NCBI GenBank assembly: GCA_002700385.1
Contig: PADC01000009.1
Span: 2,094 to 66,093 of the forward strand
Length of the DNA stretch: 64,000 nt
Source: Cycloclasticus sp.
GTDB lineage: Bacteria > Pseudomonadota > Gammaproteobacteria > Methylococcales > Cycloclasticaceae
Reading direction: 5' to 3'
Each line of letters begins with the position of its first letter. Position 1 is the stretch's first letter. The notes under the pieces are model-generated. The model was not told the origin of the DNA. It ran no database searches and worked only from the letters and a program-made list of their open reading frames with translations. Below are positions 1 to 64,000 of this stretch, one piece after another. Both the position numbers and the translations under genes were made by a program.

Positions 1-87
1 TAATTTTAAATCTTAAAAATCAGCTCGTTTGATCTTTGTGTTTTCGATTGGCGTTTTATTTAATAAGCAAAAACCAGCACCTAGCAT

Positions 88-118
88 AAAAAAAGGCCGA
101 ACAAGGTTTATTCGGCCT
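88..118 (-). terminator. Rho-independent terminator after the alcohol dehydrogenase gene
   Basis: GGCCGAA (95-101) / TTCGGCC (111-117) stem. On the minus strand it is followed by a 7-nt U run (A88-A94 on +). Lies about 20 nt past the ADH stop. Confidence 0.6.
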
Positions 119-138
119 GAATAGTTTAATACGTTCAA

Positions 139-1194
139 TTAAGGTGTTAGCACTGCCCTACCCACCACGTTACCGTCTTCTAATTCGTTAAGAATATCGT
201 TGGCTGTATCCAATGCGTAGGTTTTAGTCGGTAAGGCGGGCACTAAGCCTTTATGTGCTAAATCCATCAGTTCGCCAAACTCGACCAAGCTACCCACGTA
301 ACTGCCCATAATGGTGACGGCTTTAACCGGAATGAGTGGCAGTGCCCACGGTGTTGACCCACCAAACAAACCAACGATGACCATTTTGCCGCCTTTTGCA
401 ACGGCATTAAACGCCAAGGAGGCTGTGCTTTCTGCGCCCACTAAATCAATGGTTGCTTGAACGCCCGTACCCCCCACAGCGGCTTGAACCTGAGCCACGG
501 CATCTTCGGCAGCACCATCTATGGCGGCGCTGGCCCCGGCTTTAAGGGCTGCTTCGCGTTTAACGGGGTCTAAATCCACTACAACAGGAGGTAAGCCGCC
601 CATTGCTTTAACTAACCCAACGGCCATTAAACCCAAACCGCCTACGCCAATAATAACAACCGGAGACTTAGCCAGAGTGTCCTGCACTTTTTTAAGCGCT
701 GAATACGTCGTTAAGCCTGAACAGGCTAATGGTGCGGCTATTTCGGGTGCCATATCGCCAATATCAAACAAATATTTTGGATGTGGGATTTTCATTTGGT
801 CGGCATACCCTCCATCGATATGCATTCCGACATAGCGCGGTGCTGAGCAGTAGTTCTCACGCCCATCTTTACATTGATGACATTCACCACACCCTTGCCA
901 TGGATAAACAACAAAGTGTTTGTTTCGATCGAGCTCCCCTGCCTTGTCACCCGCATCTAAAACCATGCCAACCGGTTCATGCCCCATCACAAGAGGTAGT
1001 TTCATACCACGATCTGCAAAACTTAATTTTTGCCCACCGCCCAAGTTATAACAGCCTTCTCGAATATGTAAATCGCTATGGCAAACGCCATTGGCCGTAA
1101 CACGAAGAAGAACTTCTGTGCCGGTTACGGTTAAATCGGGACGTTCTTCTCCAACAACTGCCTTACCAAATTCATTTAAAGACTGACATTTCAT
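139..1194 (-). CDS. Zinc-dependent (MDR family) alcohol dehydrogenase
   Basis: 351-aa ORF. GVCHSDLH catalytic-Zn motif, structural-Zn Cys cluster CGECHQCKDGRENYC, Rossmann GVGGLG, GAGGAG RBS upstream. Confidence 0.85.
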   Translation of the reverse strand: MKCQSLNEFGKAVVGEERPDLTVTGTEVLLRVTANGVCHSDLHIREGCYNLGGGQKLSFADRGMKLPLVMGHEPVGMVLDAGDKAGELDRNKHFVVYPWQGCGECHQCKDGRENYCSAPRYVGMHIDGGYADQMKIPHPKYLFDIGDMAPEIAAPLACSGLTTYSALKKVQDTLAKSPVVIIGVGGLGLMAVGLVKAMGGLPPVVVDLDPVKREAALKAGASAAIDGAAEDAVAQVQAAVGGTGVQATIDLVGAESTASLAFNAVAKGGKMVIVGLFGGSTPWALPLIPVKAVTIMGSYVGSLVEFGELMDLAHKGLVPALPTKTYALDTANDILNELEDGNVVGRAVLTP

Positions 1195-1212
1195 TTTTAT
1201 TATTCTCCTCGT

Positions 1213-2655
1213 TTAAATAACACTTTGACTGACAAATTTTACTATCCGATAAGCATCTAATCCTTCGTACCCCCCTTCACTGCCATAGCCTGATTGGCGT
1301 CGTCCGCCCAAAGGTGAATCGAGGAAAACCACAGGGTACCCATTGATACCGACTTTGCCTGAGTCTAAGTCGCGGCCTAATTTATCAATGGTTTCTTTTG
1401 AACCACTAAAAGCATAGGAAGCCAATGCAAAATCTGTATTATTGGCTTTCTCAATCGCTTCATCATATTGCTTAAATTTATTAATAACCGCGATAGGGCC
1501 AAAGGGTTCTTCCTGCATAATTCTTGCGGAATCAGGTACATTTGCCAGCACCGTGGCTTCGTAGAAGTTTCCGGCTCTATCCAGTTTTTTACCCCCTGTC
1601 ACCAAGGTGGCTCCCTTGCTGACGGCATCTTCGACTAAGGCATCTAACTCGCCAATACGGCGTGGGTTTGCTAAGGGGCCCATTTGTGTGTCTTCATCCA
1701 GGCCATTGCCTAAACGCAGTGCGGCGAATTTTTCGCTGAACTCAGAAAGAAATTGATCATAGATGGCCTCTTGAACAAAAAAGCGGGTCGGTGAGATACA
1801 GACTTGCCCAGAGTTACGACTTTTAGTGATCACGGATAAATCGATCGCCTTTTCTAAATCTGCATCATCAAAAATCAAGACCGGCGCGTGACCGCCCAAT
1901 TCCATCACACAGGGTTTAGCCTGATCGCCAGCTAACGCCGCCAATTGTTGACCCACGGGTGTTGATCCGGTGAAGGATATTTTCTTGATCACCGGCGATT
2001 CTATGAGCTTTTTACTGATCAATGCTGAATCACCCATCAATATATTTACCACACCCTTTGGTAAACCTGCTTTATCAAGCGCATCCACCACGGCCATAAA
2101 AGAGACCGGGGTTTCTTTGGCCGGTTTAACGATGACAGAACAGCCCACTGCAATGGCTGAAGCCATTTTACGGGTTGCTAAAGAAGCGGGGAAATTCCAG
2201 GCAGGAAAAGCTGCAACAGGGCCTATAGGCTCTTTTCGTACGGTTCTATCCACAAACCCTGTTAATTCGGGTAATGTCCGGTCATTATGATCCGCTGCTG
2301 CTGTTGAGCACCATTCTAACAGGCTGGCACAGTTTTCTACTTCTGCTTTTGAATCCGCTAACGGCTTGCCGTGTTCCAGGGTCATGCAACGCGCGGTCTG
2401 CTCTGCATTCTCACGAATAATTGCCGCTGCACGGTGCATAATATCAATTCGTTCTTCGTAGCTGGTTTTACGCCACCGCTCAAAACCCGCCGCTGCTGAT
2501 GCCAGCGCTTGGTTAATTTGATCTTCGCTCGCGATGGGGTATTTGGCCAGCACTTCATCCGTGGCTGGATTTAACACCTCGCCATAGCGGCTAGCTTCAG
2601 TAATCCATTCGCCATCAATATATAAAGCAGGTGTGGTGTATGTTGTGTCTTGCAT
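1213..2655 (-). CDS. NAD(P)-dependent aldehyde dehydrogenase
   Basis: 480-aa ORF. ALDH Glu motif VMELGGHAP and catalytic Cys motif NSGQVCISPTR. AGGAGA RBS. Confidence 0.85.
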   Translation of the reverse strand: MQDTTYTTPALYIDGEWITEASRYGEVLNPATDEVLAKYPIASEDQINQALASAAAGFERWRKTSYEERIDIMHRAAAIIRENAEQTARCMTLEHGKPLADSKAEVENCASLLEWCSTAAADHNDRTLPELTGFVDRTVRKEPIGPVAAFPAWNFPASLATRKMASAIAVGCSVIVKPAKETPVSFMAVVDALDKAGLPKGVVNILMGDSALISKKLIESPVIKKISFTGSTPVGQQLAALAGDQAKPCVMELGGHAPVLIFDDADLEKAIDLSVITKSRNSGQVCISPTRFFVQEAIYDQFLSEFSEKFAALRLGNGLDEDTQMGPLANPRRIGELDALVEDAVSKGATLVTGGKKLDRAGNFYEATVLANVPDSARIMQEEPFGPIAVINKFKQYDEAIEKANNTDFALASYAFSGSKETIDKLGRDLDSGKVGINGYPVVFLDSPLGGRRQSGYGSEGGYEGLDAYRIVKFVSQSVI

Positions 2656-2844
2656 GATGTGTTCTCCTGACTAAATTTAATCTTAAATAACAGTTTAATG
2701 ACCGAGGGTTTCCTAAAAATCTGGATTCGGCATTATTATCTTGTCTACTGTAACATTCGCATTTGAAAATGGCTTCATGTTAAGACGCCTCAGGATCACC
2801 ATGGGTTGGATTCTTATCATTAATCTATCTTGCTTTTTCTTGCC

Positions 2845-4491
2845 TCATCCTTGATTCGACAGTTCATCTGCGTACTGAAACATATAGTTTTGATAGCCCT
2901 TGTTCGCCTCTTCATTTAACACCTTCCTGTAATTTCCAAGGCCCGCTAAATAAAATTGCACCGCGCTTTCTTTACCCGGAATATTGGTGCCAAAAATCCA
3001 AGAATCTGCTTTAGAAAACAACGTTGCATCGGAAATTTCTTGGCAGGTCTTGGTCCAGTTTTGTTCTGCACTGAGTTTTGGTTCAGCCGTTATTTGGCCT
3101 TTATCGCGCATGGATCTAATTAAATCTGCAATCCATTCAACTTGAGTTTCTATACTGGGCGGTAAATTCGTGAAGGGGCCATTGGGACCTAAAATCATGT
3201 GCATATTTGGGAAGCCAGCATTCGCTACCCCTATATAACTGGTGGGTGCTTTCTTCCATTTATCTTTAATTTGCAAGCCATCTCGACCGCGTATATCCAT
3301 TTTGACGTAATTGCCATCCACGGAATCAAACCCTGTTGCATAGACAAGGATATCTAATTCATATTCTCCATCCTCAGTCAAAACACCTTTGGGTGTTATT
3401 TCGACAATAGGATGCGCTTTTACATCAGCTAACGTCACATTGTCGCGATTAAAGGTTGCATAATAACCCGAATCGCATAAGGGACGTTTTGCATACAGGT
3501 CGTAGGGTTTTAGTTTCTCTGCAACCGCCGGATCATCAACGATTTCGTCAATTTTTTTGCGAATAAAAGCACACGCTGCTTCATTTGCACCCGGATCAAC
3601 CGCAATATCGCAGAATGTTTCAAACATAAAACGGAAAACCCCGCCTTTTTGCCAAGCCGCCTCAAACACTTTGTCGGTTTCTTCAACAGGCAAACCCGCC
3701 GCTGGGACTGTGCTTTCTACAAAACCGAAAGCGACATTGGAGTTTTTAATTTGTTTCCAACTAGCGTCATAATTCGCTTTAATATCATTAGAAAACTCTT
3801 CAGATATTGGGCCATTGCCAATCGGCACGGTATATTGAGGTGAGCGCTGAAAGACAGTTAAATGACCGGCGGTTTTTGCGGCTTCGGTAATAAATTGTGT
3901 CCCAGTTGAGCCGGTTCCAATAACACCAACACGTTTGCCTGAAAAATCCACGCCTTCATGCGGCCAATTAGCCGTATGGAATTGCTGACCTTGAAAAGTT
4001 TCACGGCCCTTAAAATTGGGAACATTCGTTGCCGATAATAAACCTAAGCCGGTGATAAAGTGTTGGGCTGTTACGTTATCTCCCCGATCGGTGGTTATGT
4101 GCCAACGGTTTGTGTCCTCATTAAAGATAGCGGATGTCACCTTTGTATCAAATTGATAACTTTTTCGAATGTCGTAACGATCTGCAAAATGACTCAGGTA
4201 TTCTAAAATTTCACGTTGATTTACATAACGATTTTTCCAAGTCCACTCTTGTAGCAGTTCTTTATCAAAGGAATAACTATAAAAAAAACTTTCCGTGTCT
4301 GACAAAATACCCGGGTAACGGTTTGCATACCAAGTCCCCCCAATATCACCGCCTTTGTCATAACTTTGCACTTTCATGCCCAAGTCATCACGCAGTTTAT
4401 GCGTCATATACATGCCACCAAAACCGGCTCCAACGACAATGGCGTCGAAATCAGCAGAAGGCATTGAACAACCCGTACCTTGTTGAGTCAT
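2845..4491 (-). CDS. Baeyer-Villiger (flavin, type I) monooxygenase
   Basis: FAD GxGxxG (VVGAGFGG), BVMO fingerprint FxGxxxHxxxWP (FQGQQFHTANWP), second Rossmann GVIGTGSTG. Start moved to ATG 4491 (GGAGA RBS) because the 4545 start overlaps the esterase gene. Confidence 0.85.
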   Translation of the reverse strand: MTQQGTGCSMPSADFDAIVVGAGFGGMYMTHKLRDDLGMKVQSYDKGGDIGGTWYANRYPGILSDTESFFYSYSFDKELLQEWTWKNRYVNQREILEYLSHFADRYDIRKSYQFDTKVTSAIFNEDTNRWHITTDRGDNVTAQHFITGLGLLSATNVPNFKGRETFQGQQFHTANWPHEGVDFSGKRVGVIGTGSTGTQFITEAAKTAGHLTVFQRSPQYTVPIGNGPISEEFSNDIKANYDASWKQIKNSNVAFGFVESTVPAAGLPVEETDKVFEAAWQKGGVFRFMFETFCDIAVDPGANEAACAFIRKKIDEIVDDPAVAEKLKPYDLYAKRPLCDSGYYATFNRDNVTLADVKAHPIVEITPKGVLTEDGEYELDILVYATGFDSVDGNYVKMDIRGRDGLQIKDKWKKAPTSYIGVANAGFPNMHMILGPNGPFTNLPPSIETQVEWIADLIRSMRDKGQITAEPKLSAEQNWTKTCQEISDATLFSKADSWIFGTNIPGKESAVQFYLAGLGNYRKVLNEEANKGYQNYMFQYADELSNQG

Positions 4492-4526
4492 TATGTTCTC
4501 CGTTAATTTTATTGTTTTATTTTTTA

Positions 4527-5426
4527 TTATAAATTTGCATACCATTCAGAAATTTTCTGAATTTCTTCATCCGCCTCAGGTGCTCTGCCTGCTAAAAATT
4601 GAAAAACGTGTTGCATGCCGTCTACAACTGATAACGTTGAATTTACTCCCGCATCAGTGGCTAAAGTGTGTAAACGACGAGAATCATCCAGCAGTGTTTC
4701 TACACCGCCTGCCGAAATATACAATGGGGGGAAACCGGTGAAATCCGCATGAAGTGGATTGGCTAATGCGTTTTTAGGATCACCCTGTTCACCTAAAAAC
4801 ATACCCACCATTCCTTCTAAAACAGGTCGTTTAACAAGTGCATCCGTTTCTTCATTGGTCACTAATGTTTCGCCCGTTAATGCCATATCTAACCACGGTG
4901 AAAAAGCAATCACACTGCTTGGTAATGGTAAGCCCAATTCACGAAATTGAAGAACCGAGGCAATGGCCAAATTACCGCCCGCCGAATCGCCAATTGTTGT
5001 AATATTGTCAGCCTGCACTCCGCGTTTTAGCAGTGCTTTATATACGGAAACTGCATCATCAAGCTGTGCTGGAAATGGATTTTCAGGCGCTAGGCGATAA
5101 TCAAGCACCAAGGCTGAAACACCCAATGCTTTTGCCATATGCCCCGCTAATTTACGATGGCTGTCCGCCGAACCCACAGCAAAACCACCCCCATGGGTAT
5201 AAATAAGAACCTTTGAGTAGTCACCCCCAAGCGGCAAGGCCCATAGGCCTTTAACCCCTGCTACGGTGTCGTTTTTATACGTCACATTCTCAGGTTCCAT
5301 CGTTGGTTTTGACCATTCATCGAACAGAGCCCGCATGTCCTCAAGACCCATGTCTGGGTTTGCTGTCATGCGGTCCATCCAATTTTGGTAAAGCGCCCTC
5401 AAATAGTCTGATTCTATTGATGCCAT
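4527..5426 (-). CDS. Alpha/beta-hydrolase esterase, HSL (family IV) type
   Basis: Oxyanion HGGG (YTHGGGF) and nucleophile elbow GDSAGGN. Start placed at ATG 5426 (MASIES) behind a GAGGAAGG RBS; the ORF is open to 5465. Confidence 0.8.
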   Translation of the reverse strand: MASIESDYLRALYQNWMDRMTANPDMGLEDMRALFDEWSKPTMEPENVTYKNDTVAGVKGLWALPLGGDYSKVLIYTHGGGFAVGSADSHRKLAGHMAKALGVSALVLDYRLAPENPFPAQLDDAVSVYKALLKRGVQADNITTIGDSAGGNLAIASVLQFRELGLPLPSSVIAFSPWLDMALTGETLVTNEETDALVKRPVLEGMVGMFLGEQGDPKNALANPLHADFTGFPPLYISAGGVETLLDDSRRLHTLATDAGVNSTLSVVDGMQHVFQFLAGRAPEADEEIQKISEWYANL

Positions 5427-5621
5427 GTTCCCTTCCTCAGGATATTGTTTTATTTTCGCTATCACTCGAATTAAGCCATCTAATCTATTGATTTTTTATT
5501 GTCTTTAGATGACTGATTTTTTCAGTAAGACTGCCTCATTATAGAAATATAAAAAATCGATTTTATAGAACCATTCCAGCTTAATTTAGAACATTCTTGC
5601 TGTCTTAATATATAACCTCTT

Positions 5622-6518
5622 TCAATGTTTTGGGCGACGAAACGTCGCTGGAGTTTTGCCAGTTACTCGACGCATCACGCGTGTCAAATGGCTTTGATCT
5701 GAAAAGCCACATTGACATGAAATTTGTTTAATTGGCAACGTTGTTTTTGATAATAACTTTAAAGCACGCTCCACTCTTTTTTTCATCACATAGGCATGTG
5801 GCGGACAACCAAAATCATGACTGAATTTACGACTGAAGTGAAATGAACTGATATGCACCAACTCAGCCAGTTCGGCTATGGTGATTTTGGTTTCCAGATG
5901 CGTTTCAATAAAATCTTTAATCAAATGTCGTTGATGTATTGAAAACCCTCCGGATGAAGCATCATTAAAAACAATGTTTGAATACCGGCGTAAAATATGA
6001 ACACAAGCTTGATTTTTTAGTGCATCAATATATAACGAAGCCCCTATCCCTCCCGTTATTAATTCACGTTCCATCTGGGTCACCAAAGCCGGAAGGACTG
6101 GGTCTTCAGCCCTGACACAATCCGTTAATTCAATAGTCGCAATATCCCGATCAAACACCTCAGTGGCTACCGAAGCAAGGGTGTCTTGAGACAGGTAAAG
6201 ATGTGATACGTCTATTGGGCTGTCCCATTTCCATTGCGATTGTTGAGCCCGCGTTAGAATTGAAACCACACCGGGTTCAACCTGATGATTCTCCCATGGC
6301 CCATCACGCCGACGGCTCATCTTGGATCGTTTCCCCCTGTAAACAACAAACATATAATCTCGCATCGCCGGAATCACAACATCCAGATCATCATACTGAT
6401 AACCACGCAGCGACATGCCATCCCATGCCTGTCGGCAACTGTCAAAAGTAATCTTGCCAGGAATCCAATGTTGGATCTTATCCGGTTCTACGAGTGTGTT
6501 AATGCCCTCTCCCCTCAT
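5622..6518 (-). CDS. AraC/XylS-family transcriptional regulator
   Basis: C-terminal double HTH typical of AraC (IAELAELVHISSFHFSRKFSHDFGCPPHAYVMKKRVERALKLL ... GFSDQSHLTRVMRRVTG). Confidence 0.8.
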   Translation of the reverse strand: MRGEGINTLVEPDKIQHWIPGKITFDSCRQAWDGMSLRGYQYDDLDVVIPAMRDYMFVVYRGKRSKMSRRRDGPWENHQVEPGVVSILTRAQQSQWKWDSPIDVSHLYLSQDTLASVATEVFDRDIATIELTDCVRAEDPVLPALVTQMERELITGGIGASLYIDALKNQACVHILRRYSNIVFNDASSGGFSIHQRHLIKDFIETHLETKITIAELAELVHISSFHFSRKFSHDFGCPPHAYVMKKRVERALKLLSKTTLPIKQISCQCGFSDQSHLTRVMRRVTGKTPATFRRPKH

Positions 6519-6563
6519 TACTTTTTATCGCCCTTAGTGAATAACCGAGCTTAGAAAATAAAA

Positions 6564-6989
6564 CTATGCTCGGGCTACGTTCAAAAATTCATCGGGTACA
6601 GGCGCCAGTTTTCGGGTTGTATAATCCATAAACACAATGCCTGTTTTAGCCACTGCAACGGTAGCACCTGACTTTTTATTGCTCACTTTATAAAAAAAGT
6701 CGCACCCTTTGGATGAAAAATCGCCCAAGGCGATTTCAACATTAAGCTTATCGCCAAAATAAGCCTCTGAACGATAATTCACTGCAATATCTGCCATGAT
6801 AATCCCTTTCCCACCAACATCTAGTTCAGACATATTATGTGCTTTGAAAAATTGTGCCCTGGCCTCATGCAGTAGAGAAATGACGCTATCATGCGCCAAA
6901 TGATCAGCAAAATTTAAATCGGTAACACGGACCGACAATTCATGTTCAAACAGGGTGTTACCGGGGTATTCAATTGAAATTCTTGCCAT
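6564..6989 (-). CDS. Hotdog-fold acyl-CoA thioesterase (4HBT/YbgC-like)
   Basis: About 141 aa from MARISIEY. Size and the N-terminal DLNFADHLAH segment fit 4HBT thioesterases. The upstream extension to 7055 is unlikely. Confidence 0.55.
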   Translation of the reverse strand: MARISIEYPGNTLFEHELSVRVTDLNFADHLAHDSVISLLHEARAQFFKAHNMSELDVGGKGIIMADIAVNYRSEAYFGDKLNVEIALGDFSSKGCDFFYKVSNKKSGATVAVAKTGIVFMDYTTRKLAPVPDEFLNVARA

Positions 6990-7058
6990 TGATCTATTGT
7001 TAGTTAGTTTTAAGTGATGAATCCAAATGTGTTTTATAAAGAATCCTACCAGCAAATC

Positions 7059-7841
7059 TTATTTTTTATTAAAAAACTGTTCAAGTGCTTCTTGATGCTC
7101 CGGCGCATGATGAAACATGGCTTGATTCGCTGAACAAAGATTAAGGTGGTCTTCATAACCCAAGCTATCGGTTGACCTTAATAAACGTTTAGTAACCACC
7201 AAGGTTTCACGTGATTTTTCAGCAATGCTCGCCGCCAACTCCTTGGCTTCGCTCAACAGTTTGTCATGTTCCACAAGCTTTAAAACCAGCCCCATCTCTA
7301 AAGCCTCTTGCGCTTTAACCGTTTTGCCTGTGAGGATTAATTCTGCCGCCCGTTGCGCTCCAACGGTTTTACGTAACAACCAACAAGCTCCGTCTCCCGG
7401 AATAACGGCTAAGTTTAAAAACGACGAACAAAAACTCGCCCGTTCAGACGCGATTCTAATATCACACAGTAGCGCTAAATCAAACCCTGCCCCTGCCGCT
7501 GCACCATTGACCGCAGCTATCATGGGAATTTCTATAGAGTAAAGCAGTTTGGATAAGCTATGAATGCCCTTGCGGTAATTATTTTGTAATTGCAAATGAT
7601 CCCCGGCAAACATTTTCTCTCTGTTCAGCATGTCTTTGACATTACCGCCAGAAGAAAAGCCTTTACCTTCACCGGTCAGAATACAAACGTTAACATCGGT
7701 GTTCTGTTGAATGGCATTGAAGACCGCTTTGACTTCTTCTAGCAAAACGGGGTCGGTAATCGCATTGCGGGTAGCAGGGTCACTTAAGGTGACCGTTGCA
7801 ATGTTGTTTTCTATCTCTAATTTAACCGTTGTATATGTCAC
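7059..7841 (-). CDS. Enoyl-CoA hydratase/isomerase (crotonase family)
   Basis: 260 aa. Oxyanion-hole segments GFSSGGNVKDM and AAVNGAAAGAGFDLALLCDIRIA. Confidence 0.8.
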   Translation of the reverse strand: MTYTTVKLEIENNIATVTLSDPATRNAITDPVLLEEVKAVFNAIQQNTDVNVCILTGEGKGFSSGGNVKDMLNREKMFAGDHLQLQNNYRKGIHSLSKLLYSIEIPMIAAVNGAAAGAGFDLALLCDIRIASERASFCSSFLNLAVIPGDGACWLLRKTVGAQRAAELILTGKTVKAQEALEMGLVLKLVEHDKLLSEAKELAASIAEKSRETLVVTKRLLRSTDSLGYEDHLNLCSANQAMFHHAPEHQEALEQFFNKK

Positions 7842-7868
7842 GTGTTTATCTGTCTTTAAGGTCTTTAA

Positions 7869-9200
7869 TCAATCGTACTTTCGAGAAATAATGCGTAGGT
7901 CTCGGGCTTGCTGCAACAGCCCATCTCGGTCTTCGGGGTGAGCAATGCTGATCAGCGCCAAGGCCCTTTCAGTAATACTTTTACCTTTTAAATTAACAAT
8001 TCCATATTCTGTTACAACATACATGGTGTCTGATCTTGGCGTCGTGACGACCGTCCCTTCTTCCAGGCCCGGTACAATCCTGGAGTGCGGCTGGCCCTCT
8101 TTATCTATAAACCTTGAGGAAAGGCACATGAATGATTTTCCTCCTTTAGAGGCAACGGCACCTCGAACAAATTGTAATTGCCCTCCGGTTCCGGAAATTT
8201 GTCTATACGCACTGCTTTCTGAAGCAACCTGCCCACTGAGATCAATCTGCAAACAATTATTAATGGAAACCACCTTGTCATTTGCTGCAATTTTGTTTGG
8301 TAAGTTTGTTTCATCAACGGGAATGCTGACGCACATTTCATTTTTATGAATGAAGTCATACATTCTTTTTGAGCCAAGCGCGAAGGTGTAAACGATTTCA
8401 CCTTTGAATGTTTGTTTATACTCGCCGGTGACTTTTCCTTTTTCAACCAAATCAACCATGCCATCTACAAACATTTCTGTATGAATACCCAGGTCTTTTA
8501 TATCGGAATGCGCTAACGCGGAGCAAACAGCATTTGGCATGCCACCAATACCAATTTGTAAACAGCTTCTATCCTCAATCAAGGGAACAATAAAATCAGC
8601 CACTTTTCGGTCAATATCACTGATCGGTGCGCTCGGCAACTCGAACAAAGGCGCATTGTCACCTTGAAAAACCGCATCAACTTCCGTTATGTGTACGCTA
8701 TTTTGATTGCCATAACAGGTTGGTATGGCATCTGACACTTCGATCACTATTTTCTTTGCAATATCACAACAGGCTCTGGCAAAGGTATTGGAAATGCCAA
8801 AATTAAAATAGCCGTGTTGATCCATTTGGCTGGTTCTCAGCACGAGCACATCGCTTTTTAAATATTCTCTATAAATCCCCGGGCCTTCACCAAAGTTAAA
8901 AGGAATATAGGACATCATCCCCTGCTCTGACTTTTTTCTGTCATAACCAGAAAAATGCCAATTTTGATATTCGAAATGTGCTTGGTTAGGATCCTTTTCT
9001 ATCACTTGACGAGCCGCGGTTGATAAGGTTCCTCGAACAATCACATCCCTCAAGCGGTCTTTTTGCGAAGCCAATTCCGTGTCAAAAATCGTTGATTGCG
9101 TTAAACCAAAACCGTAATCAACGGTGTCGCCCGATTTTACTAACGCTACGGCTTCTGACACACTCCTTGTTTTTTCTTTAAGCAATTTTTGTACTGGCAT
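7869..9200 (-). CDS. Acetyl-CoA hydrolase/transferase family protein (4-hydroxybutyrate CoA-transferase-like)
   Basis: About 443 aa. Family-like segments QIGIGGMPNAV and ISGTGGQLQFVRGA. ATG 9200 follows a GAGGAG RBS; the track start 9212 is a TTG. Confidence 0.7.
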   Translation of the reverse strand: MPVQKLLKEKTRSVSEAVALVKSGDTVDYGFGLTQSTIFDTELASQKDRLRDVIVRGTLSTAARQVIEKDPNQAHFEYQNWHFSGYDRKKSEQGMMSYIPFNFGEGPGIYREYLKSDVLVLRTSQMDQHGYFNFGISNTFARACCDIAKKIVIEVSDAIPTCYGNQNSVHITEVDAVFQGDNAPLFELPSAPISDIDRKVADFIVPLIEDRSCLQIGIGGMPNAVCSALAHSDIKDLGIHTEMFVDGMVDLVEKGKVTGEYKQTFKGEIVYTFALGSKRMYDFIHKNEMCVSIPVDETNLPNKIAANDKVVSINNCLQIDLSGQVASESSAYRQISGTGGQLQFVRGAVASKGGKSFMCLSSRFIDKEGQPHSRIVPGLEEGTVVTTPRSDTMYVVTEYGIVNLKGKSITERALALISIAHPEDRDGLLQQARDLRIISRKYD

Positions 9201-9275
9201 CTTTCTCCTCAATCCTTATTGAACAACCCTCACCCACGTTTTTTATATTTTTAGCGGACGTTTTGCGATCAAGCC

Positions 9276-9689
9276 CTATGGCTTCATCATTGTGCATTCA
9301 CCGATCACTACTTTTGTTTCCCCGACAAAACACACGGTGTCCAGATTAATGATTTTCTTTTCGACATTAATGCTGGTTATGGTGACGGTGGTTTTAACGG
9401 TATCACCTATTTTTACGGGCGCTTTAAACTTCATGCTTTGGCCTAAATAAATTGTTCCAGGTCCAGGCAGTTTCATCGCTAACGTGGCACTAATAAAACC
9501 CGCCGATAACATGCCATGAGCAATTCGACCTTTAAACAGACTGTTTTTTGCATATTCCTCATCGATATGTGCAGGATTAAAATCACCCGTAATACCGGCA
9601 AATAAAATAATATCCGCTTCTGTCACTGTTTTACTCATGGAAGCCGATTGGCCCACTTTCATCTCTTCCACACTAAACCCTTCAGACAT
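9276..9689 (-). CDS. MaoC-like (R)-specific enoyl-CoA hydratase
   Basis: 137 aa hotdog protein with the hydratase-2 motif FAGITGDFNPAHID. Confidence 0.8.
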   Translation of the reverse strand: MSEGFSVEEMKVGQSASMSKTVTEADIILFAGITGDFNPAHIDEEYAKNSLFKGRIAHGMLSAGFISATLAMKLPGPGTIYLGQSMKFKAPVKIGDTVKTTVTITSINVEKKIINLDTVCFVGETKVVIGECTMMKP

Positions 9690-9710
9690 AATTTCCCTCT
9701 ATACTTAAGA

Positions 9711-10859
9711 TTAATCAATCATTCTTTTTGAAACTTCTTCCAGCATCACTTCGGTCGCACCGCCACCGATGGCTTGAATTCGTGCATCACGATACATCCG
9801 CTCAATCGCACTTTCACGAATATAGCCAAAGCCGCCGTGAAATTGCAAGCAATCATACATCACTTCATTAACAAGCTCGCCACAATACGCTTTAACCATG
9901 GAAACCTCTTTAATGCAATCTAAGCCTTGCGCATCAAGCCAAGCAGCATGGTAGACGAGTTGTTTCCCTGCTTCAACTTTTGACGCCAAGGCCGCTAAAC
10001 GCTGGCGTATCGCTTGTTTATCAAACAGCACGCCACCAAACGCTTTTCGTGTGGTGACATAGTCCATCGTCAATTCAAGTGCTTTAGAGGCTTCACCCAT
10101 GGATTGCGCGCCCAAAACCAAGCGTTCGTTTTGAAAATTTCGCATGATTGAATAAAAACCCTTGTTGACTTCACCAAGTATGTTCTTTGCGGGCACACGG
10201 CAATTATCAAAAACCAGTTCCGCTGTATCAGAAGATAACCAGCCCATTTTTTTTAGGCTTTTACCCACTGTAAAGCCCGGTGTTCCTTTTTCAACCGCAA
10301 AAATTGTAATACCGCGTGATGGTTTGGCTTCGCTATCGGTTTTTGCCGCAACAAAAAACAAATCACCATGAACCCCATTGGTGATAAACATTTTTGAGCC
10401 ATTTAACAGGTAGTCATCACCGTCTTTAACTGCACGTGTTTTTATTCCCGCAACGTCTGAGCCAACGTCAGGTTCTGTCACAGCCACACCCACAATTTTT
10501 TTGCCCGAAATAATATCCGGCATGTATTGGGCCAGCTGTTCTTGATTACCAAAATTATCTAAATGCGGGGATGCCATATCGGTATGCACCAACACCGTAA
10601 CAGCAAAACCACCAAAGGTTGATCGCCCAAGCTCTTCAGCCAAAATAACCGATCCCAACGTGTCCATTTCACTGCCGCCATATTCACTGGAATACCGAAT
10701 ACCCAGAAAACCCAACTCCCCCATTTCTTGTAAAATTTCACGCGGAATTTTGCCTGTTTCTTCCCAGTCTTCCGCAACCGGCATGACCTTTTGTTCGACA
10801 AAACGCCGAATTTGGTCGCGTAACATGGTGTGTTCTTCATTAAAATAAATTGAATTCAT
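9711..10859 (-). CDS. Acyl-CoA dehydrogenase
   Basis: 382 aa. ACAD layout with TEPDVGSDVAGIKT and a C-terminal FHGGFGY ... AIGGGATEVMLEEV. Confidence 0.85.
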   Translation of the reverse strand: MNSIYFNEEHTMLRDQIRRFVEQKVMPVAEDWEETGKIPREILQEMGELGFLGIRYSSEYGGSEMDTLGSVILAEELGRSTFGGFAVTVLVHTDMASPHLDNFGNQEQLAQYMPDIISGKKIVGVAVTEPDVGSDVAGIKTRAVKDGDDYLLNGSKMFITNGVHGDLFFVAAKTDSEAKPSRGITIFAVEKGTPGFTVGKSLKKMGWLSSDTAELVFDNCRVPAKNILGEVNKGFYSIMRNFQNERLVLGAQSMGEASKALELTMDYVTTRKAFGGVLFDKQAIRQRLAALASKVEAGKQLVYHAAWLDAQGLDCIKEVSMVKAYCGELVNEVMYDCLQFHGGFGYIRESAIERMYRDARIQAIGGGATEVMLEEVSKRMID

Positions 10860-10877
10860 TTGATCTCCCCCAAAAAA

Positions 10878-11666
10878 TTAAGATTCAGTCCAACTGGCTT
10901 TACGTTTATTTAAGAACGCATCAATGCCTTCTTTGCCTTCTTCTGTTTCCCAGGCATCAGCCAAATTTGCCGCCGTGTAAATACGATTGTCAGCCGCTGT
11001 GTGTGTGTCCACGTAATCAATCAATTTTTTGGTGGAGGCAATAGCACCTGGCGCGCACTTTAGAATCATGTTGACTTCTTTTTCTATCGCCTTGTCTAAT
11101 TCATTGGCACTCACAACGTCGGTTAACAAATTTATGTTTTTTGCTTCATCCGCCTTAAAGATTCTGGAATTAAAAAAGTTTCTACGCGCATGCGTTGCGC
11201 CTATTCGTTTAACAACATAAGGCGAAATCGTCGCCGGTGTTAACCCTAATTTCACTTCTGTTAAACCAAAGGCTGCTGTGTCAACACCAATGCTGATATC
11301 ACAAACCGAGATCATTCCAACGCCACCACCATAGGCTGGCCCTTGAATACGGCCAATTAAAGGCTTACTGAGGCCATTTAAAGCCGCCAGCATATTGGCC
11401 AGCTCACCGGTTTCTTTAACACGTTGTGCTCTCGTTTTGGTGATATTACTTTCCATCCATTTTAAATCGCCACCGGCACAAAAAGTTTCGCCTGCGCCGC
11501 TTAACACAACCACACGAACACGATTGTCCGACTCAATCGTTGCACAAATATGCTGCATTTCCTGAATCAATTCTGCACTCATCGCATTGTGAACATGGGG
11601 GCGATTGAGTGTTACGAATGCGACCCCTCTCTCATCAATATTTAATAGGTTATTTTTATAATTCAC
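10878..11666 (-). CDS. Enoyl-CoA hydratase, methylglutaconyl-CoA hydratase-like
   Basis: 262 aa crotonase (LSGAGETFCAGGDLKWM; GPAYGGGVGMISVCDISIG). The liuC-like assignment rests only on context next to the liu genes. Confidence 0.65.
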   Translation of the reverse strand: MNYKNNLLNIDERGVAFVTLNRPHVHNAMSAELIQEMQHICATIESDNRVRVVVLSGAGETFCAGGDLKWMESNITKTRAQRVKETGELANMLAALNGLSKPLIGRIQGPAYGGGVGMISVCDISIGVDTAAFGLTEVKLGLTPATISPYVVKRIGATHARRNFFNSRIFKADEAKNINLLTDVVSANELDKAIEKEVNMILKCAPGAIASTKKLIDYVDTHTAADNRIYTAANLADAWETEEGKEGIDAFLNKRKASWTES

Positions 11667-12281
11667 TTAATCTCTCTCCTCCTTATAACAGCCATGTAAA
11701 AACAGATCGGCCTGTGATTCTGCAATTTCTTCTACGCTGGTACCGCTATCGGCATACCAAATAGTTGCCCAGTTCATACTGCCAAATAAGGCGAGTCTTA
11801 AAAGGTGCGTATTAACACCAGAACGAATAACGCCCTCTTTCTCAGCCTGTTCAAATAATTCTCGCCAAAAATTTTCATAAGCATCTCGATCAGCTTGAGC
11901 AAAATCATGAACACTTTTGGGTATTTGCCCATAATTCCGGATGCTCGCCAGGGTGTAATCTGCATGACGTAAAATAGCAATAAGGTGGCCACGAATCGCG
12001 GCTTTTAATAAGCTAACAAAATCCGGTTTATGGCCCAATTTATCCACTTCCTCTTCAACAATATCGCGAATCAACTGAATACTTTTATTCAGCACTTCTT
12101 GCATCAGCGCTTCTTTTGAATTGAAGTGGTAATACAAACTACCCGCCTGCATATTGATGGAGGCAGCAATATCCTTCAAATACGTACCGTGATACCCATG
12201 CCTGCTTAACATTTTAGCGGCCGCATCTAGTATAAGTTGCCGAGTGACTGCGCTTTTTTTTGTTGCCTGAATGAGTGTCAT
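11667..12281 (-). CDS. TetR/AcrR-family transcriptional regulator
   Basis: 204 aa. N-terminal TetR HTH (AAKMLSRHGYHGTYLKDIAASINMQAGSLYYHFNSKEAL). Divergent from liuA and abuts the downstream hydratase gene. Confidence 0.8.
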   Translation of the reverse strand: MTLIQATKKSAVTRQLILDAAAKMLSRHGYHGTYLKDIAASINMQAGSLYYHFNSKEALMQEVLNKSIQLIRDIVEEEVDKLGHKPDFVSLLKAAIRGHLIAILRHADYTLASIRNYGQIPKSVHDFAQADRDAYENFWRELFEQAEKEGVIRSGVNTHLLRLALFGSMNWATIWYADSGTSVEEIAESQADLFLHGCYKEERD

Positions 12282-12296
12282 TGCTGCCCTGTAAAA

Positions 12297-12333
12297 AATC
12301 TAATCTTGTTTAGATTCTAATTGATGTTAGATT
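12297..12333. promoter_or_regulatory. Two tandem TCTAA-N6-TTAGA palindromes, candidate TetR operators
   Basis: AATCTAAtcttgtTTAGATT (12297-12316) and TCTAAttgatgTTAGA (12316-12331), 17 bp apart, in the 116-bp TetR/liuA divergent intergenic region. Confidence 0.45.
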
Positions 12334-12397
12334 GAGTATAGTGTTATGATCAATTTAAAGCAACTCGAGAATAACTAAAAAACACAGAGGAAAATAA

Positions 12398-13558
12398 ATG
12401 CCTTTTAATACACGCATTAATGATGAAGTTGATGAACTTAGGGACGCCGTTCGTAAGTTTGCAGACGGAGAAATTGCGCCGCTGGCTGAATCCGTCGATC
12501 AAAAAAATGAATTCCCAAATGAATTGTGGCCCGTCTTCGGAGAAATGGGCCTGCTAGGCATGACCATACCCGAAGAATACGGCGGCACAGGGCTTAATTA
12601 TTTATCTCACCTTGTGGTCATGGAAGAATTATCAAGAGCTTCTGCTTCTATTGGCCTGTCTTACGGCGCTAACTCCAACCTTTGTTTAAATAATTTATAT
12701 TTAAACGGTACCGAAGAGCAGCGCCATAAATATTTACCAAAACTATGCCGCGGCGAATACATAGGCGCACTGGCTATGTCCGAACCCGGTGCAGGCTCAG
12801 ATGTCGTGGGCTCGATGAGCTGCAAAGCCGAAAAAAAAGGGGATAAATGGATCGCCAACGGTAATAAAATGTGGATTACCAATGGCCCCGATGCCGATGT
12901 CTTGATTGTTTACATGCGCACCGCTGGGCCAGAGGCGGGCTCACGCGGCATGACGGCCTTTATTATTGAAAAAACCATGCCTGGTTTTTCAACGGCGCAA
13001 AAACTGGACAAACTCGGTATGCGCGGTTCCAACACCTGCGAATTGGTCTTTGAAAATTGCGAAATTCCTGAAGAAAATGTTCTCGGTGATGTCAACGAAG
13101 GTGTAAAAGTCTTAATGAGCGGCTTGAACACCGAGCGAATGGTTTTATCAGGCGGTCCCATTGGGATTATGCAAGCCACCATGGATATTTGCTTACCTTA
13201 CGTGCACGAACGGAAGCAATTTGGCAAACCCATTGGTGTTTTCGAACTCATGCAAGGAAAAATGGCCGACATGTATGTTGCTTTGCAATCCACGCGTGCT
13301 TTTGCTTACCGTGTTGCAGAACAATACGACAAAGGCAATGATTCGCGTAAAGATGCGGCTGGCCTGTTGCTGTTTGCTTCAGAAAACGCCGTTAAGGTTG
13401 CACTTGAAGGTATTCAAACCTTAGGGGGGAATGGCTATATCAATGAATTTGCAACGGGTCGTTTGCTGCGTGATGCCAAACTCTATGACATTGGTGCCGG
13501 CACGAATGAAATTCGCCGAATGCTGATCGGCCGTGAATTATTTGACGACACGAAATAA
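12398..13558 (+). CDS. liuA: Isovaleryl-CoA dehydrogenase
   Basis: 386 aa ACAD with the IVD-type C-terminus [18 protein letters not shown] and [12 protein letters not shown]. First gene of the MCC/HMG-CoA lyase operon. Confidence 0.85.
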
Positions 13559-13560
13559 CC

Positions 13561-14742
13561 ATGGCGAATCGAAACGTTGTCATCGTCGCCGCCAAAAGAA
13601 CACCTTTAGGTGGTTTTCAGGGTCAATTTTCATCTTTAACAGCATCTGATCTAGGCAGTGCTGCCATTAAAGCCGCAATAGAAGATGGCCAAGTAAAACC
13701 TGAGCAGATTGAAACCGTTCATTTTGGATGCGTTCTACCGGCTGGGCAAGGTCAGGCCCCTGCTCGACAAGCCGCTTTAAAAGCAGGCGTTCCATTATCT
13801 TCACCCTGTAATACGGTCAATAAAATGTGTGGCTCTGGCATGCAAGCGGTGATATACGGGTACCAACAAATTCTTGCGGGAGATGCCAGCTGTGTTATTG
13901 CCGGCGGTATGGAATCCATGACAAATGCCCCTTACCTTTCCAGCAAATATCGCGCTGGCCTTAAAATGGGCCACGGTGACATGATCGACCACATGTTCCA
14001 TGACGGTTTACAAGATGTTAAACATGGACAGTTGATGGGTGCATTTGCTGAAATGTGTGCCGAAAAATATAACTTTAGCCGCGAACAACAAGATGACTTT
14101 GCTATTAGCTCACTCGAGCGTGCTAACAGCGCCATTAGCTCGGGCGCTTTCGAGGCTGAAATAACACCCGTTGTTGTTAAAAGCCGCAAAGGAGAAACGA
14201 CTTATACCGACGATGAGCAACCCGCTAAAGCAGCCGTTGATAAAATAAGAAAACTGCGCCCCGCTTTTAAAAAAGATGGCACGGTGACCGCAGCAAACGC
14301 ATCATCCATCTCCGACGGTGCCGCCGCTTTAGTATTGATGGATTCAAGTGAAGCTGAGAAAAAAGGCTTTCAACCGCTGGCTAAAATTACAGCTCAAGCT
14401 GTACACGCTCAAGACCCCGACTGGTTTAGCACCGCCCCAATTTTTGCCATTCAAAAAGTTTTAAAAAAATGCGAATGGGCTGTCGATGACGTTGATTTAT
14501 TCGAAATAAATGAAGCCTTTGCTGTGGTCACCATGGCCGCTACGAAAGACCTTCATCTTGACCCTGCCAAGGTTAATGTCAATGGGGGCGCTTGTGCCTT
14601 AGGTCACCCAATTGGTGCTTCGGGTGCCCGTGTTTTAGTCACTTTAATTCACGCACTAAAAGCCCGCCAACTTTCAAAAGGTGTCGCGTCGCTTTGCATT
14701 GGTGGTGGCGAAGCCACTGCAATGGCTATCGAAATTATTTAA
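13561..14742 (+). CDS. Acetyl-CoA C-acetyltransferase (thiolase II)
   Basis: 393 aa. Active-site Cys context VNKMCGSGMQAV and thiolase C-terminal signature NVNGGACALGHPIGASGAR ... CIGGGEA. Confidence 0.9.
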   Translation: MANRNVVIVAAKRTPLGGFQGQFSSLTASDLGSAAIKAAIEDGQVKPEQIETVHFGCVLPAGQGQAPARQAALKAGVPLSSPCNTVNKMCGSGMQAVIYGYQQILAGDASCVIAGGMESMTNAPYLSSKYRAGLKMGHGDMIDHMFHDGLQDVKHGQLMGAFAEMCAEKYNFSREQQDDFAISSLERANSAISSGAFEAEITPVVVKSRKGETTYTDDEQPAKAAVDKIRKLRPAFKKDGTVTAANASSISDGAAALVLMDSSEAEKKGFQPLAKITAQAVHAQDPDWFSTAPIFAIQKVLKKCEWAVDDVDLFEINEAFAVVTMAATKDLHLDPAKVNVNGGACALGHPIGASGARVLVTLIHALKARQLSKGVASLCIGGGEATAMAIEII

Positions 14743-14775
14743 ACACTTGGTCTTAACAATAAGAAGGTAAAAAAT

Positions 14776-16383
14776 ATGCCCGTTATTAAGTCAAAAATTG
14801 AAACTGCCTCAGCAGATTTCAACGAAAATAAAGCTCATATGGAATCACTCGTTGAGGAGCTAAACGAACGGATTAATACTGCTGCTCAAGGGGGTGGAGA
14901 ACGAGCTCGAAAGAAACACTTAGATCGCGATAAAATGTTGCCAAGGGACCGTATTAAAGCCCTACTCGACCCCGGCAGTGCCTTTCTAGAACTGTCTCAG
15001 CTGGCGGCTTACGGCATTTATGACGATGTTGCACCGGCTGCTGGCATTATCACCGGTATTGGGCGTGTCCATGGCGGCGAAGTCATGGTCATTGCCAATG
15101 ATGCAACCGTTAAAGGCGGAACCTATTACCCACTGACCGTCACAAAACACCTGAGAGCGCAAGAAATTGCAGCTGAAAACCGCCTCCCCTGTGTTTATTT
15201 AGTCGACTCAGGCGGTGCTTTTTTGCCGCTTCAACACGAAGTTTTTCCTGGCAAAGAACATTTTGGTCGGTTCTTTTACAACCAGACACGCATGTCAGCG
15301 GCCGGCATCCCACAAATTGCTGTGGTAATGGGTTCTTGTACTGCCGGTGGTGCCTATATTCCTTCATTATGTGATGAGTCTATTATTGTTAGAGAACAAG
15401 GAACGATTTTCTTGGGCGGCCCCCCTTTGGTGAAGGCCGCTACTGGCGAAGAAGTTTCATCAGAAGACTTAGGAGGCGCAGAACTACACTGTAAACAATC
15501 TGGCGTAACAGATCATATAGCAGAAGATGATTCGCACGCATTGTCTATTGCACGAGACCTTATCGAGCACCTGAATGACACTAAGGAAGTTCATGTGAAG
15601 GTCCGTGAATCACGTGAACCGCTGTACCCGACTGACGATATTCTAGGCATTATTCCAAAAGATGCCAAACAACCTTACGATGTGCGTGAAATCATTGCTC
15701 GCTTGGTTGATGCCTCTGAATTTCAGGAGTTTAAACCCTTGTATGGGCCCACCTTGATCTGTGGATTTGCTCATATTCATGGCTACCCTGTGGGCATTAT
15801 TGCCAATAACGGCATTTTATTTTCTCCCTCTGCCCTAAAAGGTACTCACTTCATAGAATTATGCAATCAGCGCGGCATTCCACTGCTCTTCTTGCAAAAT
15901 ATTACCGGGTTTATGGTCGGTAAAAAATACGAAGAAGAAGGCATTGCGAAAAACGGCGCAAAAATGGTGACGGCCGTATCGTGCTCAAGCGTGCCTAAAT
16001 TTACGGTACTGATTGGTGGCTCGTATGGCGCGGGTAACTACGGCATGTGTGGCCGAGCCTTTGGCGCTCGCATGCTATGGAGCTGGCCAAATTCACGCAT
16101 TTCAACGATGGGTGGCGAACAGGCTGCCTCCGTGCTTGCGACCGTTAAACGTGATGCCATTGAAGCTGCTGGGAACACTTGGTCTGCCGAAGAAGAAGCG
16201 GCTTTTAGAGAACCTATTCTTGCGCAATACGAAGAGCAAGGTAACCCCTACTTTGCAACTGCTCGTCTTTGGGACGATGGCCTCATCGACCCAAGAGACA
16301 CCCGACGTATTCTTGGTTTATCGCTCGCTGTTGCAGCAAAAACCCCAACGGAAGATGCCAAATTTGGCGTCTTCAGAATGTAA
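14776..16383 (+). CDS. liuB: Methylcrotonyl-CoA carboxylase, carboxyltransferase (beta) subunit
   Basis: 535 aa. Carboxyltransferase-domain length and organisation; sits between IVD/thiolase and the biotin-carboxylase subunit. Confidence 0.85.
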
Positions 16384-16398
16384 TTGAGGGCAGACAAC

Positions 16399-18402
16399 AT
16401 GTTTAAAAAAGTACTGATTGCAAACCGTGGTGAAATTGCTTGTCGAGTGATTTCCACATTAAAAAAAATGGGCATAACCAGCGTCGCTGTTTATTCGGAT
16501 GCAGACCGTCATGCTCGTCACGTTAAATTAGCCGATGAGGCATACCATATTGGTGGTTCACGCCCGGATGAATCATACCTTAAAGCCGATCATTTACTCG
16601 CCTTAGCTAAGAAAGTAGGTGTTGATGCCATACACCCTGCTTACGGTTTTTTATCCGAAAACAGCGCGTTTGCTCGCGCTTGCCCTGAAGCAGGTATCAC
16701 TTTTATTGGCCCGTCAGCAGAGTCGATAGAAAAAATGGGAGCCAAAGATGCCGCAAAGGCCCTAATGGAAAACGCTAATGTGCCTGTTGTGCCAGGTTAT
16801 CATGGCGAAAATCAAGAACCTGATTACCTCCAAACGCAAGCCGAGAAGGTTGGTTTTCCATTGTTAATTAAAGCCGTTTCTGGTGGCGGTGGCAAAGGGA
16901 TGCGGGTTGTTAATTCCGCTAATGAATTTGCCGAATCACTCGACTCTGTTAAACGCGAAGCACTCAACGCATTTGCAGATGATCGTGTTTTATTAGAACG
17001 TTACATCAGTAAACCCCGTCATATTGAATTTCAAGTGTTTGGTGATTCACATGAAAATTATGTCCATTTACACGAACGTGAATGTTCATTACAACGCCGT
17101 CATCAAAAGATTATTGAGGAAACACCCTCCCCGTTCTTAAACGAACAAACACGTCAAGCAATGGGCGTAGCCGCCGTTAACGCAGCACGTGCTATTAATT
17201 ATTTAGGTGCGGGGACTATCGAATTTATCGTCGGTGAAGATCGTTCTTTCTACTTTATGGAAATGAACACACGCCTGCAAGTAGAACACCCCGTCACTGA
17301 AATGGTCACCGGGCAAGATTTGGTCGAGTGGCAAGTGCGCGTTGCCGCAGGTCAAGCATTGCCCTTAAAACAAGAACAAATCACCAGTAGTGGCCATTCG
17401 TTTGAAGCACGTGTCTATGCCGAAAACCCAAATAACTTATTTTTGCCATCAACGGGTCAATTACACCATCTACGTTTTCCTAAAAGCAGTCAACATCTGC
17501 GCATTGAAACCGGTGTAGAACAAGGCGATACCATCAGTGTGTTTTATGATCCCATGATCGCTAAATTAGTCGTTTGGGGTGAAGACCGTGAAGTAGCACG
17601 TGAGCGTTTGTTAAACGCTTTAGGCGACAGTGGCATTATTGGGGTAGAAAACAATATTGCTTTCTTAGAGACCCTAGCAACACACCCCGATTTTATCGGC
17701 AATCAAATTGATACTCAGTATATTGACAAAAAACTCGACACGCTTCTGTCCGATAGCGAGGTTGAACTCCCCGAAAAAGTCTTACTGGCCGCAGCGGTAA
17801 AAACCTTGCTTGACGGCAAACAAACCGTTGATGATATGGCGGCCATATCCGCGGATGGCAATTCCCCGTGGTTTGATACCACCGGCTGGCGCCCTAATGG
17901 GCAAAGTCAACGAAGCTTATTTTTTAATTATAAAGACGCTGATGACGTTGAAATCCAAGTCACTGAAAATGCCAATCATTTCATCTTTCATCTGGATAAT
18001 GACCTTGATGTCATTGCAGAATCTGAGAGTGATCAGGTTATTCGTTTGCAAATTAATGGCAGTTGGGAACGTTTCATTACCCTAAGGCATGAAGATCTAG
18101 TTCTCATTTCTTGGAAAAATCGCTGGTATGCTTTAACTGAAGTCAATCCATTCGAGCCCGATTTATCATCCATTGGCGGCGCTGCAAACATCATTGCTCC
18201 GATGCCCGGAAAGCTCTTGAAAGTCCTCGTATCAAACGATGATGCCGTCACCGAAGGACAAACCCTTGCCATTATTGAAGCCATGAAAATGGAACACACG
18301 CTAAGCGCCCCATTTGATGGCGAGGTAGACCAAGTCTTTTATTCAGAAGAAGACTTTGTCGAAGCTGATGCGACCTTAATTACCTTTAAGGATAAAAATT
18401 AA
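16399..18402 (+). CDS. liuD: Methylcrotonyl-CoA carboxylase, biotin-carrying (alpha) subunit
   Basis: Biotin carboxylase N-terminus KKVLIANRGEIACR, ATP-grasp core, C-terminal biotinyl-Lys motif IIEAMKMEH. ATG 16399 follows a GAGGG RBS. Confidence 0.9.
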   Translation: MFKKVLIANRGEIACRVISTLKKMGITSVAVYSDADRHARHVKLADEAYHIGGSRPDESYLKADHLLALAKKVGVDAIHPAYGFLSENSAFARACPEAGITFIGPSAESIEKMGAKDAAKALMENANVPVVPGYHGENQEPDYLQTQAEKVGFPLLIKAVSGGGGKGMRVVNSANEFAESLDSVKREALNAFADDRVLLERYISKPRHIEFQVFGDSHENYVHLHERECSLQRRHQKIIEETPSPFLNEQTRQAMGVAAVNAARAINYLGAGTIEFIVGEDRSFYFMEMNTRLQVEHPVTEMVTGQDLVEWQVRVAAGQALPLKQEQITSSGHSFEARVYAENPNNLFLPSTGQLHHLRFPKSSQHLRIETGVEQGDTISVFYDPMIAKLVVWGEDREVARERLLNALGDSGIIGVENNIAFLETLATHPDFIGNQIDTQYIDKKLDTLLSDSEVELPEKVLLAAAVKTLLDGKQTVDDMAAISADGNSPWFDTTGWRPNGQSQRSLFFNYKDADDVEIQVTENANHFIFHLDNDLDVIAESESDQVIRLQINGSWERFITLRHEDLVLISWKNRWYALTEVNPFEPDLSSIGGAANIIAPMPGKLLKVLVSNDDAVTEGQTLAIIEAMKMEHTLSAPFDGEVDQVFYSEEDFVEADATLITFKDKN

Positions 18403-18403
18403 T

Positions 18404-19306
18404 ATGTCTCATTCTTATCCAAAGCAGGTCAGAATTGTCGAGGTTTCTCCACGTGATGGTTTGCAAAATATCAAACAAAACGTGTCCACAGACGTTAAAG
18501 TTGCCTTAATAAATAAACTTTGTGATGCCGGCATCAACGATATTGAAGTCACCAGTTTTGTCAGCCCCAAATGGGTGCCTCAAATGGCAGACGCAGCAGA
18601 TGTTCTCAATCAGCTACCCTCTCGTGACGGGACATCCTATATCGTGCTAACACCGAACCTCCGCGGGTTTGACCGCGCCATTGAAAGTGGTGCCAAGGAA
18701 GTTGCCATTTTTGCCGCTGCGTCAGAAACATTCAGCCAAAAAAACACCAATTGCAGTATTACTGAATCACTGCAGCGCTTTGAACCCATCCTGCTCAAAG
18801 CTGCTGAGTTAAACATTCCCGTACGCGGTTATACATCCTGTGTCTTAGGTTGCCCTTACGAAGGTGATATTGATGTTTCCGAAGTCGTCCGCGTCAGCAA
18901 AGCACTAATAGATATGGGCTGTTACGAAGTTTCCTTAGGTGACACCATCGGCATAGGAACCCCGACTAAAGCACGCGACATGATATCGGCTGTTGTTCAT
19001 GAAGTGCCAGCAGAGAAGTTATCGCTCCATTTTCATGATACCCGTGGGCAAGCCTTAGCCAATATCTTTGCGTGCCTTGAATATGGCGTACCTAACATCG
19101 ATTCTTCAGTTGCTGGACTGGGTGGTTGCCCCTATGCAGCAGGGGCATCTGGCAACGTTTCAACCGAAGACGTTGTCTATATGTTACATGGCATGGGCAT
19201 TGAAACCGGTATCGATCTAGAAAAGCTTGTTGCCGCGGGGCACTACATCACCGCACAAATTGGCGGCCAAAATAACAGTAAAATTGGCGCCGTTTATAAA
19301 AATTAA
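18404..19306 (+). CDS. liuE: Hydroxymethylglutaryl-CoA lyase
   Basis: 300 aa. HMGL-like motifs VRIVEVSPRDGLQN, HFHDTRGQALAN and GLGGCPYA. Confidence 0.85.
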   Translation: MSHSYPKQVRIVEVSPRDGLQNIKQNVSTDVKVALINKLCDAGINDIEVTSFVSPKWVPQMADAADVLNQLPSRDGTSYIVLTPNLRGFDRAIESGAKEVAIFAAASETFSQKNTNCSITESLQRFEPILLKAAELNIPVRGYTSCVLGCPYEGDIDVSEVVRVSKALIDMGCYEVSLGDTIGIGTPTKARDMISAVVHEVPAEKLSLHFHDTRGQALANIFACLEYGVPNIDSSVAGLGGCPYAAGASGNVSTEDVVYMLHGMGIETGIDLEKLVAAGHYITAQIGGQNNSKIGAVYKN

Positions 19307-19318
19307 GAGGAGGAAAAC

Positions 19319-20020
19319 ATGAGGGGTTTCAATAAAGTTGTCTCCAGCTATCAAGAAGCCATGGCTGGGCTTTCAGACAACATGACCATTATTGCCGGTG
19401 GCTTTGGCCTGTGTGGTATTCCAGAAGGGCTGATTAAAGAAATTGAAAACATTGGCGCCAAGGGACTTACCGTCGTCTCTAATAACTGTGGCATTGATAA
19501 TTTTGGCTTAGGCATCCTTTTGAAGGATAAACAAATCAAAAAAATGGTGTCGTCTTATGTTGGTGAAAATGCCGAATTTGAACGCCAATACTTATCTGGT
19601 GAACTTGAGGTAGAACTGACACCACAAGGCACATTGGCTGAAAAAATGCGTGCAGGAGGCGCCGGTATCCCCGCTTTTTATACCGCCACCGGTGTTGGTA
19701 CGCCCGTTGCCGAAGGTAAAGAAGTTAAACAATTTAATGGCCGCGACTATATTTTAGAAGAAAGTGTCACCGGCGATTTTGCTATTGTCAAAGCATGGAA
19801 AGCCGACAAAATTGGTAACCTCATCTACCGCGATACCGCGATGAACTTCAATCCAATGGCTGCCACGGCAGGTAAAGTAACGGTCGCCGAGGTTGAAGAA
19901 ATTGTTGAGGTTGGCGAGCTTGACCCAAACCATATTCACACACCCGGTATTTATGTTAACCGCATTATCCAAGGGTCTTTCGAAAAGCGTATCGAAAAAA
20001 TCACCCTCGCCAAAAATTAA
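19319..20020 (+). CDS. scoA: 3-oxoacid CoA-transferase subunit A
   Basis: 233 aa. [13 protein letters not shown] motif typical of family I CoA-transferase A subunits. Confidence 0.85.
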
Positions 20021-20030
20021 GGAGCCCCTC

Positions 20031-20693
20031 ATGTCATTAAATCGTGACCAAATAGCCATGCGAGTGGCTCAAGAACTACAAGACGGTTATTACGTTAACC
20101 TAGGTATTGGTATTCCAACCTTAGTGGCCAACTATGTACCTAACGATATTGACGTGATGCTGCAATCAGAAAATGGCTTGCTCGGCATTGGCCCCTACCC
20201 AACCGAAGATCAAGTGGATGCCGATATGATTAACGCTGGCAAAGAAACCGTCACTGCTGCTGTAGGTGCCTCCATATTTTCATCGGCAGAAAGCTTTGCC
20301 ATGATTCGTGGTGGGCATGTTGACTTAACCGTACTCGGCGCATTTGAAGTGGATCAAAATGGCAATATCGCCTCTTACATGATCCCAGGGAAACTCGTCA
20401 AAGGGATGGGCGGTGCCATGGATTTAGTCGCAGGTGCAGAAAACATTATCGTCACCATGACCCATGCTGATAAACATGGAAACTCCAAACTACTCAACCA
20501 TTGCAACCTCCCCTTAACCGGGGTCAACTGCGTTAAACGTATTGTTACCGATTTAGCGGTCTTGGACATTAAAGAAGGCGCCTTTCACCTGCTTGAACGT
20601 GCTCCGGGCGTGAGCGTTGAAGAAATTCAACAAAAAACGGCAGGCCAACTCATCCTGCCTCAGAATGGCCAAGTACCCGAAATATCTGTTTAA
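20031..20693 (+). CDS. scoB: 3-oxoacid CoA-transferase subunit B
   Basis: 220 aa from MSLNRDQIA (GGAG RBS). Catalytic-Glu motif LQSENGLLGIGP. The longer track ORF from 19893 overlaps scoA. Confidence 0.85.
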   Translation: MSLNRDQIAMRVAQELQDGYYVNLGIGIPTLVANYVPNDIDVMLQSENGLLGIGPYPTEDQVDADMINAGKETVTAAVGASIFSSAESFAMIRGGHVDLTVLGAFEVDQNGNIASYMIPGKLVKGMGGAMDLVAGAENIIVTMTHADKHGNSKLLNHCNLPLTGVNCVKRIVTDLAVLDIKEGAFHLLERAPGVSVEEIQQKTAGQLILPQNGQVPEISV

Positions 20694-21166
20694 CAACCAA
20701 ATCAAGCCGTCAGAGAACTCTGGCTTTCAACGTTATTAGATACTCATCAGAGGGCTTACTTCGCCAACGGTACGCATTAACTAGCGCTGGTACATACTGG
20801 TACGTTGGCATCAGGTTTCTGCGTGCAACTCAATATCCTCAGTCAATAGCTACCCGGTTTTAGATAAATCATGCTGGTTGCCCGTTGATTCTAGCGCATC
20901 ACCTTAACGATTTGATCTAACAATTTCTTAAATTGAGGCTAAATACAGAACCCTAGAAGGCATTTTTTATTAAAGCGCATAAAGTAATATTACCCCTGTT
21001 TGCTGTGTTAATATCATAATACATGGAAGTAGTATCCGCCTATAAAGCCGAACCAAATTGTTTATCATTTGTGTGAGACTTATGCCCTTTGGGTATATAC
21101 AATTAATACGTGGACAATGGCTTCCGCTTATTAACATCCGCCTAGTTAAGCTGCGCTACCGCGCAA

Positions 21167-21268
21167 CCTAACAAGGCGCATGAAGCGGAAGAACCTTGAA
21201 GGAACATCCTAGCCCTGCTACAGTCATTCCTTCAAGAACCTACCGCTTATCCGCGATTGCCGTTATAT
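21167..21268 (+). repeat. attC site 1 (about 102 bp)
   Basis: CCTAACAAGGCG ... GATTGCCGTTATAT. The arms are complementary (AAGCGG ... CCGCTT; CTTGAAGGAA / TTCCTTCAAG). Confidence 0.7.
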
Positions 21269-21301
21269 TCAAACAGGCGCTCGATGTAAGAGGTTATATT
21301 T

Positions 21302-21892
21302 GTGAAAAAAGTGAAGTATCGTGAGATATCTCCAGCTGTAGGCATCACCGTAAAGCAGCTTGTAAAAACTCTGCCACCTGATCTCGCGGCTTTTTTAAGG
21401 AAAATTCGTAAACAAAAAAGGAAAGGTGCTCGTCCCAAACCATCTTCCAACCTTATTGATGAATCTAAAATAACAACGCCGGAATATCGCAGGAAGCTTA
21501 TTGATAAGGTTTGCGCTTTGATTGACGAGCGCCTCTTCGGGCGCCATGAGATGTGCAAGCAATGCGCTGTACTGCTGGAGCGGTCACTTATATCCTTAGG
21601 CTACGAAGCTAAGGCAGTGATTGGTATAGCAACGTACAGCAGTGGTTTTGAGTGGGAGCATAGTTGGGTCGTTGTGCAGGGAGAAGTAATAGACGTAAAT
21701 GCTGATTCCATGATCGAAAATCCCCATGTGCCTAAGGGCACGAACCCAAGATCCTACTGGGGTGTTGCAGACAAGCTCCCCTCAGATAGGAATTTTACAG
21801 TCACTACCGATGAACACGAATGGGACCCAGATATTGAGGAATACTGGTGGCCAGAACTTAAAGATTGGTTGAGCAGAAACAAGCCAAAATGA
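21302..21892 (+). CDS. Cassette ORF: hypothetical protein with a transglutaminase-like / papain-fold Cys-His-Asp pattern
   Basis: 196 aa, GTG start. Lys/Arg-rich N-terminal stretch (RKIRKQKRKGARPKP), then CKQCAVLLERSL ... EHSWVVVQGEVIDVNAD resembling a transglutaminase-core C..H..D arrangement. Confidence 0.4.
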   Translation: MKKVKYREISPAVGITVKQLVKTLPPDLAAFLRKIRKQKRKGARPKPSSNLIDESKITTPEYRRKLIDKVCALIDERLFGRHEMCKQCAVLLERSLISLGYEAKAVIGIATYSSGFEWEHSWVVVQGEVIDVNADSMIENPHVPKGTNPRSYWGVADKLPSDRNFTVTTDEHEWDPDIEEYWWPELKDWLSRNKPK

Positions 21893-21894
21893 AT

Positions 21895-21950
21895 ATAACA
21901 AAGGGCAGCAGAGCCGACAGTGTACGCGGTGGCTGTGCCCAGCGTTAGGC
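21895..21950 (+). repeat. attC site 2 (56 bp)
   Basis: ATAACAAAGGGCAGCAGAGCCGAC ... GGTGGCTGTGCCCAGCGTTAGGC. Imperfect palindrome with unpaired bases; begins 3 nt after the preceding stop. Confidence 0.8.
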
Positions 21951-21971
21951 GCTATGGAGTATAGAACTTAG

Positions 21972-22979
21972 ATGGATTTAGTTGACTGGTTATTTAACAA
22001 AGTAATTAGGTTATATGTAAAGTGCTTTTTAATCTTAGCTATACTTATGTTTGTTTTAACAAGTTTTGTTGAAGCCCATTTAATGAGTTACGTGGTTTTT
22101 GTTTGGACCACGATACATTTACTTCTCGTGTTTTTCGCTTTTTACTTTCATACCAGGCTTAAGCTTCTTATTAAAGATGATTTAAATAAGCTTGTTACAG
22201 TTATTTCTAGTAACAATATTAACAAAAAAAACGACCCAATTAGTGTGATATCGTTGTATCCATCGTATATCCCGGAAGAAATTAAAACAGTTGATACAAG
22301 TGCTAGAGTCGTTTTCGCTAGCTTAAAAGATTTTCCATTTGTCCATTGTATAGCTCGTACAATTCATAATTTTAGTTATTATCGATATGATTGGCTGAAA
22401 ATAGATAAATTAGAATTTGATGAATCTTTTGATTCTTTAAGAGTTGGTGATTTAATTCTTTACCATAATATGCGTTCAATTATTGGCAAAATCATACGTT
22501 TATTCACTAGATGTTACTGGGAACATACTGCAATGTATTTAGGTAATGGAGTTATAGTTGAAGCTGTACCTGCTGGTGTAATTGAATCAAACTTTAGCGA
22601 TTGGTTGTCTAATAATGATGTTGAACTTGCCATATTACGCCTAGAAATAGATAGAGAACAACAATCAAAAACCATTGAGTTTATGAAAAGTAGTGTTGGG
22701 AAAAAATATAACTATATGGGAGTAGTTAACAATTTTTGGGTGATCATTACTGGAAAATCATGCGATGGTTTAATGACACCACTGACATTTTTTACCAATT
22801 TATTACTGCTTGGCACAGTATACCTTTATTATTTTAATGTACCTGAACTTCCTAGAATTGGGCTGCTACTTTTAATATTTTCTTCACTATATATGTTTGA
22901 CTGTATATATCACTGGCTTGCTTATAGCCCCAGTTTAAATTTATTGTTTGAGAGTATAAATGAGAAATCCAGAAACTAA
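21972..22979 (+). CDS. Cassette ORF: membrane-anchored permuted papain-like (YiiX/NlpC-P60-like) putative amidase
   Basis: 335 aa. Hydrophobic helices at both N- and C-termini. Central GDLILYHN ... TRCYWEHTAMYLGNGVIVEAVPAGV resembles the YaeF/YiiX C92-type core. Very AT-rich. Confidence 0.45.
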   Translation: MDLVDWLFNKVIRLYVKCFLILAILMFVLTSFVEAHLMSYVVFVWTTIHLLLVFFAFYFHTRLKLLIKDDLNKLVTVISSNNINKKNDPISVISLYPSYIPEEIKTVDTSARVVFASLKDFPFVHCIARTIHNFSYYRYDWLKIDKLEFDESFDSLRVGDLILYHNMRSIIGKIIRLFTRCYWEHTAMYLGNGVIVEAVPAGVIESNFSDWLSNNDVELAILRLEIDREQQSKTIEFMKSSVGKKYNYMGVVNNFWVIITGKSCDGLMTPLTFFTNLLLLGTVYLYYFNVPELPRIGLLLLIFSSLYMFDCIYHWLAYSPSLNLLFESINEKSRN

Positions 22980-23172
22980 TCCTTTTTCATTGTTTTTTAA
23001 AGCTATTTCTGAAAATTACGCAGGTATTATCGCTATTATTCTTGTTGGTTCGGCATGTTTTTTGTGGCTACAGGAAAAGACTGTTCCGGATGCATTACAG
23101 AATTTGATTTTAATAGTTGTATCTTTTCTTTTTGGTCAAAAATCTAAAAATAATCAATCAGAAAGCGCATAA
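22960..23172 (+). CDS. Cassette ORF: small two-helix membrane protein
   Basis: 70 aa. Overlaps the previous ORF by 20 nt within the same cassette. Two hydrophobic segments (GIIAIILVGSACFLWL; LILIVVSFLFG). Confidence 0.4.
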   Translation: MRNPETNPFSLFFKAISENYAGIIAIILVGSACFLWLQEKTVPDALQNLILIVVSFLFGQKSKNNQSESA

Positions 23173-23268
23173 CAAGGCAATTATGGATGGGACGTCTAAA
23201 GCTTGGCTGACGCTCATTCTTCGCTAATTTTAGCCAAGCTTAATACGCCCCATATTGCGGCGTTATAC
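23168..23268 (+). repeat. attC site 3 (about 101 bp)
   Basis: CATAACAAGGCAATTATGG ... CCATATTGCGGCGTTATAC with a central AAGCTTGGCT / AGCCAAGCTT stem. The TAA stop of the 70-aa ORF lies in the TAAC box. Confidence 0.8.
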
Positions 23269-23285
23269 GTCAGCAAGGAATCAGT

Positions 23286-23672
23286 ATGATCGTAATATTT
23301 GGAATTAAAGAAAAACTTAATCCAATAAAGGCACAGCTCTCTGATGTTATTCATGGTTGCATGAAATCAGTCTTAGGTATGCCAGAGGATAAACGTGCAC
23401 ATCGATTTATACCAATGGATAAAGAAGATTTTTATTACCCTGGTGGTCGAAGTGATGCCTATACTGTTATAGAAATAAATATGATGGCTGGGCGTCAGGT
23501 GGAAACGCAAAAACAACTGATTAAAACTATTTTTCAAGAAATAGAAATCCAGCTTTCAATTGCTCCTATAGATATCGAAATAGTTATTAAAGAACAAGCT
23601 CCACACCAATGGGGGTTTAGAGGTATTACGGGTGACGAAGCCAATGACCTTAAATACAAAGTCAACGTATAA
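23286..23672 (+). CDS. Cassette ORF: tautomerase-superfamily protein (about 128-aa cis-CaaD/MSAD-like class)
   Basis: Pattern DVIHGCM ... PEDKRAHRFIPMDKEDFYYP ... YTVIEINMMAGRQVETQKQLIK ... HQWGFRG matches long tautomerase-family proteins. The N-terminus is MIVIF, so there is no Pro-1. Confidence 0.55.
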   Translation: MIVIFGIKEKLNPIKAQLSDVIHGCMKSVLGMPEDKRAHRFIPMDKEDFYYPGGRSDAYTVIEINMMAGRQVETQKQLIKTIFQEIEIQLSIAPIDIEIVIKEQAPHQWGFRGITGDEANDLKYKVNV

Positions 23673-23753
23673 CAAAAAAATCAAGTTCGCCAGCAAAAAC
23701 ACGCTGGCTGGGACGCGCAAAGAAACGCGCGCCCCTTATTTAAAACGTTAGGG
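23668..23753 (+). repeat. attC site 4 (86 bp, homogeneous subfamily)
   Basis: TATAACAAAAAAATCAAGTTCGCCAGC ... GCTGGCTGGGACGCGC ... GCGCGCCCCTTATTTAAAACGTTAGG. Near-identical to the sites at 24307 and 26044. Confidence 0.85.
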
Positions 23754-23768
23754 GTAAAACACTCACGG

Positions 23769-24290
23769 ATGAACATTACAGTTTCAACAAGTACAAACCC
23801 TATTGAGGCTCATATAATATGTGGGCGCTTGAAAGCGGAAGGCATCCCTGCTTTCGTAATCTTTCAACACCATATTTGGGCAGAATGGTGGATTTCAAAT
23901 GCAATAGGAGGTGTCAGAGTCCAAGTGCCACCCAACTTTTATCAGCAAGCGCAAACTGTTATTCAGAATATTAATTTGGGAGTTTATGAATTAACCCCCG
24001 ACAACACTACGTGGTCACCTTCTACACGGTGCCCAAAATGTAATTCATTAAGTATTAGCCATATTAACTGGCGTCGAAAAGTTGCACTTGTATTAGCTAT
24101 AACACTTCATTTGCCACTTCATCACACACAACACTTAATGAGGTGTGATATGTGCTCAAACAAGTGGATAGCAAGGGAACAACGAGGCTACCCTATTTAT
24201 TTTCCACTAATCGCAACAATCATTTTATTTGCTATTTTCTTTTCTCTTTATTCAATATTTGAACATTGGTGTACACTTCATTGCGATTAA
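23769..24290 (+). CDS. Cassette ORF: DUF2007-like domain + Cys4 zinc-ribbon + C-terminal TM helix
   Basis: 173 aa. N-terminal NPIEAHIICGRLKAEGIPAFV ... VRVQVP resembles DUF2007. CPKC ... CDMC pairs. Hydrophobic tail FPLIATIILFAIFFSLYSIF. Confidence 0.45.
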   Translation: MNITVSTSTNPIEAHIICGRLKAEGIPAFVIFQHHIWAEWWISNAIGGVRVQVPPNFYQQAQTVIQNINLGVYELTPDNTTWSPSTRCPKCNSLSISHINWRRKVALVLAITLHLPLHHTQHLMRCDMCSNKWIAREQRGYPIYFPLIATIILFAIFFSLYSIFEHWCTLHCD

Positions 24291-24306
24291 CTATTATGAG
24301 CAACAC

Positions 24307-24392
24307 CCTAACAAAAACATCAAGTTCGCCTGCAAACAAATGCTGGCTGGGACGCGCAAAGAGCTGCGCGCCCCTTATGTAAAACGTTATAT
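24307..24392 (+). repeat. attC site 5 (86 bp, homogeneous subfamily)
   Basis: CCTAACAAAAACATCAAGTTCGCCTGC ... GCTGGCTGGGACGCGC ... GCGCGCCCCTTATGTAAAACGTTATAT. Confidence 0.85.
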
Positions 24393-24435
24393 GCCTCAAG
24401 CTAAATCAGAATCATAAACCAAAAAAGGAAAATTT

Positions 24436-24900
24436 ATGTTCAGCTTAAAAAACAACTTAGTATTTATAATCTGTTTTTTGCTTTTGTCTAATGCATACTC
24501 CGCAGAGGTCACTGAAGCCGGCGTCGAGGAGCTTATGCATAAAGTCGATATCGCAGTGAACAAACTAGACGTGGATGGGGTTGGTGCTGTTTTGAGCGAC
24601 AACGTAAAGATTACGATGAATATCGATGTTCAAGGCCAAAAGCAAGTGTTGCGACCTTCAAAGCAAGAGTATTTGGCAATGCTTAAGCAGGGCTGGACGA
24701 TGGGTACAGATTATAGCTACAGTCGATCTGGCATAAATATTTCGATATCAAATAATAAAGCCTTTGTAACAACTAATGTAATTGAAAGTATGACTATTCA
24801 AGGTCGGGTAATTTCTGGGACCTCAAGAGAGGAAGCGGTTGTAGAGAGCGTGGGCAATAGTATTCTAGTTACAAAGATTATTGGTTATACAAGTTTGTAG
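24436..24900 (+). CDS. Cassette ORF: secreted small protein, possibly SnoaL/DUF4440 (NTF2-like) fold
   Basis: 154 aa. Signal peptide MFSLKNNLVFIICFLLLSNAYS/AE. The fold guess rests only on size and the VEELMHKVDIAVNKLDVDGVGAVLSDNV pattern. Confidence 0.4.
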   Translation: MFSLKNNLVFIICFLLLSNAYSAEVTEAGVEELMHKVDIAVNKLDVDGVGAVLSDNVKITMNIDVQGQKQVLRPSKQEYLAMLKQGWTMGTDYSYSRSGINISISNNKAFVTTNVIESMTIQGRVISGTSREEAVVESVGNSILVTKIIGYTSL

Positions 24901-24906
24901 TTGGCA

Positions 24907-25036
24907 TATAACAAGTTGCTCAAAGTTACTCCGCCAGCAGAGCTGGCTCCGCGGGACCGCTATTGCGTCGCTTGTTTTGTGTTTGTGTAACACAAAAGCA
25001 ACCAACCCAACGCGGCCCCTTAGCAAAGCGTTATGT
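24907..25036 (+). repeat. attC site 6 (about 130 bp)
   Basis: TATAACAAGTTGCTCAAAG ... CCTTAGCAAAGCGTTATGT. The outer arms are complementary and the central part is long and variable. Confidence 0.7.
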
Positions 25037-25045
25037 GTTGTAAAT

Positions 25046-25426
25046 ATGGAAGAATTATCTAAATCATCCAAAATAAAAAGCATTATTAGTGCATTAGTTG
25101 CACTTGCTGTATTAATACCGGCATTACTATTAAATACTTATGTTACCGATCTATACGTACTGCCTAAAAGTTTGCCAATTTTAAGCATTGTTCTGTTTTT
25201 TCTTATCATTCGTTTTGTTTACATGCTAACCAAGTTAACACGCCATGAGAAAATGACATTTATACTTACAATACTTGGTTTACTTTCTTTTATTGTTGGC
25301 GTGTTAGTGGATTGGAAGCATATTAAATGGATAGATAATGCAGGACTACTAATATTTCTACCGTTTTTACCGGCAGTGGTATACGCTCTTTGGGTAACAA
25401 GAAAACCTCCTAATGAAAACACATAA
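25046..25426 (+). CDS. Cassette ORF: small multi-pass membrane protein
   Basis: 126 aa from MEELSKSS. Four hydrophobic segments. The track ORF start at 24881 reads through the attC and is rejected. Confidence 0.5.
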   Translation: MEELSKSSKIKSIISALVALAVLIPALLLNTYVTDLYVLPKSLPILSIVLFFLIIRFVYMLTKLTRHEKMTFILTILGLLSFIVGVLVDWKHIKWIDNAGLLIFLPFLPAVVYALWVTRKPPNENT

Positions 25427-25510
25427 CAAATCGTCCAACCCGACCGTTTTATACGCCGTTTCGCTTCGCTACACTCTGTATAAAACGGCCGGTTAACTCA
25501 AACGTTAGCT
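25422..25510 (+). repeat. attC site 7 (about 89 bp)
   Basis: CATAACAAATCGTCCAACCCGACCGTTTTATAC ... GTATAAAACGGCCGGTTAACTCAAACGTTAGCT. The TAA stop lies in the TAAC box. Confidence 0.8.
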
Positions 25511-25523
25511 GTAGAAAATAAAT

Positions 25524-26048
25524 ATGATTATCAGCAATAATTTAAAGATAAGAGCAATAAAAGAAAAAGACCTTGATATAGTCTTTTCATTTCTAAGTGA
25601 CTTTGAGAGTAAAGGGCAGTTTTTGCCCATTGAAATTCAATCCGAAGTGAATTTTAGAAACGAGTATGAAACCAATGGTTTTATAACTGAAAAAGCATCG
25701 AGATATGTTCTCGTATCAAAAGATGAAGAAGTTATCGGATTGACATGGGTGTTTACGTCAGTACCGTACTTTGATGCTGTAGAAATCGGATACCATGTTT
25801 TTGATAAAAGCAGTAGAAATAAAGGATATGCAACGGAAGCTGTTAACGCTTTAGTAAATTACTTATTTGAGTCAAAACAATTAAACCGTATAGAAATACG
25901 TATTGCCGTGGGTAACACTGCTTCGGAGAAAGTTGCTCAAAAAAATGGTTTTCTACACGAGGGTATTAGTAGGCAGGCTGCCTTCTCAAAAGGGAAGCAT
26001 CACGATATGCATGTATATTCTAAATTACGTTCAGAGTGGCACAGCTAA
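25524..26048 (+). CDS. Cassette ORF: GNAT-family N-acetyltransferase (RimJ/RimL-like)
   Basis: 174 aa. Acetyl-CoA binding region SRNKGYATEAVNALVNYLF and C-terminal KNGFLHEGISRQA typical of RimJ-like GNATs. Confidence 0.75.
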   Translation: MIISNNLKIRAIKEKDLDIVFSFLSDFESKGQFLPIEIQSEVNFRNEYETNGFITEKASRYVLVSKDEEVIGLTWVFTSVPYFDAVEIGYHVFDKSSRNKGYATEAVNALVNYLFESKQLNRIEIRIAVGNTASEKVAQKNGFLHEGISRQAAFSKGKHHDMHVYSKLRSEWHS

Positions 26049-26129
26049 CAAAAAAATCAAGTTCGCCAGCAAAAATACGCTGGCTGGGTCGCGGAAAAAG
26101 CCCCGCGCCCCTTATTTAAAACGTTAAAT
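26044..26129 (+). repeat. attC site 8 (86 bp, homogeneous subfamily)
   Basis: GCTAACAAAAAAATCAAGTTCGCCAGC ... GCTGGCTGGGTCGCGG ... CCGCGCCCCTTATTTAAAACGTTAAAT. Confidence 0.85.
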
Positions 26130-26148
26130 TCACAAGGGATCAATTTTT

Positions 26149-27216
26149 ATGCAGGTATCAAAAAAAGAAGGCCGAGTCCTTGATCGTGCTATTAATAACT
26201 GGGTTGAATCCAATGTTATTTCTGAACCGGAAAGCCAGAAGCTTAAGCGCTCCTATGAAGTAACTTCGTTTGACTGGAAGCGAGTAGCAAAATACTCATT
26301 TTGGCTAGCAATTTCTTGTATCGTTATTTCCATATCATCTGCTATAGCTGACAAATGGCTCATTGAGATATTTAAAAATCTGTTTAAAGCTCCAGATTCA
26401 ATAAAATGTATGAGCTTCGCTGTATTTTCAGGAGTACTATATTTCTTGGGTATTAGAAGAAAAAATCAATACCCTGACAAAGTTTATAGTAATGAAGCAA
26501 TATTCTTTCTAGGTATAGCTACCACAGCAGTTTCTATTGCATTTCTGGGTAAGGCAATGGATACAGGATCAGGACATTTTTCTATTTTATTACTACTTGC
26601 TGCATTTATTTATGGCCTATTAGGGCTATGGTTTCCATCAAAGCTAGTATGGCTATTTTCGTTATTATCATTGGGTAGTTGGTTTGGTGCTGAAACTAGT
26701 TATGCATCTGGCTGGGGAGCCTATTATCTTGGTATGAACTACCCCTTACGATTTGTACTATTTGGTTTGGCCTTGATTTTTTGTGGCTCATACGCATTCA
26801 ATCAATGGCAAAGTAGAAGTGAGTTTTTAAGGCCAACAAGAGCTATTGGGCTACTCTATTTGTTCATTGCTCTTTGGATTATGTCTATTTTTGGAAATTA
26901 TGGAGATCCCGAAATTTGGGAAAGAGCGAAACAAATTGAGCTATTCCATTGGTCAATACTTTTCGGTGCGGCGTCAGTTGGAGCTATATATCATGGCGTG
27001 AAATACGACGATGGAATGACAAGAGGTTTTGGTCTTACATTTATCTTCATAAACCTCTACACGAGATTTTTTGAATACTTCTGGGAAGGTACACATAAAG
27101 CAATATTCTTTGCTCTTTTAGCTTTAAGTTTTTGGTATTTAGGAAGTAAGGCAGAGAAAATATGGCAGTTAAGTTTAGTCAAAAATTTAACAAGTCAAAG
27201 CACTCGGACGCAGTAA
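26149..27216 (+). CDS. Cassette ORF: polytopic membrane protein (DUF2157-like?)
   Basis: 355 aa. About 40-aa soluble N-terminus followed by some nine hydrophobic helices. The 3' end runs into the attC left arm. Confidence 0.5.
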   Translation: MQVSKKEGRVLDRAINNWVESNVISEPESQKLKRSYEVTSFDWKRVAKYSFWLAISCIVISISSAIADKWLIEIFKNLFKAPDSIKCMSFAVFSGVLYFLGIRRKNQYPDKVYSNEAIFFLGIATTAVSIAFLGKAMDTGSGHFSILLLLAAFIYGLLGLWFPSKLVWLFSLLSLGSWFGAETSYASGWGAYYLGMNYPLRFVLFGLALIFCGSYAFNQWQSRSEFLRPTRAIGLLYLFIALWIMSIFGNYGDPEIWERAKQIELFHWSILFGAASVGAIYHGVKYDDGMTRGFGLTFIFINLYTRFFEYFWEGTHKAIFFALLALSFWYLGSKAEKIWQLSLVKNLTSQSTRTQ

Positions 27217-27243
27217 ACTGCGCCGGTGTTTGAGGCGTTAGCT
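27186..27243 (+). repeat. attC site 9 (58 bp)
   Basis: TTTAACAAGTCAAAGCACTCGGACGCAG taaa CTGCGCCGGTGTTTGAGGCGTTAGCT. Imperfect palindrome with unpaired bases. Confidence 0.75.
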
Positions 27244-27260
27244 GCATAAAAGGTACTTCG

Positions 27261-27944
27261 ATGAGCTATGATCCTGAGTCGAAAATTATTAATTCTTGGA
27301 AGAAAAATGTAGATCCATGGATTCGTGCTGTACGTGACCATGAAATTGAAACTAGACAGCTCGTAACCAATAAGGCGATTGTTGATGCTATTCTTTATCT
27401 ATCACCAAAAAGTGTGATCGATATTGGGTGTGGTGAAGGATGGCTGGTAAGGGAGTTAGTCGGAAGAGGAGTCAATACACTGGGCATTGATGTAATTCGG
27501 GAGTTCGTAGAATCTGCAAAAAAAGAAAATAGTGGCCGTTATCGTGTGCTAAATTACGATGAATTATCTTATCAAACATTAGGTGAACGATTTGATATGA
27601 TAGTCTGCAATTTCTCATTGTTCGGATCTAAATCCGTTGAAAGTGTCTTTCATTCAACAGCTGAAGTATTAAATCCAAATGGAGTGCTCGTTATTCAAAC
27701 ACTTCACCCAGATAACCACCAAGGAGAAGTGAGTGCATCTGAGGGTTGGGTCGAAGGTTCATGGTCGGGTTTTAGTAGGGAGTTCTGTGACCCGGCACCT
27801 TGGTACTATCGACCTTTGGAGAGCTGGATTAAATTATTCACCGATTCAGGATTCGAAATGCCGAAGATAATTGAACCGGCTAATCCTATAACAGGAAAGC
27901 CAGCATCAATAATTTTTGTAGGAAATCATGTGGCTAACTGTTAG
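27261..27944 (+). CDS. Cassette ORF: class I SAM-dependent methyltransferase
   Basis: 227 aa. SAM motif I VIDIGCGEGWL and post-I acidic residue (LGIDV). Confidence 0.75.
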   Translation: MSYDPESKIINSWKKNVDPWIRAVRDHEIETRQLVTNKAIVDAILYLSPKSVIDIGCGEGWLVRELVGRGVNTLGIDVIREFVESAKKENSGRYRVLNYDELSYQTLGERFDMIVCNFSLFGSKSVESVFHSTAEVLNPNGVLVIQTLHPDNHQGEVSASEGWVEGSWSGFSREFCDPAPWYYRPLESWIKLFTDSGFEMPKIIEPANPITGKPASIIFVGNHVANC

Positions 27945-27968
27945 ACCACTATCGAAGGAGCTCACAAA

Positions 27969-28373
27969 ATGATCAGATTTATAGGCGGATGCCTATGCAA
28001 AGCCGTTCGTTACGAGACGACGGCTGATCCATTGAATCAGAGAGTTTGCCATTGTATGGAATGTCAAAAAGCTATTGGGGCTGCTTTTAATGCTCGTGTA
28101 TTAATGCGTATTGAAGATGTTTCTGTCACAGGGCCAATTAGCACGTTTTACTCATCAGAAACCCTTGAACGAGGCTCTTGCTCGCAATGTGGTTCAAGTA
28201 TTTTTTCTCGACGCTCTTCCGCTGGAGTCATCGGGTTAACGGTTGGCAGTCTTGATGAGCCATCACTTTTTAATCCAGATATGCATTTTTGGGTATCGTC
28301 TAAACAGCCTTGGCTGGAAATCGCCGATGACCTCCCTCAATATCTGGAAGGCCCTCCATATAAAGGTTATTGA
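27969..28373 (+). CDS. Cassette ORF: GFA-family (CENP-V/glutathione-dependent formaldehyde-activating-like) zinc protein
   Basis: 134 aa. Cys pattern GGCLCKAVRY ... CHCMECQK ... CSQCGS typical of the GFA family. Shares a cassette with the methyltransferase (no attC between them). Confidence 0.7.
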   Translation: MIRFIGGCLCKAVRYETTADPLNQRVCHCMECQKAIGAAFNARVLMRIEDVSVTGPISTFYSSETLERGSCSQCGSSIFSRRSSAGVIGLTVGSLDEPSLFNPDMHFWVSSKQPWLEIADDLPQYLEGPPYKGY

Positions 28374-28397
28374 ATTCATGAATTGCCTCAAAAATGA

Positions 28398-28453
28398 CCT
28401 AACAATCAGTTGCAGCGGATTCGTTTCGCTCCCCGCTGAACTTGGCGTTAGGA
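28398..28453 (+). repeat. attC site 10 (56 bp)
   Basis: CCTAACAATCAGTTGCAGCGGATTCG tttcg CTCCCCGCTGAACTTGGCGTTAGGA. Confidence 0.75.
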
Positions 28454-28460
28454 ACTAATC

Positions 28461-29048
28461 ATGGATTCGAGTTTGAAGCTATTTTTTAGCGGGGTGGCAA
28501 TAATTCTTACGTTTGTCGCTTTTGTACCTTATATCCGTTCTATACTTACCGGTGTTACAAGGCCGCATGTGTTTTCATGGGTTATTTGGGGTACAACCAC
28601 CATCATAGTTTTCTTTGCTCAACTTGATGCAAAAGGTGGTATTGGTGCTTGGCCAATTGGCGTTTCTGGTGCCATCACCATATTTATAGCGGTTCTGGCT
28701 TTTCTAAAGCGCTCTGACATTTCAATAACACGGGCTGACTGGTTGTTTTTTTCATCAGCACTCGCTTCAATACCGTTTTGGTATTTTACCTCTGATCCTG
28801 TTTGGGCTGTTATTGTATTGACGGTAGTAGATCTACTAGGGTTTGGCCCAACTATCCGTAAAGCCTACGATTTTCCATATGATGAAAACATACCATTTTT
28901 CTTATTGTTCATGGCAAGAAACGCTTTTGCTTTACTGGCCTTAGAGCACTATTCGGTGGCAACCACTTTATTCCCATTATCGGTTAGCAGTGCCTGTTTA
29001 TTTTTGCTTGTCATGGTTAGTTATAGACGTAAAGTTGTACGCGTCTAA
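28461..29048 (+). CDS. Cassette ORF: multi-pass membrane protein of unknown function
   Basis: 195 aa, six hydrophobic segments. The TAA stop is embedded in GTCTAACAAGG, the left box of a truncated attC. Confidence 0.5.
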   Translation: MDSSLKLFFSGVAIILTFVAFVPYIRSILTGVTRPHVFSWVIWGTTTIIVFFAQLDAKGGIGAWPIGVSGAITIFIAVLAFLKRSDISITRADWLFFSSALASIPFWYFTSDPVWAVIVLTVVDLLGFGPTIRKAYDFPYDENIPFFLLFMARNAFALLALEHYSVATTLFPLSVSSACLFLLVMVSYRRKVVRV

Positions 29049-29090
29049 CAAGGCCAAGCAAAGGGCCAACAAGGAAAGATCTTTCCGAAA
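29044..29090 (+). repeat. Truncated or degenerate terminal attC (left box only)
   Basis: GTCTAACAAGGCC matches the left box of other sites, but no complementary right arm or CGTTA end follows. It contains an unrelated perfect 14-bp palindrome GGAAAGATCTTTCC (29074-29087). Confidence 0.35.
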
Positions 29091-29095
29091 TCAAT

Positions 29096-29163
29096 ACGTT
29101 CTTCCTCTAATCAATCGTTTTAGCTAAATGTATTGGTCGAGCTTTATTTTCTTCGTATACTTG
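29096..29163 (+). repeat. 68-bp direct repeat, copy A (contains a sigma70-like promoter)
   Basis: About 93% identical to 30798-30865. TTGGTC (29134-29139), 17 nt, TATACT (29157-29162). Confidence 0.7.
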
Positions 29164-29358
29164 GCTTGCCCTACTGGTTTTGTATAAAAAGACGATAGAC
29201 AATCAATTAAAAGCTAATGTCATAGTTTTTAGCATTAAGTACAATGTAATAGAACGTTTTAGAAATCAAGCTGGCTGACCCCTCTAGGCATCAATTACTA
29301 TATTAGCATTCAGCTTCAAAAGTACGCCAATAACATTAATATTGCTGGCCGACAGCGC

Positions 29359-30714
29359 ATGCTATCTCAGAAAATAGCAAAGTCCACTTTTATTCTTCGT
29401 TTCTATCGACATCGCGATGCGAATATTGGTGACGGTATCGATGAATTACGCCATGCCGTGGGCTTGTTTGACGAAACATTATCAGCGTTTAGTTATGGAG
29501 GCATTGTCACCAGCGCGTCTGGTAAGAAATTACACATTCGCAAGTTAAGCGATGAAGGTGCCGCCGACATATTATTTAAAGCAAAATTAATATGGCAGCC
29601 TCTACATGATCAATTAAATGATTTTATTGAAAATCGTTCAGAGCAAGAGACAAGTTTGCTTTTGGAAGCACTGGTAAAAGAAAATGTAAAATTACTTGGG
29701 CTGATGAATGAACTAACAAATCACTTAGAGAATAAAGCAAAGAGTAGAACCCATATCCTGCAAGGGCTGCAAACGTTTGTTGTCGTGATGATTTTTTTCT
29801 CCTTTATTTTTGCAACCTTACGGTTGTATCGTCGAGAAAATTATTACAATCGATTAATGGAAAAGACAGCGGACCTTATTATTGGGGTTGATGTAGAAAC
29901 GGCACTGACAACTTTTGTTAGTGCTTCAGTTTTTGAAATGCTTGGCTATGGAGAGCAACACTATATAAAAAAGCCTGTTAGCCTATTATTTGCAAATGAA
30001 TCAAAAGCTGTTTTTTCAGAAATTTTAGAAACAGTTGATAAAACAGGTCGGCTTAGTGCTGAGCGGTGTGAGGTGCAACTACGGAAGAGCGATGGAAGCA
30101 TTTTAACTGCTGATATTATTATGCAAGTAGCCACCAGTGAAGACGGTAAGAGTAGGGAGATTAGTGCTGATATTAGAGATATATCTGAACGAAAAGCGAC
30201 AGAAAACGCACTGATGGAATTAGCACATAAAGACTCATTAACGCAGCTGCCTAATCGGGTGTTATTTTACGAAATGGCAGAACATGCGCTTCAAAAAGCA
30301 AAGCGTTACAAACAATCACTAGCAATCCTATTTATTGATTTAGATGGCTTTAAATCTGTTAATGATAACTTTGGGCATGATATTGGTGATGAGGTACTTA
30401 TTACAACAGCAACTAAACTGAAAGCCTGTTTAAGAGAGTCTGACAACGTTTCACGTGTCGGTGGTGATGAGTTTTTAGTCTTATTGGAAGATGTAAAAAA
30501 GAGTGATGACGTTATTCATGTTGCAAAAGAAATTATCCGCTCAGTATCTGAAATTATTGAAATAAATAATTATAGCTGTCAAGTTGGTGTCAGCATTGGT
30601 GTTGCGCTATATCCAACTCACGCTCTTAATGTTGAAGGGTTAGTAAAAAAAGCTGATGAAGCAATGTACAAAGTAAAAGGCAAAGGGAAGAATAGCGTGC
30701 GCTTTGCTCAATAG
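29359..30714 (+). CDS. Diguanylate cyclase (PilJ/NarX-type sensor remnant - TM - PAS - GGDEF), apparently 5'-truncated
   Basis: RVGGDEFLVLL active site with a RESD I-site 5 residues upstream. The sensor P-box NIAGRQRMLSQKIAK starts before the first ATG. The frame is open only to a TAG at 29260-29262, with no leader or TM1. Confidence 0.75.
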   Translation: MLSQKIAKSTFILRFYRHRDANIGDGIDELRHAVGLFDETLSAFSYGGIVTSASGKKLHIRKLSDEGAADILFKAKLIWQPLHDQLNDFIENRSEQETSLLLEALVKENVKLLGLMNELTNHLENKAKSRTHILQGLQTFVVVMIFFSFIFATLRLYRRENYYNRLMEKTADLIIGVDVETALTTFVSASVFEMLGYGEQHYIKKPVSLLFANESKAVFSEILETVDKTGRLSAERCEVQLRKSDGSILTADIIMQVATSEDGKSREISADIRDISERKATENALMELAHKDSLTQLPNRVLFYEMAEHALQKAKRYKQSLAILFIDLDGFKSVNDNFGHDIGDEVLITTATKLKACLRESDNVSRVGGDEFLVLLEDVKKSDDVIHVAKEIIRSVSEIIEINNYSCQVGVSIGVALYPTHALNVEGLVKKADEAMYKVKGKGKNSVRFAQ

Positions 30715-30797
30715 TTTAATAACGACAAGTATAAATCAAGGGTTCAGCCAGCTTGTTTTTGTATCTTGTTTAACTATAAGCCTATACACCACATTTT

Positions 30798-30865
30798 TAC
30801 GTTCTTCTTCTAATCAATCGTTTTAACTAAATGCATGGGTCGAGCTTTATTTTCTTCGTATACTT
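30798..30865 (+). repeat. 68-bp direct repeat, copy B
   Basis: Matches 29096-29163 with about 5 mismatches. TGGGTC, 17 nt, TATACT (30859-30864), about 137 nt upstream of the peroxidase start. Confidence 0.7.
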
Positions 30866-31001
30866 TCTTTCTGTTAGGCTATCAGTTTGATTTAGACCAC
30901 TATATGTAAGTATGTTTAAAGAAGTGTTATATTCAAACGAAGATTCTATTGGCCTGATTGGGGCTCTTAAAATACGCTGTTAGCAATGCATGGGGATTAG
31001 T

Positions 31002-31490
31002 ATGGAAGCCGATATATACAATTTCACCTTGAGTGATATCGACAATAATGATTTTTCCTTTGAAGCACTTAAAGGAAAGGTGTTACTGATTGTCAATACT
31101 GCCAGTAAATGTGGTTTTACGCCGCAATATGAAGGACTGGAAACGCTTTATAAACAATACAAGTCTCAAGGCTTGGAAATTCTTGGCTTTCCCTGTGATC
31201 AGTTTTTACATCAAGAGCCTGGCAATGAGGCTGAGATAAAATCATTTTGCAGCACGGAATATGCGGTTAGCTTTCCATTATTCAGTAAAGTGGCTGTTAA
31301 TGGAGCTGACACAACGCCTTTATACCGTTACTTAAAAAAGGCTGCACCGGGTGCATTGGGCAGTCAAGCCATTAAATGGAATTTCACTAAGTTTTTAGTG
31401 AACCGGCAAGGGGACGTCGTTAAACGTTATCCTTCTATCAGTAAACCAGAAACAATCGCCACCGATATAGAGGCTTTGCTTTCAAGCTAA
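31002..31490 (+). CDS. Glutathione peroxidase family protein
   Basis: GPx motifs LIVNTASKCGFTPQY (peroxidatic Cys), LGFPCDQF and KWNFTKFLV. An alternative ATG exists at 30990. Confidence 0.85.
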   Translation: MEADIYNFTLSDIDNNDFSFEALKGKVLLIVNTASKCGFTPQYEGLETLYKQYKSQGLEILGFPCDQFLHQEPGNEAEIKSFCSTEYAVSFPLFSKVAVNGADTTPLYRYLKKAAPGALGSQAIKWNFTKFLVNRQGDVVKRYPSISKPETIATDIEALLSS

Positions 31491-31557
31491 CAATGGCCGT
31501 CTTTCTGCGTTGTAAGACAGGTTGTTTCTTAAATCAATGATGGTGGCGTTGTCGGCT

Positions 31558-32733
31558 TTATAGATCACTGCCAAACAGATCACGGCTATAGATTTTATCT
31601 GACACATCAGAAAGTTCTTCATTCAGTCTATTCGCAACAATAACCTCGGCTATTTGTTTGAACTGACTTAGATTTTTCATGACGTTAGAGTTGAAAAATG
31701 TAGGCTCATTGTGAACGGGCTCGTAAATAACCACTTCCACACCTTTTGCTTTTATGCGTTTCATAACACCTTGAATGGCGGATGTGCGAAAGTTGTCTGA
31801 GCCTTCTTTCATCACCAATCGATAAATACCCACGACTTTTGGCTGACGTTTTAATATCTGCGCTGCTATAAAGTCCTTCCGAGTGGTATTGGCATCGACA
31901 ATGGCTTTAATAAGGTTGTTCGGCACGGCGTTATAATTGGCAAGTAATTGTTGCGTATCTTTTGGTAAGCAATAGCCACCGTAACCAAACGACGGGTTAT
32001 TGTAATGCGATCCAATACGCGGGTCTAACCCCACCCCTTTGATAACTTGGCTTGTTTGTAGTTCATGTATTTCGCAATAACTGTCTAGTTCGTTAAAGTA
32101 AGCAACTCGCATGGCTAAGTAGGTGTTTGAAAATAACTTAACGGCTTCTGCTTCGGTTGAATTGGTATATAAAACGGGAATCTCATGCGTTGGTTTTCTT
32201 GCCCCCTCAACCAGTAGGTTAGCAAAACACTCTGCTCTTTCCGATTGTTCGCCCATAATAATTCTGGAGGGGTATAGACAATCGTGTAAGGCGCTCCCTT
32301 CTCTTAAGAATTCCGGGGAGAAAATGATGTTGTTACTTTTTAACCGCTTGGAGAGTTTTTCCGTAAAACCCACCGGCACGGTCGACTTTATAATAATGAT
32401 GGCCTTGGGGTTGTTGCTGATGACATTGTCGGCCACCATTTCAACAGAGTGCGTATCAAAGGCGTTGGTGTCGGCACAGTAGTCGGTGGGCGTTGCTATC
32501 ACAACAAAATCAGCCTGCCGATAATCATCTTCGGAATTTAATTTAGCCTCAAACGTGAGCTTGTCATCGGCTAAAAATTTTTCAATCTCTTCATCCTCAA
32601 TAGGTGATTTCTTCTTTTGTAAGGCCTGAATTTTATCGACTGAAATATCCAAAAGAGTGACTGGATTTTTCTGCGATAGCAACATCGCCATGGAAAGACC
32701 AACGTACCCTGCACCAACGACTGTGATTTGCAT
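31558..32733 (-). CDS. ugd: UDP-glucose 6-dehydrogenase
   Basis: 391 aa. N-terminal [10 protein letters not shown] Rossmann and catalytic Cys context [11 protein letters not shown]. Confidence 0.85.
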
Positions 32734-32753
32734 AATTGATTGCCTTACGGGGC

Positions 32754-33392
32754 TTATATGGATTTTTCCACCACCTTTTCAGGTTCATACCATTCATCCA
32801 TTTCGTCATACATATCCCCTTTTAGCAGGTAATAAGGCGATTTATAGTAGATATAAACATCGTGTATCGGGTCCGTTAAAATTTTAAACGCCCACACTAA
32901 ACCAGATTGCACACCCATAAGGAAAAACAGGTGGGTTGTTCTAAAAATAATCGCTCCAATACCCACCAGCAACCAAATGTAGGCCATGTTCGTTAAGTAC
33001 CCTTTCGCATTTAAAGGCATCTCAAAAAAACCAAACATGCTGGCATTGATTAACAAAATAGCGGGCGACAGAATCCAAACAGCCAATAAAATAATTTTTC
33101 TATGCAGGTTGTAACCTACTTTTACACTTTCTTTGTATTCATGGGTGGCTCTATTCACTTCATCATAAGTTTTTGGTTCAAAAAAGAAATGACCTGTCTG
33201 ACGCAACCCCATGGCCAATAACCACCCCACCATAACGCTAATAACCGGATTAATAAAAAGCATGCCATAGCTGGTTAAAAAGCAAACCGCGCTCAATAAA
33301 TGTAGAAATTGATTGACTCTGTTATGGTGATAAAAACGGTGATCATCCCAACGTTGTTGGCGTAATTCTTGAATAAATGTCATTGTGTTCAT
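32754..33392 (-). CDS. Membrane protein, DUF962/Mpo1-like candidate
   Basis: 212 aa, 4-5 TM helices. N-terminal His/Asn cluster [15 protein letters not shown] resembles the Mpo1-like H..N...H motif. Confidence 0.4.
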
Positions 33393-33536
33393 TAGCCCTT
33401 TAAAATTATGGTGTTAATAGTATGCAACTGCATTGTTTCAATCATGTTTCATTCCAATGACATTTTTAACGCAATGCGCTTTTTTTCATCAATTTTTCTT
33501 CGAATCTTATTTTTAATGCAAAATAAAAGACATCCA

Positions 33537-34403
33537 TTATTCAACTAACCGTAACAATGCTTGCCCCATTGCAATACGCTCGCCCGATTTTATCGTTTCG
33601 CACACCTGATACGATGATGGCGCCAGCAAAATAATAGTAGAACCGTGTTGAAAATACCCCATTTGGTCACCTTTTTGGTAAGAGGCCGAACACGCCAATT
33701 TATTAGCGCCTTTGTATTGCAAATCAAGGGTTTCATCTAAACAGTGAAATTTCATGCTGGCCACGAGAATGGCAGCAACCGGTACAATCACCAAACCTTG
33801 ATCTGTTTTTTTTGTTTTAAGTTGAACAACAGCCCGCTCGTTCTTGCAGTACAGTTTTTCAATTCGTTTTATAGCAATTGGGTTCACATTCCAGGTATCC
33901 CCGGAAATGTAATTGACTTCATTAACATCACAATCAATGGGGGCATGAAATCGATGGTACATACTTGATTTGAGTCTTAACGTAACATAACAGCCGCCTT
34001 CTAAAGGCTTGACCAACTCATGATCGTGCACCAGTTCTTGCAAACTATATGGAAACCCCTTCGCTTGAAACACCCGGCCTTGATTAATGGTTCCAAACGC
34101 ACCGATGATCGCATCACAAGGGCTTGTGACGACTGAAGAGTCTTTTTCAATTGGTCTTAGGCCGTCTTTTAACTCGCGAATAAAACAGGCTTGAAGACTT
34201 TTAAATGACGGTTCTTTCGCCTCTGATAGATCTAAATCATCAGCAAATAGTTTCCAGATTTTAATAGAAAGCCGTGTTAAGTACCGGTTTTCTATTGCGC
34301 TGTACTTCCCCATCAACGTTGTTAAAAATCGCCTTGGAATGCGATTCGTTAACAGAAAGTTCAATTTTTCTGACTGTGTAAAAGACTGAATAAGTTTTGA
34401 CAT
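33537..34403 (-). CDS. Phosphatidylserine decarboxylase-family proenzyme (PSD-like)
   Basis: 288 aa. SSMYHRFHAP (the xxYHRxHxP motif) and C-terminal FQHGSTIILL containing the G-S-T self-cleavage/pyruvoyl site. Confidence 0.75.
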   Translation of the reverse strand: MSKLIQSFTQSEKLNFLLTNRIPRRFLTTLMGKYSAIENRYLTRLSIKIWKLFADDLDLSEAKEPSFKSLQACFIRELKDGLRPIEKDSSVVTSPCDAIIGAFGTINQGRVFQAKGFPYSLQELVHDHELVKPLEGGCYVTLRLKSSMYHRFHAPIDCDVNEVNYISGDTWNVNPIAIKRIEKLYCKNERAVVQLKTKKTDQGLVIVPVAAILVASMKFHCLDETLDLQYKGANKLACSASYQKGDQMGYFQHGSTIILLAPSSYQVCETIKSGERIAMGQALLRLVE

Positions 34404-34436
34404 CTCGATTCAACACCAGACAACGACTAAAAAAGG

Positions 34437-37139
34437 TTAAACAATGGATTTTAATTCATCGACCTTTTTTTCTTGCAAACCCAGGTTCTCCATAAAACGC
34501 ATCATGATGGGCTCGGCTTGGTAAACGTTACTGCGTTTTTTTGCATTCAAACAAAAGGACGCCCGATTAAAGCCGGGAGAGAAATAAGAAATAATCGCTT
34601 CACTCATCTGCTGCTTATCGTCAACAAGAAAACCGTTCAGATTATGTTCGATAATATCTTTAGGCCCTTTACAGTCGTATGCGACCACCGGCATTTGATG
34701 TGAGAACGCTTCGAGAACAACATTACCAAAGGTATCAAACCGTGACGGAAATACTTTTAAATCCAACCCTTTGTACAGTGCTGATAGCCTTTTTTTATCA
34801 ACCCAGCCTACGAATAACGCGTCAGGCAAACAGGCTTCCAGTTCTTCTTTTGCCGGACCAGACCCGGCAATAACCAGCTTAATAGTTGGAATTTTTTGCT
34901 GAACGGTTTTAAAAATATCCGGTAAATCAAAAATTCCTTTTTCCTTACTTAGGCGCCCAGAAAACAGTAAAACGGGTGTGTCATCGTTTGCATCCGGAAA
35001 CAAGCTGCTTTTTTCTATTTTAGGGATGGTTGGGTCGGGCTCATTGATATGATGCGCTGTCATATGTACCCGATCCGCCTCTAGTTGCATATGATGACCT
35101 GTCAGCCAATCTCTGTGTTCGCTATTGAGCACAAAAACACCTTCAAACTGTTTGTAGAAGAACCTCAAAAAGCGCCTTACCCGATCCACTTCGTGATGAT
35201 TTAAATCGGTTGTTTCTTCTATAAATTCTATCCAGTCGGTGTGCATAAAAAAGTAGCTGGGTACATTGAACATATGCTTTATTAGCAAGGCCACCAGTGC
35301 CATTGGGCCTTCTGTAGAGCACACGATTCGATCATAGCCACCCTCATAAAAAATTTTCGCTATTTCTAATACATCAGGCACGCGTAGCAACTGATCACCA
35401 AACTGCCCGACACTGATCGTGGTCAGTGGTCTAACAACATGTAAGTGCGACTCTGGTTCCGCATCAGCATGACAAATTAAATAATCAACCGGTAGATCCA
35501 GGCGTTGGATTTCTTTTAATTTACCTGAGAGAGAATTTGATACGCCGTTTTTATCTCTCAAAGTATCTGTTAAATATAAAGCACGCTTTGGATGGGGATG
35601 CGCACCAATGTATGTAGAGAATTGATTTAAGAAACGACGATTTTGATACAAGAGTCGAGTACTCGCCACCATAGTACCCAGCAAAATAACGCTGACTAAA
35701 ACCGGAAACGACAACTGATCCATCAGCCCGGCTATGTTGATTTCATTTTGATTTTTTTTGCCTTTCTTATGACTAAACAGTCGCGTTAATTGTAAGGGGA
35801 CTTCAAACTTACTGGCTATTTCCGCTGTTGAGAAACCTTCCAATCTATTATCAGCTGTAATTAATTTTTTCTTCTTAATTCGTTTAACAATTAGTTTGTT
35901 TAATTCATTAAAAAGCTCACTGACGGACTCATTAACAACATGAACATATTCTTCGGGTGACTGCCCTTTACTTTGAGCTATTCTTTCAAGATGCTCTATG
36001 CAAAACTTATAGTCTTTCTTTACTTTCCACTTGAGCAGTTTTGACGTTTTTTTCCCTAGTAAGGCATCGTGTGTGTAATTAAAAAAAGTTTGTGTGTATT
36101 TGTGTTTTTTTATTTCTAATAAGAAATTACTAATCGCTAAACAGGCTAATTTATCAGACACTTCACCTCGGTGAAAAAACAAACGCAACAACCCAGGGTC
36201 CTCAATTTTTGTCGCAACCTGTGAAAAATAATCTAAAAGTGCGATATTTAACTTTTGGTTTTCTGTCACTTGCCCGTAAGGTATAACACGCCCTTCCCTG
36301 AGGGCGTCTAATGCTAATTCTGATGCTTTTTTATCTTTTAACTTTGTTGCTAAATCAGGCACATGAAGGTATGAACCGCTTTCGCCAGCAAAAATACCCA
36401 TATGATCGTCTGAGCCACCTGTTAATACTTTTTCCTGATAGGGGTCAACGCCAAAATCTTGCGGGTTCAAGTTATGTTTTTTTGCGTAGGCCATCACTTT
36501 TTCAGCCGTTAAACCTCGAAGCCACTTTAATGTTAAAACACTTTGCCATTGATCTCTTTGCCCGTTGAGCACTTCAAATCTTTGAAACAGAACGGCCAAC
36601 TTTTCGAATAATTCCAGTGTGATCTCATCCTTACGCGTATACAAATATAAAGGATGGGGCAGTATCACCGGAATATTTTGCTCAGTAGCGTAACGTAGGA
36701 ATTGATAAATATCGTTCCTAATTGCATTGAAATGCTCCTCTTGCTCTTGATTAAACCCATAGGCTAATACATGAACAAAAATACTGTATTCTGGGAAATA
36801 ACAGGTAAACTCCGAAGCCACTAATACGTCTTCTCCAGCAGCCTTCAAATCCCAGCATGAGCGCGCATTATTGTGGTTTGTTATCGTCACCACATCGCAA
36901 TCATTCTTTTTTAAACATTTAACGAGGTTTTTTGTTTTCAACCACGTTTCAGGCAACCGCAGTAAACGCCCCCATAATTCATCCGGCACATCACTGTTAT
37001 GGTCGTGACAATGCAAATCAACTTTAAGGCAATTAGCTCTATCAACTAATGCCGCTTGCTGATCTTGATAACGTTTAAACTCGTCTCTTAATTCTTTTCT
37101 AAAGCCTGAGATATTATTCTCTGATAAGAAATCAATCAT
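34437..37139 (-). CDS. Fusion protein: N-terminal PHP-family phosphoesterase + TM segment + C-terminal GT4 glycosyltransferase
   Basis: 900 aa. PHP motifs VDLHCHDHNSD, ITNHNN, HVLAYGF and GGSDDHMG. Hydrophobic LSFPVLVSVILLGTMVA near residue 490. GT4 end VLLFSGRLSKEKG ... FPSRFDTFGNVVLEAFSHQMPVV. Confidence 0.7.
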   Translation of the reverse strand: MIDFLSENNISGFRKELRDEFKRYQDQQAALVDRANCLKVDLHCHDHNSDVPDELWGRLLRLPETWLKTKNLVKCLKKNDCDVVTITNHNNARSCWDLKAAGEDVLVASEFTCYFPEYSIFVHVLAYGFNQEQEEHFNAIRNDIYQFLRYATEQNIPVILPHPLYLYTRKDEITLELFEKLAVLFQRFEVLNGQRDQWQSVLTLKWLRGLTAEKVMAYAKKHNLNPQDFGVDPYQEKVLTGGSDDHMGIFAGESGSYLHVPDLATKLKDKKASELALDALREGRVIPYGQVTENQKLNIALLDYFSQVATKIEDPGLLRLFFHRGEVSDKLACLAISNFLLEIKKHKYTQTFFNYTHDALLGKKTSKLLKWKVKKDYKFCIEHLERIAQSKGQSPEEYVHVVNESVSELFNELNKLIVKRIKKKKLITADNRLEGFSTAEIASKFEVPLQLTRLFSHKKGKKNQNEINIAGLMDQLSFPVLVSVILLGTMVASTRLLYQNRRFLNQFSTYIGAHPHPKRALYLTDTLRDKNGVSNSLSGKLKEIQRLDLPVDYLICHADAEPESHLHVVRPLTTISVGQFGDQLLRVPDVLEIAKIFYEGGYDRIVCSTEGPMALVALLIKHMFNVPSYFFMHTDWIEFIEETTDLNHHEVDRVRRFLRFFYKQFEGVFVLNSEHRDWLTGHHMQLEADRVHMTAHHINEPDPTIPKIEKSSLFPDANDDTPVLLFSGRLSKEKGIFDLPDIFKTVQQKIPTIKLVIAGSGPAKEELEACLPDALFVGWVDKKRLSALYKGLDLKVFPSRFDTFGNVVLEAFSHQMPVVAYDCKGPKDIIEHNLNGFLVDDKQQMSEAIISYFSPGFNRASFCLNAKKRSNVYQAEPIMMRFMENLGLQEKKVDELKSIV

Positions 37140-38841
37140 AATTATCTTCCGTTAGTGGAGTTCTTTTACGGTTTACCAATGCACTGAGCTTTGGGCATTT
37201 GGTTGTTAACATCTCTTTAAGTATTTCTTGCTTAATGGCTTTATTAGTTAACAACGTTTGTTGATACCACCAGCCATCTCGCTGCATTTTTTTAGCGGCT
37301 TCTATTAAACAATTCATGACCTGTTCAAAATCATCATCCGTAAAATTAAAACTCATGATCATTCGGCCACTACCGACCCAACTTAACGATATACCTTCTG
37401 CTTTAAGATAGTATTGATACATCCAGTTATATCGACTTGGCTGTGTATAAAGGACAGTCCAAATAGAGGATAAATGAGCTATTTCGACGGGAACATCAGC
37501 CTGTTTAAAACGTTTATTTAATTCGCTCACTCGTGAATCCCAGCACTCATCTAATTGCTGATATTGCTGTTGGTAGCTCTCTTTTTGTATTTCATTCAAA
37601 AAAACATTCATGCTGGCGAGAACATAAGGGTGTGAGTTAAATGTTCCACGAGCAAAAGACACGTTCGCAGGCGAGTCATTTTTAAATCGTTTCATCAAAG
37701 CATGCGTGCCACACACGACGCCAACCGGAAATCCACCACCCAGCGTTTTTCCGTAGGTGACTAAATCGGCTTGGACATCAAAATATTCCTGGGCCCCTCC
37801 ATACGCCAGTCTGAAACCTGTAAACACCTCATCAAATATCAACACAATAGAGCGCCTGCTACAGACTTCTCGTACTTTTTTAAGCCACACCGTATAGGCT
37901 GTTTTATCAAAATGTGCAGAGCGATCGCTCGCCAACAGCGCGGCATCGCCCGCTGCATCTGCATTTGGGTGCAGGGCTTGTAAGGGATTAATCAATACAC
38001 AAGCAATATCATGACGCGTATTTAAGACGTGTAAGGTTCTTTCACTCATGTCGCTTAAGGTATAGACATCGTTTGTTTTTCGTTGGTTACCAATACCGGG
38101 TTGCACACCATCCCACCAACCATGATAGGCCCCACATAAACGCACCAAATGACTTTTGCCTGTATGATAACGAGCCAGGCGTACTGCTTGCATGACAGCC
38201 TCGGTGCCTGACATATGAAAAGACACTTCGTTCAAACCCGATATCTTCTTTAATTGTTCAACGTTATCTTTAATTAAGGGGTGATAAGGGCCCAAAACTG
38301 GGCCTAAATTTTTTACTTTTTCATAACCGCGTTGCATGCACTCTTTGTAAAAGTCATAACCGAATACATTAACCCCGTACGATCCCGTCAGATCAATACT
38401 CCAATTACCATCCATATCCTGAACCTGAACACCTTTTGAAGCTTCAACCATGGCCCCAACTTTAAGGTGTTCTTTTAAATATTTTCGGTACGGAAAAGGC
38501 ACTCTGTATGCGTTGGTAAAAGCAACATCTGAAATGCTGTTTTCCAACTTATTATAGAAAGCTATCGTTTTCGGGGATTTTTCATTCAGTAGCGTAACGA
38601 GTTGCTCAAAACCTGCTTGACGTTTTTTAATCAGCTCATCACTGGCCCCATCGCTATTAAAAAAACGTTGTGAGTCGTAATCAAATTGAGGAATTAAGCG
38701 CGCAATACGTCGAGACCATTTTGAATGCCCCCTTAAAGAAGGATGTTTAGCTCTTGAAAGTTCTAATCGCCTTTTTACTTTGTGGGCAATAAAAAGAAAG
38801 ACAACTAACCCAGGCAGCCAAAAAAAGATCAATTCATCCAT
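37132..38841 (-). CDS. Membrane-anchored class-III (GSA-aminomutase-like) PLP aminotransferase
   Basis: 569 aa. N-terminal TM helix IFFWLPGLVVFLFIA, class-III segments SGTEAVMQAVRLAR and FDEVFTGFR, PLP-Lys context LVTYGKTLGGGFP. Overlaps the next gene by 8 nt. Confidence 0.7.
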   Translation of the reverse strand: MDELIFFWLPGLVVFLFIAHKVKRRLELSRAKHPSLRGHSKWSRRIARLIPQFDYDSQRFFNSDGASDELIKKRQAGFEQLVTLLNEKSPKTIAFYNKLENSISDVAFTNAYRVPFPYRKYLKEHLKVGAMVEASKGVQVQDMDGNWSIDLTGSYGVNVFGYDFYKECMQRGYEKVKNLGPVLGPYHPLIKDNVEQLKKISGLNEVSFHMSGTEAVMQAVRLARYHTGKSHLVRLCGAYHGWWDGVQPGIGNQRKTNDVYTLSDMSERTLHVLNTRHDIACVLINPLQALHPNADAAGDAALLASDRSAHFDKTAYTVWLKKVREVCSRRSIVLIFDEVFTGFRLAYGGAQEYFDVQADLVTYGKTLGGGFPVGVVCGTHALMKRFKNDSPANVSFARGTFNSHPYVLASMNVFLNEIQKESYQQQYQQLDECWDSRVSELNKRFKQADVPVEIAHLSSIWTVLYTQPSRYNWMYQYYLKAEGISLSWVGSGRMIMSFNFTDDDFEQVMNCLIEAAKKMQRDGWWYQQTLLTNKAIKQEILKEMLTTKCPKLSALVNRKRTPLTEDNYD

Positions 38842-39135
38842 ACCGCATCACATCAAAAAATAATGTGACAAACAATAATCATAAAAAGTGACAGCTAGAT
38901 TGCATTTTAATGACAAACTGAATAAATCATTAAATTCACAGCTTATTTTTATGAACTAACCCCATCGATAACGGGGTTTATTTCTATTTAGAGCATTCCG
39001 CAGTTTTCATGCTTGCTGTTTAACAGCTCATTAATTGAATGATTAGCGTTTAAGAGTGATCGTCCTTGAAATAATTTCTAACATTAGTTAGGTTATAAGA
39101 CCTGATTCTTAACCCCTACTATTTAAGGAAACACC

Positions 39136-40272
39136 ATGGATTTTAGTTTTTCAGAAGAACAGCAGTTATTAAGACAAACCGTTCGGCGGTTTTCTGAAAA
39201 TGAATTAGCCCCGTTGGTAAGAGAAGCTGACGACAATGAGACCTTCCCAAAAGAATTGTTTCCAAAATGGGGAGACATGGGGTTAATCGCAGCACGCTAT
39301 CCGGAAGCTGATGGCGGTGGTGGTTTTAATAAAGTGGCCGATTGCATTATTCGTGAAGAAACCAGCCGAGTTTGTCAGGCCTTTGCCTCCTCTTTATCGG
39401 CACATAGTCATTTGGGTATTTGGCCTATCTGGCGCATTGGCACCGAAGCTCAAAAAGAACAGTACTTTAAACCGGCTTTAGCCGGTCAAAAAGTTTCCTG
39501 TTTTGGACTGAGTGAGCCCGACGGCGGTTCCAATATTCGTGCATTAAAAACCTCGGCTAAAAAAGTAGACGGCGGCTACCTTATTAATGGCAGTAAGCTC
39601 TATATCACCAATGCACCGATGGCCGATTTTATGTTACTGGCTGCTCGTACCGCAGAGGAGCTCAGCGCTAACAGCATCAGTTTATTTATTGTTGACTTGC
39701 CATCAAATAATATTGAAATACAAAAACTCGCTAAAGAAAGTATTCGTGCTTCTGAAACCGGTTTAATATTTATCGACAATTTATTTGTACCTGACGAGGC
39801 CTTATTAGGCGGACAAGAAGGCACTTACCCGATCATTCTTGAGTCACTGACGGAAAATCGTGTCGGTGTTTCAGCAAATTGCTTAGGCATGGCAAGGGCG
39901 GCTTTTGAAGAAGCAGAACGTTATGCGCATGAACGCATCATTTCTAATCAACCCATCGGGAAATTTCAATCCATTGGCCACAAATTAGCAAACATGTCAG
40001 CTGAAATAGAAGCCGCTAAATGGATGATCTACTATGGTGCCTGGTTAACTGATAACGATTCTTTAGATAACGCAATGGCGGCTAAAATTAAACTAACGGC
40101 CAGCGAAATGGCCGTTAGCGTTAGTGAGGATGCCATCCGAATTTTAGGCGGCGCCGGTATTATGCGAGACTACCCAGTCGGCCGTATACATCGAGACACC
40201 CTCCTCTATATCATTGGGGAAGGCACCAGTGAAATTCAACGCAATATTATTGCCCGTTCAATGGGGTTTTAA
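39136..40272 (+). CDS. Acyl-CoA dehydrogenase
   Basis: 378 aa. SEPDGGSNIRALKT and C-terminal IIGEGTSEIQRNIIAR (catalytic Glu context). Confidence 0.85.
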   Translation: MDFSFSEEQQLLRQTVRRFSENELAPLVREADDNETFPKELFPKWGDMGLIAARYPEADGGGGFNKVADCIIREETSRVCQAFASSLSAHSHLGIWPIWRIGTEAQKEQYFKPALAGQKVSCFGLSEPDGGSNIRALKTSAKKVDGGYLINGSKLYITNAPMADFMLLAARTAEELSANSISLFIVDLPSNNIEIQKLAKESIRASETGLIFIDNLFVPDEALLGGQEGTYPIILESLTENRVGVSANCLGMARAAFEEAERYAHERIISNQPIGKFQSIGHKLANMSAEIEAAKWMIYYGAWLTDNDSLDNAMAAKIKLTASEMAVSVSEDAIRILGGAGIMRDYPVGRIHRDTLLYIIGEGTSEIQRNIIARSMGF

Positions 40273-40277
40273 CAACA

Positions 40278-41633
40278 ATGCCCGCACTCAAATCTCTTTT
40301 TGAAGCCACTTCAGTCGCTATTGTTGGGGCTTCTGACGACCCACACAAAATTGGTGGCCGCCCCATTGCTTATATGAAACGCCTGAAATACAAGGGACAA
40401 TTAATACCGATCAACCCTAAAAACGACACTATTCAGGGTTTGCCGGCTAAACGGTCTTTATTGGAGCTGGACGCTCCCGTAGATCTCGCCGTCGTGGCCG
40501 TTCCTGATGCTTTTGTAGAAAAGGTGATTCAAGAAGGGCTTCAGCTGGGTATTAAGAACTTTGTTGTTTTTGCCTCAGGTTATGCTGAAATTAATCAACA
40601 AGGCATCGATAAACAAGCCAAATTAAAGGCCCTGTTTGATGGGACAGATGCCCGTTTATTGGGGCCCAACTGTTTAGGGTTTATCAATACAGAAACTCAA
40701 CTCGTCGCCTCCTTTACTACGGCCATGGAACAACACCCGTTGAAGGTAGGTGGTTTAAGCTTTGCTGGCCATAGTGGCGCGTTGGGTGCTTACTGGCTTG
40801 ATAAAACCATCCGTGCTGATATTGGGGTGAGCAAATGGGTTTCCAGTGGTAACGAAGCGAACCTCTCCTTAGATGAGATTGTCGCTTACTTGGCCACAGA
40901 TTCTCAAACAACCGTCATTTCATTGTATATTGAAGAAATTCGTCATCCTGAAAAATTTGAAAAAGCACTCAAACTGGCCAGAAAAAATAACAAACCCGTG
41001 ATTGCCTTAAAAGGCGGGAAAACAGCAGCAGGAGCGCGCGCAACGGCCGCTCATACCGCATCGTACCCACTCAAGGGCGTTGATTATCAAGCGATTTTCA
41101 AACGTACCGGCGTCATAGAAGTACATTCATTAAGTGAGATGATTCATTGCAGCCAATTCTTTTTAGGTGGCCATAAACTGCTTGGAAATAAGGTGGGCAT
41201 TATTTCGATTTCGGGTGGAGCGGGCGTTATGTTATGCGATCAACTGGAAGAGCATGGCTTAACCATTGAGCCTTTTAGCCACCCACTTCATGACAAGATA
41301 AAGCCCTTATTATCGGACTTTAGTACGGTACAAAATCCAGTTGATTTAACCGCAGCACTGGTAGCACAGCCCAACATGCTGCGTGATACGACCCGTCAAC
41401 TCGTCGACTCTAACGAATTTAATGTGGTGGTTATTTTTATGGGTTTGATGGACAGTGTCGCTCAACAACTCACCAATGGGTTGCTTAAGCTTAAAAACAA
41501 CCCCGCCTGCCCTGTTTTAGTTATTTGGATGGGTGGTCAAGCGGCCTTATTGGCTGATATCGCCAAAAAAGGCATGCTGGTTTTTGAAGAAATTCCCGAT
41601 CTGGTTACTCTTTTATCCAATGTAAAACCTTAA
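40278..41633 (+). CDS. CoA-binding, ADP-forming acyl-CoA synthetase alpha-like protein (no ATP-grasp part)
   Basis: 451 aa. CoA-binding N-terminus SVAIVGASDDPHKIGG, LLGPNCLGFIN, His segment FAGHSGALGA. Confidence 0.6.
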   Translation: MPALKSLFEATSVAIVGASDDPHKIGGRPIAYMKRLKYKGQLIPINPKNDTIQGLPAKRSLLELDAPVDLAVVAVPDAFVEKVIQEGLQLGIKNFVVFASGYAEINQQGIDKQAKLKALFDGTDARLLGPNCLGFINTETQLVASFTTAMEQHPLKVGGLSFAGHSGALGAYWLDKTIRADIGVSKWVSSGNEANLSLDEIVAYLATDSQTTVISLYIEEIRHPEKFEKALKLARKNNKPVIALKGGKTAAGARATAAHTASYPLKGVDYQAIFKRTGVIEVHSLSEMIHCSQFFLGGHKLLGNKVGIISISGGAGVMLCDQLEEHGLTIEPFSHPLHDKIKPLLSDFSTVQNPVDLTAALVAQPNMLRDTTRQLVDSNEFNVVVIFMGLMDSVAQQLTNGLLKLKNNPACPVLVIWMGGQAALLADIAKKGMLVFEEIPDLVTLLSNVKP

Positions 41634-42385
41634 GTTCTTTTTTTGAAAACAGGGTACTCAACCACGCCCTCTGATAAGTTAATCGTAACGGAGACTGGTT
41701 GACCTCCACTTCCATAATTCATCACCGGTTCGGTAACAGAAATAGTAGTCTGTTTTTTTGCAACGGCTAAAATATCGGCCACACAATCAAAGGCTGATAA
41801 TCGTTTCAGTTGAACATGGGTCACTGGCATTAGTTTCACCTCACCTTGTTCATACAGAGATAAAATCTCTTTGGGTAAGGCCCAACATGATGAGTCGGTT
41901 TCTTTATTGTCGTGCATAATGATCTGATCCGCTGAAGCCGCTGCAAGAAAAAAGCGCGTATTAAATCGTTTTGGTGCACCTGCCGGCGTTAGCCAGTGGT
42001 CATAAAACACCACTTCATCTAAATTGATGGATACTCGATGCTCTCTTAACACATCCTCAAAACTGATCTCGCCTTCGTGAAGTTTATGGCGCAACAGGTC
42101 ATCTATTTGAAGTCCATTTTGATTTGCCGAGGCTAGAATCCCTGCTTCTTCCAAGGTTTCTCGAACGGCCGCCACTTTATTTGCTTGTAGCAAAGAATCG
42201 ATCTCTTCTTTGGTAAGGCAAAACTCCGTTTCGCCTAGTTGCTTATCGTGTTCATCCACTGCTCCGCCTGGAAAAACATAAGCACCTGCTGCAAAACCCG
42301 ATGTTTCAACACGACGCAGCATACACACTTCCATGCCATTATCTGAATCGCGTAACAATATTAAGGCGGCTGCATCTTTGATCAT
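41630..42385 (-). CDS. NUDIX hydrolase
   Basis: 251 aa. Nudix-box core GGAVDE ... AAVRETLEEAGI. Its 3' end overlaps the convergent upstream gene by 4 nt. Confidence 0.7.
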   Translation of the reverse strand: MIKDAAALILLRDSDNGMEVCMLRRVETSGFAAGAYVFPGGAVDEHDKQLGETEFCLTKEEIDSLLQANKVAAVRETLEEAGILASANQNGLQIDDLLRHKLHEGEISFEDVLREHRVSINLDEVVFYDHWLTPAGAPKRFNTRFFLAAASADQIIMHDNKETDSSCWALPKEILSLYEQGEVKLMPVTHVQLKRLSAFDCVADILAVAKKQTTISVTEPVMNYGSGGQPVSVTINLSEGVVEYPVFKKRT

Positions 42386-42474
42386 TTTTATCCTTTTTTA
42401 AACCTCAACAACTCGCTTTGCCAGCTGATTAAGATCATAATATAACAAGTGTTTGGTAGATTATAGGAGTTTAG

Positions 42475-43617
42475 ATGCGTGATGAAAACGAACAATTAAT
42501 ATTAGAGGCTGTTGATAAATTTTTAATCAAAATAAAACCCTCTGTACGCCAGCTTGAAGCAGATGATGAATACCCTAAAGACATCGTCGAAGAAATGAAG
42601 GCAATGGGCTTATTTGGTGCCGTCATTGACCCTGAATATGGTGGTCTTGGGTTGCCCGTTTCTACTTACGCAAAAATTGTGGAACGCGTTGCCTGCGTCT
42701 GGATGTCGTTAACCGGTGTGTTTAATTCCCATTTAATTATGGCCATGTCCGTTCAACGCTTTGGCACAACAGAACAAAAAAAGACATGGCTGCCTTTATT
42801 TGCATCCGGCGAAATGCGCGGAGCATTGGCACTGACTGAGCCTAATTGCGGCACGGATTTACAAGCCATTAAAACCGTCGCAAAACGTGATGGTGATGAT
42901 TATGTCATTAACGGCTCTAAAGCATGGATTACCAATAGTCTTCATGGAAGCTGTTTTGCTATGCTGGTAAAAACTGACCCTACGGCCCAGCCATCCCACA
43001 AAGGCATGAGTCTTTTTATTGCCCCTAAAGGTGAAGGTTTTGTGATGGGTAGTAAACATAAAAAACTGGGCTATAAAGGAGTCGATACCGCTGAATTCTT
43101 TTTAGACGATTATCGACTTCCTGCCGATCATTTAATTGGCCTTGAGGAAGGCCATGGGCTGCAGCATGCCCTCGGTGCCTTAGCGCTGGGTAGAATCAAC
43201 GTCGCTTCACGTGGTATTGGCGTAGCCTCTGCTGCATTACAAGATTCCATTGAGTATTCACAACAACGAAAAACTTTTGGTAAGCCTATTTGCCAACATC
43301 AATCGATACAAATTTATTTGGCTGATATGGCCACACGTGTTGAAGCAGCGCGTTTACTGGTTCAATCCGCTGCTAAAGCATTTGACCGCGGTGAACGGTG
43401 CGATATGGAGGCGGGTATGGCAAAATTATTTGCGACTGAAGCGGCTATGGAAAACTCAGCTGAAGCGCTCCGTATTCACGGTGCTTATGGTTATTCAACT
43501 GAGTTTAATGTTGAACGTTATTACCGAGATGCGCCCTTACTGGCCATAGGTGAAGGTACGAATGAACTTCAGCGCATCATTATTGCGAAACAACTCATCG
43601 AACAGAACCCGCTTTAA
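42475..43617 (+). CDS. Acyl-CoA dehydrogenase
   Basis: 380 aa. TEPNCGTDLQAIKT and AIGEGTNELQRIIIAK. Confidence 0.85.
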   Translation: MRDENEQLILEAVDKFLIKIKPSVRQLEADDEYPKDIVEEMKAMGLFGAVIDPEYGGLGLPVSTYAKIVERVACVWMSLTGVFNSHLIMAMSVQRFGTTEQKKTWLPLFASGEMRGALALTEPNCGTDLQAIKTVAKRDGDDYVINGSKAWITNSLHGSCFAMLVKTDPTAQPSHKGMSLFIAPKGEGFVMGSKHKKLGYKGVDTAEFFLDDYRLPADHLIGLEEGHGLQHALGALALGRINVASRGIGVASAALQDSIEYSQQRKTFGKPICQHQSIQIYLADMATRVEAARLLVQSAAKAFDRGERCDMEAGMAKLFATEAAMENSAEALRIHGAYGYSTEFNVERYYRDAPLLAIGEGTNELQRIIIAKQLIEQNPL

Positions 43618-43668
43618 ATTAGCCAACAAACCTTTACAATAAAATTTTTTTGAAGACACACATGACTT

Positions 43669-44526
43669 ATGGACAATCAGCATTTCAAAAGCACCAATAA
43701 CTACGTTGCCACCGAAGAACTCAGCATGGCGGTCAACGCGGCTATTACCTTAGAACGCCCTTTATTAATAAAAGGCGAACCTGGGACTGGAAAAACACAA
43801 CTGGCACTTGAGGTTGCTAAATCTTTAGGTGCGCCCTTAATTGAATGGCACATCAAGTCCACAACAAAAGCTCACCAAGGGCTGTACGAATATGATGCTG
43901 TATCACGCTTGCGCGATTCACAATTAGGCGATGACCGCGTGCATGACATTGCCAATTACATTGTTAAAGGTAAAGTATGGGAGGCTTTCGCAGCGGACAA
44001 TCGCGCTGTTTTATTGATTGATGAAATTGATAAAGCCGACATTGAATTTCCCAATGACTTGTTACAAGAATTAGATCGCATGGAGTTTTTTGTGTATGAG
44101 ACCAAAGAACTGGTTAAGGCTAAAAACAGGCCGTTGGTTATTATCACCAGTAATAACGAAAAAGAGCTGCCCGATGCCTTTTTAAGGCGGTGTTTCTTCC
44201 ACTACATTCGTTTTCCAGAACTTGAAACCATGCAGCAGATTGTCAACGTCCATTTTCCGTCGCTAAAACAAGACCTGTTATCAGAAGCACTTGGAATATT
44301 TTTTGAAGTTCGTGAAATTTCTGGGCTTAAAAAGAAACCATCAACATCAGAATTACTCGATTGGATTAAATTGCTCTTATCCGAAGAATTAGATGCCAGT
44401 ACCCTGCGTGAAGAAGACAGCAATAATATTTTGCCTAAACTGCACGGCGCCTTATTAAAAAACGAGCAGGATGTACACCTGTTTGAACGTCTTGCCTTTA
44501 TCAATAGGCGTAAACAAGGCCAGTAA
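43669..44526 (+). CDS. MoxR-like AAA+ ATPase
   Basis: 285 aa. Walker A GEPGTGKT, Walker B LLIDEIDKA, TSNNEKELPDAFLRRC sensor region. Confidence 0.8.
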   Translation: MDNQHFKSTNNYVATEELSMAVNAAITLERPLLIKGEPGTGKTQLALEVAKSLGAPLIEWHIKSTTKAHQGLYEYDAVSRLRDSQLGDDRVHDIANYIVKGKVWEAFAADNRAVLLIDEIDKADIEFPNDLLQELDRMEFFVYETKELVKAKNRPLVIITSNNEKELPDAFLRRCFFHYIRFPELETMQQIVNVHFPSLKQDLLSEALGIFFEVREISGLKKKPSTSELLDWIKLLLSEELDASTLREEDSNNILPKLHGALLKNEQDVHLFERLAFINRRKQGQ

Positions 44527-44535
44527 TCGCCCACT

Positions 44536-45741
44536 ATGTTCATCGCGTTCTTTTTAGATTTACGAAAAGCCGGTTTACCGGTCAGCATTACCGAATTGCT
44601 TTCTCTGCTAAGAGCGCTTGAAAAAAGGCTATCCAGCTTTGACATTCAGGCCTTCTATTATTTATCACGGACTGCATTGGTTAAAGATGAACGGTACTAC
44701 GATCGTTTTGATCAGGTATTTTCTGAAACATTCAATGGACTGGAGTCCGACCATTCACTGGAAGAAATATTCAGCCAGATTCCTGAAGAGTGGTTGCGCA
44801 AGCAGGCTGAAAAACTGTTAAGCGAAGAAGAAAAGCAAAAAATCCAATCATTGGGTGGCTGGGAAAAATTAATGGAAACGCTTAAAAAACGGTTAGAAGA
44901 ACAAAAAGAAGAACACCATGGCGGCAACAAGTGGATAGGCACTGGGGGTACTTCACCCTTTGGTGCATATGGTTACAACCCTGAAGGCGTTCGCATCGGT
45001 CAACACGAGTCTCGCCACAGACGCGCTATAAAAGTATGGGATAAACGAGAGTTTAGAAACCTAGATGATAGCGTTGAACTGAATACACGCAATATAAAAG
45101 TCGCTTTACGTAAATTACGAAAATTTGCCCGACAAGGGTCTGAGGAAGAATTAGATTTAGACGATACCATTCGATCAACTGCTTCCAATGCCGGATACTT
45201 AGACTTAAAAATGGTGCCAGAACGTCATAATGCCATCAAAGTCTTACTGCTTTTAGATATTGGTGGCTCGATGGATGATCATATTCGAATTTGTGAAGAA
45301 CTCTTCTCGGCTTCCAAAACCGAGTTTAAACATTTGGAGCATTACTATTTCCACAATTTTACTTACGAATACCTTTGGAAAGACAATAAACGACGTTTTG
45401 ATGAGGCAACGCCAACAATGGAGATCATCAACCGTTATCCCAGCGACTATAAAATAATTTTTGTCGGTGACGCCAGTATGAGTCCCTATGAAATCACCTA
45501 CCCCGGTGGCAGTGTGGAACATTGGAATGAAGAAACAGGCGCTGTGTGGATGACACGATTGCTAACGGCTTTTCCCAGTGCTGTTTGGCTAAACCCAGAC
45601 CCGGAACACAATTGGGATAGACGACCATCAAATAAAATCACTCGTGAACTCATGGGGAATCGTATGTATTCATTAACATTAGAAGGCTTGGAATCTGCAA
45701 TACAATCTTTATTACGTAAACCTGTCTTGGTGCCACAGTAG
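44536..45741 (+). CDS. VWA domain protein (CoxE-like partner of MoxR ATPases)
   Basis: 401 aa. C-terminal VWA with a MIDAS-like LLLDIGGSMD. Sits 9 nt after the ATPase gene. Confidence 0.7.
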   Translation: MFIAFFLDLRKAGLPVSITELLSLLRALEKRLSSFDIQAFYYLSRTALVKDERYYDRFDQVFSETFNGLESDHSLEEIFSQIPEEWLRKQAEKLLSEEEKQKIQSLGGWEKLMETLKKRLEEQKEEHHGGNKWIGTGGTSPFGAYGYNPEGVRIGQHESRHRRAIKVWDKREFRNLDDSVELNTRNIKVALRKLRKFARQGSEEELDLDDTIRSTASNAGYLDLKMVPERHNAIKVLLLLDIGGSMDDHIRICEELFSASKTEFKHLEHYYFHNFTYEYLWKDNKRRFDEATPTMEIINRYPSDYKIIFVGDASMSPYEITYPGGSVEHWNEETGAVWMTRLLTAFPSAVWLNPDPEHNWDRRPSNKITRELMGNRMYSLTLEGLESAIQSLLRKPVLVPQ

Positions 45742-45794
45742 CCCTCATCTACGCACAATCTGGTCAAAAAATAATAAAAATTTGGGAGAGAACT

Positions 45795-46565
45795 TTGAAA
45801 AAATTTGAAAATAAAACCGTAATCATTACCGGTGGGGCCGGTGGCATTGGCCTAGCTGCCGGCAGATTATTCGCCAAACAGGGTGCGCATGTTCTACTCG
45901 TCGATTTAAACGAAAAGGAACTGGTAACAGCCGCTGAAAAAATCAATGATGCTGAAAAAGTCTCATATTACGTTGCTGATGTGACTCAGGAAGATCAAGT
46001 CAATAACTATGTCAATGTTGCAATTGAGCGCTATGGTTCGATCGATTGCTTTATCAACAATGCGGGGATTGAAGGTGTTGTTGCCCCGATTATTGACTCC
46101 CCTACCGAACATTTTGACCAGGTGATCGCAGTCAATGTCAGAGGCGTTTGGTTGGGTTTAAAGTACGTCATTCCTAACATGTTGAAAAACGGAGGTGGTC
46201 GCATCGTAATGACCTCTTCTTTAGCGGGTATAAAAGGCACCGCAAACATTTCTCCGTATGTCACCAGTAAACACGCTGTTGTTGGCATGATGCGCAGCGT
46301 TTCACAAGAATACGCGGCTCAAGGCATTCGTATAAACACTGTTAACCCTGCGCCGATTGAAACAAGAATGATGCGTTCACTAGAAACAGGGTTTGCACCT
46401 GGTGCGGAAGCTGCCGCTAAAGAACAACTGAATAAAATGATGCCCATGGGGCGCTATGGGGAACCCGAGGAAGTGGCCTCATTAATGGCTTTTTTGTGTA
46501 GCGATGAAGCCTCATATTGTACCGGTGGCGTCTACTCCGTAGACGGAGGAGCATCAGCACTTTAA
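45795..46565 (+). CDS. Short-chain dehydrogenase/reductase
   Basis: 256 aa, TTG start behind GGGAGAG. TGGAGGIG, NNAG, YVTSKHA (YxxxK). Confidence 0.85.
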   Translation: MKKFENKTVIITGGAGGIGLAAGRLFAKQGAHVLLVDLNEKELVTAAEKINDAEKVSYYVADVTQEDQVNNYVNVAIERYGSIDCFINNAGIEGVVAPIIDSPTEHFDQVIAVNVRGVWLGLKYVIPNMLKNGGGRIVMTSSLAGIKGTANISPYVTSKHAVVGMMRSVSQEYAAQGIRINTVNPAPIETRMMRSLETGFAPGAEAAAKEQLNKMMPMGRYGEPEEVASLMAFLCSDEASYCTGGVYSVDGGASAL

Positions 46566-46574
46566 TAAAGCGAT

Positions 46575-47192
46575 TTACTCATCCGCTTTGTAAACCGGTA
46601 ACTTCATATCAAACAAGTTATCCACGTGACAATAACTGTGACCACCTAACCGCCCTATCACATCTAAACCCGCCATATCGACATAACGCCCATCGTAAAG
46701 CTCGTCATCAATATGACAATAAACAACCTCAGCAATCACCAAACCACACTCTCGTCGAGTACCTTCATTGACAGGGACTACTTGAATCAAACGACATTCA
46801 AGGCTGACTGGCGACTCGGCAACACAAGGTGGGGTAATTATTTCAGAGGGTGACGTTGTTAAACCTGCCACGTCAAACTCATTTACTTCAGTCGGGTATT
46901 CAGCAGCCGTTTTATTCATTGCTTCTGCGATATCACGGTTGACTAAATTAACAACAAATTCGCCTGTTTCTTCAATATTAACCAAGCTATCTTTTTCCTT
47001 AGGCCCTGCAAATCGGGCAATAGACACGCTAATAGTCGGCGGCACATAACAAACACCATTAAAAAATGAAAAAGGCGCTAAATTCAAAACACCTGATTTC
47101 GATTGAGACGAGATAAAAGCAATCGGTCTTGGAACAACAACTGCTTTAAGAATATTAAAAAACCTGTCGTGTGTTTTCGGGTCAATTTTCAT
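46575..47192 (-). CDS. Flavin reductase-like (FMN-binding split-barrel) protein
   Basis: 205 aa. VVPRPIAFISSQSKSGVLNLAPFSFFN typical of the flavin-reductase domain. Confidence 0.7.
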   Translation of the reverse strand: MKIDPKTHDRFFNILKAVVVPRPIAFISSQSKSGVLNLAPFSFFNGVCYVPPTISVSIARFAGPKEKDSLVNIEETGEFVVNLVNRDIAEAMNKTAAEYPTEVNEFDVAGLTTSPSEIITPPCVAESPVSLECRLIQVVPVNEGTRRECGLVIAEVVYCHIDDELYDGRYVDMAGLDVIGRLGGHSYCHVDNLFDMKLPVYKADE

Positions 47193-47248
47193 TTATCCAC
47201 CTCGGTTTGAATTTGAATAGATTCTACCATTCAATCTTACCCTCTCAC

Positions 47249-47279
47249 AAAAAAGGAGCTCAGTTGAGCCCCTTTTTTT
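47249..47279 (-). terminator. Rho-independent terminator after the hydratase gene
   Basis: A-run, GGAGCTCA gt TGAGCCCC, T7. The hairpin is flanked by A/T runs and lies 28 nt past the stop at 47307. Confidence 0.6.
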
Positions 47280-47306
47280 GAGTGTTTAAAAAAAACAAAT
47301 TGTTAT

Positions 47307-48110
47307 TTATTGTGCCGATGGAAAATTCGGCGCTCTTTTCTCGCGTACAGAAGCAACACCTTCCTTTGCATCATCACTCAAGAAATTAAGCATTTCCTCG
47401 CGCAGTGAGGCTTCAAAAATCGGAGAAGCCATTTTCATCCAGCCATTCAATGTGTTCTTGGTACCATTAATCGCAGATTGACTCCCTTTCGCTAATTGAT
47501 TCGCCACTTTAAAGGCTTCGTCCATCAACGCATTATGAGGGACACACAAGCTGACCATGCCCATTTGCTCTGCTTGTTCACCATTGATAAATTCAGCAGT
47601 CATCAGATAGTACTTGGCTTTTGCCATGCCACATAAGAGTGGCCAAATAATAGCCGCATGATCACCAGCAGCGACGCCTAACTTAACGTGTCCATCGGTG
47701 AATTTCCCTTTTTCTTTTGAAATAATGCTGATATCTGCCAGCATAGCCACTACCAACCCTGCGCCAACAGCAACACCGTTAATAGCTGAAATAATTGGTT
47801 TTTCAAAACTTAAAATATTGTAAACAAGATCCGCCGCTTCTTGACGCACCCCTTCAATCGCTTTCGGGTTACCCACCATGCCGCTCACCCAATCAAGATC
47901 ACCACCCGCTGAAAAGGCACGGTCACCAGCGCCTGTTACAACAACATTTTTAACCGTCTCATCCTCTTGGATAACAGCCCAAATTTTCGTTAACTCCCAG
48001 TGTAAGCGTGCGTTAGTTGCATTCATCACATCGGGTCTGTTAATGGTCATTAGCAGAACACCGTTATCTTTACGATCAAATAATAAATGCTGAAAATCTT
48101 TATAATTCAT
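47307..48110 (-). CDS. Enoyl-CoA hydratase/isomerase
   Basis: 267 aa. GAGDRAFSAGGDLDW and AINGVAVGAGLVVAMLADISI. Confidence 0.8.
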   Translation of the reverse strand: MNYKDFQHLLFDRKDNGVLLMTINRPDVMNATNARLHWELTKIWAVIQEDETVKNVVVTGAGDRAFSAGGDLDWVSGMVGNPKAIEGVRQEAADLVYNILSFEKPIISAINGVAVGAGLVVAMLADISIISKEKGKFTDGHVKLGVAAGDHAAIIWPLLCGMAKAKYYLMTAEFINGEQAEQMGMVSLCVPHNALMDEAFKVANQLAKGSQSAINGTKNTLNGWMKMASPIFEASLREEMLNFLSDDAKEGVASVREKRAPNFPSAQ

Positions 48111-48139
48111 TTTGTTACCCCCTCTTTTTAAAGTTATTT

Positions 48140-49804
48140 TTATATATCTAATTCTTTTTTCATTGCTTCGCGCATCGCAAATTTTTGAATTTTGCCTGTT
48201 ACTGTCATCGGGTATTCATCAACAAATTTGATATAGCGTGGTACTTTGTAATGAGAAATGTGCTCTTTACAGTGTGCTTTTAGTTCATCTTCCGTTAATT
48301 GCTCATTGGCTTTTAATTTCACCCAAGCACAAATTTCTTCACCCATTTTTTCATCGGGAACGCCAATCACTTGCGCGTCTTCAATTTTTTCATGTTGGTA
48401 TAAGAAATCCTCAATTTCTTTCGGGTAAATATTTTCTCCGCCACGAATCAGCATATCTTTGGAACGACCCACGACAGTGACGTAACCGTTTTCATCCATC
48501 GTGGCCAGGTCGCCGGTGTGCATCCAGCCTGCAGAATCAATGGATTCTGCGGTTTTAGCCTCATCATCCCAATAGCCGAGCATGACACTGTACCCTCTTG
48601 CACAGTACTCTCCTATCTCACCCCGCTCAACAATACGGTTGTTTTTATCAACTATTTTGCCCTCAACATGCGGATGGCTGATGCCAACTGTGGATACCCT
48701 GAGGTCAAATGAGTCATCCATTAATGATTGATTAGAAACAGGGCTTAACTCCGTCATGCCATAGGCAACTGTCATCTGATGCATGTTCATTTCATTGATC
48801 ACTTGCTTCATCACCTCTATCGGACAAGGCGAACCAGCCATCACCCCGGTGCGAAGCGAACTGAGGTCGTAGCGTGTAAAGTCTTCCACGCCCAACATCG
48901 CAATGAACATCGTCGGTACGCCGTACAATGTTGTACACTGCTCATCCTCTACCGTTTTTAATACCGATTTGGGTTCAAATGCTTCACCCGGCATGACTGC
49001 TGTTGCACCAGCCACGACACACATCAAGGTACCAATGACCATACCAAAACAGTGGTACATCGGGACTGGTATGCACACGGTGTCCTTTTCTGTAATGCCC
49101 ATCGTGTGTGATGTCATTAAAGCGTTGTTAACGATGCCATGATGGCTTAATGTGGCCCCTTTGGGCGAACCGGTTGTTCCGCTGGTAAACTGGATATTAA
49201 TCGCATCATCAAATTGCAATTGCTGACTTAATGATTCCATCATGGTTCTGGACTTTTCTGTCCCCATGCCCATAACATCAGCATAGTTATACATACCAGC
49301 AGTTTTTTCCTCACCTAAACGAATGATCGTGCGCAGTGAAGGCAATGTCGTTGAGATGAGTTTCCCAGCCTCACATGTTGAAATTTCGGGCGCCAGTTTA
49401 AGTAAAATATCAATGTAGTTACTGGTCTTAAAATCTGGCGATGTTACAAGCGCTACACAACCTGATTTATTTAATGCATATTCCAGTTCACTGCTCCTAT
49501 AAGCTGGATTGATATTCACTAAAATCAATCCGGCTTTTGCGGTAGCAAACTGCACAACCGCCCATTCCGCTTTATTTTGTGACCATATCCCAATCCGCTC
49601 ACCTGGCTTTAGCCCTAATTCAATGAGGCCCGCTGCAAACGCATCTACCTGTTCTTTATACTCTTGGTAACTCCAACGTATATCTTGATGACGGCTAATT
49701 AAGGCCGTTTTATCTGGAAAGCGATTCGCTGTTTCATCAAACACATTGCCAATGGTTTTACCCACCAGCGGTACATCACTAACGCCATAGTCATAGCTGA
49801 GCAT
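48140..49804 (-). CDS. AMP-dependent acyl-CoA synthetase/ligase
   Basis: 554 aa. AMP-binding motif [18 protein letters not shown], then [17 protein letters not shown] and GKIQKF. Confidence 0.85.
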
Positions 49805-49831
49805 GTGTCCTCCTCAATTAAATTATTGTTT

Positions 49832-50740
49832 TTATACTGGGTCCCATGAAAAAACATCCGGCGAACGTTCTAAAGGATAGAAGCTGCTTTTTAATGCCGG
49901 TATTGCATGTTCAGAGATGGTTTGCGGTGTCCAGCCTTCTGAACGGTGTGTTGAGCGCAATGGCCTTGATTGCCCCATTAGGAAAATTTCATTATTACGC
50001 ACGGCAAAAATTTGACCCGATACGTCACTTGCAGCGTCACTCGCCAAGTAAACCGCCATTGATGCAATTTTGTCGGGTGTCATTTCTTTCAATTTATCAA
50101 CACGGGCTTGTTGCTCAGGTGTATTGGTCGGTATAGCCCCAATCATACGGCTCCAAGCAAAAGGTGAAATACAGTTAGAACGCACGTTATAGCGCTGCAT
50201 ATCCAGAGCAACACTTTTAGACAGCGCGGCAATACCGGCTTTGGCCGCCGAATAATTTGCCTGACCAAAATTACCGATTAAACCGGACGTTGAGGTCATA
50301 AACACAAAGCTACCGCTTTCCTGTTGTTTGAAGTGTTTAGCAGCAAAATGTGCTGTGTTAAAGCTACCGTTTAAGTGAACATTAATAACAGCATTCCACT
50401 CCTCAGGCGACATTTTATGAAAAATTCGGTCGCGTAATATGCCGGCATTATTAACAACGGTGTCAATCCGACCAAAGTTGTCTATCGCAGCCTCAACCAT
50501 CGCCTCAGCCCCTTCAAGGCTCGCAACATTATCCCCGTTTATAACCGCTTCACCACCGGCAGCACGAATCGTTGAGACGACTTCTTCTGCTGGGCTTTCA
50601 TCCGTTTCCTCGCCACCTACGCCGGCACCCAGATCATTAACAACGACTTTCGCGCCCTCTTCAGCCATCATAATGGCCATCGCACGGCCAATACCGCGGC
50701 CAGCACCGGTCACCAGTACTACTTTGTCTTTCATCATCAT
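49832..50740 (-). CDS. SDR-family dehydrogenase (3-hydroxyacyl-CoA dehydrogenase-like, C-terminal extension)
   Basis: About 302 aa from MMMKDKVVLVTGAGRGIGR (GGAGA RBS). YSAAKAG. The track start at 50908 overlaps the upstream hydratase and is rejected. Confidence 0.8.
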   Translation of the reverse strand: MMMKDKVVLVTGAGRGIGRAMAIMMAEEGAKVVVNDLGAGVGGEETDESPAEEVVSTIRAAGGEAVINGDNVASLEGAEAMVEAAIDNFGRIDTVVNNAGILRDRIFHKMSPEEWNAVINVHLNGSFNTAHFAAKHFKQQESGSFVFMTSTSGLIGNFGQANYSAAKAGIAALSKSVALDMQRYNVRSNCISPFAWSRMIGAIPTNTPEQQARVDKLKEMTPDKIASMAVYLASDAASDVSGQIFAVRNNEIFLMGQSRPLRSTHRSEGWTPQTISEHAIPALKSSFYPLERSPDVFSWDPV

Positions 50741-50768
50741 TCTATTGTCTCCAAATCTTACATTTAAT

Positions 50769-51569
50769 TTAACGCCCGTTGAATACACCTTGACGCTTCT
50801 CAAAAATCGCTTCCATCGCCTCTCTGTGGTCATTTGTCCGGTGCGAGACCGCTTGCATAACAGCCGCCATCTGCAAGTGGGTCGGCAAATCTGTACTTTG
50901 CCCTTCACGTATTAATTGCTTCGTCATACGGACTGAAACAGGGGGGTTAACGGCAATACGCTTCGCTAACGCGAGTGCTTCGTCCATCAGCTGATCATCA
51001 GCAACAACCCTTGAAACAAGACCAAACGATAAGGCCTCTTCAGCACTAATCGGGTCACCAGTAAAAGCCATTTCTGAGGCTTTTGCCAATCCAATCGCAC
51101 GAGGTAGCAACCAAGAACCTCCATCTCCTGGAATGATCCCTAATTTGACGAAACTTTCAGCAAAACGAGCACTTTGAGCGGCAATTCTTATGTCACACAT
51201 ACACGTTAAATCACATCCGGCACCAATAGCCGGCCCATTGACCGCCGCAATGATAGGAACGTCTAATGCCTCGAAAGCAAGCGGAATACGTTGTATGCCT
51301 TCGCGGTACCAGGCCGCTAGTTCATGTGGTGTTTTATTCGAATCGGTCATTTCTTGACGAATTTTTTTAACATTACCACCCGAAGAAAACGCTGGCCCAT
51401 TTCCCGTTAAAATAACGACTCGAATTTGACTGTCTTTTTGTGCTTGTTCGGCTAAAGACACCAAATCATCTATCATTTTGCCATCTGAAATAGCATTTCT
51501 CGTATCAAGCCGGTTCATTCGCCAAATGGCAATACCGTCTTTTACCTCACTTATTACATCTGTTGTCAC
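50769..51569 (-). CDS. Enoyl-CoA hydratase/isomerase
   Basis: GNGPAFSSGGNVKK and AAVNGPAIGAGCDLTCMCDIRIA. A GTG at 51569 behind a GAGGA RBS avoids the 58-nt overlap of the ATG-51644 ORF with the upstream gene. Confidence 0.75.
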   Translation of the reverse strand: MTTDVISEVKDGIAIWRMNRLDTRNAISDGKMIDDLVSLAEQAQKDSQIRVVILTGNGPAFSSGGNVKKIRQEMTDSNKTPHELAAWYREGIQRIPLAFEALDVPIIAAVNGPAIGAGCDLTCMCDIRIAAQSARFAESFVKLGIIPGDGGSWLLPRAIGLAKASEMAFTGDPISAEEALSFGLVSRVVADDQLMDEALALAKRIAVNPPVSVRMTKQLIREGQSTDLPTHLQMAAVMQAVSHRTNDHREAMEAIFEKRQGVFNGR

Positions 51570-51586
51570 TGATTTATCCTCTGCTT

Positions 51587-52621
51587 TTAACCTGTTTGTG
51601 TCGTTAGCCAACTCCACAAATTGTCTGTTTGCAAACCGAAGCAATATCTACCCAATTTAGTGGACCACTGTGCTTCATTGCCGTATTCATCACGCCAAGC
51701 CCATAATCGGCGTGTACTCAACTGAAGTGGGTATTCTTGGGTAAATCCAATAGCAGCGTGTACCGCATGAGCTGTTTTAGTCGCATACCCGGCAGATTCC
51801 CCTGTCGTGATTTTTGCACTGGCTATCAATTCCCATTCCTGCTCCGTTCCTAAATGTTCAATGGCTGCATCCACGGCGCACATAGAGGCACTGGTCATTT
51901 CAGCCAAAACGGCCATCTGTTGTTGAACTGCTTGAAATTTACCAATTTGACGGCCAAATTGCGTACGCTCATTGGCAAATTCGACGGTCATTTCCAACAC
52001 GCGTTGTAAGGCACCCGCCATTTGTGCCGCACGACCGAGCGCCAGCCAAGACTCAATTTGGTCAAGCGAAATATTTTTTAATACTTGAGTATTCGCCAGT
52101 TTATTCACCTCAATAAGCACATTATCACGTGGCTCACCTGCCATATTTTGGTCTGCGGTTATTTCAGCATCTTGGCAAGAAATAACCGCTGTATTGACTC
52201 CATTATCTGCTGGAAAAATCAGTAATAATGAGTTCGCATGCCGTGCCCAGGGAACACCGGCTAATGTTATCTCTGAGGCATCATCTATTGCTTTGGGCAA
52301 TATAACCGGTATTAATAATTCCTCATGATTCTTGATACCGACTTGAGCTGCCAGAAAAGTCCCCAATAGTGATTCAACCACTGGTAGAGGGACTGCGTGA
52401 TAGCCTGCCAACCTCATTAACACACAGCCCCCTTCAAGCCCAAGACCCGAGCCGCCTTCTTCTTCAGGTAAAAGTGTCGTTAACCAGCCATCCGCTTGAA
52501 AAGCGGACCAAATTTTATCTACAAACTGACCACTTTCCATCAGTTTGTGTCCTTTACTCGTTGAAAAACCCTCAAACAAACGCGTCGCCGATTCTTCAAT
52601 TAACTGTACTATTTCATTCAT
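51587..52621 (-). CDS. Acyl-CoA dehydrogenase-family protein, short (344 aa) subunit-like
   Basis: ACAD-like C-terminal helices (FANERTQFGRQIGKFQAVQQ ... AIGFTQEY). Its start overlaps the stop of the upstream ACAD gene by 4 nt. Confidence 0.7.
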   Translation of the reverse strand: MNEIVQLIEESATRLFEGFSTSKGHKLMESGQFVDKIWSAFQADGWLTTLLPEEEGGSGLGLEGGCVLMRLAGYHAVPLPVVESLLGTFLAAQVGIKNHEELLIPVILPKAIDDASEITLAGVPWARHANSLLLIFPADNGVNTAVISCQDAEITADQNMAGEPRDNVLIEVNKLANTQVLKNISLDQIESWLALGRAAQMAGALQRVLEMTVEFANERTQFGRQIGKFQAVQQQMAVLAEMTSASMCAVDAAIEHLGTEQEWELIASAKITTGESAGYATKTAHAVHAAIGFTQEYPLQLSTRRLWAWRDEYGNEAQWSTKLGRYCFGLQTDNLWSWLTTQTG

Positions 52622-53766
52622 CGTAGACCCAGACCTCTTGCAATGATGCCACGTAGAATTTCACGTGTGCCGCCTCGCAAGGAAAATGACGGCGCTTTTA
52701 ATATCGAATCTGATAACAATCTAGCAACCCCATCGTTAGCCGTTAAACGTGGCTCAGTTGCTAAAATCAACCGCATTGCTTCAGGTAAATCCTGTTCAAA
52801 TGATGTCCCTAAATCTTTAACCACAGACGCTTCATTGACGGGCAATTTACCTTCTTGCAATTGATTTGCAACAGACAATGACATTTGTCGAAGCACCATC
52901 AACCGGGCAACAAATTGTCCAATAACAGGCTCAGCTTGTTGTGTTATATTTGCTTCACGAAGTGTTTTAATCGCCGCCTCAAGCAATTGGTAACTACTTA
53001 AAAACCGTTCAGGGCCACTGCGTTCAAACGCTAACTCAGCAACAACCTGACTCCAACCTTCATTGACCTGGCCAACAAGCCGGTTATCTGGAACAAAAAC
53101 ATTATCAAAAAAAATCTCATTAAAATGGGCTTCACCCGCGAGCGTAACGATTGGACGCACTGTAATGCCCTTGTGATTCAGGCTGATAATTAATTGACTC
53201 ATGCCCGCATGGCGATCTTCAGAAGGGGGAGCCGTTCGGCAGAGTGTAATCATTTGATGGCAAACATGTGCCCAGCTTGTCCAAATCTTTGAACCATTAA
53301 CAAGCCAACCGCCTTCAACCTTTTCTGCTCGTGTTTTAATGGATGCTAGATCAGAGCCGCTGTTAGGCTCACTCATGCCAATTGCAAAAAAACACTCACC
53401 ACGGATTATTTTGGGTAAGAAATGTTGTCGTTGCTCTTCTGTGCCAAAGCGTAATAAAAGAGGCCCACTTTGGCGATCAGCAACCCAGTGAGCACCCACT
53501 GGGGCACCTGCTGCGAGTAATTCTTCAATAACAACATAACGCTCAAGGTAGCTACGCCCACCCCCGCCATATTTGGTGGGCCATGTCATACCTAACCAAC
53601 CTTTAGCCGCTAATGCACGACTTAATTCCGGATCACAAATAGACCATGAATCAATAATATTTGACACATTAAACGCGCCATACTGTTTAAGAAAAGCACG
53701 AACTTCATTTCTTAAAACAGCTTCTTTTTCGCCTGTTAAAACAGGGCTAAAATTCAATTTTTTCAC
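52618..53766 (-). CDS. Acyl-CoA dehydrogenase-family protein (382 aa)
   Basis: SEPNSGSDLASIKT, WTSWAH. The C-terminal LRGGTREILRGIIAR has Gly where MCAD-type enzymes carry the catalytic Glu. Confidence 0.75.
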   Translation of the reverse strand: MKKLNFSPVLTGEKEAVLRNEVRAFLKQYGAFNVSNIIDSWSICDPELSRALAAKGWLGMTWPTKYGGGGRSYLERYVVIEELLAAGAPVGAHWVADRQSGPLLLRFGTEEQRQHFLPKIIRGECFFAIGMSEPNSGSDLASIKTRAEKVEGGWLVNGSKIWTSWAHVCHQMITLCRTAPPSEDRHAGMSQLIISLNHKGITVRPIVTLAGEAHFNEIFFDNVFVPDNRLVGQVNEGWSQVVAELAFERSGPERFLSSYQLLEAAIKTLREANITQQAEPVIGQFVARLMVLRQMSLSVANQLQEGKLPVNEASVVKDLGTSFEQDLPEAMRLILATEPRLTANDGVARLLSDSILKAPSFSLRGGTREILRGIIARGLGLR

Positions 53767-53787
53767 AGACTTTAAAAGCCCCCTTAG

Positions 53788-54544
53788 TTAAACAGCCGTG
53801 TAACCACCATCTACAACCATTTCCGAGCCGTTCATGAAAGAAGAATCGTCGCTGGCTAAATGCAAAATGGCATAAGACACTTCTTTTGGTTGCGCCGGCC
53901 TATCGAGAATGGTTGAACCTAAAATGGCTTGACGTGTCTCTTCATCCGCATGCAATAAATCCTTTGTCATCGGTGTATCAATCACCCCTGGATGCACAGA
54001 ATTCACCCGAATATTGTATTGAGCATAGTCAACAGCTGTCGCTTTAGTAAACAACCTTACTGCACCTTTTGTTGCTTGATAAGCCGCAGAAACCGGCGCG
54101 CCAACGAGCCCATAAATTGAAGAAATATTAATAATAGAGCCCCCGCCTGCTTTTTTTCATCGCCGGTAAAACGGCTTTAGTACCGAAAAAAACACCTTTA
54201 ACGTTTATATCAAAGGTGCGGTCCCACTCTTCGGTTGTCGTTTCTTCCAATTGTTTAATAATTAAAATGCCCGCGTTATTTACAAGCACATCTATTTGAC
54301 CATGTGAAGCAACAACTTTATCTACAACGGATACCCATTCGGCTTCTTGGGTTACATTCAATGAATGAAATTCGGCTTTACCGCCGTTAGCAAGAATACC
54401 GTCAACAGTTGCTTTACCTTCAGCTTCGTTCATATCGGTCACCATAACTGTTGCCCCTTCAGCTGCCAGCAATTCACAATGTGTACGTCCCATACCCATC
54501 GCACCCCCTGTGACTAACGCGATTTTTTCATTTACTCTGCCCAT
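53788..54544 (-). pseudogene. SDR-family oxidoreductase interrupted by a +1 frameshift in an A7 run
   Basis: N-part (54544-54128: VTGGAMGMG, NNAG) stops at LPAMKKSRRGLYY*. Removing one A from the run (T7 on + at 54151-54157) restores AMKKAGGGSIINISSIYGLVGAPVSAAYQATKGA, which joins the C-part ending at 53788. Confidence 0.75.
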
Positions 54545-54578
54545 AATCTTCTCCTCTTATTTTTTTATCGTTTTTTAT

Positions 54579-55751
54579 TTAATATGATTTAGGCATCCCT
54601 AACACGTGTTGGCCGATGTAGCTTAAAATCATATTTGTTGAAATTGGCGCAATTAAATACAATCTCGCCTCACGCCATTTTCTTTCAATGTCATATTCCT
54701 TCGCAAAAGCAAACCCACCATGCGTTTGCATACAGGCTTCCCCGGCGTTCCAAGCAGCCTCTGCACACAGCATTTTTGCCATATTTGCTTCGGCACCACA
54801 AGGTTCACCCGCCTCAAACAGTGCAGCCGCTTTTCTAGCCATCAATTCAGCCGCTTCGATTTCTGCGTAAGCTCTTGCTATTGGAAATTGGACCCCTTGG
54901 TTTTTACCAATGGGGCCACCAAAAATTTTTCGCTCACTGGCGTAGGCTTTAGCGCGTTCAATAAAGAAGCGTGCATCCCCAATACTTTCACCGGCAATGA
55001 TGACTCGTTCGGCATTCATTCCACTCATTACATAGCGGAAACCTTTGCCTTCTTCACCTATCAATGAGTCAGCAGGGATTTCCATATTATCGAAGAAGAC
55101 TTCCGTCGTATTGTGATTAATCATGGCATCAATCGCACGAATTTCCATACCATTACCAACGACGTCGCGCATATCAACCAGAAAAATAGACATGCCATCG
55201 GTAGGCTTTGATACTTCCTCTAGGGGGGTTGTTCTAGCCAATAACAACATCAAGTCAGATTGAAAAGCACGACTGGTCCAGACTTTTTGACCATTGACAA
55301 TATATTTATCCCCTTGCTTAACGGCTCTGGTGCGCAGTTTAGTCGTATCGGAACCTGACGTTGGCTCGGTTACGCCAAAGGCTTGGAGCCTCAATTCACC
55401 CGTCGCGATTTTGGGCAAATATTTTTGTTTTTGTTCCTCACTGCCATGCCGTAATACAGCACCCATGATATACATTTGCGCATGACACGCGGACGCCGAG
55501 CCACCCGAGGCATGAATCGTTTCCATAATGACGGCCGCCGCCCGTAACGGCAAACCGACACCACCGTACTCTTCAGGAATTAGAGCGGATAAAAAACCAG
55601 ACTCTGTTAATGCATTAACAAAGGCTTCAGGGTACGCACTTTCAGCATCCAATTTACGCCAATACTCACCAGGAAAATCTGCACAAATTTTGCTAACAGC
55701 ATCACGAATATCAGCGTAGTCATTACCCAGCGGAATGGCAATTTCCTTCAT
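54579..55751 (-). CDS. Acyl-CoA dehydrogenase
   Basis: 390 aa. TEPTSGSDTTKLRT, QKVWTSRA, THGGFAFAKEYDIERKWRE. Confidence 0.8.
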   Translation of the reverse strand: MKEIAIPLGNDYADIRDAVSKICADFPGEYWRKLDAESAYPEAFVNALTESGFLSALIPEEYGGVGLPLRAAAVIMETIHASGGSASACHAQMYIMGAVLRHGSEEQKQKYLPKIATGELRLQAFGVTEPTSGSDTTKLRTRAVKQGDKYIVNGQKVWTSRAFQSDLMLLLARTTPLEEVSKPTDGMSIFLVDMRDVVGNGMEIRAIDAMINHNTTEVFFDNMEIPADSLIGEEGKGFRYVMSGMNAERVIIAGESIGDARFFIERAKAYASERKIFGGPIGKNQGVQFPIARAYAEIEAAELMARKAAALFEAGEPCGAEANMAKMLCAEAAWNAGEACMQTHGGFAFAKEYDIERKWREARLYLIAPISTNMILSYIGQHVLGMPKSY

Positions 55752-55765
55752 TTATCTTTTCTCCG

Positions 55766-56911
55766 TTAATCTTTATATCTATCGTTATCGGCACCCAATG
55801 CAGGCGCTTCGTTTTGTAGCGGTGGCCGCTGCCCATTAAACTTAATGGGCAAGCCAACAAGTTTCATTGCATTTTCAACAGACTCTTGAACGATGCCCAG
55901 TGATTGAGTTTGGGGATCATTAAGCACCTCATCAACCAATTGGATTGGTGAATTGGGTATTCCCACGTCGTCTAATTTTTTTTGCCAATGAGAACGAGGT
56001 TCTTTTATTAAAATTTCTGTCATTCGTCGATTCAGCTCAACCTTATTTTCAAATCGCTTAGGGTTCGTCTCAAAATGAGGCTCATTCGCCCACGCGGGAT
56101 GGCCTAAGACGCCTTTAAGCAGATCAAATAGTTTGTTATTCGGTGCCGCTACGACGAGGTAACCATCGGAACATTCATACGCTTGATAAGGTGAAATGCC
56201 CTGCACACCCGACCCTTGTGGTGTTGGCAGATTCCCTGTCGCATGATAACCCGCCATGTGATAAGTCATCCAACTTAAGGCTGTTTCATATAAGGCAGTA
56301 TCCACAATACACCCTTTTCCCGTTTTCTGGCGACTGAATAAAGCGGCAATAATGGCGATAGAGCACCACATGCCTGTACCCATATCAATAGCAGACGTAC
56401 CAATTCTGACAGGGGGGCGGCCCTCTTCACCATTTAAACTCATTAACCCACTGTACGCTTGCATCAATGGATCATAGCCAGGTTTGTCGGCCATTGGGCC
56501 AGTCTCACCAAACGCCCAAATATTACAATAAATAAGCCTTGGGTTTTCCTTACAAACCTCCTCTGCACCAAGTCCTAGGCTTGCAACCTTGCCTGGGCGC
56601 ATATTTTGCAGCACAACATCTGCCTTGTTAACCATTTCGTTTCTTAACCATGCCTTGTCCTTAGGGTCCTTTAAATCGACGGTCACCGATTTTTTATCTC
56701 TATTCAAAGCCTGGAACATGGCGGATGTTCCATTCCAGAATGGAGGCCCCCAGTGGCGGCAATCATCACCGCGCCCTTTAGGCTCTACTTTGATCACCTC
56801 TGCGCCCATAGCCGCTAATATCCATGTGCCAAATGGAGCCGCGACACTGGTACCTATTTCATAGACACGGATACCACTCAAAGGTAATTCCGCTTTAATG
56901 TTTTCTGGCAT
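55766..56911 (-). CDS. Family III (CaiB/BaiF) CoA-transferase
   Basis: 381 aa. N-terminal GIRVYEIGTSVAAPFGTWILAAMGAEVIKVEP characteristic of family III transferases. Confidence 0.8.
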   Translation of the reverse strand: MPENIKAELPLSGIRVYEIGTSVAAPFGTWILAAMGAEVIKVEPKGRGDDCRHWGPPFWNGTSAMFQALNRDKKSVTVDLKDPKDKAWLRNEMVNKADVVLQNMRPGKVASLGLGAEEVCKENPRLIYCNIWAFGETGPMADKPGYDPLMQAYSGLMSLNGEEGRPPVRIGTSAIDMGTGMWCSIAIIAALFSRQKTGKGCIVDTALYETALSWMTYHMAGYHATGNLPTPQGSGVQGISPYQAYECSDGYLVVAAPNNKLFDLLKGVLGHPAWANEPHFETNPKRFENKVELNRRMTEILIKEPRSHWQKKLDDVGIPNSPIQLVDEVLNDPQTQSLGIVQESVENAMKLVGLPIKFNGQRPPLQNEAPALGADNDRYKD

Positions 56912-56956
56912 CTTTATTCCTAATCATTACTAATGACCTGCATTGATATGGCTGAC

Positions 56957-56982
56957 AAAAAAGACGAGGCATAAAGCCTCGT
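56957..56982 (-). terminator. Terminator-like hairpin between the ABM gene and the CoA-transferase operon
   Basis: ACGAGGC ataaa GCCTCGT preceded on + by A6, which gives a U run on the minus strand. Confidence 0.5.
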
Positions 56983-57138
56983 TAAATTAAGAAGCACAAC
57001 TTTCTACCTAACAGTTGTTATAATATAATACTTTTTTTCAACACGGTAAATCAACACATTCTAACTGCCTCATCTCAGTCTTTAAACTGATGACTAGTAC
57101 AGATAATAAACCCCTAGAAATCAAATTTCCTCTGCGGG

Positions 57139-57438
57139 TTAAATCGGCTCAATGTCTAAATATTTAGACTCAGGAGGAGCCGTCAATAAGGCGCCCAGTC
57201 TTTCTAAATCACCTCGCTCCCCACGCCATGCCACATAACTTTCATGATCGGCACGTGTGTCCCACTGTTCAAGCAGCACTATATTATTTGGGTTGTCGCT
57301 ATTATGCGTCACTACAATACTTTGACACCCCTTAAAAGTTCGTGTATCCGGTAAAATCGATGCTAGGATCGACAGCAGTTCTTCACGAGACTCGGTACTG
57401 ACTTTTAAATCCAAGATAACATTTATTGACATACTCAC
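57139..57438 (-). CDS. Small ABM-like (antibiotic biosynthesis monooxygenase fold) protein
   Basis: 99 aa. Size and an alternating beta-alpha pattern with conserved W/H (EQWDTRADHESYVAWR) fit ABM domains. Confidence 0.45.
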   Translation of the reverse strand: MSMSINVILDLKVSTESREELLSILASILPDTRTFKGCQSIVVTHNSDNPNNIVLLEQWDTRADHESYVAWRGERGDLERLGALLTAPPESKYLDIEPI

Positions 57439-57834
57439 CCTCTTTTTTAAAATTTATTAATAATTTATACTCGGTAAACAGCCCCTTCACTTTTCCCAAT
57501 TAATAATAGCAATCAGAAAAGAGCGCTAGGTTTTGATAACCGCCTCGTCTATTATGACTCCCCTATTCTCACCAATCACAAGAGAGGTTGCACTTAAAAA
57601 AGTACTTTTTTATGATAACAATCACCTCTGGCATAACCTGCTCAACAATGCCTACAGTCAGGGTAAAGATCATTGAATGCTGGGTAAGTCGATCTTATTT
57701 ATTATTGCTTACAAGCAAAACGCCTTATTTTTTCCTGAATAAGCCTTTTACTTACATATTCACATCGACGATTGGACGAAAGCTCATTGAACTGCTTTAA
57801 TCTTCTCAAGATAATTCTAATAATAAGTGTTCCC

Positions 57835-59211
57835 ATGATGATAAAAAGAATACCTCTCATCCTTTTTTTCCTAGTCAACACGACCGCCATTGCCGACACA
57901 TCGCATGCGTATGCAAATGCAGTGCTTGATGCACTTCAAAAAAAAGGAATTTTAAACGCTCAGGAAGTCGCAGACATTAAAAAGCAAGCCTTGGTGGCTG
58001 AAGAAAAAGCAATGCAGACGGCCACAAAACCAAAACAAACCATACTCACCAAAACAACAAAAAATATAACGGCAGTCAAACAACAAGTTAATAGAGCCAG
58101 CCCCAACATAAAGATATGGGGAAAGTTGCAACCGCGTTATACATTCGTACCCTCAAAAAATGGTCTCGAGGGGACGAATAGTTTCACTTTGAGACGTGCA
58201 CGTTTAGGCTTTAATGGTTTTTTAGCGGATAACTTTGCTTATCGCTTTCAATACGAAGCGGCTAATGAAGCTCCTGGGCTTCCGAATGCGCAAAGAATAT
58301 TAGATGCCTGGGTCAGTTTTAAACACTTTGATGAGTCTATTGGCAGCCTTACCGTAGGCCAACAATTTGTACCCGGTTATACGCGCCGCCCACACAAAAC
58401 CGCCAGTGTGGAGCGCAAATTCAGCGAGGTGTTATCACCCGGTGCGGTTGGTAGAGCTCGAGGAATATCCATCAGAAAGGGTGATATGGGATTACCTGAA
58501 ACCAATTCTAAAGGCTATTTTGGTAATCGATTACATTACGCCGTTGGTTTGTTTAATAGCCCTGATCTTTCTTTAAACAATGATAACAATGACCTGATGT
58601 TTTCTTCGGCCTTTTCTATTCGCCCTACAGGCCACTCACCTAGCGATGACGAATACCAGTTCAAAGATAGACCACTTGCCTATAGCTTAGGAGCCGCCTA
58701 CAGTTTTTCAAAAGACTCAGGTACTCTGGATACAAAGTTCCAACCCAATGGCATTCGCTTGGACAATGAATGGCTCAGTTTTTTTGCAGATGTGCAAGCC
58801 CACCATTGGTGGGGTTGGGCTTCTTGGGCACAGTTCAACTCGGATGCAAAAGGTGGCATAGCACTTAATGCTCAAGGCAATAACACCAACTCATTAAGCT
58901 CAAGTGCTTTTACCTTAGGGCTTAGTCGGTCTTACTTGTTGAACTCTGAAAATATGGGCTGGGCATGGGCTGTACAATACCAGCATGTCAATAATGAACA
59001 CCCATCACGAACGATGTTCTTCAGGCCTCTAACCGGCACATCAGCAGATGAACTGGCCCGTGGAATGAATCAAGGAAGTGTTTACCAAACCATGTTTACT
59101 TGGCAGTTTGATAAAGACGTAAGACTGATCAATGAATTTTCTTACTATGAACCGAGTGATGGTGGTTTTAGCTACCCTGCTTTTATTAGTCAACTACAGG
59201 TGGCTTTTTAA
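57835..59211 (+). CDS. Outer-membrane porin, phosphate-selective porin O/P family-like
   Basis: Signal peptide MMIKRIPLILFFLVNTTAIA. IKIWGKLQPRYTF ... FTLRRARLGFNGF ... YRFQYEA resembles OprO/OprP. C-terminal aromatic F. Confidence 0.6.
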   Translation: MMIKRIPLILFFLVNTTAIADTSHAYANAVLDALQKKGILNAQEVADIKKQALVAEEKAMQTATKPKQTILTKTTKNITAVKQQVNRASPNIKIWGKLQPRYTFVPSKNGLEGTNSFTLRRARLGFNGFLADNFAYRFQYEAANEAPGLPNAQRILDAWVSFKHFDESIGSLTVGQQFVPGYTRRPHKTASVERKFSEVLSPGAVGRARGISIRKGDMGLPETNSKGYFGNRLHYAVGLFNSPDLSLNNDNNDLMFSSAFSIRPTGHSPSDDEYQFKDRPLAYSLGAAYSFSKDSGTLDTKFQPNGIRLDNEWLSFFADVQAHHWWGWASWAQFNSDAKGGIALNAQGNNTNSLSSSAFTLGLSRSYLLNSENMGWAWAVQYQHVNNEHPSRTMFFRPLTGTSADELARGMNQGSVYQTMFTWQFDKDVRLINEFSYYEPSDGGFSYPAFISQLQVAF

Positions 59212-59984
59212 TGGTTCAAGAACACTATATTCAAGCCGCTAATCGGCGTCTTCGTACTCAGCTTTATGGAGAAATAGAACCTGATAAAACCACGTTAGTC
59301 TTTATTCATGGGGCAATAGATGGCATTGAGATGTGGCGTAATTTTCCGCAACAAGTACATGAAAGAACACAGCTCCCTGTCATTGTTTATGAACGTTGGG
59401 GACACGGAAAGTCAGATCCATTAACAGCATTTCGCAAAGGAGATACCCGACCAGAAGAAGCCAACGAACCCCTTAACGACCTATTCCAACATTATGACTT
59501 GAAAAAAGTGGCTCTCATTGGACATAGTTATGGAGGAATTATCTCACTTATTGCCGCAAGCTATCATGCTGAGACGATTCAAGGCGTGGTTTCTATCGTT
59601 CCTCAAATGGTAATACACCCACTGTGCGTCAATGGCGTAAACGACGCTAAAAATGCTTTTGAAAATGGCAATCTCCGTGAAAAGCTCTATAAATTTCATG
59701 GCGAAGGCACTGAAATCTTATTTTATGACTGGGTCCATCGTGTTCATGACGAAGCGTATCAAAAACAGGATTGCTCATCTTTTTTAAGTCAAATTACATG
59801 CCCCGTTTTGCAAATCTACGGTAAAGATGATGTATTTGGCTATTTACCCAACCTTGAGCTTTCAAAAACCCACATTTCAGCCGACTTGTCTATCATAGAA
59901 ATACCCAACGCCGGCCACTATGTCCATTTAGAAGCAACAAAAAATGTGATCAATGAAATAAAGGCATTTTGCTTAACCATCTAA
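59211..59984 (+). CDS. Alpha/beta-fold hydrolase
   Basis: 257 aa. LVFIHGA, nucleophile elbow GHSYGG, C-terminal GHYVHLE. Confidence 0.75.
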   Translation: MVQEHYIQAANRRLRTQLYGEIEPDKTTLVFIHGAIDGIEMWRNFPQQVHERTQLPVIVYERWGHGKSDPLTAFRKGDTRPEEANEPLNDLFQHYDLKKVALIGHSYGGIISLIAASYHAETIQGVVSIVPQMVIHPLCVNGVNDAKNAFENGNLREKLYKFHGEGTEILFYDWVHRVHDEAYQKQDCSSFLSQITCPVLQIYGKDDVFGYLPNLELSKTHISADLSIIEIPNAGHYVHLEATKNVINEIKAFCLTI

Positions 59985-60241
59985 TTTGATCTGTGTAACG
60001 TTTCCTTACCCAAATATAACGCTGCTGTCATCACCCTTACGCCTTCTGAGCTTCGCAATCTGCCAGAAAATGCCAAACGAATGACAAACCCTTTATGTCA
60101 GGCAATAACCAATATAAGTTTTCGTGTGTTCGAGCCCCTTCATTAAATAACCTGAGTTAAAACATCGGTTTCTTGGAAAGACCGCTTCTAGCCGAGGAAA
60201 ACAAGATTCAATCAAATAAGTCAGAGCGAGAAAATGAACAT

Positions 60242-60268
60242 AAAAAAAGCCCTTGAACATCAAGGGCT
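60242..60268 (-). terminator. Rho-independent terminator of tRNA-Ser
   Basis: AGCCCTTG aacat CAAGGGCT preceded on + by A7, giving a U run on the minus strand. Lies 15 nt past the tRNA 3' end. Confidence 0.7.
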
Positions 60269-60282
60269 TAAATTATTTAAAA

Positions 60283-60372
60283 TGGCGGAGAGACAGGGAT
60301 TCGAACCCTGGAAGGGTTTGACCCCTTGCCGGTTTTCAAGACCGGTGCATTCAACCGCTCTGCCATCTCTCC
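60283..60372 (-). tRNA. tRNA-Ser (anticodon UGA)
   Basis: The reverse complement reads GGAGAGATGGCAGAGCGGTTGAATGCACCGGTCTTGAAAACCGGCAAGGGGTCAAACCCTTCCAGGGTTCGAATCCCTGTCTCTCCGCCA. Anticodon loop CTTGAAA, long variable arm, encoded CCA. Confidence 0.9.
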
Positions 60373-60567
60373 AGGTTAATAAGCGATTATATCCAAAGAC
60401 ACGCAAAAAATGCTTTAGAGGCGCGCATATTACTTAACTCTGAACTTTTTTTCCAGCGTAAATGTTAAAAGACTTGAAGTATTTTTTTGAAGACGTAAGA
60501 TTGAACTTTATTTTCTCGTGCCAGTCATATGGCCGAGTATTTTGTTAATTACAAATGAGGTGTTCTA

Positions 60568-61239
60568 GTGAACCAATTTAATCAATCCATTTCTCGTAGC
60601 GAAGAAAGCATTCTTGCCACCAACAAGGTATTGAAAAATACCTATATGCTCCTTGCAATGACATTAATTTTCAGTGCTGGAACTGCTGGCTTATCCATGA
60701 GTTTAAACCTTCCACATCCCGGAATGATTATTACACTTGTGGGTTATATTGGCTTGCTGTGGCTGACGTCCACATTCAGAAACAGTGGATTAGGTATTGT
60801 CTGTGTGTTTGCCTTAACCGGTTTTATGGGCATGACACTGGGCCCTATTCTTAATATGTACCTACAGGCTTACTCAAATGGTCATGAGTTAATCATGACA
60901 TCGCTTGGTGGAACGGGCGTTATCTTCCTAGGACTATCTGGCTATGCCTTAACTACTAAAAAAGATTTTAGCTTTATTTCCGGCTTTCTAATGGTCGGCA
61001 TTTTAGTGGCTTTTCTGGCGGGCCTTGGTGCAATGATCTTTAGCATTCCTGCCTTATCACTTGGTGTATCAGCCATGTTTATTATGTTAATGTCTGGCAT
61101 GATTCTTTATCAAACAAGTGAAATTATTCACGGTGGTGAAACAAACTATGTCATGGCGACTGTTTCACTGTACATCAGCTTGTTCAACTTATTCACGAGT
61201 CTACTGCATATTCTTGGTGCGGTGAATGGTCGTGATTAA
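60568..61239 (+). CDS. yccA: BAX inhibitor-1/YccA-family membrane protein
   Basis: 223 aa, GTG start behind GAGGTG. Seven hydrophobic helices and the family-typical N-terminus (VLKNTYMLLAMTL). Confidence 0.75.
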   Translation: MNQFNQSISRSEESILATNKVLKNTYMLLAMTLIFSAGTAGLSMSLNLPHPGMIITLVGYIGLLWLTSTFRNSGLGIVCVFALTGFMGMTLGPILNMYLQAYSNGHELIMTSLGGTGVIFLGLSGYALTTKKDFSFISGFLMVGILVAFLAGLGAMIFSIPALSLGVSAMFIMLMSGMILYQTSEIIHGGETNYVMATVSLYISLFNLFTSLLHILGAVNGRD

Positions 61240-61256
61240 TTGAAAGTTTTAGCTCC

Positions 61257-61287
61257 AAAAAAAAGCCCCGAGTTTGGGGCTTTTTTT
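61257..61287. terminator. Bidirectional rho-independent terminator between yccA and serS
   Basis: A8, GCCCC gagttt GGGGC, T7, placed between convergent genes. Confidence 0.8.
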
Positions 61288-61301
61288 ATGCTGCCTATTT
61301 A

Positions 61302-62579
61302 TTACAACGATATTGAAGTGAGTTTTCCCATATAAGGCTGTAACGCATCGGGAACCTTGATAGAACCATCTGCTTGTTGGTAATTCTCCATAACGGCTAT
61401 TAAGGTACGCCCTACGGCTAAACCTGAACCATTAATTGTATGAACCAATTCTGGTTTTCCTGTTTCCGGGTTGCGCCACCGCGCTTTTAAACGGCGAGCC
61501 TGAAAGTCCCTAAAGTTGCTGCATGATGAAATTTCACGGTAGGTATTTTGTCCGGGTAGCCAGACTTCAAGGTCATACGTTTTGGATGATGAAAAACCGG
61601 TATCGCCAGAGCAAAGTAGCATTAAACGATACGGTAAATTTAACGCTTGCAGGATACTTTCTGCATGATGTGTCAACGCTTCATGCGCCTGTTCAGAGTC
61701 TGACGCTTTTACAATTTGCACCAATTCAACTTTTTCAAATTGGTGCTGACGAATCATCCCTCTAACATCCCTACCGTAAGCGCCCGCTTCACTTCTAAAA
61801 CATGGCGTATGTGCCACATATTTAAGCGGCATGTCATCGGCAGCAATAATTTCATCACGAACTAAATTGGTGACCGGCACTTCTGCTGTTGGAATTAAAT
61901 AGTAAGGTGAATCATTCGCCATCTTGAATAAATCTTCTTCAAACTTAGGCAATTGCCCTGTACCCAGCAAACTTTCTTTATTCACTAAATAGGGAACATA
62001 CGTTTCTTGATAACCATGCTGATCGGTGTGCATATCCAACATAAATTGTGTTAGTGCACGTTGCAATCTAGCCAAAGGCCCAGTCAATGTAACAAATCGA
62101 GATCCGGCAATTTTTGCCCCCAATTCAAAATTTATGCCTGCAAGCGATTGCCCTAAATCGACGTGGTCTTTTACATCGAAATCATAGTCGGGAATATTCC
62201 CCCAAGTACGAAGCTCTATATTGTCGTCTTCATCTTTTCCATCAGGGACTTCTTCAGCCAACACATTGGGTAAGGACAGTTGAATATCATGTAATTCAGA
62301 CAAAATACCTTGTAATTCGACTTCTGCGGCCTTCAAATCATCGCCTAGTTGCGAGACGCTATCTAACAATGGCTGAATATCCTCGCCTTTTGCCTTAGCG
62401 ATGCCAATAGATTTAGAACGCTTATTACGCTCATTTTGCAAATTCTGCGTCCTGATTTGAATCTCTTTACGCTGTGTTTCAAGCTGATTAAAAAAATCAA
62501 GATCAAGGTCTGCACCATGCTTTTGCATGGCTTTTTTAACATCGTCTGGGTTGTTTCTTAAAAGCTGGGGATCAAGCAT
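61302..62579 (-). CDS. serS: Seryl-tRNA synthetase
   Basis: 425 aa. N-terminal coiled-coil arm ([12 protein letters not shown]), class II motifs [25 protein letters not shown] and [18 protein letters not shown]. Confidence 0.9.
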
Positions 62580-62598
62580 ATAGCTTTCCTATCTTTTG

Positions 62599-62901
62599 TT
62601 AGTGTTGTTCAGCTAACCAACTGACGGCTTGGCTGATATTAAAATGTTCTTTCAGATATTTAACGGCCTGAAGCACCTTGGTTGATTCATCAAAAAACTC
62701 AACCATGATGGGTAAATCAAAGGATAAGTCAATTAAGGATGCCTCATGTAGCTGACCGGACGAACCATACCCTTCAATTCCTCTAAAAACCGTAGCACCT
62801 GCGATAGCTTCATTATCATGCAAATATTTTATAATCTCGCTTAATTGGTGATCCGCTTCCGTTAGATAAATACGAGCAACTCTCACTGCCTCTTTTCTCA
62901 T
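62599..62901 (-). CDS. DUF190-domain protein (CrcB-associated)
   Basis: 100 aa. ARIYLTE ... GATVFRGIEGYG pattern of DUF190; immediately downstream of crcB. Confidence 0.6.
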   Translation of the reverse strand: MRKEAVRVARIYLTEADHQLSEIIKYLHDNEAIAGATVFRGIEGYGSSGQLHEASLIDLSFDLPIMVEFFDESTKVLQAVKYLKEHFNISQAVSWLAEQH

Positions 62902-62949
62902 AATTGCCTCATAATTGCCTCATAATTGCCTCATAATTGCCTCATAATT
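62898..62949. repeat. 11-bp tandem repeat (4 perfect copies + 1 partial) spanning the crcB stop and the DUF190 start
   Basis: Plus-strand unit TCATAATTGCC at 62898, 62909, 62920 and 62931, plus a partial copy at 62942. On the minus strand the unit is ATTATGAGGCA, each copy carrying an ATG and a GAGG. Confidence 0.9.
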
Positions 62950-63308
62950 TGCAAACCTATCCAAGCGGCCAGCACACATAAAATAACACTCGCAAGAACA
63001 TTGGCCATGGCCTTCAGTAGATCGCCTTGTTCGATTAAGTTGACTGTTTCAATTGAAAAGGTTGAAAACGTAGTAAAAGCCCCTAAAAAGCCAACAAGTA
63101 AAATCGCCCTGACCTCAGGGGAAACTGATAAGCGTTGCAAAAACAGTTCATATAATAACCCCATTAACAACGAGCCCAATACATTAACCACTAAGGTGCC
63201 ATAGGGGAAACCGCGACCCAGCCAGCTATAAATACCGGTTGAGACAATAAAGCGCATCACCGCACCAATTGATCCGCCCGCAGCAATTGCAAGAAGTTGA
63301 GTCATCAA
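62931..63308 (-). CDS. crcB: Fluoride ion channel CrcB/FluC
   Basis: 125 aa, four TM helices. GGSIGAVMRF and GFLGAFTTFSTF motifs. Confidence 0.85.
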   Translation of the reverse strand: MMTQLLAIAAGGSIGAVMRFIVSTGIYSWLGRGFPYGTLVVNVLGSLLMGLLYELFLQRLSVSPEVRAILLVGFLGAFTTFSTFSIETVNLIEQGDLLKAMANVLASVILCVLAAWIGLQIMRQL

Positions 63309-63314
63309 ATTAAA

Positions 63315-64000
63315 TTAACGCTGATTGATTAAAGCCTGCATTTTACTGGCATTTGGCGATTCAATCACCCCTTTTTCCGTCACTATCACCGTTATTAAAT
63401 CGGCTGGGGTAACATCAAAGACCGGATTTAACGCACTGACTTCAGTTTGATTGTAACATTTCGGCAAAATTTCCTCTGCCGAACGGGATTCAATAATAAC
63501 GTCCTCACCTGACTGTGCATTAAAATTAATCGTCGTTGTAGGAGCCACGGTCATTAACTTGACGCCATGGTATTTCGCCAGTACTGCCAACGAGTATGTA
63601 CCCACTTTATTAACAATATCGCCGTTCAAACACACACTATCCGCTCCAACAATAATCCAGTCAATCTCCCCTTTTTTCATCAGCGTTGCTGCTGCGCTAT
63701 CAGCGAGCAAAGTGACTGGGATTTTTTCTTTATGAAACTCCCAAAGTGTTAGCCGCGATCCTTGATTCCATGGACGTGTTTCACCCGCATAAATATTGTC
63801 AATAACGCCTTGTTGAAAACCGGTTCGAATAACCCCTAGAGCCGTTCCGTATCCGCCTGTAGCCAAGGCCCCTGCATTACAATGTGTTAATACACGACTT
63901 CCTTGCTTCAAATAATGCGCGCCTAATTTACTCATGCTTTTATTGGCCGCAATGTCTTCATTAAACCAGCCATTTGCCCAGGCCAAGAGGTTATTTGTTG
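63315..64000 (-). CDS. mtnA: S-methyl-5-thioribose-1-phosphate isomerase (partial; N-terminus beyond the window)
   Basis: THCNAGALATGGYGTALGVIR, ETRPWNQGSRLT, IIVGADSVCLNGDIVNKVGTY. The frame is open to the window edge. Confidence 0.8.
   Translation of the reverse strand, partial: TNNLLAWANGWFNEDIAANKSMSKLGAHYLKQGSRVLTHCNAGALATGGYGTALGVIRTGFQQGVIDNIYAGETRPWNQGSRLTLWEFHKEKIPVTLLADSAAATLMKKGEIDWIIVGADSVCLNGDIVNKVGTYSLAVLAKYHGVKLMTVAPTTTINFNAQSGEDVIIESRSAEEILPKCYNQTEVSALNPVFDVTPADLITVIVTEKGVIESPNASKMQALINQR

Follow-up and report, generated by a model that had tools for sequence, protein, structure and literature searches.

The stretch of DNA analysed here (64 kb, hereafter the window) comes from a marine Cycloclasticus chromosome and carries, between a liu/scoAB operon and a peroxidase gene, an array of integron gene cassettes that spans 21137–28453, all on the + strand. 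Pfam matches bear out the liu/sco and peroxidase flanks given in the original prediction, and its count of about ten cassettes resolves into nine complete cassettes and one truncated ORF-less cassette, each ended by an attC site, followed by a trailing gene for a 195-aa protein, without a recognisable attC. The complete cassettes are promoter-less, with one or two ORFs and an attC hairpin site each. Three further predicted traits were recovered: the array is more AT-rich than its flanks (G+C 0.31–0.43 vs 0.44–0.48 in the liu/sco genes), the cassette ORFs begin 8–44 nt 3' of each preceding site, and the TAA of the 5' box doubles as a stop codon, at 4 of the 10 sites. A consensus scan detected no sigma-70-like promoter in 20600–21400, a result that a weak or non-canonical promoter could escape. 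An Rfam search, in which the IntegronFinder attC model is not included, found only a tRNA. The features are as follows.

20894–20980, – strand: ΔintI relic, intI codons 1–29, in-frame stops at positions 14 and 30, the other ~310 codons absent
20981–21136, no strand assigned: intI-attI intergenic region, ending in the left half of attI, TTCCGCTTATTAACA
21137–21268, + strand: truncated ORF-less cassette, what is left of a ~150-bp attC (interior and 3' arm); includes site 1
21263–21944, + strand: cassette 1, ORF 21302–21892 (196 aa, weak transglutaminase-like Pfam match); attC 21893–21950, R1 E 2.8e-5
21945–23262, + strand: cassette 2, ORFs 21972–22979 (335 aa, C92 permuted-papain amidase domain, Pfam) and 22960–23172 (70 aa)
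23167–23268, + strand: attC of cassette 2, R1 E 2.9e-7
23263–23747, + strand: cassette 3, tautomerase-family ORF 23286–23672; attC 23667–23753, R1 E 1.3e-5
23748–24386, + strand: cassette 4, ORF 23769–24290 (173 aa, DUF2007-like N-terminus, Pfam); attC 24306–24392, R1 E 3.3e-5
24387–25030, + strand: cassette 5, ORF 24436–24900 (154 aa, no family); attC 24906–25036, with a long variable region
25031–25503, + strand: cassette 6, ORF 25046–25426 (126-aa membrane protein); attC 25421–25509, R1 E 7.3e-7
25504–26123, + strand: cassette 7, GNAT acetyltransferase ORF 25524–26048 (Pfam Acetyltransf_3, E 2e-22); attC 26043–26129, R1 E 3.4e-5
26124–27237, + strand: cassette 8, ORF 26149–27216 (355-aa membrane protein); attC 27185–27243, R1 E 3.1e-7
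27238–28447, + strand: cassette 9, SAM methyltransferase ORF 27261–27944 and GFA-family ORF 27969–28373 (Pfam)
28397–28453, + strand: attC of cassette 9, R1 E 1.1e-8
28448–29090, + strand: trailing unit, ORF 28461–29048 (195-aa membrane protein, no family); present in every strain, begins at a cassette boundary

The array is a genuine integron gene-cassette array. All ten sites proposed originally lie on the + strand where they had been placed, with a TAAC 5' end, a GTTA 3' end and lengths of 57–131 bp, within the range of about 57–141 bp expected of attC sites. Folding of their bottom strands gives the predicted hairpins, in which an unpaired spacer separates the R-box stem from an L-box stem that contains bulged bases (fold energies z = –1.9 to –6.9 vs shuffles). 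There are 10 occurrences of the strict pattern TAACAA..CGTTA in the array, two elsewhere in the window and none on the – strand, vs about 4.8 expected by shuffling for the whole window and both strands. The R''/R' 7-mers fit RYYYAAC/GTTRRRY wholly or mostly (for example ACCTAAC/GTTAGGA and ATTTAAC/GTTAGCT). As a surrogate for the IntegronFinder attC model, we used a covariance model (R1) of 28 attC sites from other contigs without BLAST similarity to the array; because these training sites were selected by the same TAACAA..CGTTA end motif, R1 is independent in the interior of the sites only. The L box of the 28 training sites shows compensatory changes at 7/7 pairs, and R1 also detects attC sites of intI-linked arrays left out of training. 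In the array it matches sites 2, 3, 4, 5, 7, 8, 9 and 10 at E = 1e-8 to 3.4e-5, with ends exactly as expected, and over the 64 kb there is no match better than E = 0.27 beyond those eight. Site 1 (21166–21268) scores 13.3 bits (E 0.27). Site 6 (24906–25036, 131 bp) is weak by R1 (9.4 bits, E 3.4), folds strongly (–32.2 kcal/mol, z –5.9) and is positioned between ORFs. Sites 4, 5 and 8 form one attC family, 86–91% alike, and the other sites are heterogeneous. The attC family of the array adjoins integron-integrase genes in metagenome contigs L160, L167 and L198, and the attC at 25421–25509 is 94% identical to an attC of Cycloclasticus P1.

The absence of a tyrosine-recombinase ORF from the window is confirmed: only the 29-codon stub with two stops is present, and no integrase is found within 21 kb upstream or 35 kb downstream of the array. 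The accompanying suggestion that the array may be a distal part separated from its platform does not hold, since a platform relic, overlooked in that earlier reading, adjoins the array directly upstream of its reported start. Positions 20886–21136 are homologous, in correct order and orientation, to the stretch from the start of intI to attI of a complete Cycloclasticus integron (L211, IntI P0055). Residues 1–30 of this IntI match the stub in tblastn (53% identity, E 0.002; MRFNKKCLLGFCI*PQFKKLLDQIVKVMR* vs MRFNNKQSSDGVAFRPQSKRLLDQVAEVMRYYHY in P0055), and elsewhere in the window the same query gives no match better than E 0.38. Taken alone, the stub match would be marginal; it becomes convincing only with the contiguous DNA homology, which in blastn against L211 amounts to 77% over 163 nt (E 1e-19) and 86% over 43 nt (E 2.6e-6).

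Complete integrons are present in Cycloclasticus MAGs (IntI P0055/P0062; L211 and L214), and these related genomes share the identical putative attI core, TTCCGCTTATTAACACTG|TTA, which is likewise found in sister strains L086, L088 and L090. Like the window locus, they have the same attC type and an intI divergent from the cassettes, and their intergenic region is 77–86% identical. Unlike it, they encode an intact 338-aa IntI and lie beside arsJ/GAPDH rather than scoB, and none of their flanking genes occurs in the window.

The window strain has a further lesion at the head of its array, where the crossover CTG|TTA of the sister strains is absent. By a deletion between two ATTAACA repeats, 68 bp have been lost, and with them the attI crossover, the 5' arm of the first attC and a hairpin of 50 nt. 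Sister strain L088 has two intact copies of the 200-bp ORF-less cassette, whose bottom strands fold at –72 and –82 kcal/mol; of this cassette, only the last 136 bp are matched in the window. Because the deletion removed both the attI crossover and the first attC 5' arm, new insertions at the head of this array are probably blocked; excision and shuffling among the intact attC sites would remain possible in this strain.

Comparison of more than 40 contigs places an array at the scoB-to-peroxidase locus in every context seen, with no intI at the locus in any of them. The expectation that scoB would be followed directly by the peroxidase gene where the array is lacking was not borne out: the relic and the 195-aa gene are always kept in relatives without a large array, together with one or more cassettes. 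Five array types occupy this one site in conspecific strains, the differences being concentrated at the attI-proximal end, and the strain-specific sequence begins entirely at the attI crossover point. Homology between strains, and with Cycloclasticus P1, starts and stops exactly at G|TT at sites 3, 4, 9, 10 and attI. Cassette 3 is 99.6% identical over 499 bp to a cassette in a different array of Cycloclasticus sp. P1 (CP003230; L002 9976–10474), and the flanks of the two copies diverge exactly at G|TT on both sides; in L087 and L089, other cassettes are joined to cassette 9 exactly at the G|TT of the cassette 8 attC. These breakpoints indicate that cassettes have been exchanged here by site-specific recombination, with crossover at the canonical G|TT within attC and attI. 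Metagenome contigs may be chimeric inside repeated attC sites, a caveat for any such comparison.

The array is likely to be what remains of a Cycloclasticus chromosomal integron of the sedentary type after loss of its integrase gene. Of intI, everything beyond the first 29 codons has been deleted, so that the array now follows liu/scoAB directly and in the same orientation; its expression would probably proceed via scoB read-through or internal promoters. Integrase loss counts among the recognised origins of CALINs (PMC4889954), and because the platform relic adjoins the array, this origin is preferred here over insertion at a secondary site or displacement of a distal fragment.

Cassette gain and loss may also have gone on after the integrase was lost, since the deletion is common to all strains and the relic has diverged together with its flank, yet near-identical strains differ in their cassettes. 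Such turnover would presumably depend on an IntI that is encoded elsewhere and acts in trans. We therefore propose, tentatively and with slightly less than balanced confidence, that an attI-retaining, intI-less platform still acquires cassettes in a natural population of marine Cycloclasticus, with the help of an integrase that acts in trans and is either encoded at another locus of the cell or enters it transiently, and that the array may now be a transcriptional appendage of liu/scoAB, that is, of leucine/ketone-body catabolism. Array diversity may predate the deletion if the ΔintI allele spread by homologous recombination.

The main competitor is a frozen array, in which diversity arose with an intact intI, the ΔintI allele or the arrays themselves later spread by homologous recombination, and no integrase has acted since the deletion. 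Flanks 98.8–99.9% identical between strains offer ample substrate for such recombination, and Xanthomonas strains with a common intI lesion usually have identical arrays (10.1101/2025.06.18.660453). In addition, look-ups of related IntI and arsJ loci tied no intact intI to the window species or its genome: these loci belong to other species or carry no intI. However, divergence in the relic exceeds that in the flanking genes and mirrors it pair by pair (2–6% vs 0.06–1.2%), which argues for vertical inheritance and not a recent sweep. L086 and L089 are near-identical (99.6% in the flank, 99.1% in the relic), yet their attI-proximal cassettes differ, and swapping of whole arrays needs an intI-proficient source with the same flanks, of which there is none in the more than 40 contigs. 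We regard a frozen array as unlikely, without being far-fetched.

The other explanations compete with integrase loss itself. In one, an integrase acting in trans would have placed the cassettes de novo into a secondary (attG-type) site behind scoB, where no platform had ever existed. Insertion outside att sites is documented (PMC4889954; 10.1101/2022.09.11.507474), the latter source describing integrase-less chromosomal cassettes made by IntI in trans, and the window has no integrase. Yet the target here is the putative attI of a decayed platform and not a non-att site of the kind that this source describes, and the ~250 bp upstream of the first cassette are homologous to an intI 5' end, intergenic region and attI; a secondary-site insertion is contradicted because it would not carry these along, and we judge it very improbable. 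Scarcely credible is a split integron, with an intact intI and its own attI elsewhere in the genome and the array as a displaced distal part: for about half of CALINs, IntI is encoded elsewhere in the genome, and splitting of integrons by insertion sequences is frequent (PMC4889954), but here the proximal end is present (attI and intI start), the stub has stop codons and ends after 29 codons, no IS or transposase occurs among the scanned flanking genes, and all strains have the array at the same locus. REP/BIME-type palindromes unrelated to integrons, which are scattered in many copies over intergenic regions of a genome on both strands and had been named beforehand as a refuting case, share with the sites their imperfect palindromes and intergenic positions, but have a negligible probability and were rejected, as the sites have no copies outside the array in 64 kb, occupy one strand, combine conserved structure with heterogeneous sequence, coincide with between-strain recombination breakpoints, and belong to an attC family that adjoins integron-integrase genes.

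The locus thus is a known kind of element, and its added interest lies in strains that have the same deletion and different cassettes. With 8–10 attC sites and no integrase, it falls, as predicted, within the operational definition of a CALIN: at least two attC sites without a clustered integron-integrase gene, at a threshold of 4 kb, with 10 kb also tried (Cury et al., 2016; PMC4889954). It resembles the CALINs of that study in its cassettes without an integrase nearby, in mostly unknown cargo free of resistance genes, and in having integrase loss among the proposed origins. CALINs outnumber complete integrons in genomes, their origin is unknown for ~95%, and a recognisable intI pseudogene was found in only 15/279, detection having needed >50% coverage of a C-terminal profile (PMC4889954). 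In contrast, a 29-codon N-terminal stub and the attI region survive here, and the origin is demonstrable by DNA homology. Standard pseudogene screens would overlook so short a stub, and the usual pipelines would therefore list no pseudogene at this locus. The case is clean and traceable: the missing integrase can be placed within a few bases, and the genus also has a cognate complete integron. Searching at DNA level for relics of attI and the intI 5' end might thus explain many "orphan" arrays.

Integrons beside ilvD in Xanthomonas are comparable. As described in 10.1101/2025.06.18.660453, which cites Gillings et al. (2005), they are sedentary at a fixed chromosomal site beside a metabolic gene, carry uncharacterised cassettes and include whole lineages in which intI is truncated or deleted. 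There, the same intI lesion usually means the same array, and arrays are reported static after intI loss (10.1101/2025.06.18.660453), whereas here one deletion accompanies five arrays; the dynamic behaviour that we infer is thus not the usual pattern. If turnover did continue after integrase loss, integrase-less arrays would be active parts of the cassette pool rather than fossils, and the locus would show, at the level of a natural population, that CALINs arising from integrase loss are no dead ends.

Vibrio-type sedentary chromosomal integrons (superintegrons with VCR repeats) have co-oriented chromosomal cassettes, more than 100 in number, with partly homogeneous attC sites and variation between strains. 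The Cycloclasticus array is likewise chromosomal, co-oriented, strain-variable and partly homogeneous in its attC sites (4, 5 and 8), but arrays at this locus hold only 2–11 cassettes across strains, most of the attC sites are heterogeneous, there is no integrase, and no toxin-antitoxin cassettes were detected in the window array. Sedentary chromosomal integrons are recognised by a location fixed throughout the species, or by more than 19 attC sites, together with relatively homogeneous attC sites; here the scoB-to-peroxidase locus is constant throughout the contexts compared.

The cargo (tautomerase, GNAT, methyltransferase, GFA and membrane proteins) is ordinary for environmental cassettes, and neither a phage-defence system nor a resistance function is recognisable in it. 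Cassette 9 is apparently a fusion of two cassettes, to judge from an R''-R' scar, GGCTAACTGTTAGAC, between its methyltransferase and GFA ORFs; the pair is common to array types A, C and E as a single unit. Downstream of the trailing unit there is no recognisable attC (no R1 match, and a weak fold only). Its start, |TTAG..ACTAATCATGG, is identical in the window, L086 and L088 and is preceded by a different attC site in each.

The ten sites and the short ORFs between them named in the original prediction were present as listed, all of the ORFs being on the + strand and set apart from one another by the sites, between the liu/sco genes and a PAS-GGDEF gene. The features of the locus are:

12398-20693, leucine/isovalerate catabolic cluster (acyl-CoA dehydrogenase, thiolase, carboxyltransferase, biotin carboxylase, HMG-CoA lyase), then both 3-oxoacid CoA-transferase subunits (ScoA, ScoB)
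21137-21262, + strand, one truncated cassette
21263-28447, + strand, nine complete cassettes
28461-29048, + strand, trailing 195-aa gene, which starts at a cassette boundary and has no detectable attC
29359-30714, PAS-GGDEF gene, downstream of the array
30990-31490, glutathione peroxidase gene, downstream of the array

The array stretch is also, as had been proposed, more AT-rich than the catabolic flank (G+C 0.31–0.43 against 0.44–0.48 in the liu/sco genes). By Pfam, its cargo comprises a weak transglutaminase-like match, a C92 amidase, a tautomerase, DUF2007, GNAT, methyltransferase and GFA proteins and several membrane proteins, and is typical of environmental cassettes. PADLOC detected no defence system in the window and returned a single generic methyltransferase-domain match. 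We found no promoter-like site upstream of the array, and transcriptional read-through from scoB into the cassettes is possible. GFA proteins at least 90% identical to the cassette GFA are annotated in Alcanivorax and Halomonas. The gap between the methyltransferase and GFA genes holds GGCTAACTGTTAGAC (27936-27950), an R'' box abutting an R' box with no hairpin in between. It resembles the scar left when the inside of an attC is lost and two cassettes become joined.

All ten sites, numbered along the + strand, open with TAAC, close with GTTA and span 57–131 bp. Of the strict pattern TAACAA..CGTTA, the array has ten copies on the + strand; two more lie elsewhere in the window and none on the - strand, against a chance expectation of about 4.8 for the window as a whole. 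The bottom strands fold into an R-box stem, an unpaired spacer and an L-box stem with bulged bases (z –1.9 to –6.9 relative to shuffles), and sites 4, 5 and 8 form one family, 86–91% alike, with a branched variable region and the L box AAATAAG/CTT[G]ATTT carrying an extrahelical G. Because Rfam has no attC family (its scan of the window returned one tRNA only), we built a surrogate covariance model, R1, from 28 attC sites on other contigs (the Cycloclasticus P1 array, an intI-linked array and metagenome arrays), leaving out sites BLAST-similar to the window. Training sites were picked by their TAACAA..CGTTA ends, so that the ends of the model are alike by construction and only its interior tests independently. 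RNAalifold predicted no consensus structure from MAFFT alignments of attC sites; base pairs were derived from column statistics and then tested for covariation. In the L-box helix of the training sites, compensatory changes were found at 7/7 pairs, 86% of cells were paired versus 24–42% with the partner slid, and the observed covariation was reached by 0/500 shuffles.

Run unfiltered over the whole 64 kb, R1 recovered sites 10, 3, 9, 7, 4, 2, 5 and 8 with exact ends (E = 1e-8 to 3.4e-5), scored sites 1 and 6 weakly (E 0.27 and 3.4, respectively) and gave no other match in the window better than E 0.27. R1 also detects attC in intI-linked arrays outside its training (contigs L213, L214 and L218), on the strand opposite intI, and thus behaves as an attC detector. 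The window sites are attC sites. The array has what defines a CALIN, together with the defining features of attC cassettes, and fails as a complete integron because the integrase is missing; its place as an integrase-less member of this known class is well supported. A sequence over the scoB stop codon (20687-20748, GTTTAAC...GTTATTA) has an attC-like layout, yet it was not matched by R1 and had no relatives in the fetched loci, and it was discarded as an attC candidate; this hairpin may be the scoB terminator or terminator-like. Beyond the 195-aa ORF, 29043-29162 starts with a TAAC box and has a poor fold and no R1 match.

Comparisons with other genomes indicate that these cassettes have moved. 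Cycloclasticus sp. P1 (CP003230) encodes an identical copy of the cassette tautomerase within another array, beside ribonucleotide-reductase genes. At the DNA level the cassettes agree at 99.6% over 499 bp, while the attC upstream and the cassette downstream differ between P1 and the window, the switch falling exactly at the G|TT crossover on both sides. Public assemblies looked up by the window ScoB and the 195-aa protein carry the same chromosomal locus with five cassette contents.

Array types at the locus, contents listed from attI to the peroxidase gene
Type A: the window's own array
Type B: 247-aa ORF, 195-aa ORF
Type C: Mrr-like nuclease, ion channel, methyltransferase-GFA, 195-aa ORF
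Type D: ORF-less mini-cassette, DUF4160, mini-cassette, 338-aa ORF, 195-aa ORF
Type E: DUF2127, methyltransferase-GFA, 195-aa ORF, GGDEF

On the left side of the array, the homology of other strains to the window always breaks off at 21134-21136; on the right it picks up again at the G|TT of site 9 or site 10, or up to about a dozen bases before it. In junction alignments the switch itself lies at G|TT. Such breaks are a signature of integron-integrase recombination, and their occurrence both between strains and against P1 upholds the integron-cassette reading and excludes the REP-type element set against it. An empty-site comparison through a ScoB contig scan was uninformative, finding only distant relatives (Rheinheimera and Alishewanella, at most 83% identity) in which scoB and glutathione peroxidase lie 2–5 kb apart with unrelated genes between. 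Type C (L087/L232) has, next to attI, genes for a 557-aa Mrr-like nuclease and then a 235-aa ion-channel protein; the two, absent from the window, may form a defence pair. Two 68-bp direct repeats (94% identical, 29095-29162 and 30798-30865) enclose a 1703-bp segment that carries the PAS-GGDEF gene. In strains of types B, C and D this segment is missing and a single repeat copy remains; the gene was either lost via recombination between the repeats or gained by another mechanism. Immediately past the second repeat stands CTG|TTAGGC, which resembles an attI crossover.

The 64-kb window encodes no tyrosine recombinase, in agreement with the original prediction: tblastn with the integrase of L211 or with IntI1 found no such ORF. 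IntI1 gave no window match at all, and the intI relic was seen only with a Cycloclasticus IntI as query. A metagenome scan for the attC family of sites 4, 5 and 8 yielded at least 118 contigs, three of which end in an integron-integrase gene divergent from the cassettes. The names carried by near-identical core proteins place the host in Cycloclasticus. A homologue of this integrase, P0055, is annotated as a Cycloclasticus integron integrase, and its contig, L211, holds a complete integron. Between the start codon of intI and the first cassette, L211 reads ..CAT..GTTAATATCATAATACATGGAAGTACTATCCGCCTATA..TTCCGCTTATTAACACTG|TTA... Window positions 20886-21136 match this stretch at 77% over 163 nt (E 1e-19) and 86% over 43 nt, with an insertion of about 50 nt in the window. 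The L211 integrase aligns by residues 1–30 only (20980-20894, - strand, E 0.002), the stub translation reading MRFNKKCLLGFCI, a stop, PQFKKLLDQIVKVMR and a second stop, after which similarity ends. The roughly 190 bp from the scoB hairpin to the stub (20749-20893) had no matches. Sister strains keep a complete attI core, identical to that of L211, and their strain-specific cassettes begin at CTG|TTA. Together, the homology to L211, the stub and the sister attI indicate, at the level of sequence, that the array is a decayed integron, one that retains attI and the promoter region of intI but has intI itself cut to a 29-codon stub. Loss of the integrase is among the origins of CALINs considered by Cury et al. 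(PMC4889954), and this decayed platform agrees with it; those authors showed an intI pseudogene for 15/279 CALINs under a criterion of >50% of the C-terminal profile, which the 29-codon stub would fail.

The strain of the window has undergone a second deletion. Relative to sister strain L088, the window lacks 68 bp between two ATTAACA repeats, comprising the attI crossover, a 50-nt hairpin and the attC 5' arm ACCTAACGGCAATCGCGGAT. This arm comes from an attC of about 150 bp, part of an extremely structured 200-bp cassette without an ORF that is found twice in the L088 array (11108-11311 and 11769-11969; nearly all hairpins, bottom-strand folds of –72 and –82 kcal/mol) and as a remnant at window 21137-21268. 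The 50-nt hairpin with which it begins (GGTCTGCGCCGC...GCGGCACAGACC) is also found at the head of the first cassette in type-B strains. The 200-bp cassette might act as a structured RNA or as an accessory to recombination. By this alignment, site 1 is the remnant of the ~150-bp attC, and its truncation explains its poor R1 score; of the predicted "about ten cassettes", nine are therefore complete and one is truncated.

The relic is collinear and common to all strains. Its divergence (2–6%, against 0.06–1.2% in neighbouring genes) parallels that of the flank pair by pair, the pattern expected of an old, vertically inherited deletion. Between the sister strains L086 and L089, identity is 99.6% for the flank and 99.1% for the relic, yet their attI-proximal cassettes differ. 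Cassette turnover thus seems to have continued after intI was lost, and the simplest reading is that IntI supplied in trans would recombine the orphan attI and attC sites. The main rival is that the deletion, or whole arrays, spread by homologous recombination. It still stands because no intact intI was found in the same species, either through related IntI proteins (P0089, P0062, P0234, P0232) or through the arsJ locus (P0301); these look-ups ended at other loci, in other species or at loci that lack intI. The value of this CALIN lies in its traceable origin and in its testable hint of activity in trans. In the last ~45 nt before attI (comparing window 20960-21136 with L087/L092), the type-C lineage carries about 8 substitutions, far above the surrounding flank, which suggests either that constraint is relaxed there or that this segment recombined with a different allele of attI.

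A literature search found nothing specific on Cycloclasticus integrons. Closest to the locus are the ilvD integrons of Xanthomonas in which intI has decayed. Their arrays are reported to be static once intI is lost (10.1101/2025.06.18.660453), whereas the arrays at the Cycloclasticus locus vary between strains. Together with the window, two more arrays make it seem that integrase-less arrays are common in Cycloclasticus, some with defence-type cargo. The P1 array (934-955 kb), beside the ribonucleotide-reductase genes, has at least 10 R1-supported attC sites, no attI relic of the window type that we could find, and an 827-aa MmeI-like type IIG restriction-modification gene among its cassettes. 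Another Cycloclasticus MAG (L226, 11750-16148) has a four-site array beside hmp/Rrf2 that carries GmrSD-like and PIN-domain genes.

Follow-up and report, generated by a model that had tools for sequence, protein, structure and literature searches.

The minus strand of the analysed window (64,000 nt of the Cycloclasticus sp. contig PADC01000009.1) carries a genuine, uncharacterised gene module that is probably Pho-regulated and serves lipid remodelling. Given the phosphate-starvation promoter motifs and the frequent neighbourhood of genes for phosphorus-free lipids, the module most likely serves to replace membrane phospholipids when phosphate is scarce. Its four genes encode a class-III aminotransferase (AT3), a fusion of a PHP phosphoesterase and a GT4 glycosyltransferase (PHP::GT4), a phosphatidylserine decarboxylase (PSD) paralog and an Mpo1-like protein. 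No publication on this gene set or on any of its members was found in the literature searched, and neither Pfam nor NCBIfam has a family specific to the module, such that the gene set is uncharacterised, as a preliminary description of the locus had put it.

Five co-directional ORFs occupy positions 31558-38841 of the minus strand, i.e., the four module genes and ugd (Table 1). Both this layout and most of the domain identities given in the preliminary description were upheld, the latter by Pfam and NCBIfam searches and, for the PHP domain, by its fold. The AT3 and fusion genes overlap by 8 nt, and ugd starts 20 nt downstream of the Mpo1-like gene. All five genes are covered by metatranscriptome contigs, which also span the fusion/PSD, PSD/Mpo1-like and Mpo1-like/ugd junctions; these contigs are strandless and two of the runs are of WGA type and may contain DNA.

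Table 1. Features of the locus in window coordinates, in order of transcription.
Feature	Position	Strand	Evidence
Pho-box-like array upstream of AT3	38866..38915	-	TGTCA/TGCAA/TGTCA/TGATT/TGTCA, five half-sites, 11-bp spacing
TATGAT, -10-like hexamer within the array	about 38878-38883	-	sequence reading
AT3, membrane-anchored class-III PLP enzyme, AMT/GSAM-like subgroup, 569 aa	37132..38841	-	PF00202 (Aminotran_3) 125 bits
AT3 PLP lysine K365	37747-37749	-	K365 and D337 invariant in 60 homologues
PHP phosphoesterase :: helical linker :: hydrophobic helix :: GT4 fusion, 900 aa	34437..37139	-	domain searches, AlphaFold, Foldseek
PHP domain, residues ~38-290	36270..37028	-	Foldseek and invariant columns
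Hydrophobic helix between PHP/linker and GT4, residues ~476-497	35649..35714	-	hydropathy, AlphaFold
GT4 domain (GT-B, retaining-type family), residues ~520-890	34470..35582	-	PF00534 102 bits, PF13692 99, PF13439 33
PSD-family proenzyme, 288 aa	33537..34403	-	PF02666 (PS_Dcarbxylase) 189 bits; TIGR00163 161 vs. cut-off 112
PSD paralog GST self-cleavage site, residues 254-256	33636-33644	-	motif
Mpo1-like/DUF962-related polytopic membrane protein, 212 aa	32754..33392	-	PF06127 18.8 bits, sub-threshold
ugd, UDP-glucose 6-dehydrogenase-type nucleotide-sugar dehydrogenase, 391 aa	31558..32733	-	three UDPG_MGDP_dh domains; TIGR03026 333 bits vs. cut-off 190

The order AT3-(PHP::GT4)-PSD-Mpo1-like is kept in about 63/80 related loci, with 57-69% identity for each gene. 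Since the same gene order recurs in so many independent loci, the four-gene arrangement is far beyond chance. Its carriers, many of them marine bacteria, belong to the Zeta-, Gamma- and Alphaproteobacteria, Bacteroidota, Binatia and Margulisiibacteriota; cultured ones include Marinobacter metalliresistant CuT 6, Paraglaciecola arctica, Cycloclasticus pugetii and Colwellia echini. When about 1,000 ORFs flanking the 80 loci were clustered, no conserved neighbour emerged besides the four module genes. The five genes had been proposed to form one operon; as a conserved unit, this has to be reduced to the four-gene core, because ugd adjoins the module in only about 8/66 loci, i.e., in the window and in L010, L013, L019, L020, L025, L066 and L080. 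These cases come from at least five lineages, with ugd in part on the opposite strand, and ugd is a recurrent, lineage-specific accessory to the module. By its domain matches, the ugd product certainly belongs to the nucleotide-sugar dehydrogenase family, and UDP-glucose is its probable substrate (PRK15057 608 bits, below the equivalog cut-off of 757). The recurrent linkage of a 6-dehydrogenase fits a uronic-acid donor.

The fusion protein has more than 1,300 homologues, the best 120 of which are full-length and 61-96% identical. Its N-terminal part had been assigned to the PHP family based on the motifs DLHCH (residues 41-45), ITNHNN (86-91), HVLAYG (123-128) and GSDDH (242-246). These motifs are present, and the assignment is confirmed by Foldseek for an AlphaFold model of residues 1-516 (pLDDT 76.5), which matches RNase AM (7ug9, E=1.7e-6), then 3o0f, 9etk, 2yb1 and PolC (3f2b); CV1693 is also among the matches. 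D41, H43, H45, D46, H89, E110, H123, H162, D244 and H246 are family-invariant and putative metal ligands; the ligand motifs show no variation among 25 close homologues and are kept at 90% or more when both PHP::GT4 families are taken together. They are in register with E. coli RNase AM, though with an hhalign probability of only 0.1. Pfam gives no match of the window protein to PF02811 (PHP) even at E<=10, and distant relatives of the fusion show sub-threshold PF02811 matches only, plus a marginal PHP_C match. Judged by its modelled fold, the N-terminal part of the fusion is a member of the PHP superfamily. This is the sole phosphoesterase family detected in the five proteins by Pfam, NCBIfam and Foldseek, and none of these searches returned a PlcP homologue. 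The enzymes whose structures come nearest to the PHP domain, such as RNase AM and pAp phosphatase, have nucleotides or RNA as substrates and not lipids, which we counted against the lipid-remodelling reading.

The preliminary description placed a TM segment between the PHP and GT4 domains. A hydrophobic helix is found at this site (hydropathy 1.96 for residues 476-494; AlphaFold helix over residues 469-495), but its TM grade is not uniform: a hydropathy of at least 1.6 is reached in 49/76 close homologues, and the helix is missing from distant fusions. It may be membrane-associated rather than a true span.

The GT4 assignment holds as well. The Pfam scores exceed the gathering score, the Glycos_transf_1 and Glyco_transf_4 matches fall within residues 530-870, and the model of this domain (pLDDT 89) shows a GT-B fold with BshA, GlgM, MshA, PimB', PimA and SPS as best Foldseek matches (TM 0.70-0.75). 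On this list, enzymes whose acceptors are soluble or phosphorylated (BshA, MshA, GlgM, SPS) stand beside enzymes that use lipid acceptors (PimA, PimB'), which was again counted against the lipid reading. In two loci (L062, L016), the fusion occurs together with Ols genes in absence of AT3, PSD and Mpo1-like genes. A distant PHP::GT4 family is found stand-alone in anaerobes, without strong TM segment or lipid-gene context. The fusion can thus act without its partners and looks like a self-sufficient two-step unit.

For AT3, a class-III aminotransferase with an N-terminal membrane anchor had been proposed, and both elements are borne out. Besides the PF00202 match, the PLP lysine and the aspartate contacting the pyridine nitrogen are in place; the anchor (residues 4-22, hydropathy 2.09) is present in 50/60 homologues. 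Together with the polytopic segments, anchors are found in 3/4 module proteins, in line with the earlier suggestion of membrane association. The best PDB match of AT3 is the aminotransferase domain of the mycosubtilin synthase MycA (6kfm, E=4e-54, 188 bits, residues 116-524), while GSAM structures score lower at about 111 bits. By sequence, AT3 is of the AMT type, nearest to this β-ketoacyl aminotransferase domain. Shared features are the class-III PLP fold, the conserved Lys and Asp, and the alignment of the C-terminal part. Unlike the MycA domain, AT3 is free-standing and lacks a carrier protein or PKS/NRPS context; it also has the N-terminal anchor as well as about 100 extra N-terminal and about 45 extra C-terminal residues. 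Since the aminotransferase domain nearest to AT3 uses fatty-acyl substrates and AT3 is moreover membrane-anchored, we counted AT3 in favour of lipid remodelling. The AMT type had not been seen in the preliminary description. An identification as HemL (glutamate-1-semialdehyde 2,1-aminomutase) was rejected, given a TIGR00713 score of 171 bits versus a cut-off of 527 and the MycA domain scoring above any GSAM structure. No NCBIfam equivalog applies, i.e., AT3 scores under every cut-off.

The decarboxylase was correctly described as a PSD-family proenzyme with intact GST site. Compared to E. coli Psd (6l06/7cnw; PMC7952604; E=1e-27 for 6l06), the paralog is about 31% identical, aligns through the N-terminal region and conserves every catalytic residue, with Asp90, His144, His147 and the cleavage site G253-S254-T255 (E. 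coli numbering) in place, while it has Arg instead of the phosphate-contacting Tyr137 and Asn instead of Ser166. An Arg at the Tyr137 position is a variant found in 15% of the PSD family (PMC7952604). Both exchanges are compatible with an anionic headgroup, with phosphatidylserine as putative substrate. The intact catalytic residues and the Arg variant were counted in favour of lipid remodelling. PsiD is only a weak match (E=2e-4). The paralog scores under every species-level equivalog cut-off except that of TIGR00163, and we infer that it serves a stress module rather than being the housekeeping psd.

The DUF962/Mpo1-like identity of the fourth protein is weak, though consistent throughout the family. 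All 25 homologues examined match PF06127 at E<=0.1 (best E=2.9e-6), with coverage limited to about 60 of 95 positions in the profile, but the window copy stays below the gathering score of 24. No sequence relative was found in the PDB. The profile represents yeast Mpo1, an Fe(II)-dependent dioxygenase acting on 2-hydroxy fatty acids (Pfam description). The weak family-wide match comprises the N-terminal ~60 residues, and the module protein is polytopic with many invariant histidines, among them H18, H22, H31, H68 and H177. In contrast to yeast Mpo1, the profile is only partly matched, and enzymatic equivalence is putative.

Next, we consider the phosphate context. The pattern TGTCA-N6-TGYMA-N6-TGTCA of the array upstream of AT3 is unique in the window (0.06 matches expected), where the pattern was chosen after seeing the site. 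Compared to the strict consensus, the candidate Pho box of the window matches at 10/14 positions only and is missing among the matches with up to three mismatches. Since the window site is itself a moderate match, the main support for the predicted Pho control is comparative. Here, a consensus match of at least 10/14 in the 130 nt preceding the first gene was scored as candidate. Such candidates were found in 20/44 loci versus 27/286 control upstream regions (Fisher p=4e-8), with compositional and phylogenetic bias partly remaining. TGTCA is the most enriched upstream 5-mer (34/45 vs. 48/286 controls, p=7e-15), the signal is kept in 12/24 sequence-independent groups, and solo copies of the fusion likewise bear Pho-box-like sites.

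Genes for phosphorus-free lipids are frequent neighbours. The gene for the ornithine-lipid synthase OlsF (816 bits vs. an equivalog cut-off of 620) directly adjoins the module or the fusion in 7 loci, and OlsB and OlsA are part of the same gene string as the module in 3 Marinobacter loci, one such string having eight genes. In L042, the fusion is followed by a 5'-nucleotidase-like gene. In total, Ols genes adjoin in 10 loci, often co-directionally; neither the window nor about 55/66 loci have an Ols gene nearby.

The analogy to PlcP/Agt phosphate-stress remodelling drawn in the preliminary description gains independent support from the upstream Pho-box-like enrichment, the Ols adjacency and the recurrent 6-dehydrogenase. 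Both systems (PlcP/Agt from Phaeobacter, SAR11 and Agrobacterium; PMC4796936) pair a phosphoesterase with a GT4-family glycosyltransferase and share predicted upstream Pho boxes and phosphorus-free-lipid genes as neighbours. Agt makes GADG and MGDG (PMC4796936), and the repeated presence of ugd beside the module agrees with glucuronosyl-DAG being among the Agt products. In contrast to PlcP/Agt, the phosphoesterase of the module has a PHP fold with predicted activity, both activities are fused in one 900-aa protein, and the PSD paralog, the AMT-like PLP enzyme and the Mpo1-like protein are without counterparts. The module is probably a non-homologous variant of PlcP/Agt.

Substrates, product and step order are given here as we infer them; the roles given for AT3, PSD and the Mpo1-like protein come down to guesses. 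The fusion would be the core of a PhoB-controlled membrane-lipid remodelling module and would work in two steps at the cytoplasmic face of the inner membrane. First, the PHP domain would strip the phosphate or phospho-headgroup from phosphatidate or an intact phospholipid to yield diacylglycerol. The fused GT4 domain would then glycosylate the diacylglycerol from a UDP-sugar, probably UDP-glucuronate where ugd is attached as is the case here, such that a phosphorus-free glycolipid of the MGDG/GADG type would result. The partners would act on an aminophospholipid headgroup. That is, the PSD paralog may convert phosphatidylserine or a close analogue to the ethanolamine form, and the AMT-like enzyme may act on a carbonyl or amine that is lipid-borne or close to the membrane, either transaminating a keto/aldehyde intermediate to an amino headgroup or eliminating ethanolamine to permit phosphate release. 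The histidine-rich Mpo1-like protein could supply an Fe-dependent oxidation step. A simple glycosylation of diacylglycerol would not need AT3, PSD and the Mpo1-like protein, which we counted against this reading. Overall, we put the chances of this scheme at about even.

The order of the two core steps might also be reversed, as in SPS/SPP or MshA/MshA2: a phosphorylated acceptor, i.e., a small metabolite or a phospholipid headgroup, would be glycosylated first and then dephosphorylated by the PHP domain, making the step irreversible. Building or modifying the aglycone would fall to AT3, PSD and the Mpo1-like protein, and instead of a bulk membrane lipid, a soluble glycoside might be made, for instance a compatible solute or the precursor of a thiol-type cofactor. 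Pathways of this kind are typically built from a GT4 enzyme paired with a phosphatase. Among the Foldseek neighbours are MshA (acceptor inositol-1-phosphate), GlgM (glucose-1-phosphate), sucrose-phosphate synthases and BshA (malate); by sequence, too, no characterised enzyme in the PDB and NCBIfam searches matches better than BshA. The SPS/phosphatase, mycothiol (MshA/MshA2) and GlgM enzymes are structurally as close to the module's GT4 as any, and the physical coupling of GT4 and phosphatase is their hallmark. On the other hand, Foldseek cannot separate GT4s with soluble acceptors from those with lipid acceptors, since PimA and PimB' score about equally. The phosphatases of these pathways are of the HAD or another type rather than PHP, their acceptors are soluble, and they come without a PSD, AMT or Mpo1 partner, membrane anchor, and Pho or Ols context. 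The distant PHP::GT4 family with neither strong TM segment nor lipid genes would suit the reversed order, as would the existence of PSD-family enzymes acting on free amino acids, of which PsiD is a weak match. The PSD paralog is far nearer to the lipid PSD and its alignment with E. coli Psd takes in the N-terminal region, the membrane segments of the module proteins argue against soluble chemistry, and Pho-box enrichment and Ols adjacency favour phosphorus-sparing lipid chemistry. We thus consider the glycosylation-first order rather unlikely.

Compared to that, tailoring of aminolipids is more doubtful still. Here, the module would decorate ornithine or other amino-acid lipids made by OlsF or OlsBA, e.g., via glycosylation, via transamination (of a side-chain amine or an acyl β-carbon) or via α-oxidation of hydroxy-acyl chains; instead of a glycoglycerolipid, this would give an aminolipid that is decorated and free of phosphorus. 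Ornithine lipids carry hydroxy-acyl chains. The 2-hydroxy fatty acid chemistry known for Mpo1, the resemblance of AT3 to a β-ketoacyl aminotransferase domain and the direct Ols adjacency would match such a role, but most loci including the window are without nearby Ols gene, and the adjacency may reflect a shared Pho regulon only, as described for plcP neighbourhoods (PMC4796936). Furthermore, the PHP phosphoesterase would be left without a role, and a pyruvoyl PSD requires a free α-amino acid, which is absent from N-acylated aminolipids (PMC7952604).

The list of activities also resembles the L-Ara4N pathway, and ugd adjoins the module in the window. This pathway comprises Ugd, a decarboxylase, an aminotransferase, a GT and a phosphate-handling step. 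In an Arn-like modification, lipid A or the core would receive an amino-sugar, and the PHP domain would take a phosphate off lipid A or the carrier. Neither the Pfam/NCBIfam matches of the five proteins nor the conserved neighbours include homologues of ArnA, ArnB, ArnC or ArnT, though. The aminotransferase is class III and not of the DegT type, the decarboxylase is a pyruvoyl PSD for α-amino acids, ugd is missing from most loci, and no conserved LPS, flippase or undecaprenyl-phosphate genes are nearby, which makes this reading very improbable.

Biosynthesis of capsule, O-antigen or exopolysaccharide on soluble sugar phosphates is hardly credible and largely refuted by the neighbourhood analysis: the only annotation given is the generic 'glycosyltransferase involved in cell wall biosynthesis', and capsule loci do hold PHP-family CpsB phosphatases according to the literature, but 0/80 loci show conserved Wzx/Wzy, Wza/Wzc, an initiating transferase or further GTs, i.e., the capsule/O-antigen embedding that the preliminary description named as counter-evidence is not seen, and the PHP fold resembles the TrpH/RNase AM type more closely than CpsB.

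The ORF layout of the window contains the five co-directional genes that a preliminary description had grouped into an envelope-lipid operon, with the same boundaries. Respective features are listed in the table below.

Genes of the module and the adjoining ugd within the window
Gene	Coordinates	Strand	Product	Remark
Aminotransferase	37132-38841	minus	569 aa	
PHP::GT4 fusion	34437-37139	minus	900 aa	8-nt overlap with the aminotransferase gene
PSD	33537-34403	minus	288 aa	
Mpo1-like	32754-33392	minus	212 aa	
ugd	31558-32733	minus	391 aa	

Intergenic gaps measure 33 nt (fusion/PSD), 144 nt (PSD/Mpo1-like) and 20 nt (Mpo1-like/ugd). All five genes are covered by metatranscriptome contigs with at least 95% identity. 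Since RNA-seq contigs cross the Mpo1-like/ugd (32528-32782), PSD/Mpo1-like (33398-33594) and fusion/PSD (33900-34494) junctions, the data are consistent with a co-transcription that includes ugd in the window organism; the contigs are strandless, and the longer ones stem from WGA-type libraries that possibly contain DNA. At the remaining junctions, the distances (-8, 33 and 20 nt) are far shorter than the PSD/Mpo1-like gap (33393-33536), which is covered by the RNA contig at 33398-33594.

To assess conservation, we collected more than 1,300 homologues of the fusion; the best 120 are full-length with 61-96% identity, and the top one (96%) carries the label Cycloclasticus sp. The locus survey, in which each species was represented by one genome, gave 80 loci that span Zetaproteobacteria, many Gammaproteobacteria (Marinobacter, Paraglaciecola, Colwellia, Psychromonas, Psychrosphaera, Bermanella, Nevskia, Haliea and others), Kordiimonadaceae, Rhodospirillales, Flavobacteriales, Binatia and Margulisiibacteriota. 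Based on tblastn and a clustering of about 1,000 flanking ORFs, the co-directional order aminotransferase–fusion–PSD–Mpo1-like is found in about 63 of the 80 loci, each module protein being 57-69% identical to the window copy. Eight loci carry the fusion without its three partners. The flank clustering revealed no conserved gene besides these four. A nucleotide-sugar 6-dehydrogenase adjoins the Mpo1-like gene in eight loci only, i.e., the window, L010, L013, L019, L020, L025, L066 and L080, and in some of them on the opposite strand. Since the four genes alone are conserved across loci, ugd has to be removed from the operon core to which it had been assigned. Its association with the module recurs across at least five lineages.

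In the 900-aa fusion, Pfam and NCBIfam locate a GT4 domain within the C-terminal 370 residues. Residues 1-516 yield no Pfam match even at E<=10, and searching PDB sequences by phmmer with the N-terminal 313-516 residues gave no match. The motifs from which a PHP domain had been proposed are present (DLHCH 41-45, ITNHNN 86-91, HVLAYG 123-128, GSDDH 242-246), and the putative ligands D41, H43, H45, D46, H89, E110, H123, H162, D244 and H246 show no or almost no variation among 25 homologues. An AlphaFold model of residues 1-516 (pLDDT 76.5) leads Foldseek to solved PHP domains, i.e., RNase AM (7ug9, E=1.7e-6), BAD_1165 (3o0f), V. cholerae RNase AM (9etk), the pAp phosphatase CV1693 (2yb1) and the PolC PHP domain. 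Aligning the family profile with E. coli RNase AM by hhalign is not significant (probability 0.1); the motifs are nonetheless in register. As the sequence-level tests stay below threshold, the assignment is settled by modelled fold and ligands, on which we accept the domain as a Pfam-invisible PHP domain. Judged from the model, its nearest neighbour is the TrpH/RNase AM branch, for which nucleotides are the known substrates. A helical region peculiar to this fusion family spans residues ~295-470. The TM segment proposed previously corresponds to a hydrophobic helix in the window copy (476-494, hydropathy 1.96), but TM grade is reached in only 49/76 close homologues and distant homologues lack the helix, such that the proposal is supported in part only.

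Searching the full library by HMMER with residues 1-470 of the fusion revealed a second, distant family, whose members (~780-840 aa) match the PHP part alone (~34% identity). These proteins (including P0187-P0389) are likewise uncharacterised PHP::GT4 fusions, lack strong hydrophobic segments and occur in anaerobic lineages (Coriobacteriia, Spirochaetia, KSB1, Marinimicrobia, Lentisphaerae, Latescibacterota and others). In three long contigs (L081-L083), their genes stand alone among unrelated neighbours, and no informative neighbour is common to these neighbourhoods. The PHP ligand columns are kept across both families. Our conclusion from these stand-alone genes and the retained ligands is that the fusion works as a two-step unit sufficient in itself, with the three partner genes as an elaboration specific to the clade of the window module.

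The first of these partners is a class-III aminotransferase (PF00202, 125 bits) with an N-terminal hydrophobic anchor in 50/60 homologues, which agrees with the preliminary description. Its PLP lysine K365 and D337 are invariant among homologues. The best solved relative is the AMT domain of MycA (mycosubtilin synthase; 6kfm, E=4e-54, 188 bits, residues 116-524), with GSAM structures a wide margin below (~111 bits). The MycA domain aminates a carrier-bound β-ketoacyl chain. HemL was rejected as an identity, since TIGR00713 yields 171 bits vs. a cut-off of 527 and the MycA domain scores higher.

The PSD-family protein (PF02666, 189 bits) is ~31% identical to E. coli Psd and keeps Asp90, His144, His147 and, as had been claimed, an intact Gly-Ser-Thr self-cleavage site. 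Lipid PSD (E=1e-27) is a far closer match than PsiD, a tryptophan decarboxylase (E=2e-4). Throughout the family of module PSDs, the phosphate-contacting Tyr137 is replaced by Arg, a substitution present in 15% of PSDs according to a structural study of the E. coli enzyme (PMC7952604).

For the Mpo1-like protein, the window copy scores 18.8 bits and thus falls below the profile threshold, but 25/25 homologues match PF06127 (best E=2.9e-6), such that the proposed identity is weak but consistent across the family. With its four to five hydrophobic segments and several invariant histidines, the protein would fit a membrane metallo-enzyme; sequence and profile searches of the PDB gave no match. The ugd product is a nucleotide-sugar 6-dehydrogenase (TIGR03026, 333 bits) that scores 608 bits with the E. 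coli-type Ugd model, below its cut-off of 757. Since all proteins remain below every equivalog cut-off except for the broad PSD and nucleotide-sugar-dehydrogenase models, each component is a divergent unnamed subfamily within a known superfamily.

Ornithine-lipid synthesis (Ols) genes are recurrent and informative neighbours. OlsF, a bifunctional synthase (816 bits vs. cut-off 620), directly adjoins the module or the fusion in seven loci (L004, L005, L007, L008, L011, L016, L074). In three Marinobacter loci, the string runs on as M14 peptidase – α/β hydrolase – OlsB – OlsA; of the Marinobacter loci, L062 (7770-14266) combines the fusion with the OlsB/OlsA tail without aminotransferase, PSD and Mpo1-like genes. 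The window itself holds no Ols homologue. Ornithine lipids are classic phosphorus-free substitutes that are induced by phosphate limitation. The Marinobacter string comprises eight co-directional genes (L035:6229-15850, L050), with the zinc carboxypeptidase-like M14 protein and the α/β hydrolase located between the Mpo1-like gene and OlsB/OlsA. In locus L042, the fusion is followed by a gene for a 5'-nucleotidase-like protein.

Tandem Pho boxes follow the consensus CTGTCAT-N4-CTGTCAT. Upstream of the aminotransferase gene, we find TGTCA/TGCAA/TGTCA/TGATT/TGTCA with 11-bp spacing (38866-38915) plus a TATGAT hexamer, i.e., a putative array with the architecture of tandem Pho boxes. It matches only 10/14 consensus positions and is absent from the strict consensus matches (<=3 mismatches) of the window scan. 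Its three-half-site pattern is unique in the window, albeit picked after the site was seen. The weight of the case for these candidate Pho boxes rests on the comparison across loci. Sites with at least 10/14 matches on the coding strand and at most 130 nt upstream of the aminotransferase gene occur in 20/44 loci vs. 27/286 controls, i.e., other intergenic upstream regions of the same loci (p=4e-8); these calls are consensus matches, and composition and shared ancestry possibly inflate the enrichment. In an unbiased k-mer test, TGTCA ranks first (34/45 vs. 48/286, p=7e-15), and TGTCAT and TGTCAC are enriched too. After collapsing similar upstream sequences, 12/24 independent groups retain a site, whose distance to the start codon is typically 25-100 nt. 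Such sites also precede solo fusion genes (L042 and L072 with 11/14, L069 and L070 with 12/14). The best strict match within the window, CGGTCATTAAACTGTTAT (2 mismatches, 2687-2704, minus strand), is intergenic and upstream of an aldehyde dehydrogenase gene (1213-2655); it may be due to chance, since 8 strict matches are observed vs. 4.8 expected.

From sequence, fold, synteny and motif statistics, we infer a role in PhoB-controlled membrane-lipid remodelling, the best-supported reading at the pathway level, to which we give an even chance. Here, the PHP domain would take a phosphate or phospho-headgroup off a glycerophospholipid-derived substrate, leaving diacylglycerol (DAG) for the fused GT4 domain to glycosylate, with UDP-glucuronate as likely donor where ugd is attached. 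A caveat for such a lipid role is that the nearest relatives of the PHP domain, as judged from its model, act on nucleotides; the product may also be soluble. The module functionally resembles PlcP/Agt, yet it is no member of that system: it has no PlcP homologue, its phosphoesterase has a PHP fold, both activities sit in a single protein, and three additional conserved proteins come with it. The earlier analogy to PlcP/Agt phosphate-stress remodelling gains support from Pho-box enrichment and Ols linkage but does not extend to membership. Neighbourhoods of plcP likewise pair Pho boxes with non-phosphorus lipid genes, and the Agt products are MGDG and glucuronosyl-DAG (PMC4796936).

For the three partners, we can only infer roles. 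In a chemically coherent proposal, PSD would channel PS into PE, the membrane-anchored PLP enzyme would strip or convert the ethanolamine, and the PHP domain would then release phosphate from the leftover phosphatidate to give DAG. Elimination of phosphate from phosphoethanolamine has known precedents among class-III PLP enzymes. As another option, the PLP enzyme may act with the Mpo1-like protein as an oxygenase to put an amino group on the new headgroup. That the module is a whole route of this kind, dismantling aminophospholipids (PS to PE, headgroup removal or conversion, release of inorganic phosphate by PHP to give DAG, phosphorus-free (glucuronosyl) glycolipid built by GT4) and maybe ending in a new amino-bearing zwitterionic glycolipid class made by the PLP enzyme and the Mpo1-like oxygenase, we consider rather unlikely. 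A new lipid class or a new headgroup-removal chemistry has a similarly low, though realistic, chance.

The two steps might also run in reversed order, i.e., GT4 glycosylates a phosphorylated acceptor and PHP dephosphorylates the product, as in SPS/SPP or MshA/MshA2. Using Foldseek, the GT4 model is as near to BshA, MshA, GlgM and SPS as it is to PimA and PimB', such that lipid and soluble/phosphorylated acceptors are not separated and the structure decides neither order; we hold the reversal to be the main alternative, albeit of low probability. Aminolipid tailoring by the module appears improbable. The flanking-gene analysis led us to reject both an Arn-like LPS modification, which lacks homologous components and is highly improbable, and capsule or O-antigen synthesis, whose context is seen in 0/80 loci and which retains next to no probability.

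Our literature search found no description of the PHP::GT4 fusion or of the module; a Legionella paper was rejected as precedent because it concerns an unrelated O-antigen cluster. Current annotation merely reads 'glycosyltransferase', 'aminotransferase', 'phosphatidylserine decarboxylase' and 'hypothetical'. A major way in which marine bacteria adapt to scarce phosphate is to exchange phospholipids for lipids that lack phosphorus, and plcP, agt, ols and bta are known markers for reading phosphorus adaptation from metagenomes. If Pho-regulated remodelling holds, the module would add a new marker of phosphorus stress, a first function for PHP::GT4 fusions (including the large stand-alone family in anaerobes), a role for bacterial Mpo1-like proteins and free-standing AMT-type aminotransferases, and possibly a new lipid class. 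If the dismantling route holds, many marine Gamma- and Zetaproteobacteria would own a phosphorus-sparing pathway that is non-homologous to PlcP/Agt and whose lipid is absent from lipidomic libraries. Carriers include hydrocarbon degraders (Cycloclasticus, Marinobacter), sea-ice and cold-water Alteromonadales and iron-oxidising Zetaproteobacteria; since several are cultured, the prediction is directly testable.

Within the window, G+C content is 0.35-0.41 across 22000-40000 vs. 0.42-0.47 in the flanks. Given this low G+C and a module that is ~60% identical across phyla, the stretch may be a horizontally acquired island. It also holds small unannotated ORFs and genes for a methyltransferase (27261-27944), a PAS-GGDEF diguanylate cyclase (29359-30714) and a glutathione peroxidase (30990-31490). 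Among the medium-sized ORFs (195-401 aa) without Pfam/NCBIfam match at the thresholds used are 26149-27216, 28461-29048, 41630-42385 and 44536-45741. The rest of the window (1-21000, 39136-56911) is dominated by acyl-CoA metabolism with at least six acyl-CoA dehydrogenases. Also encoded there are a carboxyltransferase/biotin-carboxylase pair (14776-18402), a flavin monooxygenase of Baeyer-Villiger type (2845-4545), an acetyl-CoA hydrolase/transferase, an aldehyde dehydrogenase, an AMP-dependent ligase and one subunit of an ADP-forming acetate-CoA ligase. This gene content fits a hydrocarbon-degrading Cycloclasticus-like organism. ORF 57772-59211 matches Porin_O_P, the phosphate-selective porin family (E=1e-9), and is possibly another phosphate-related gene.
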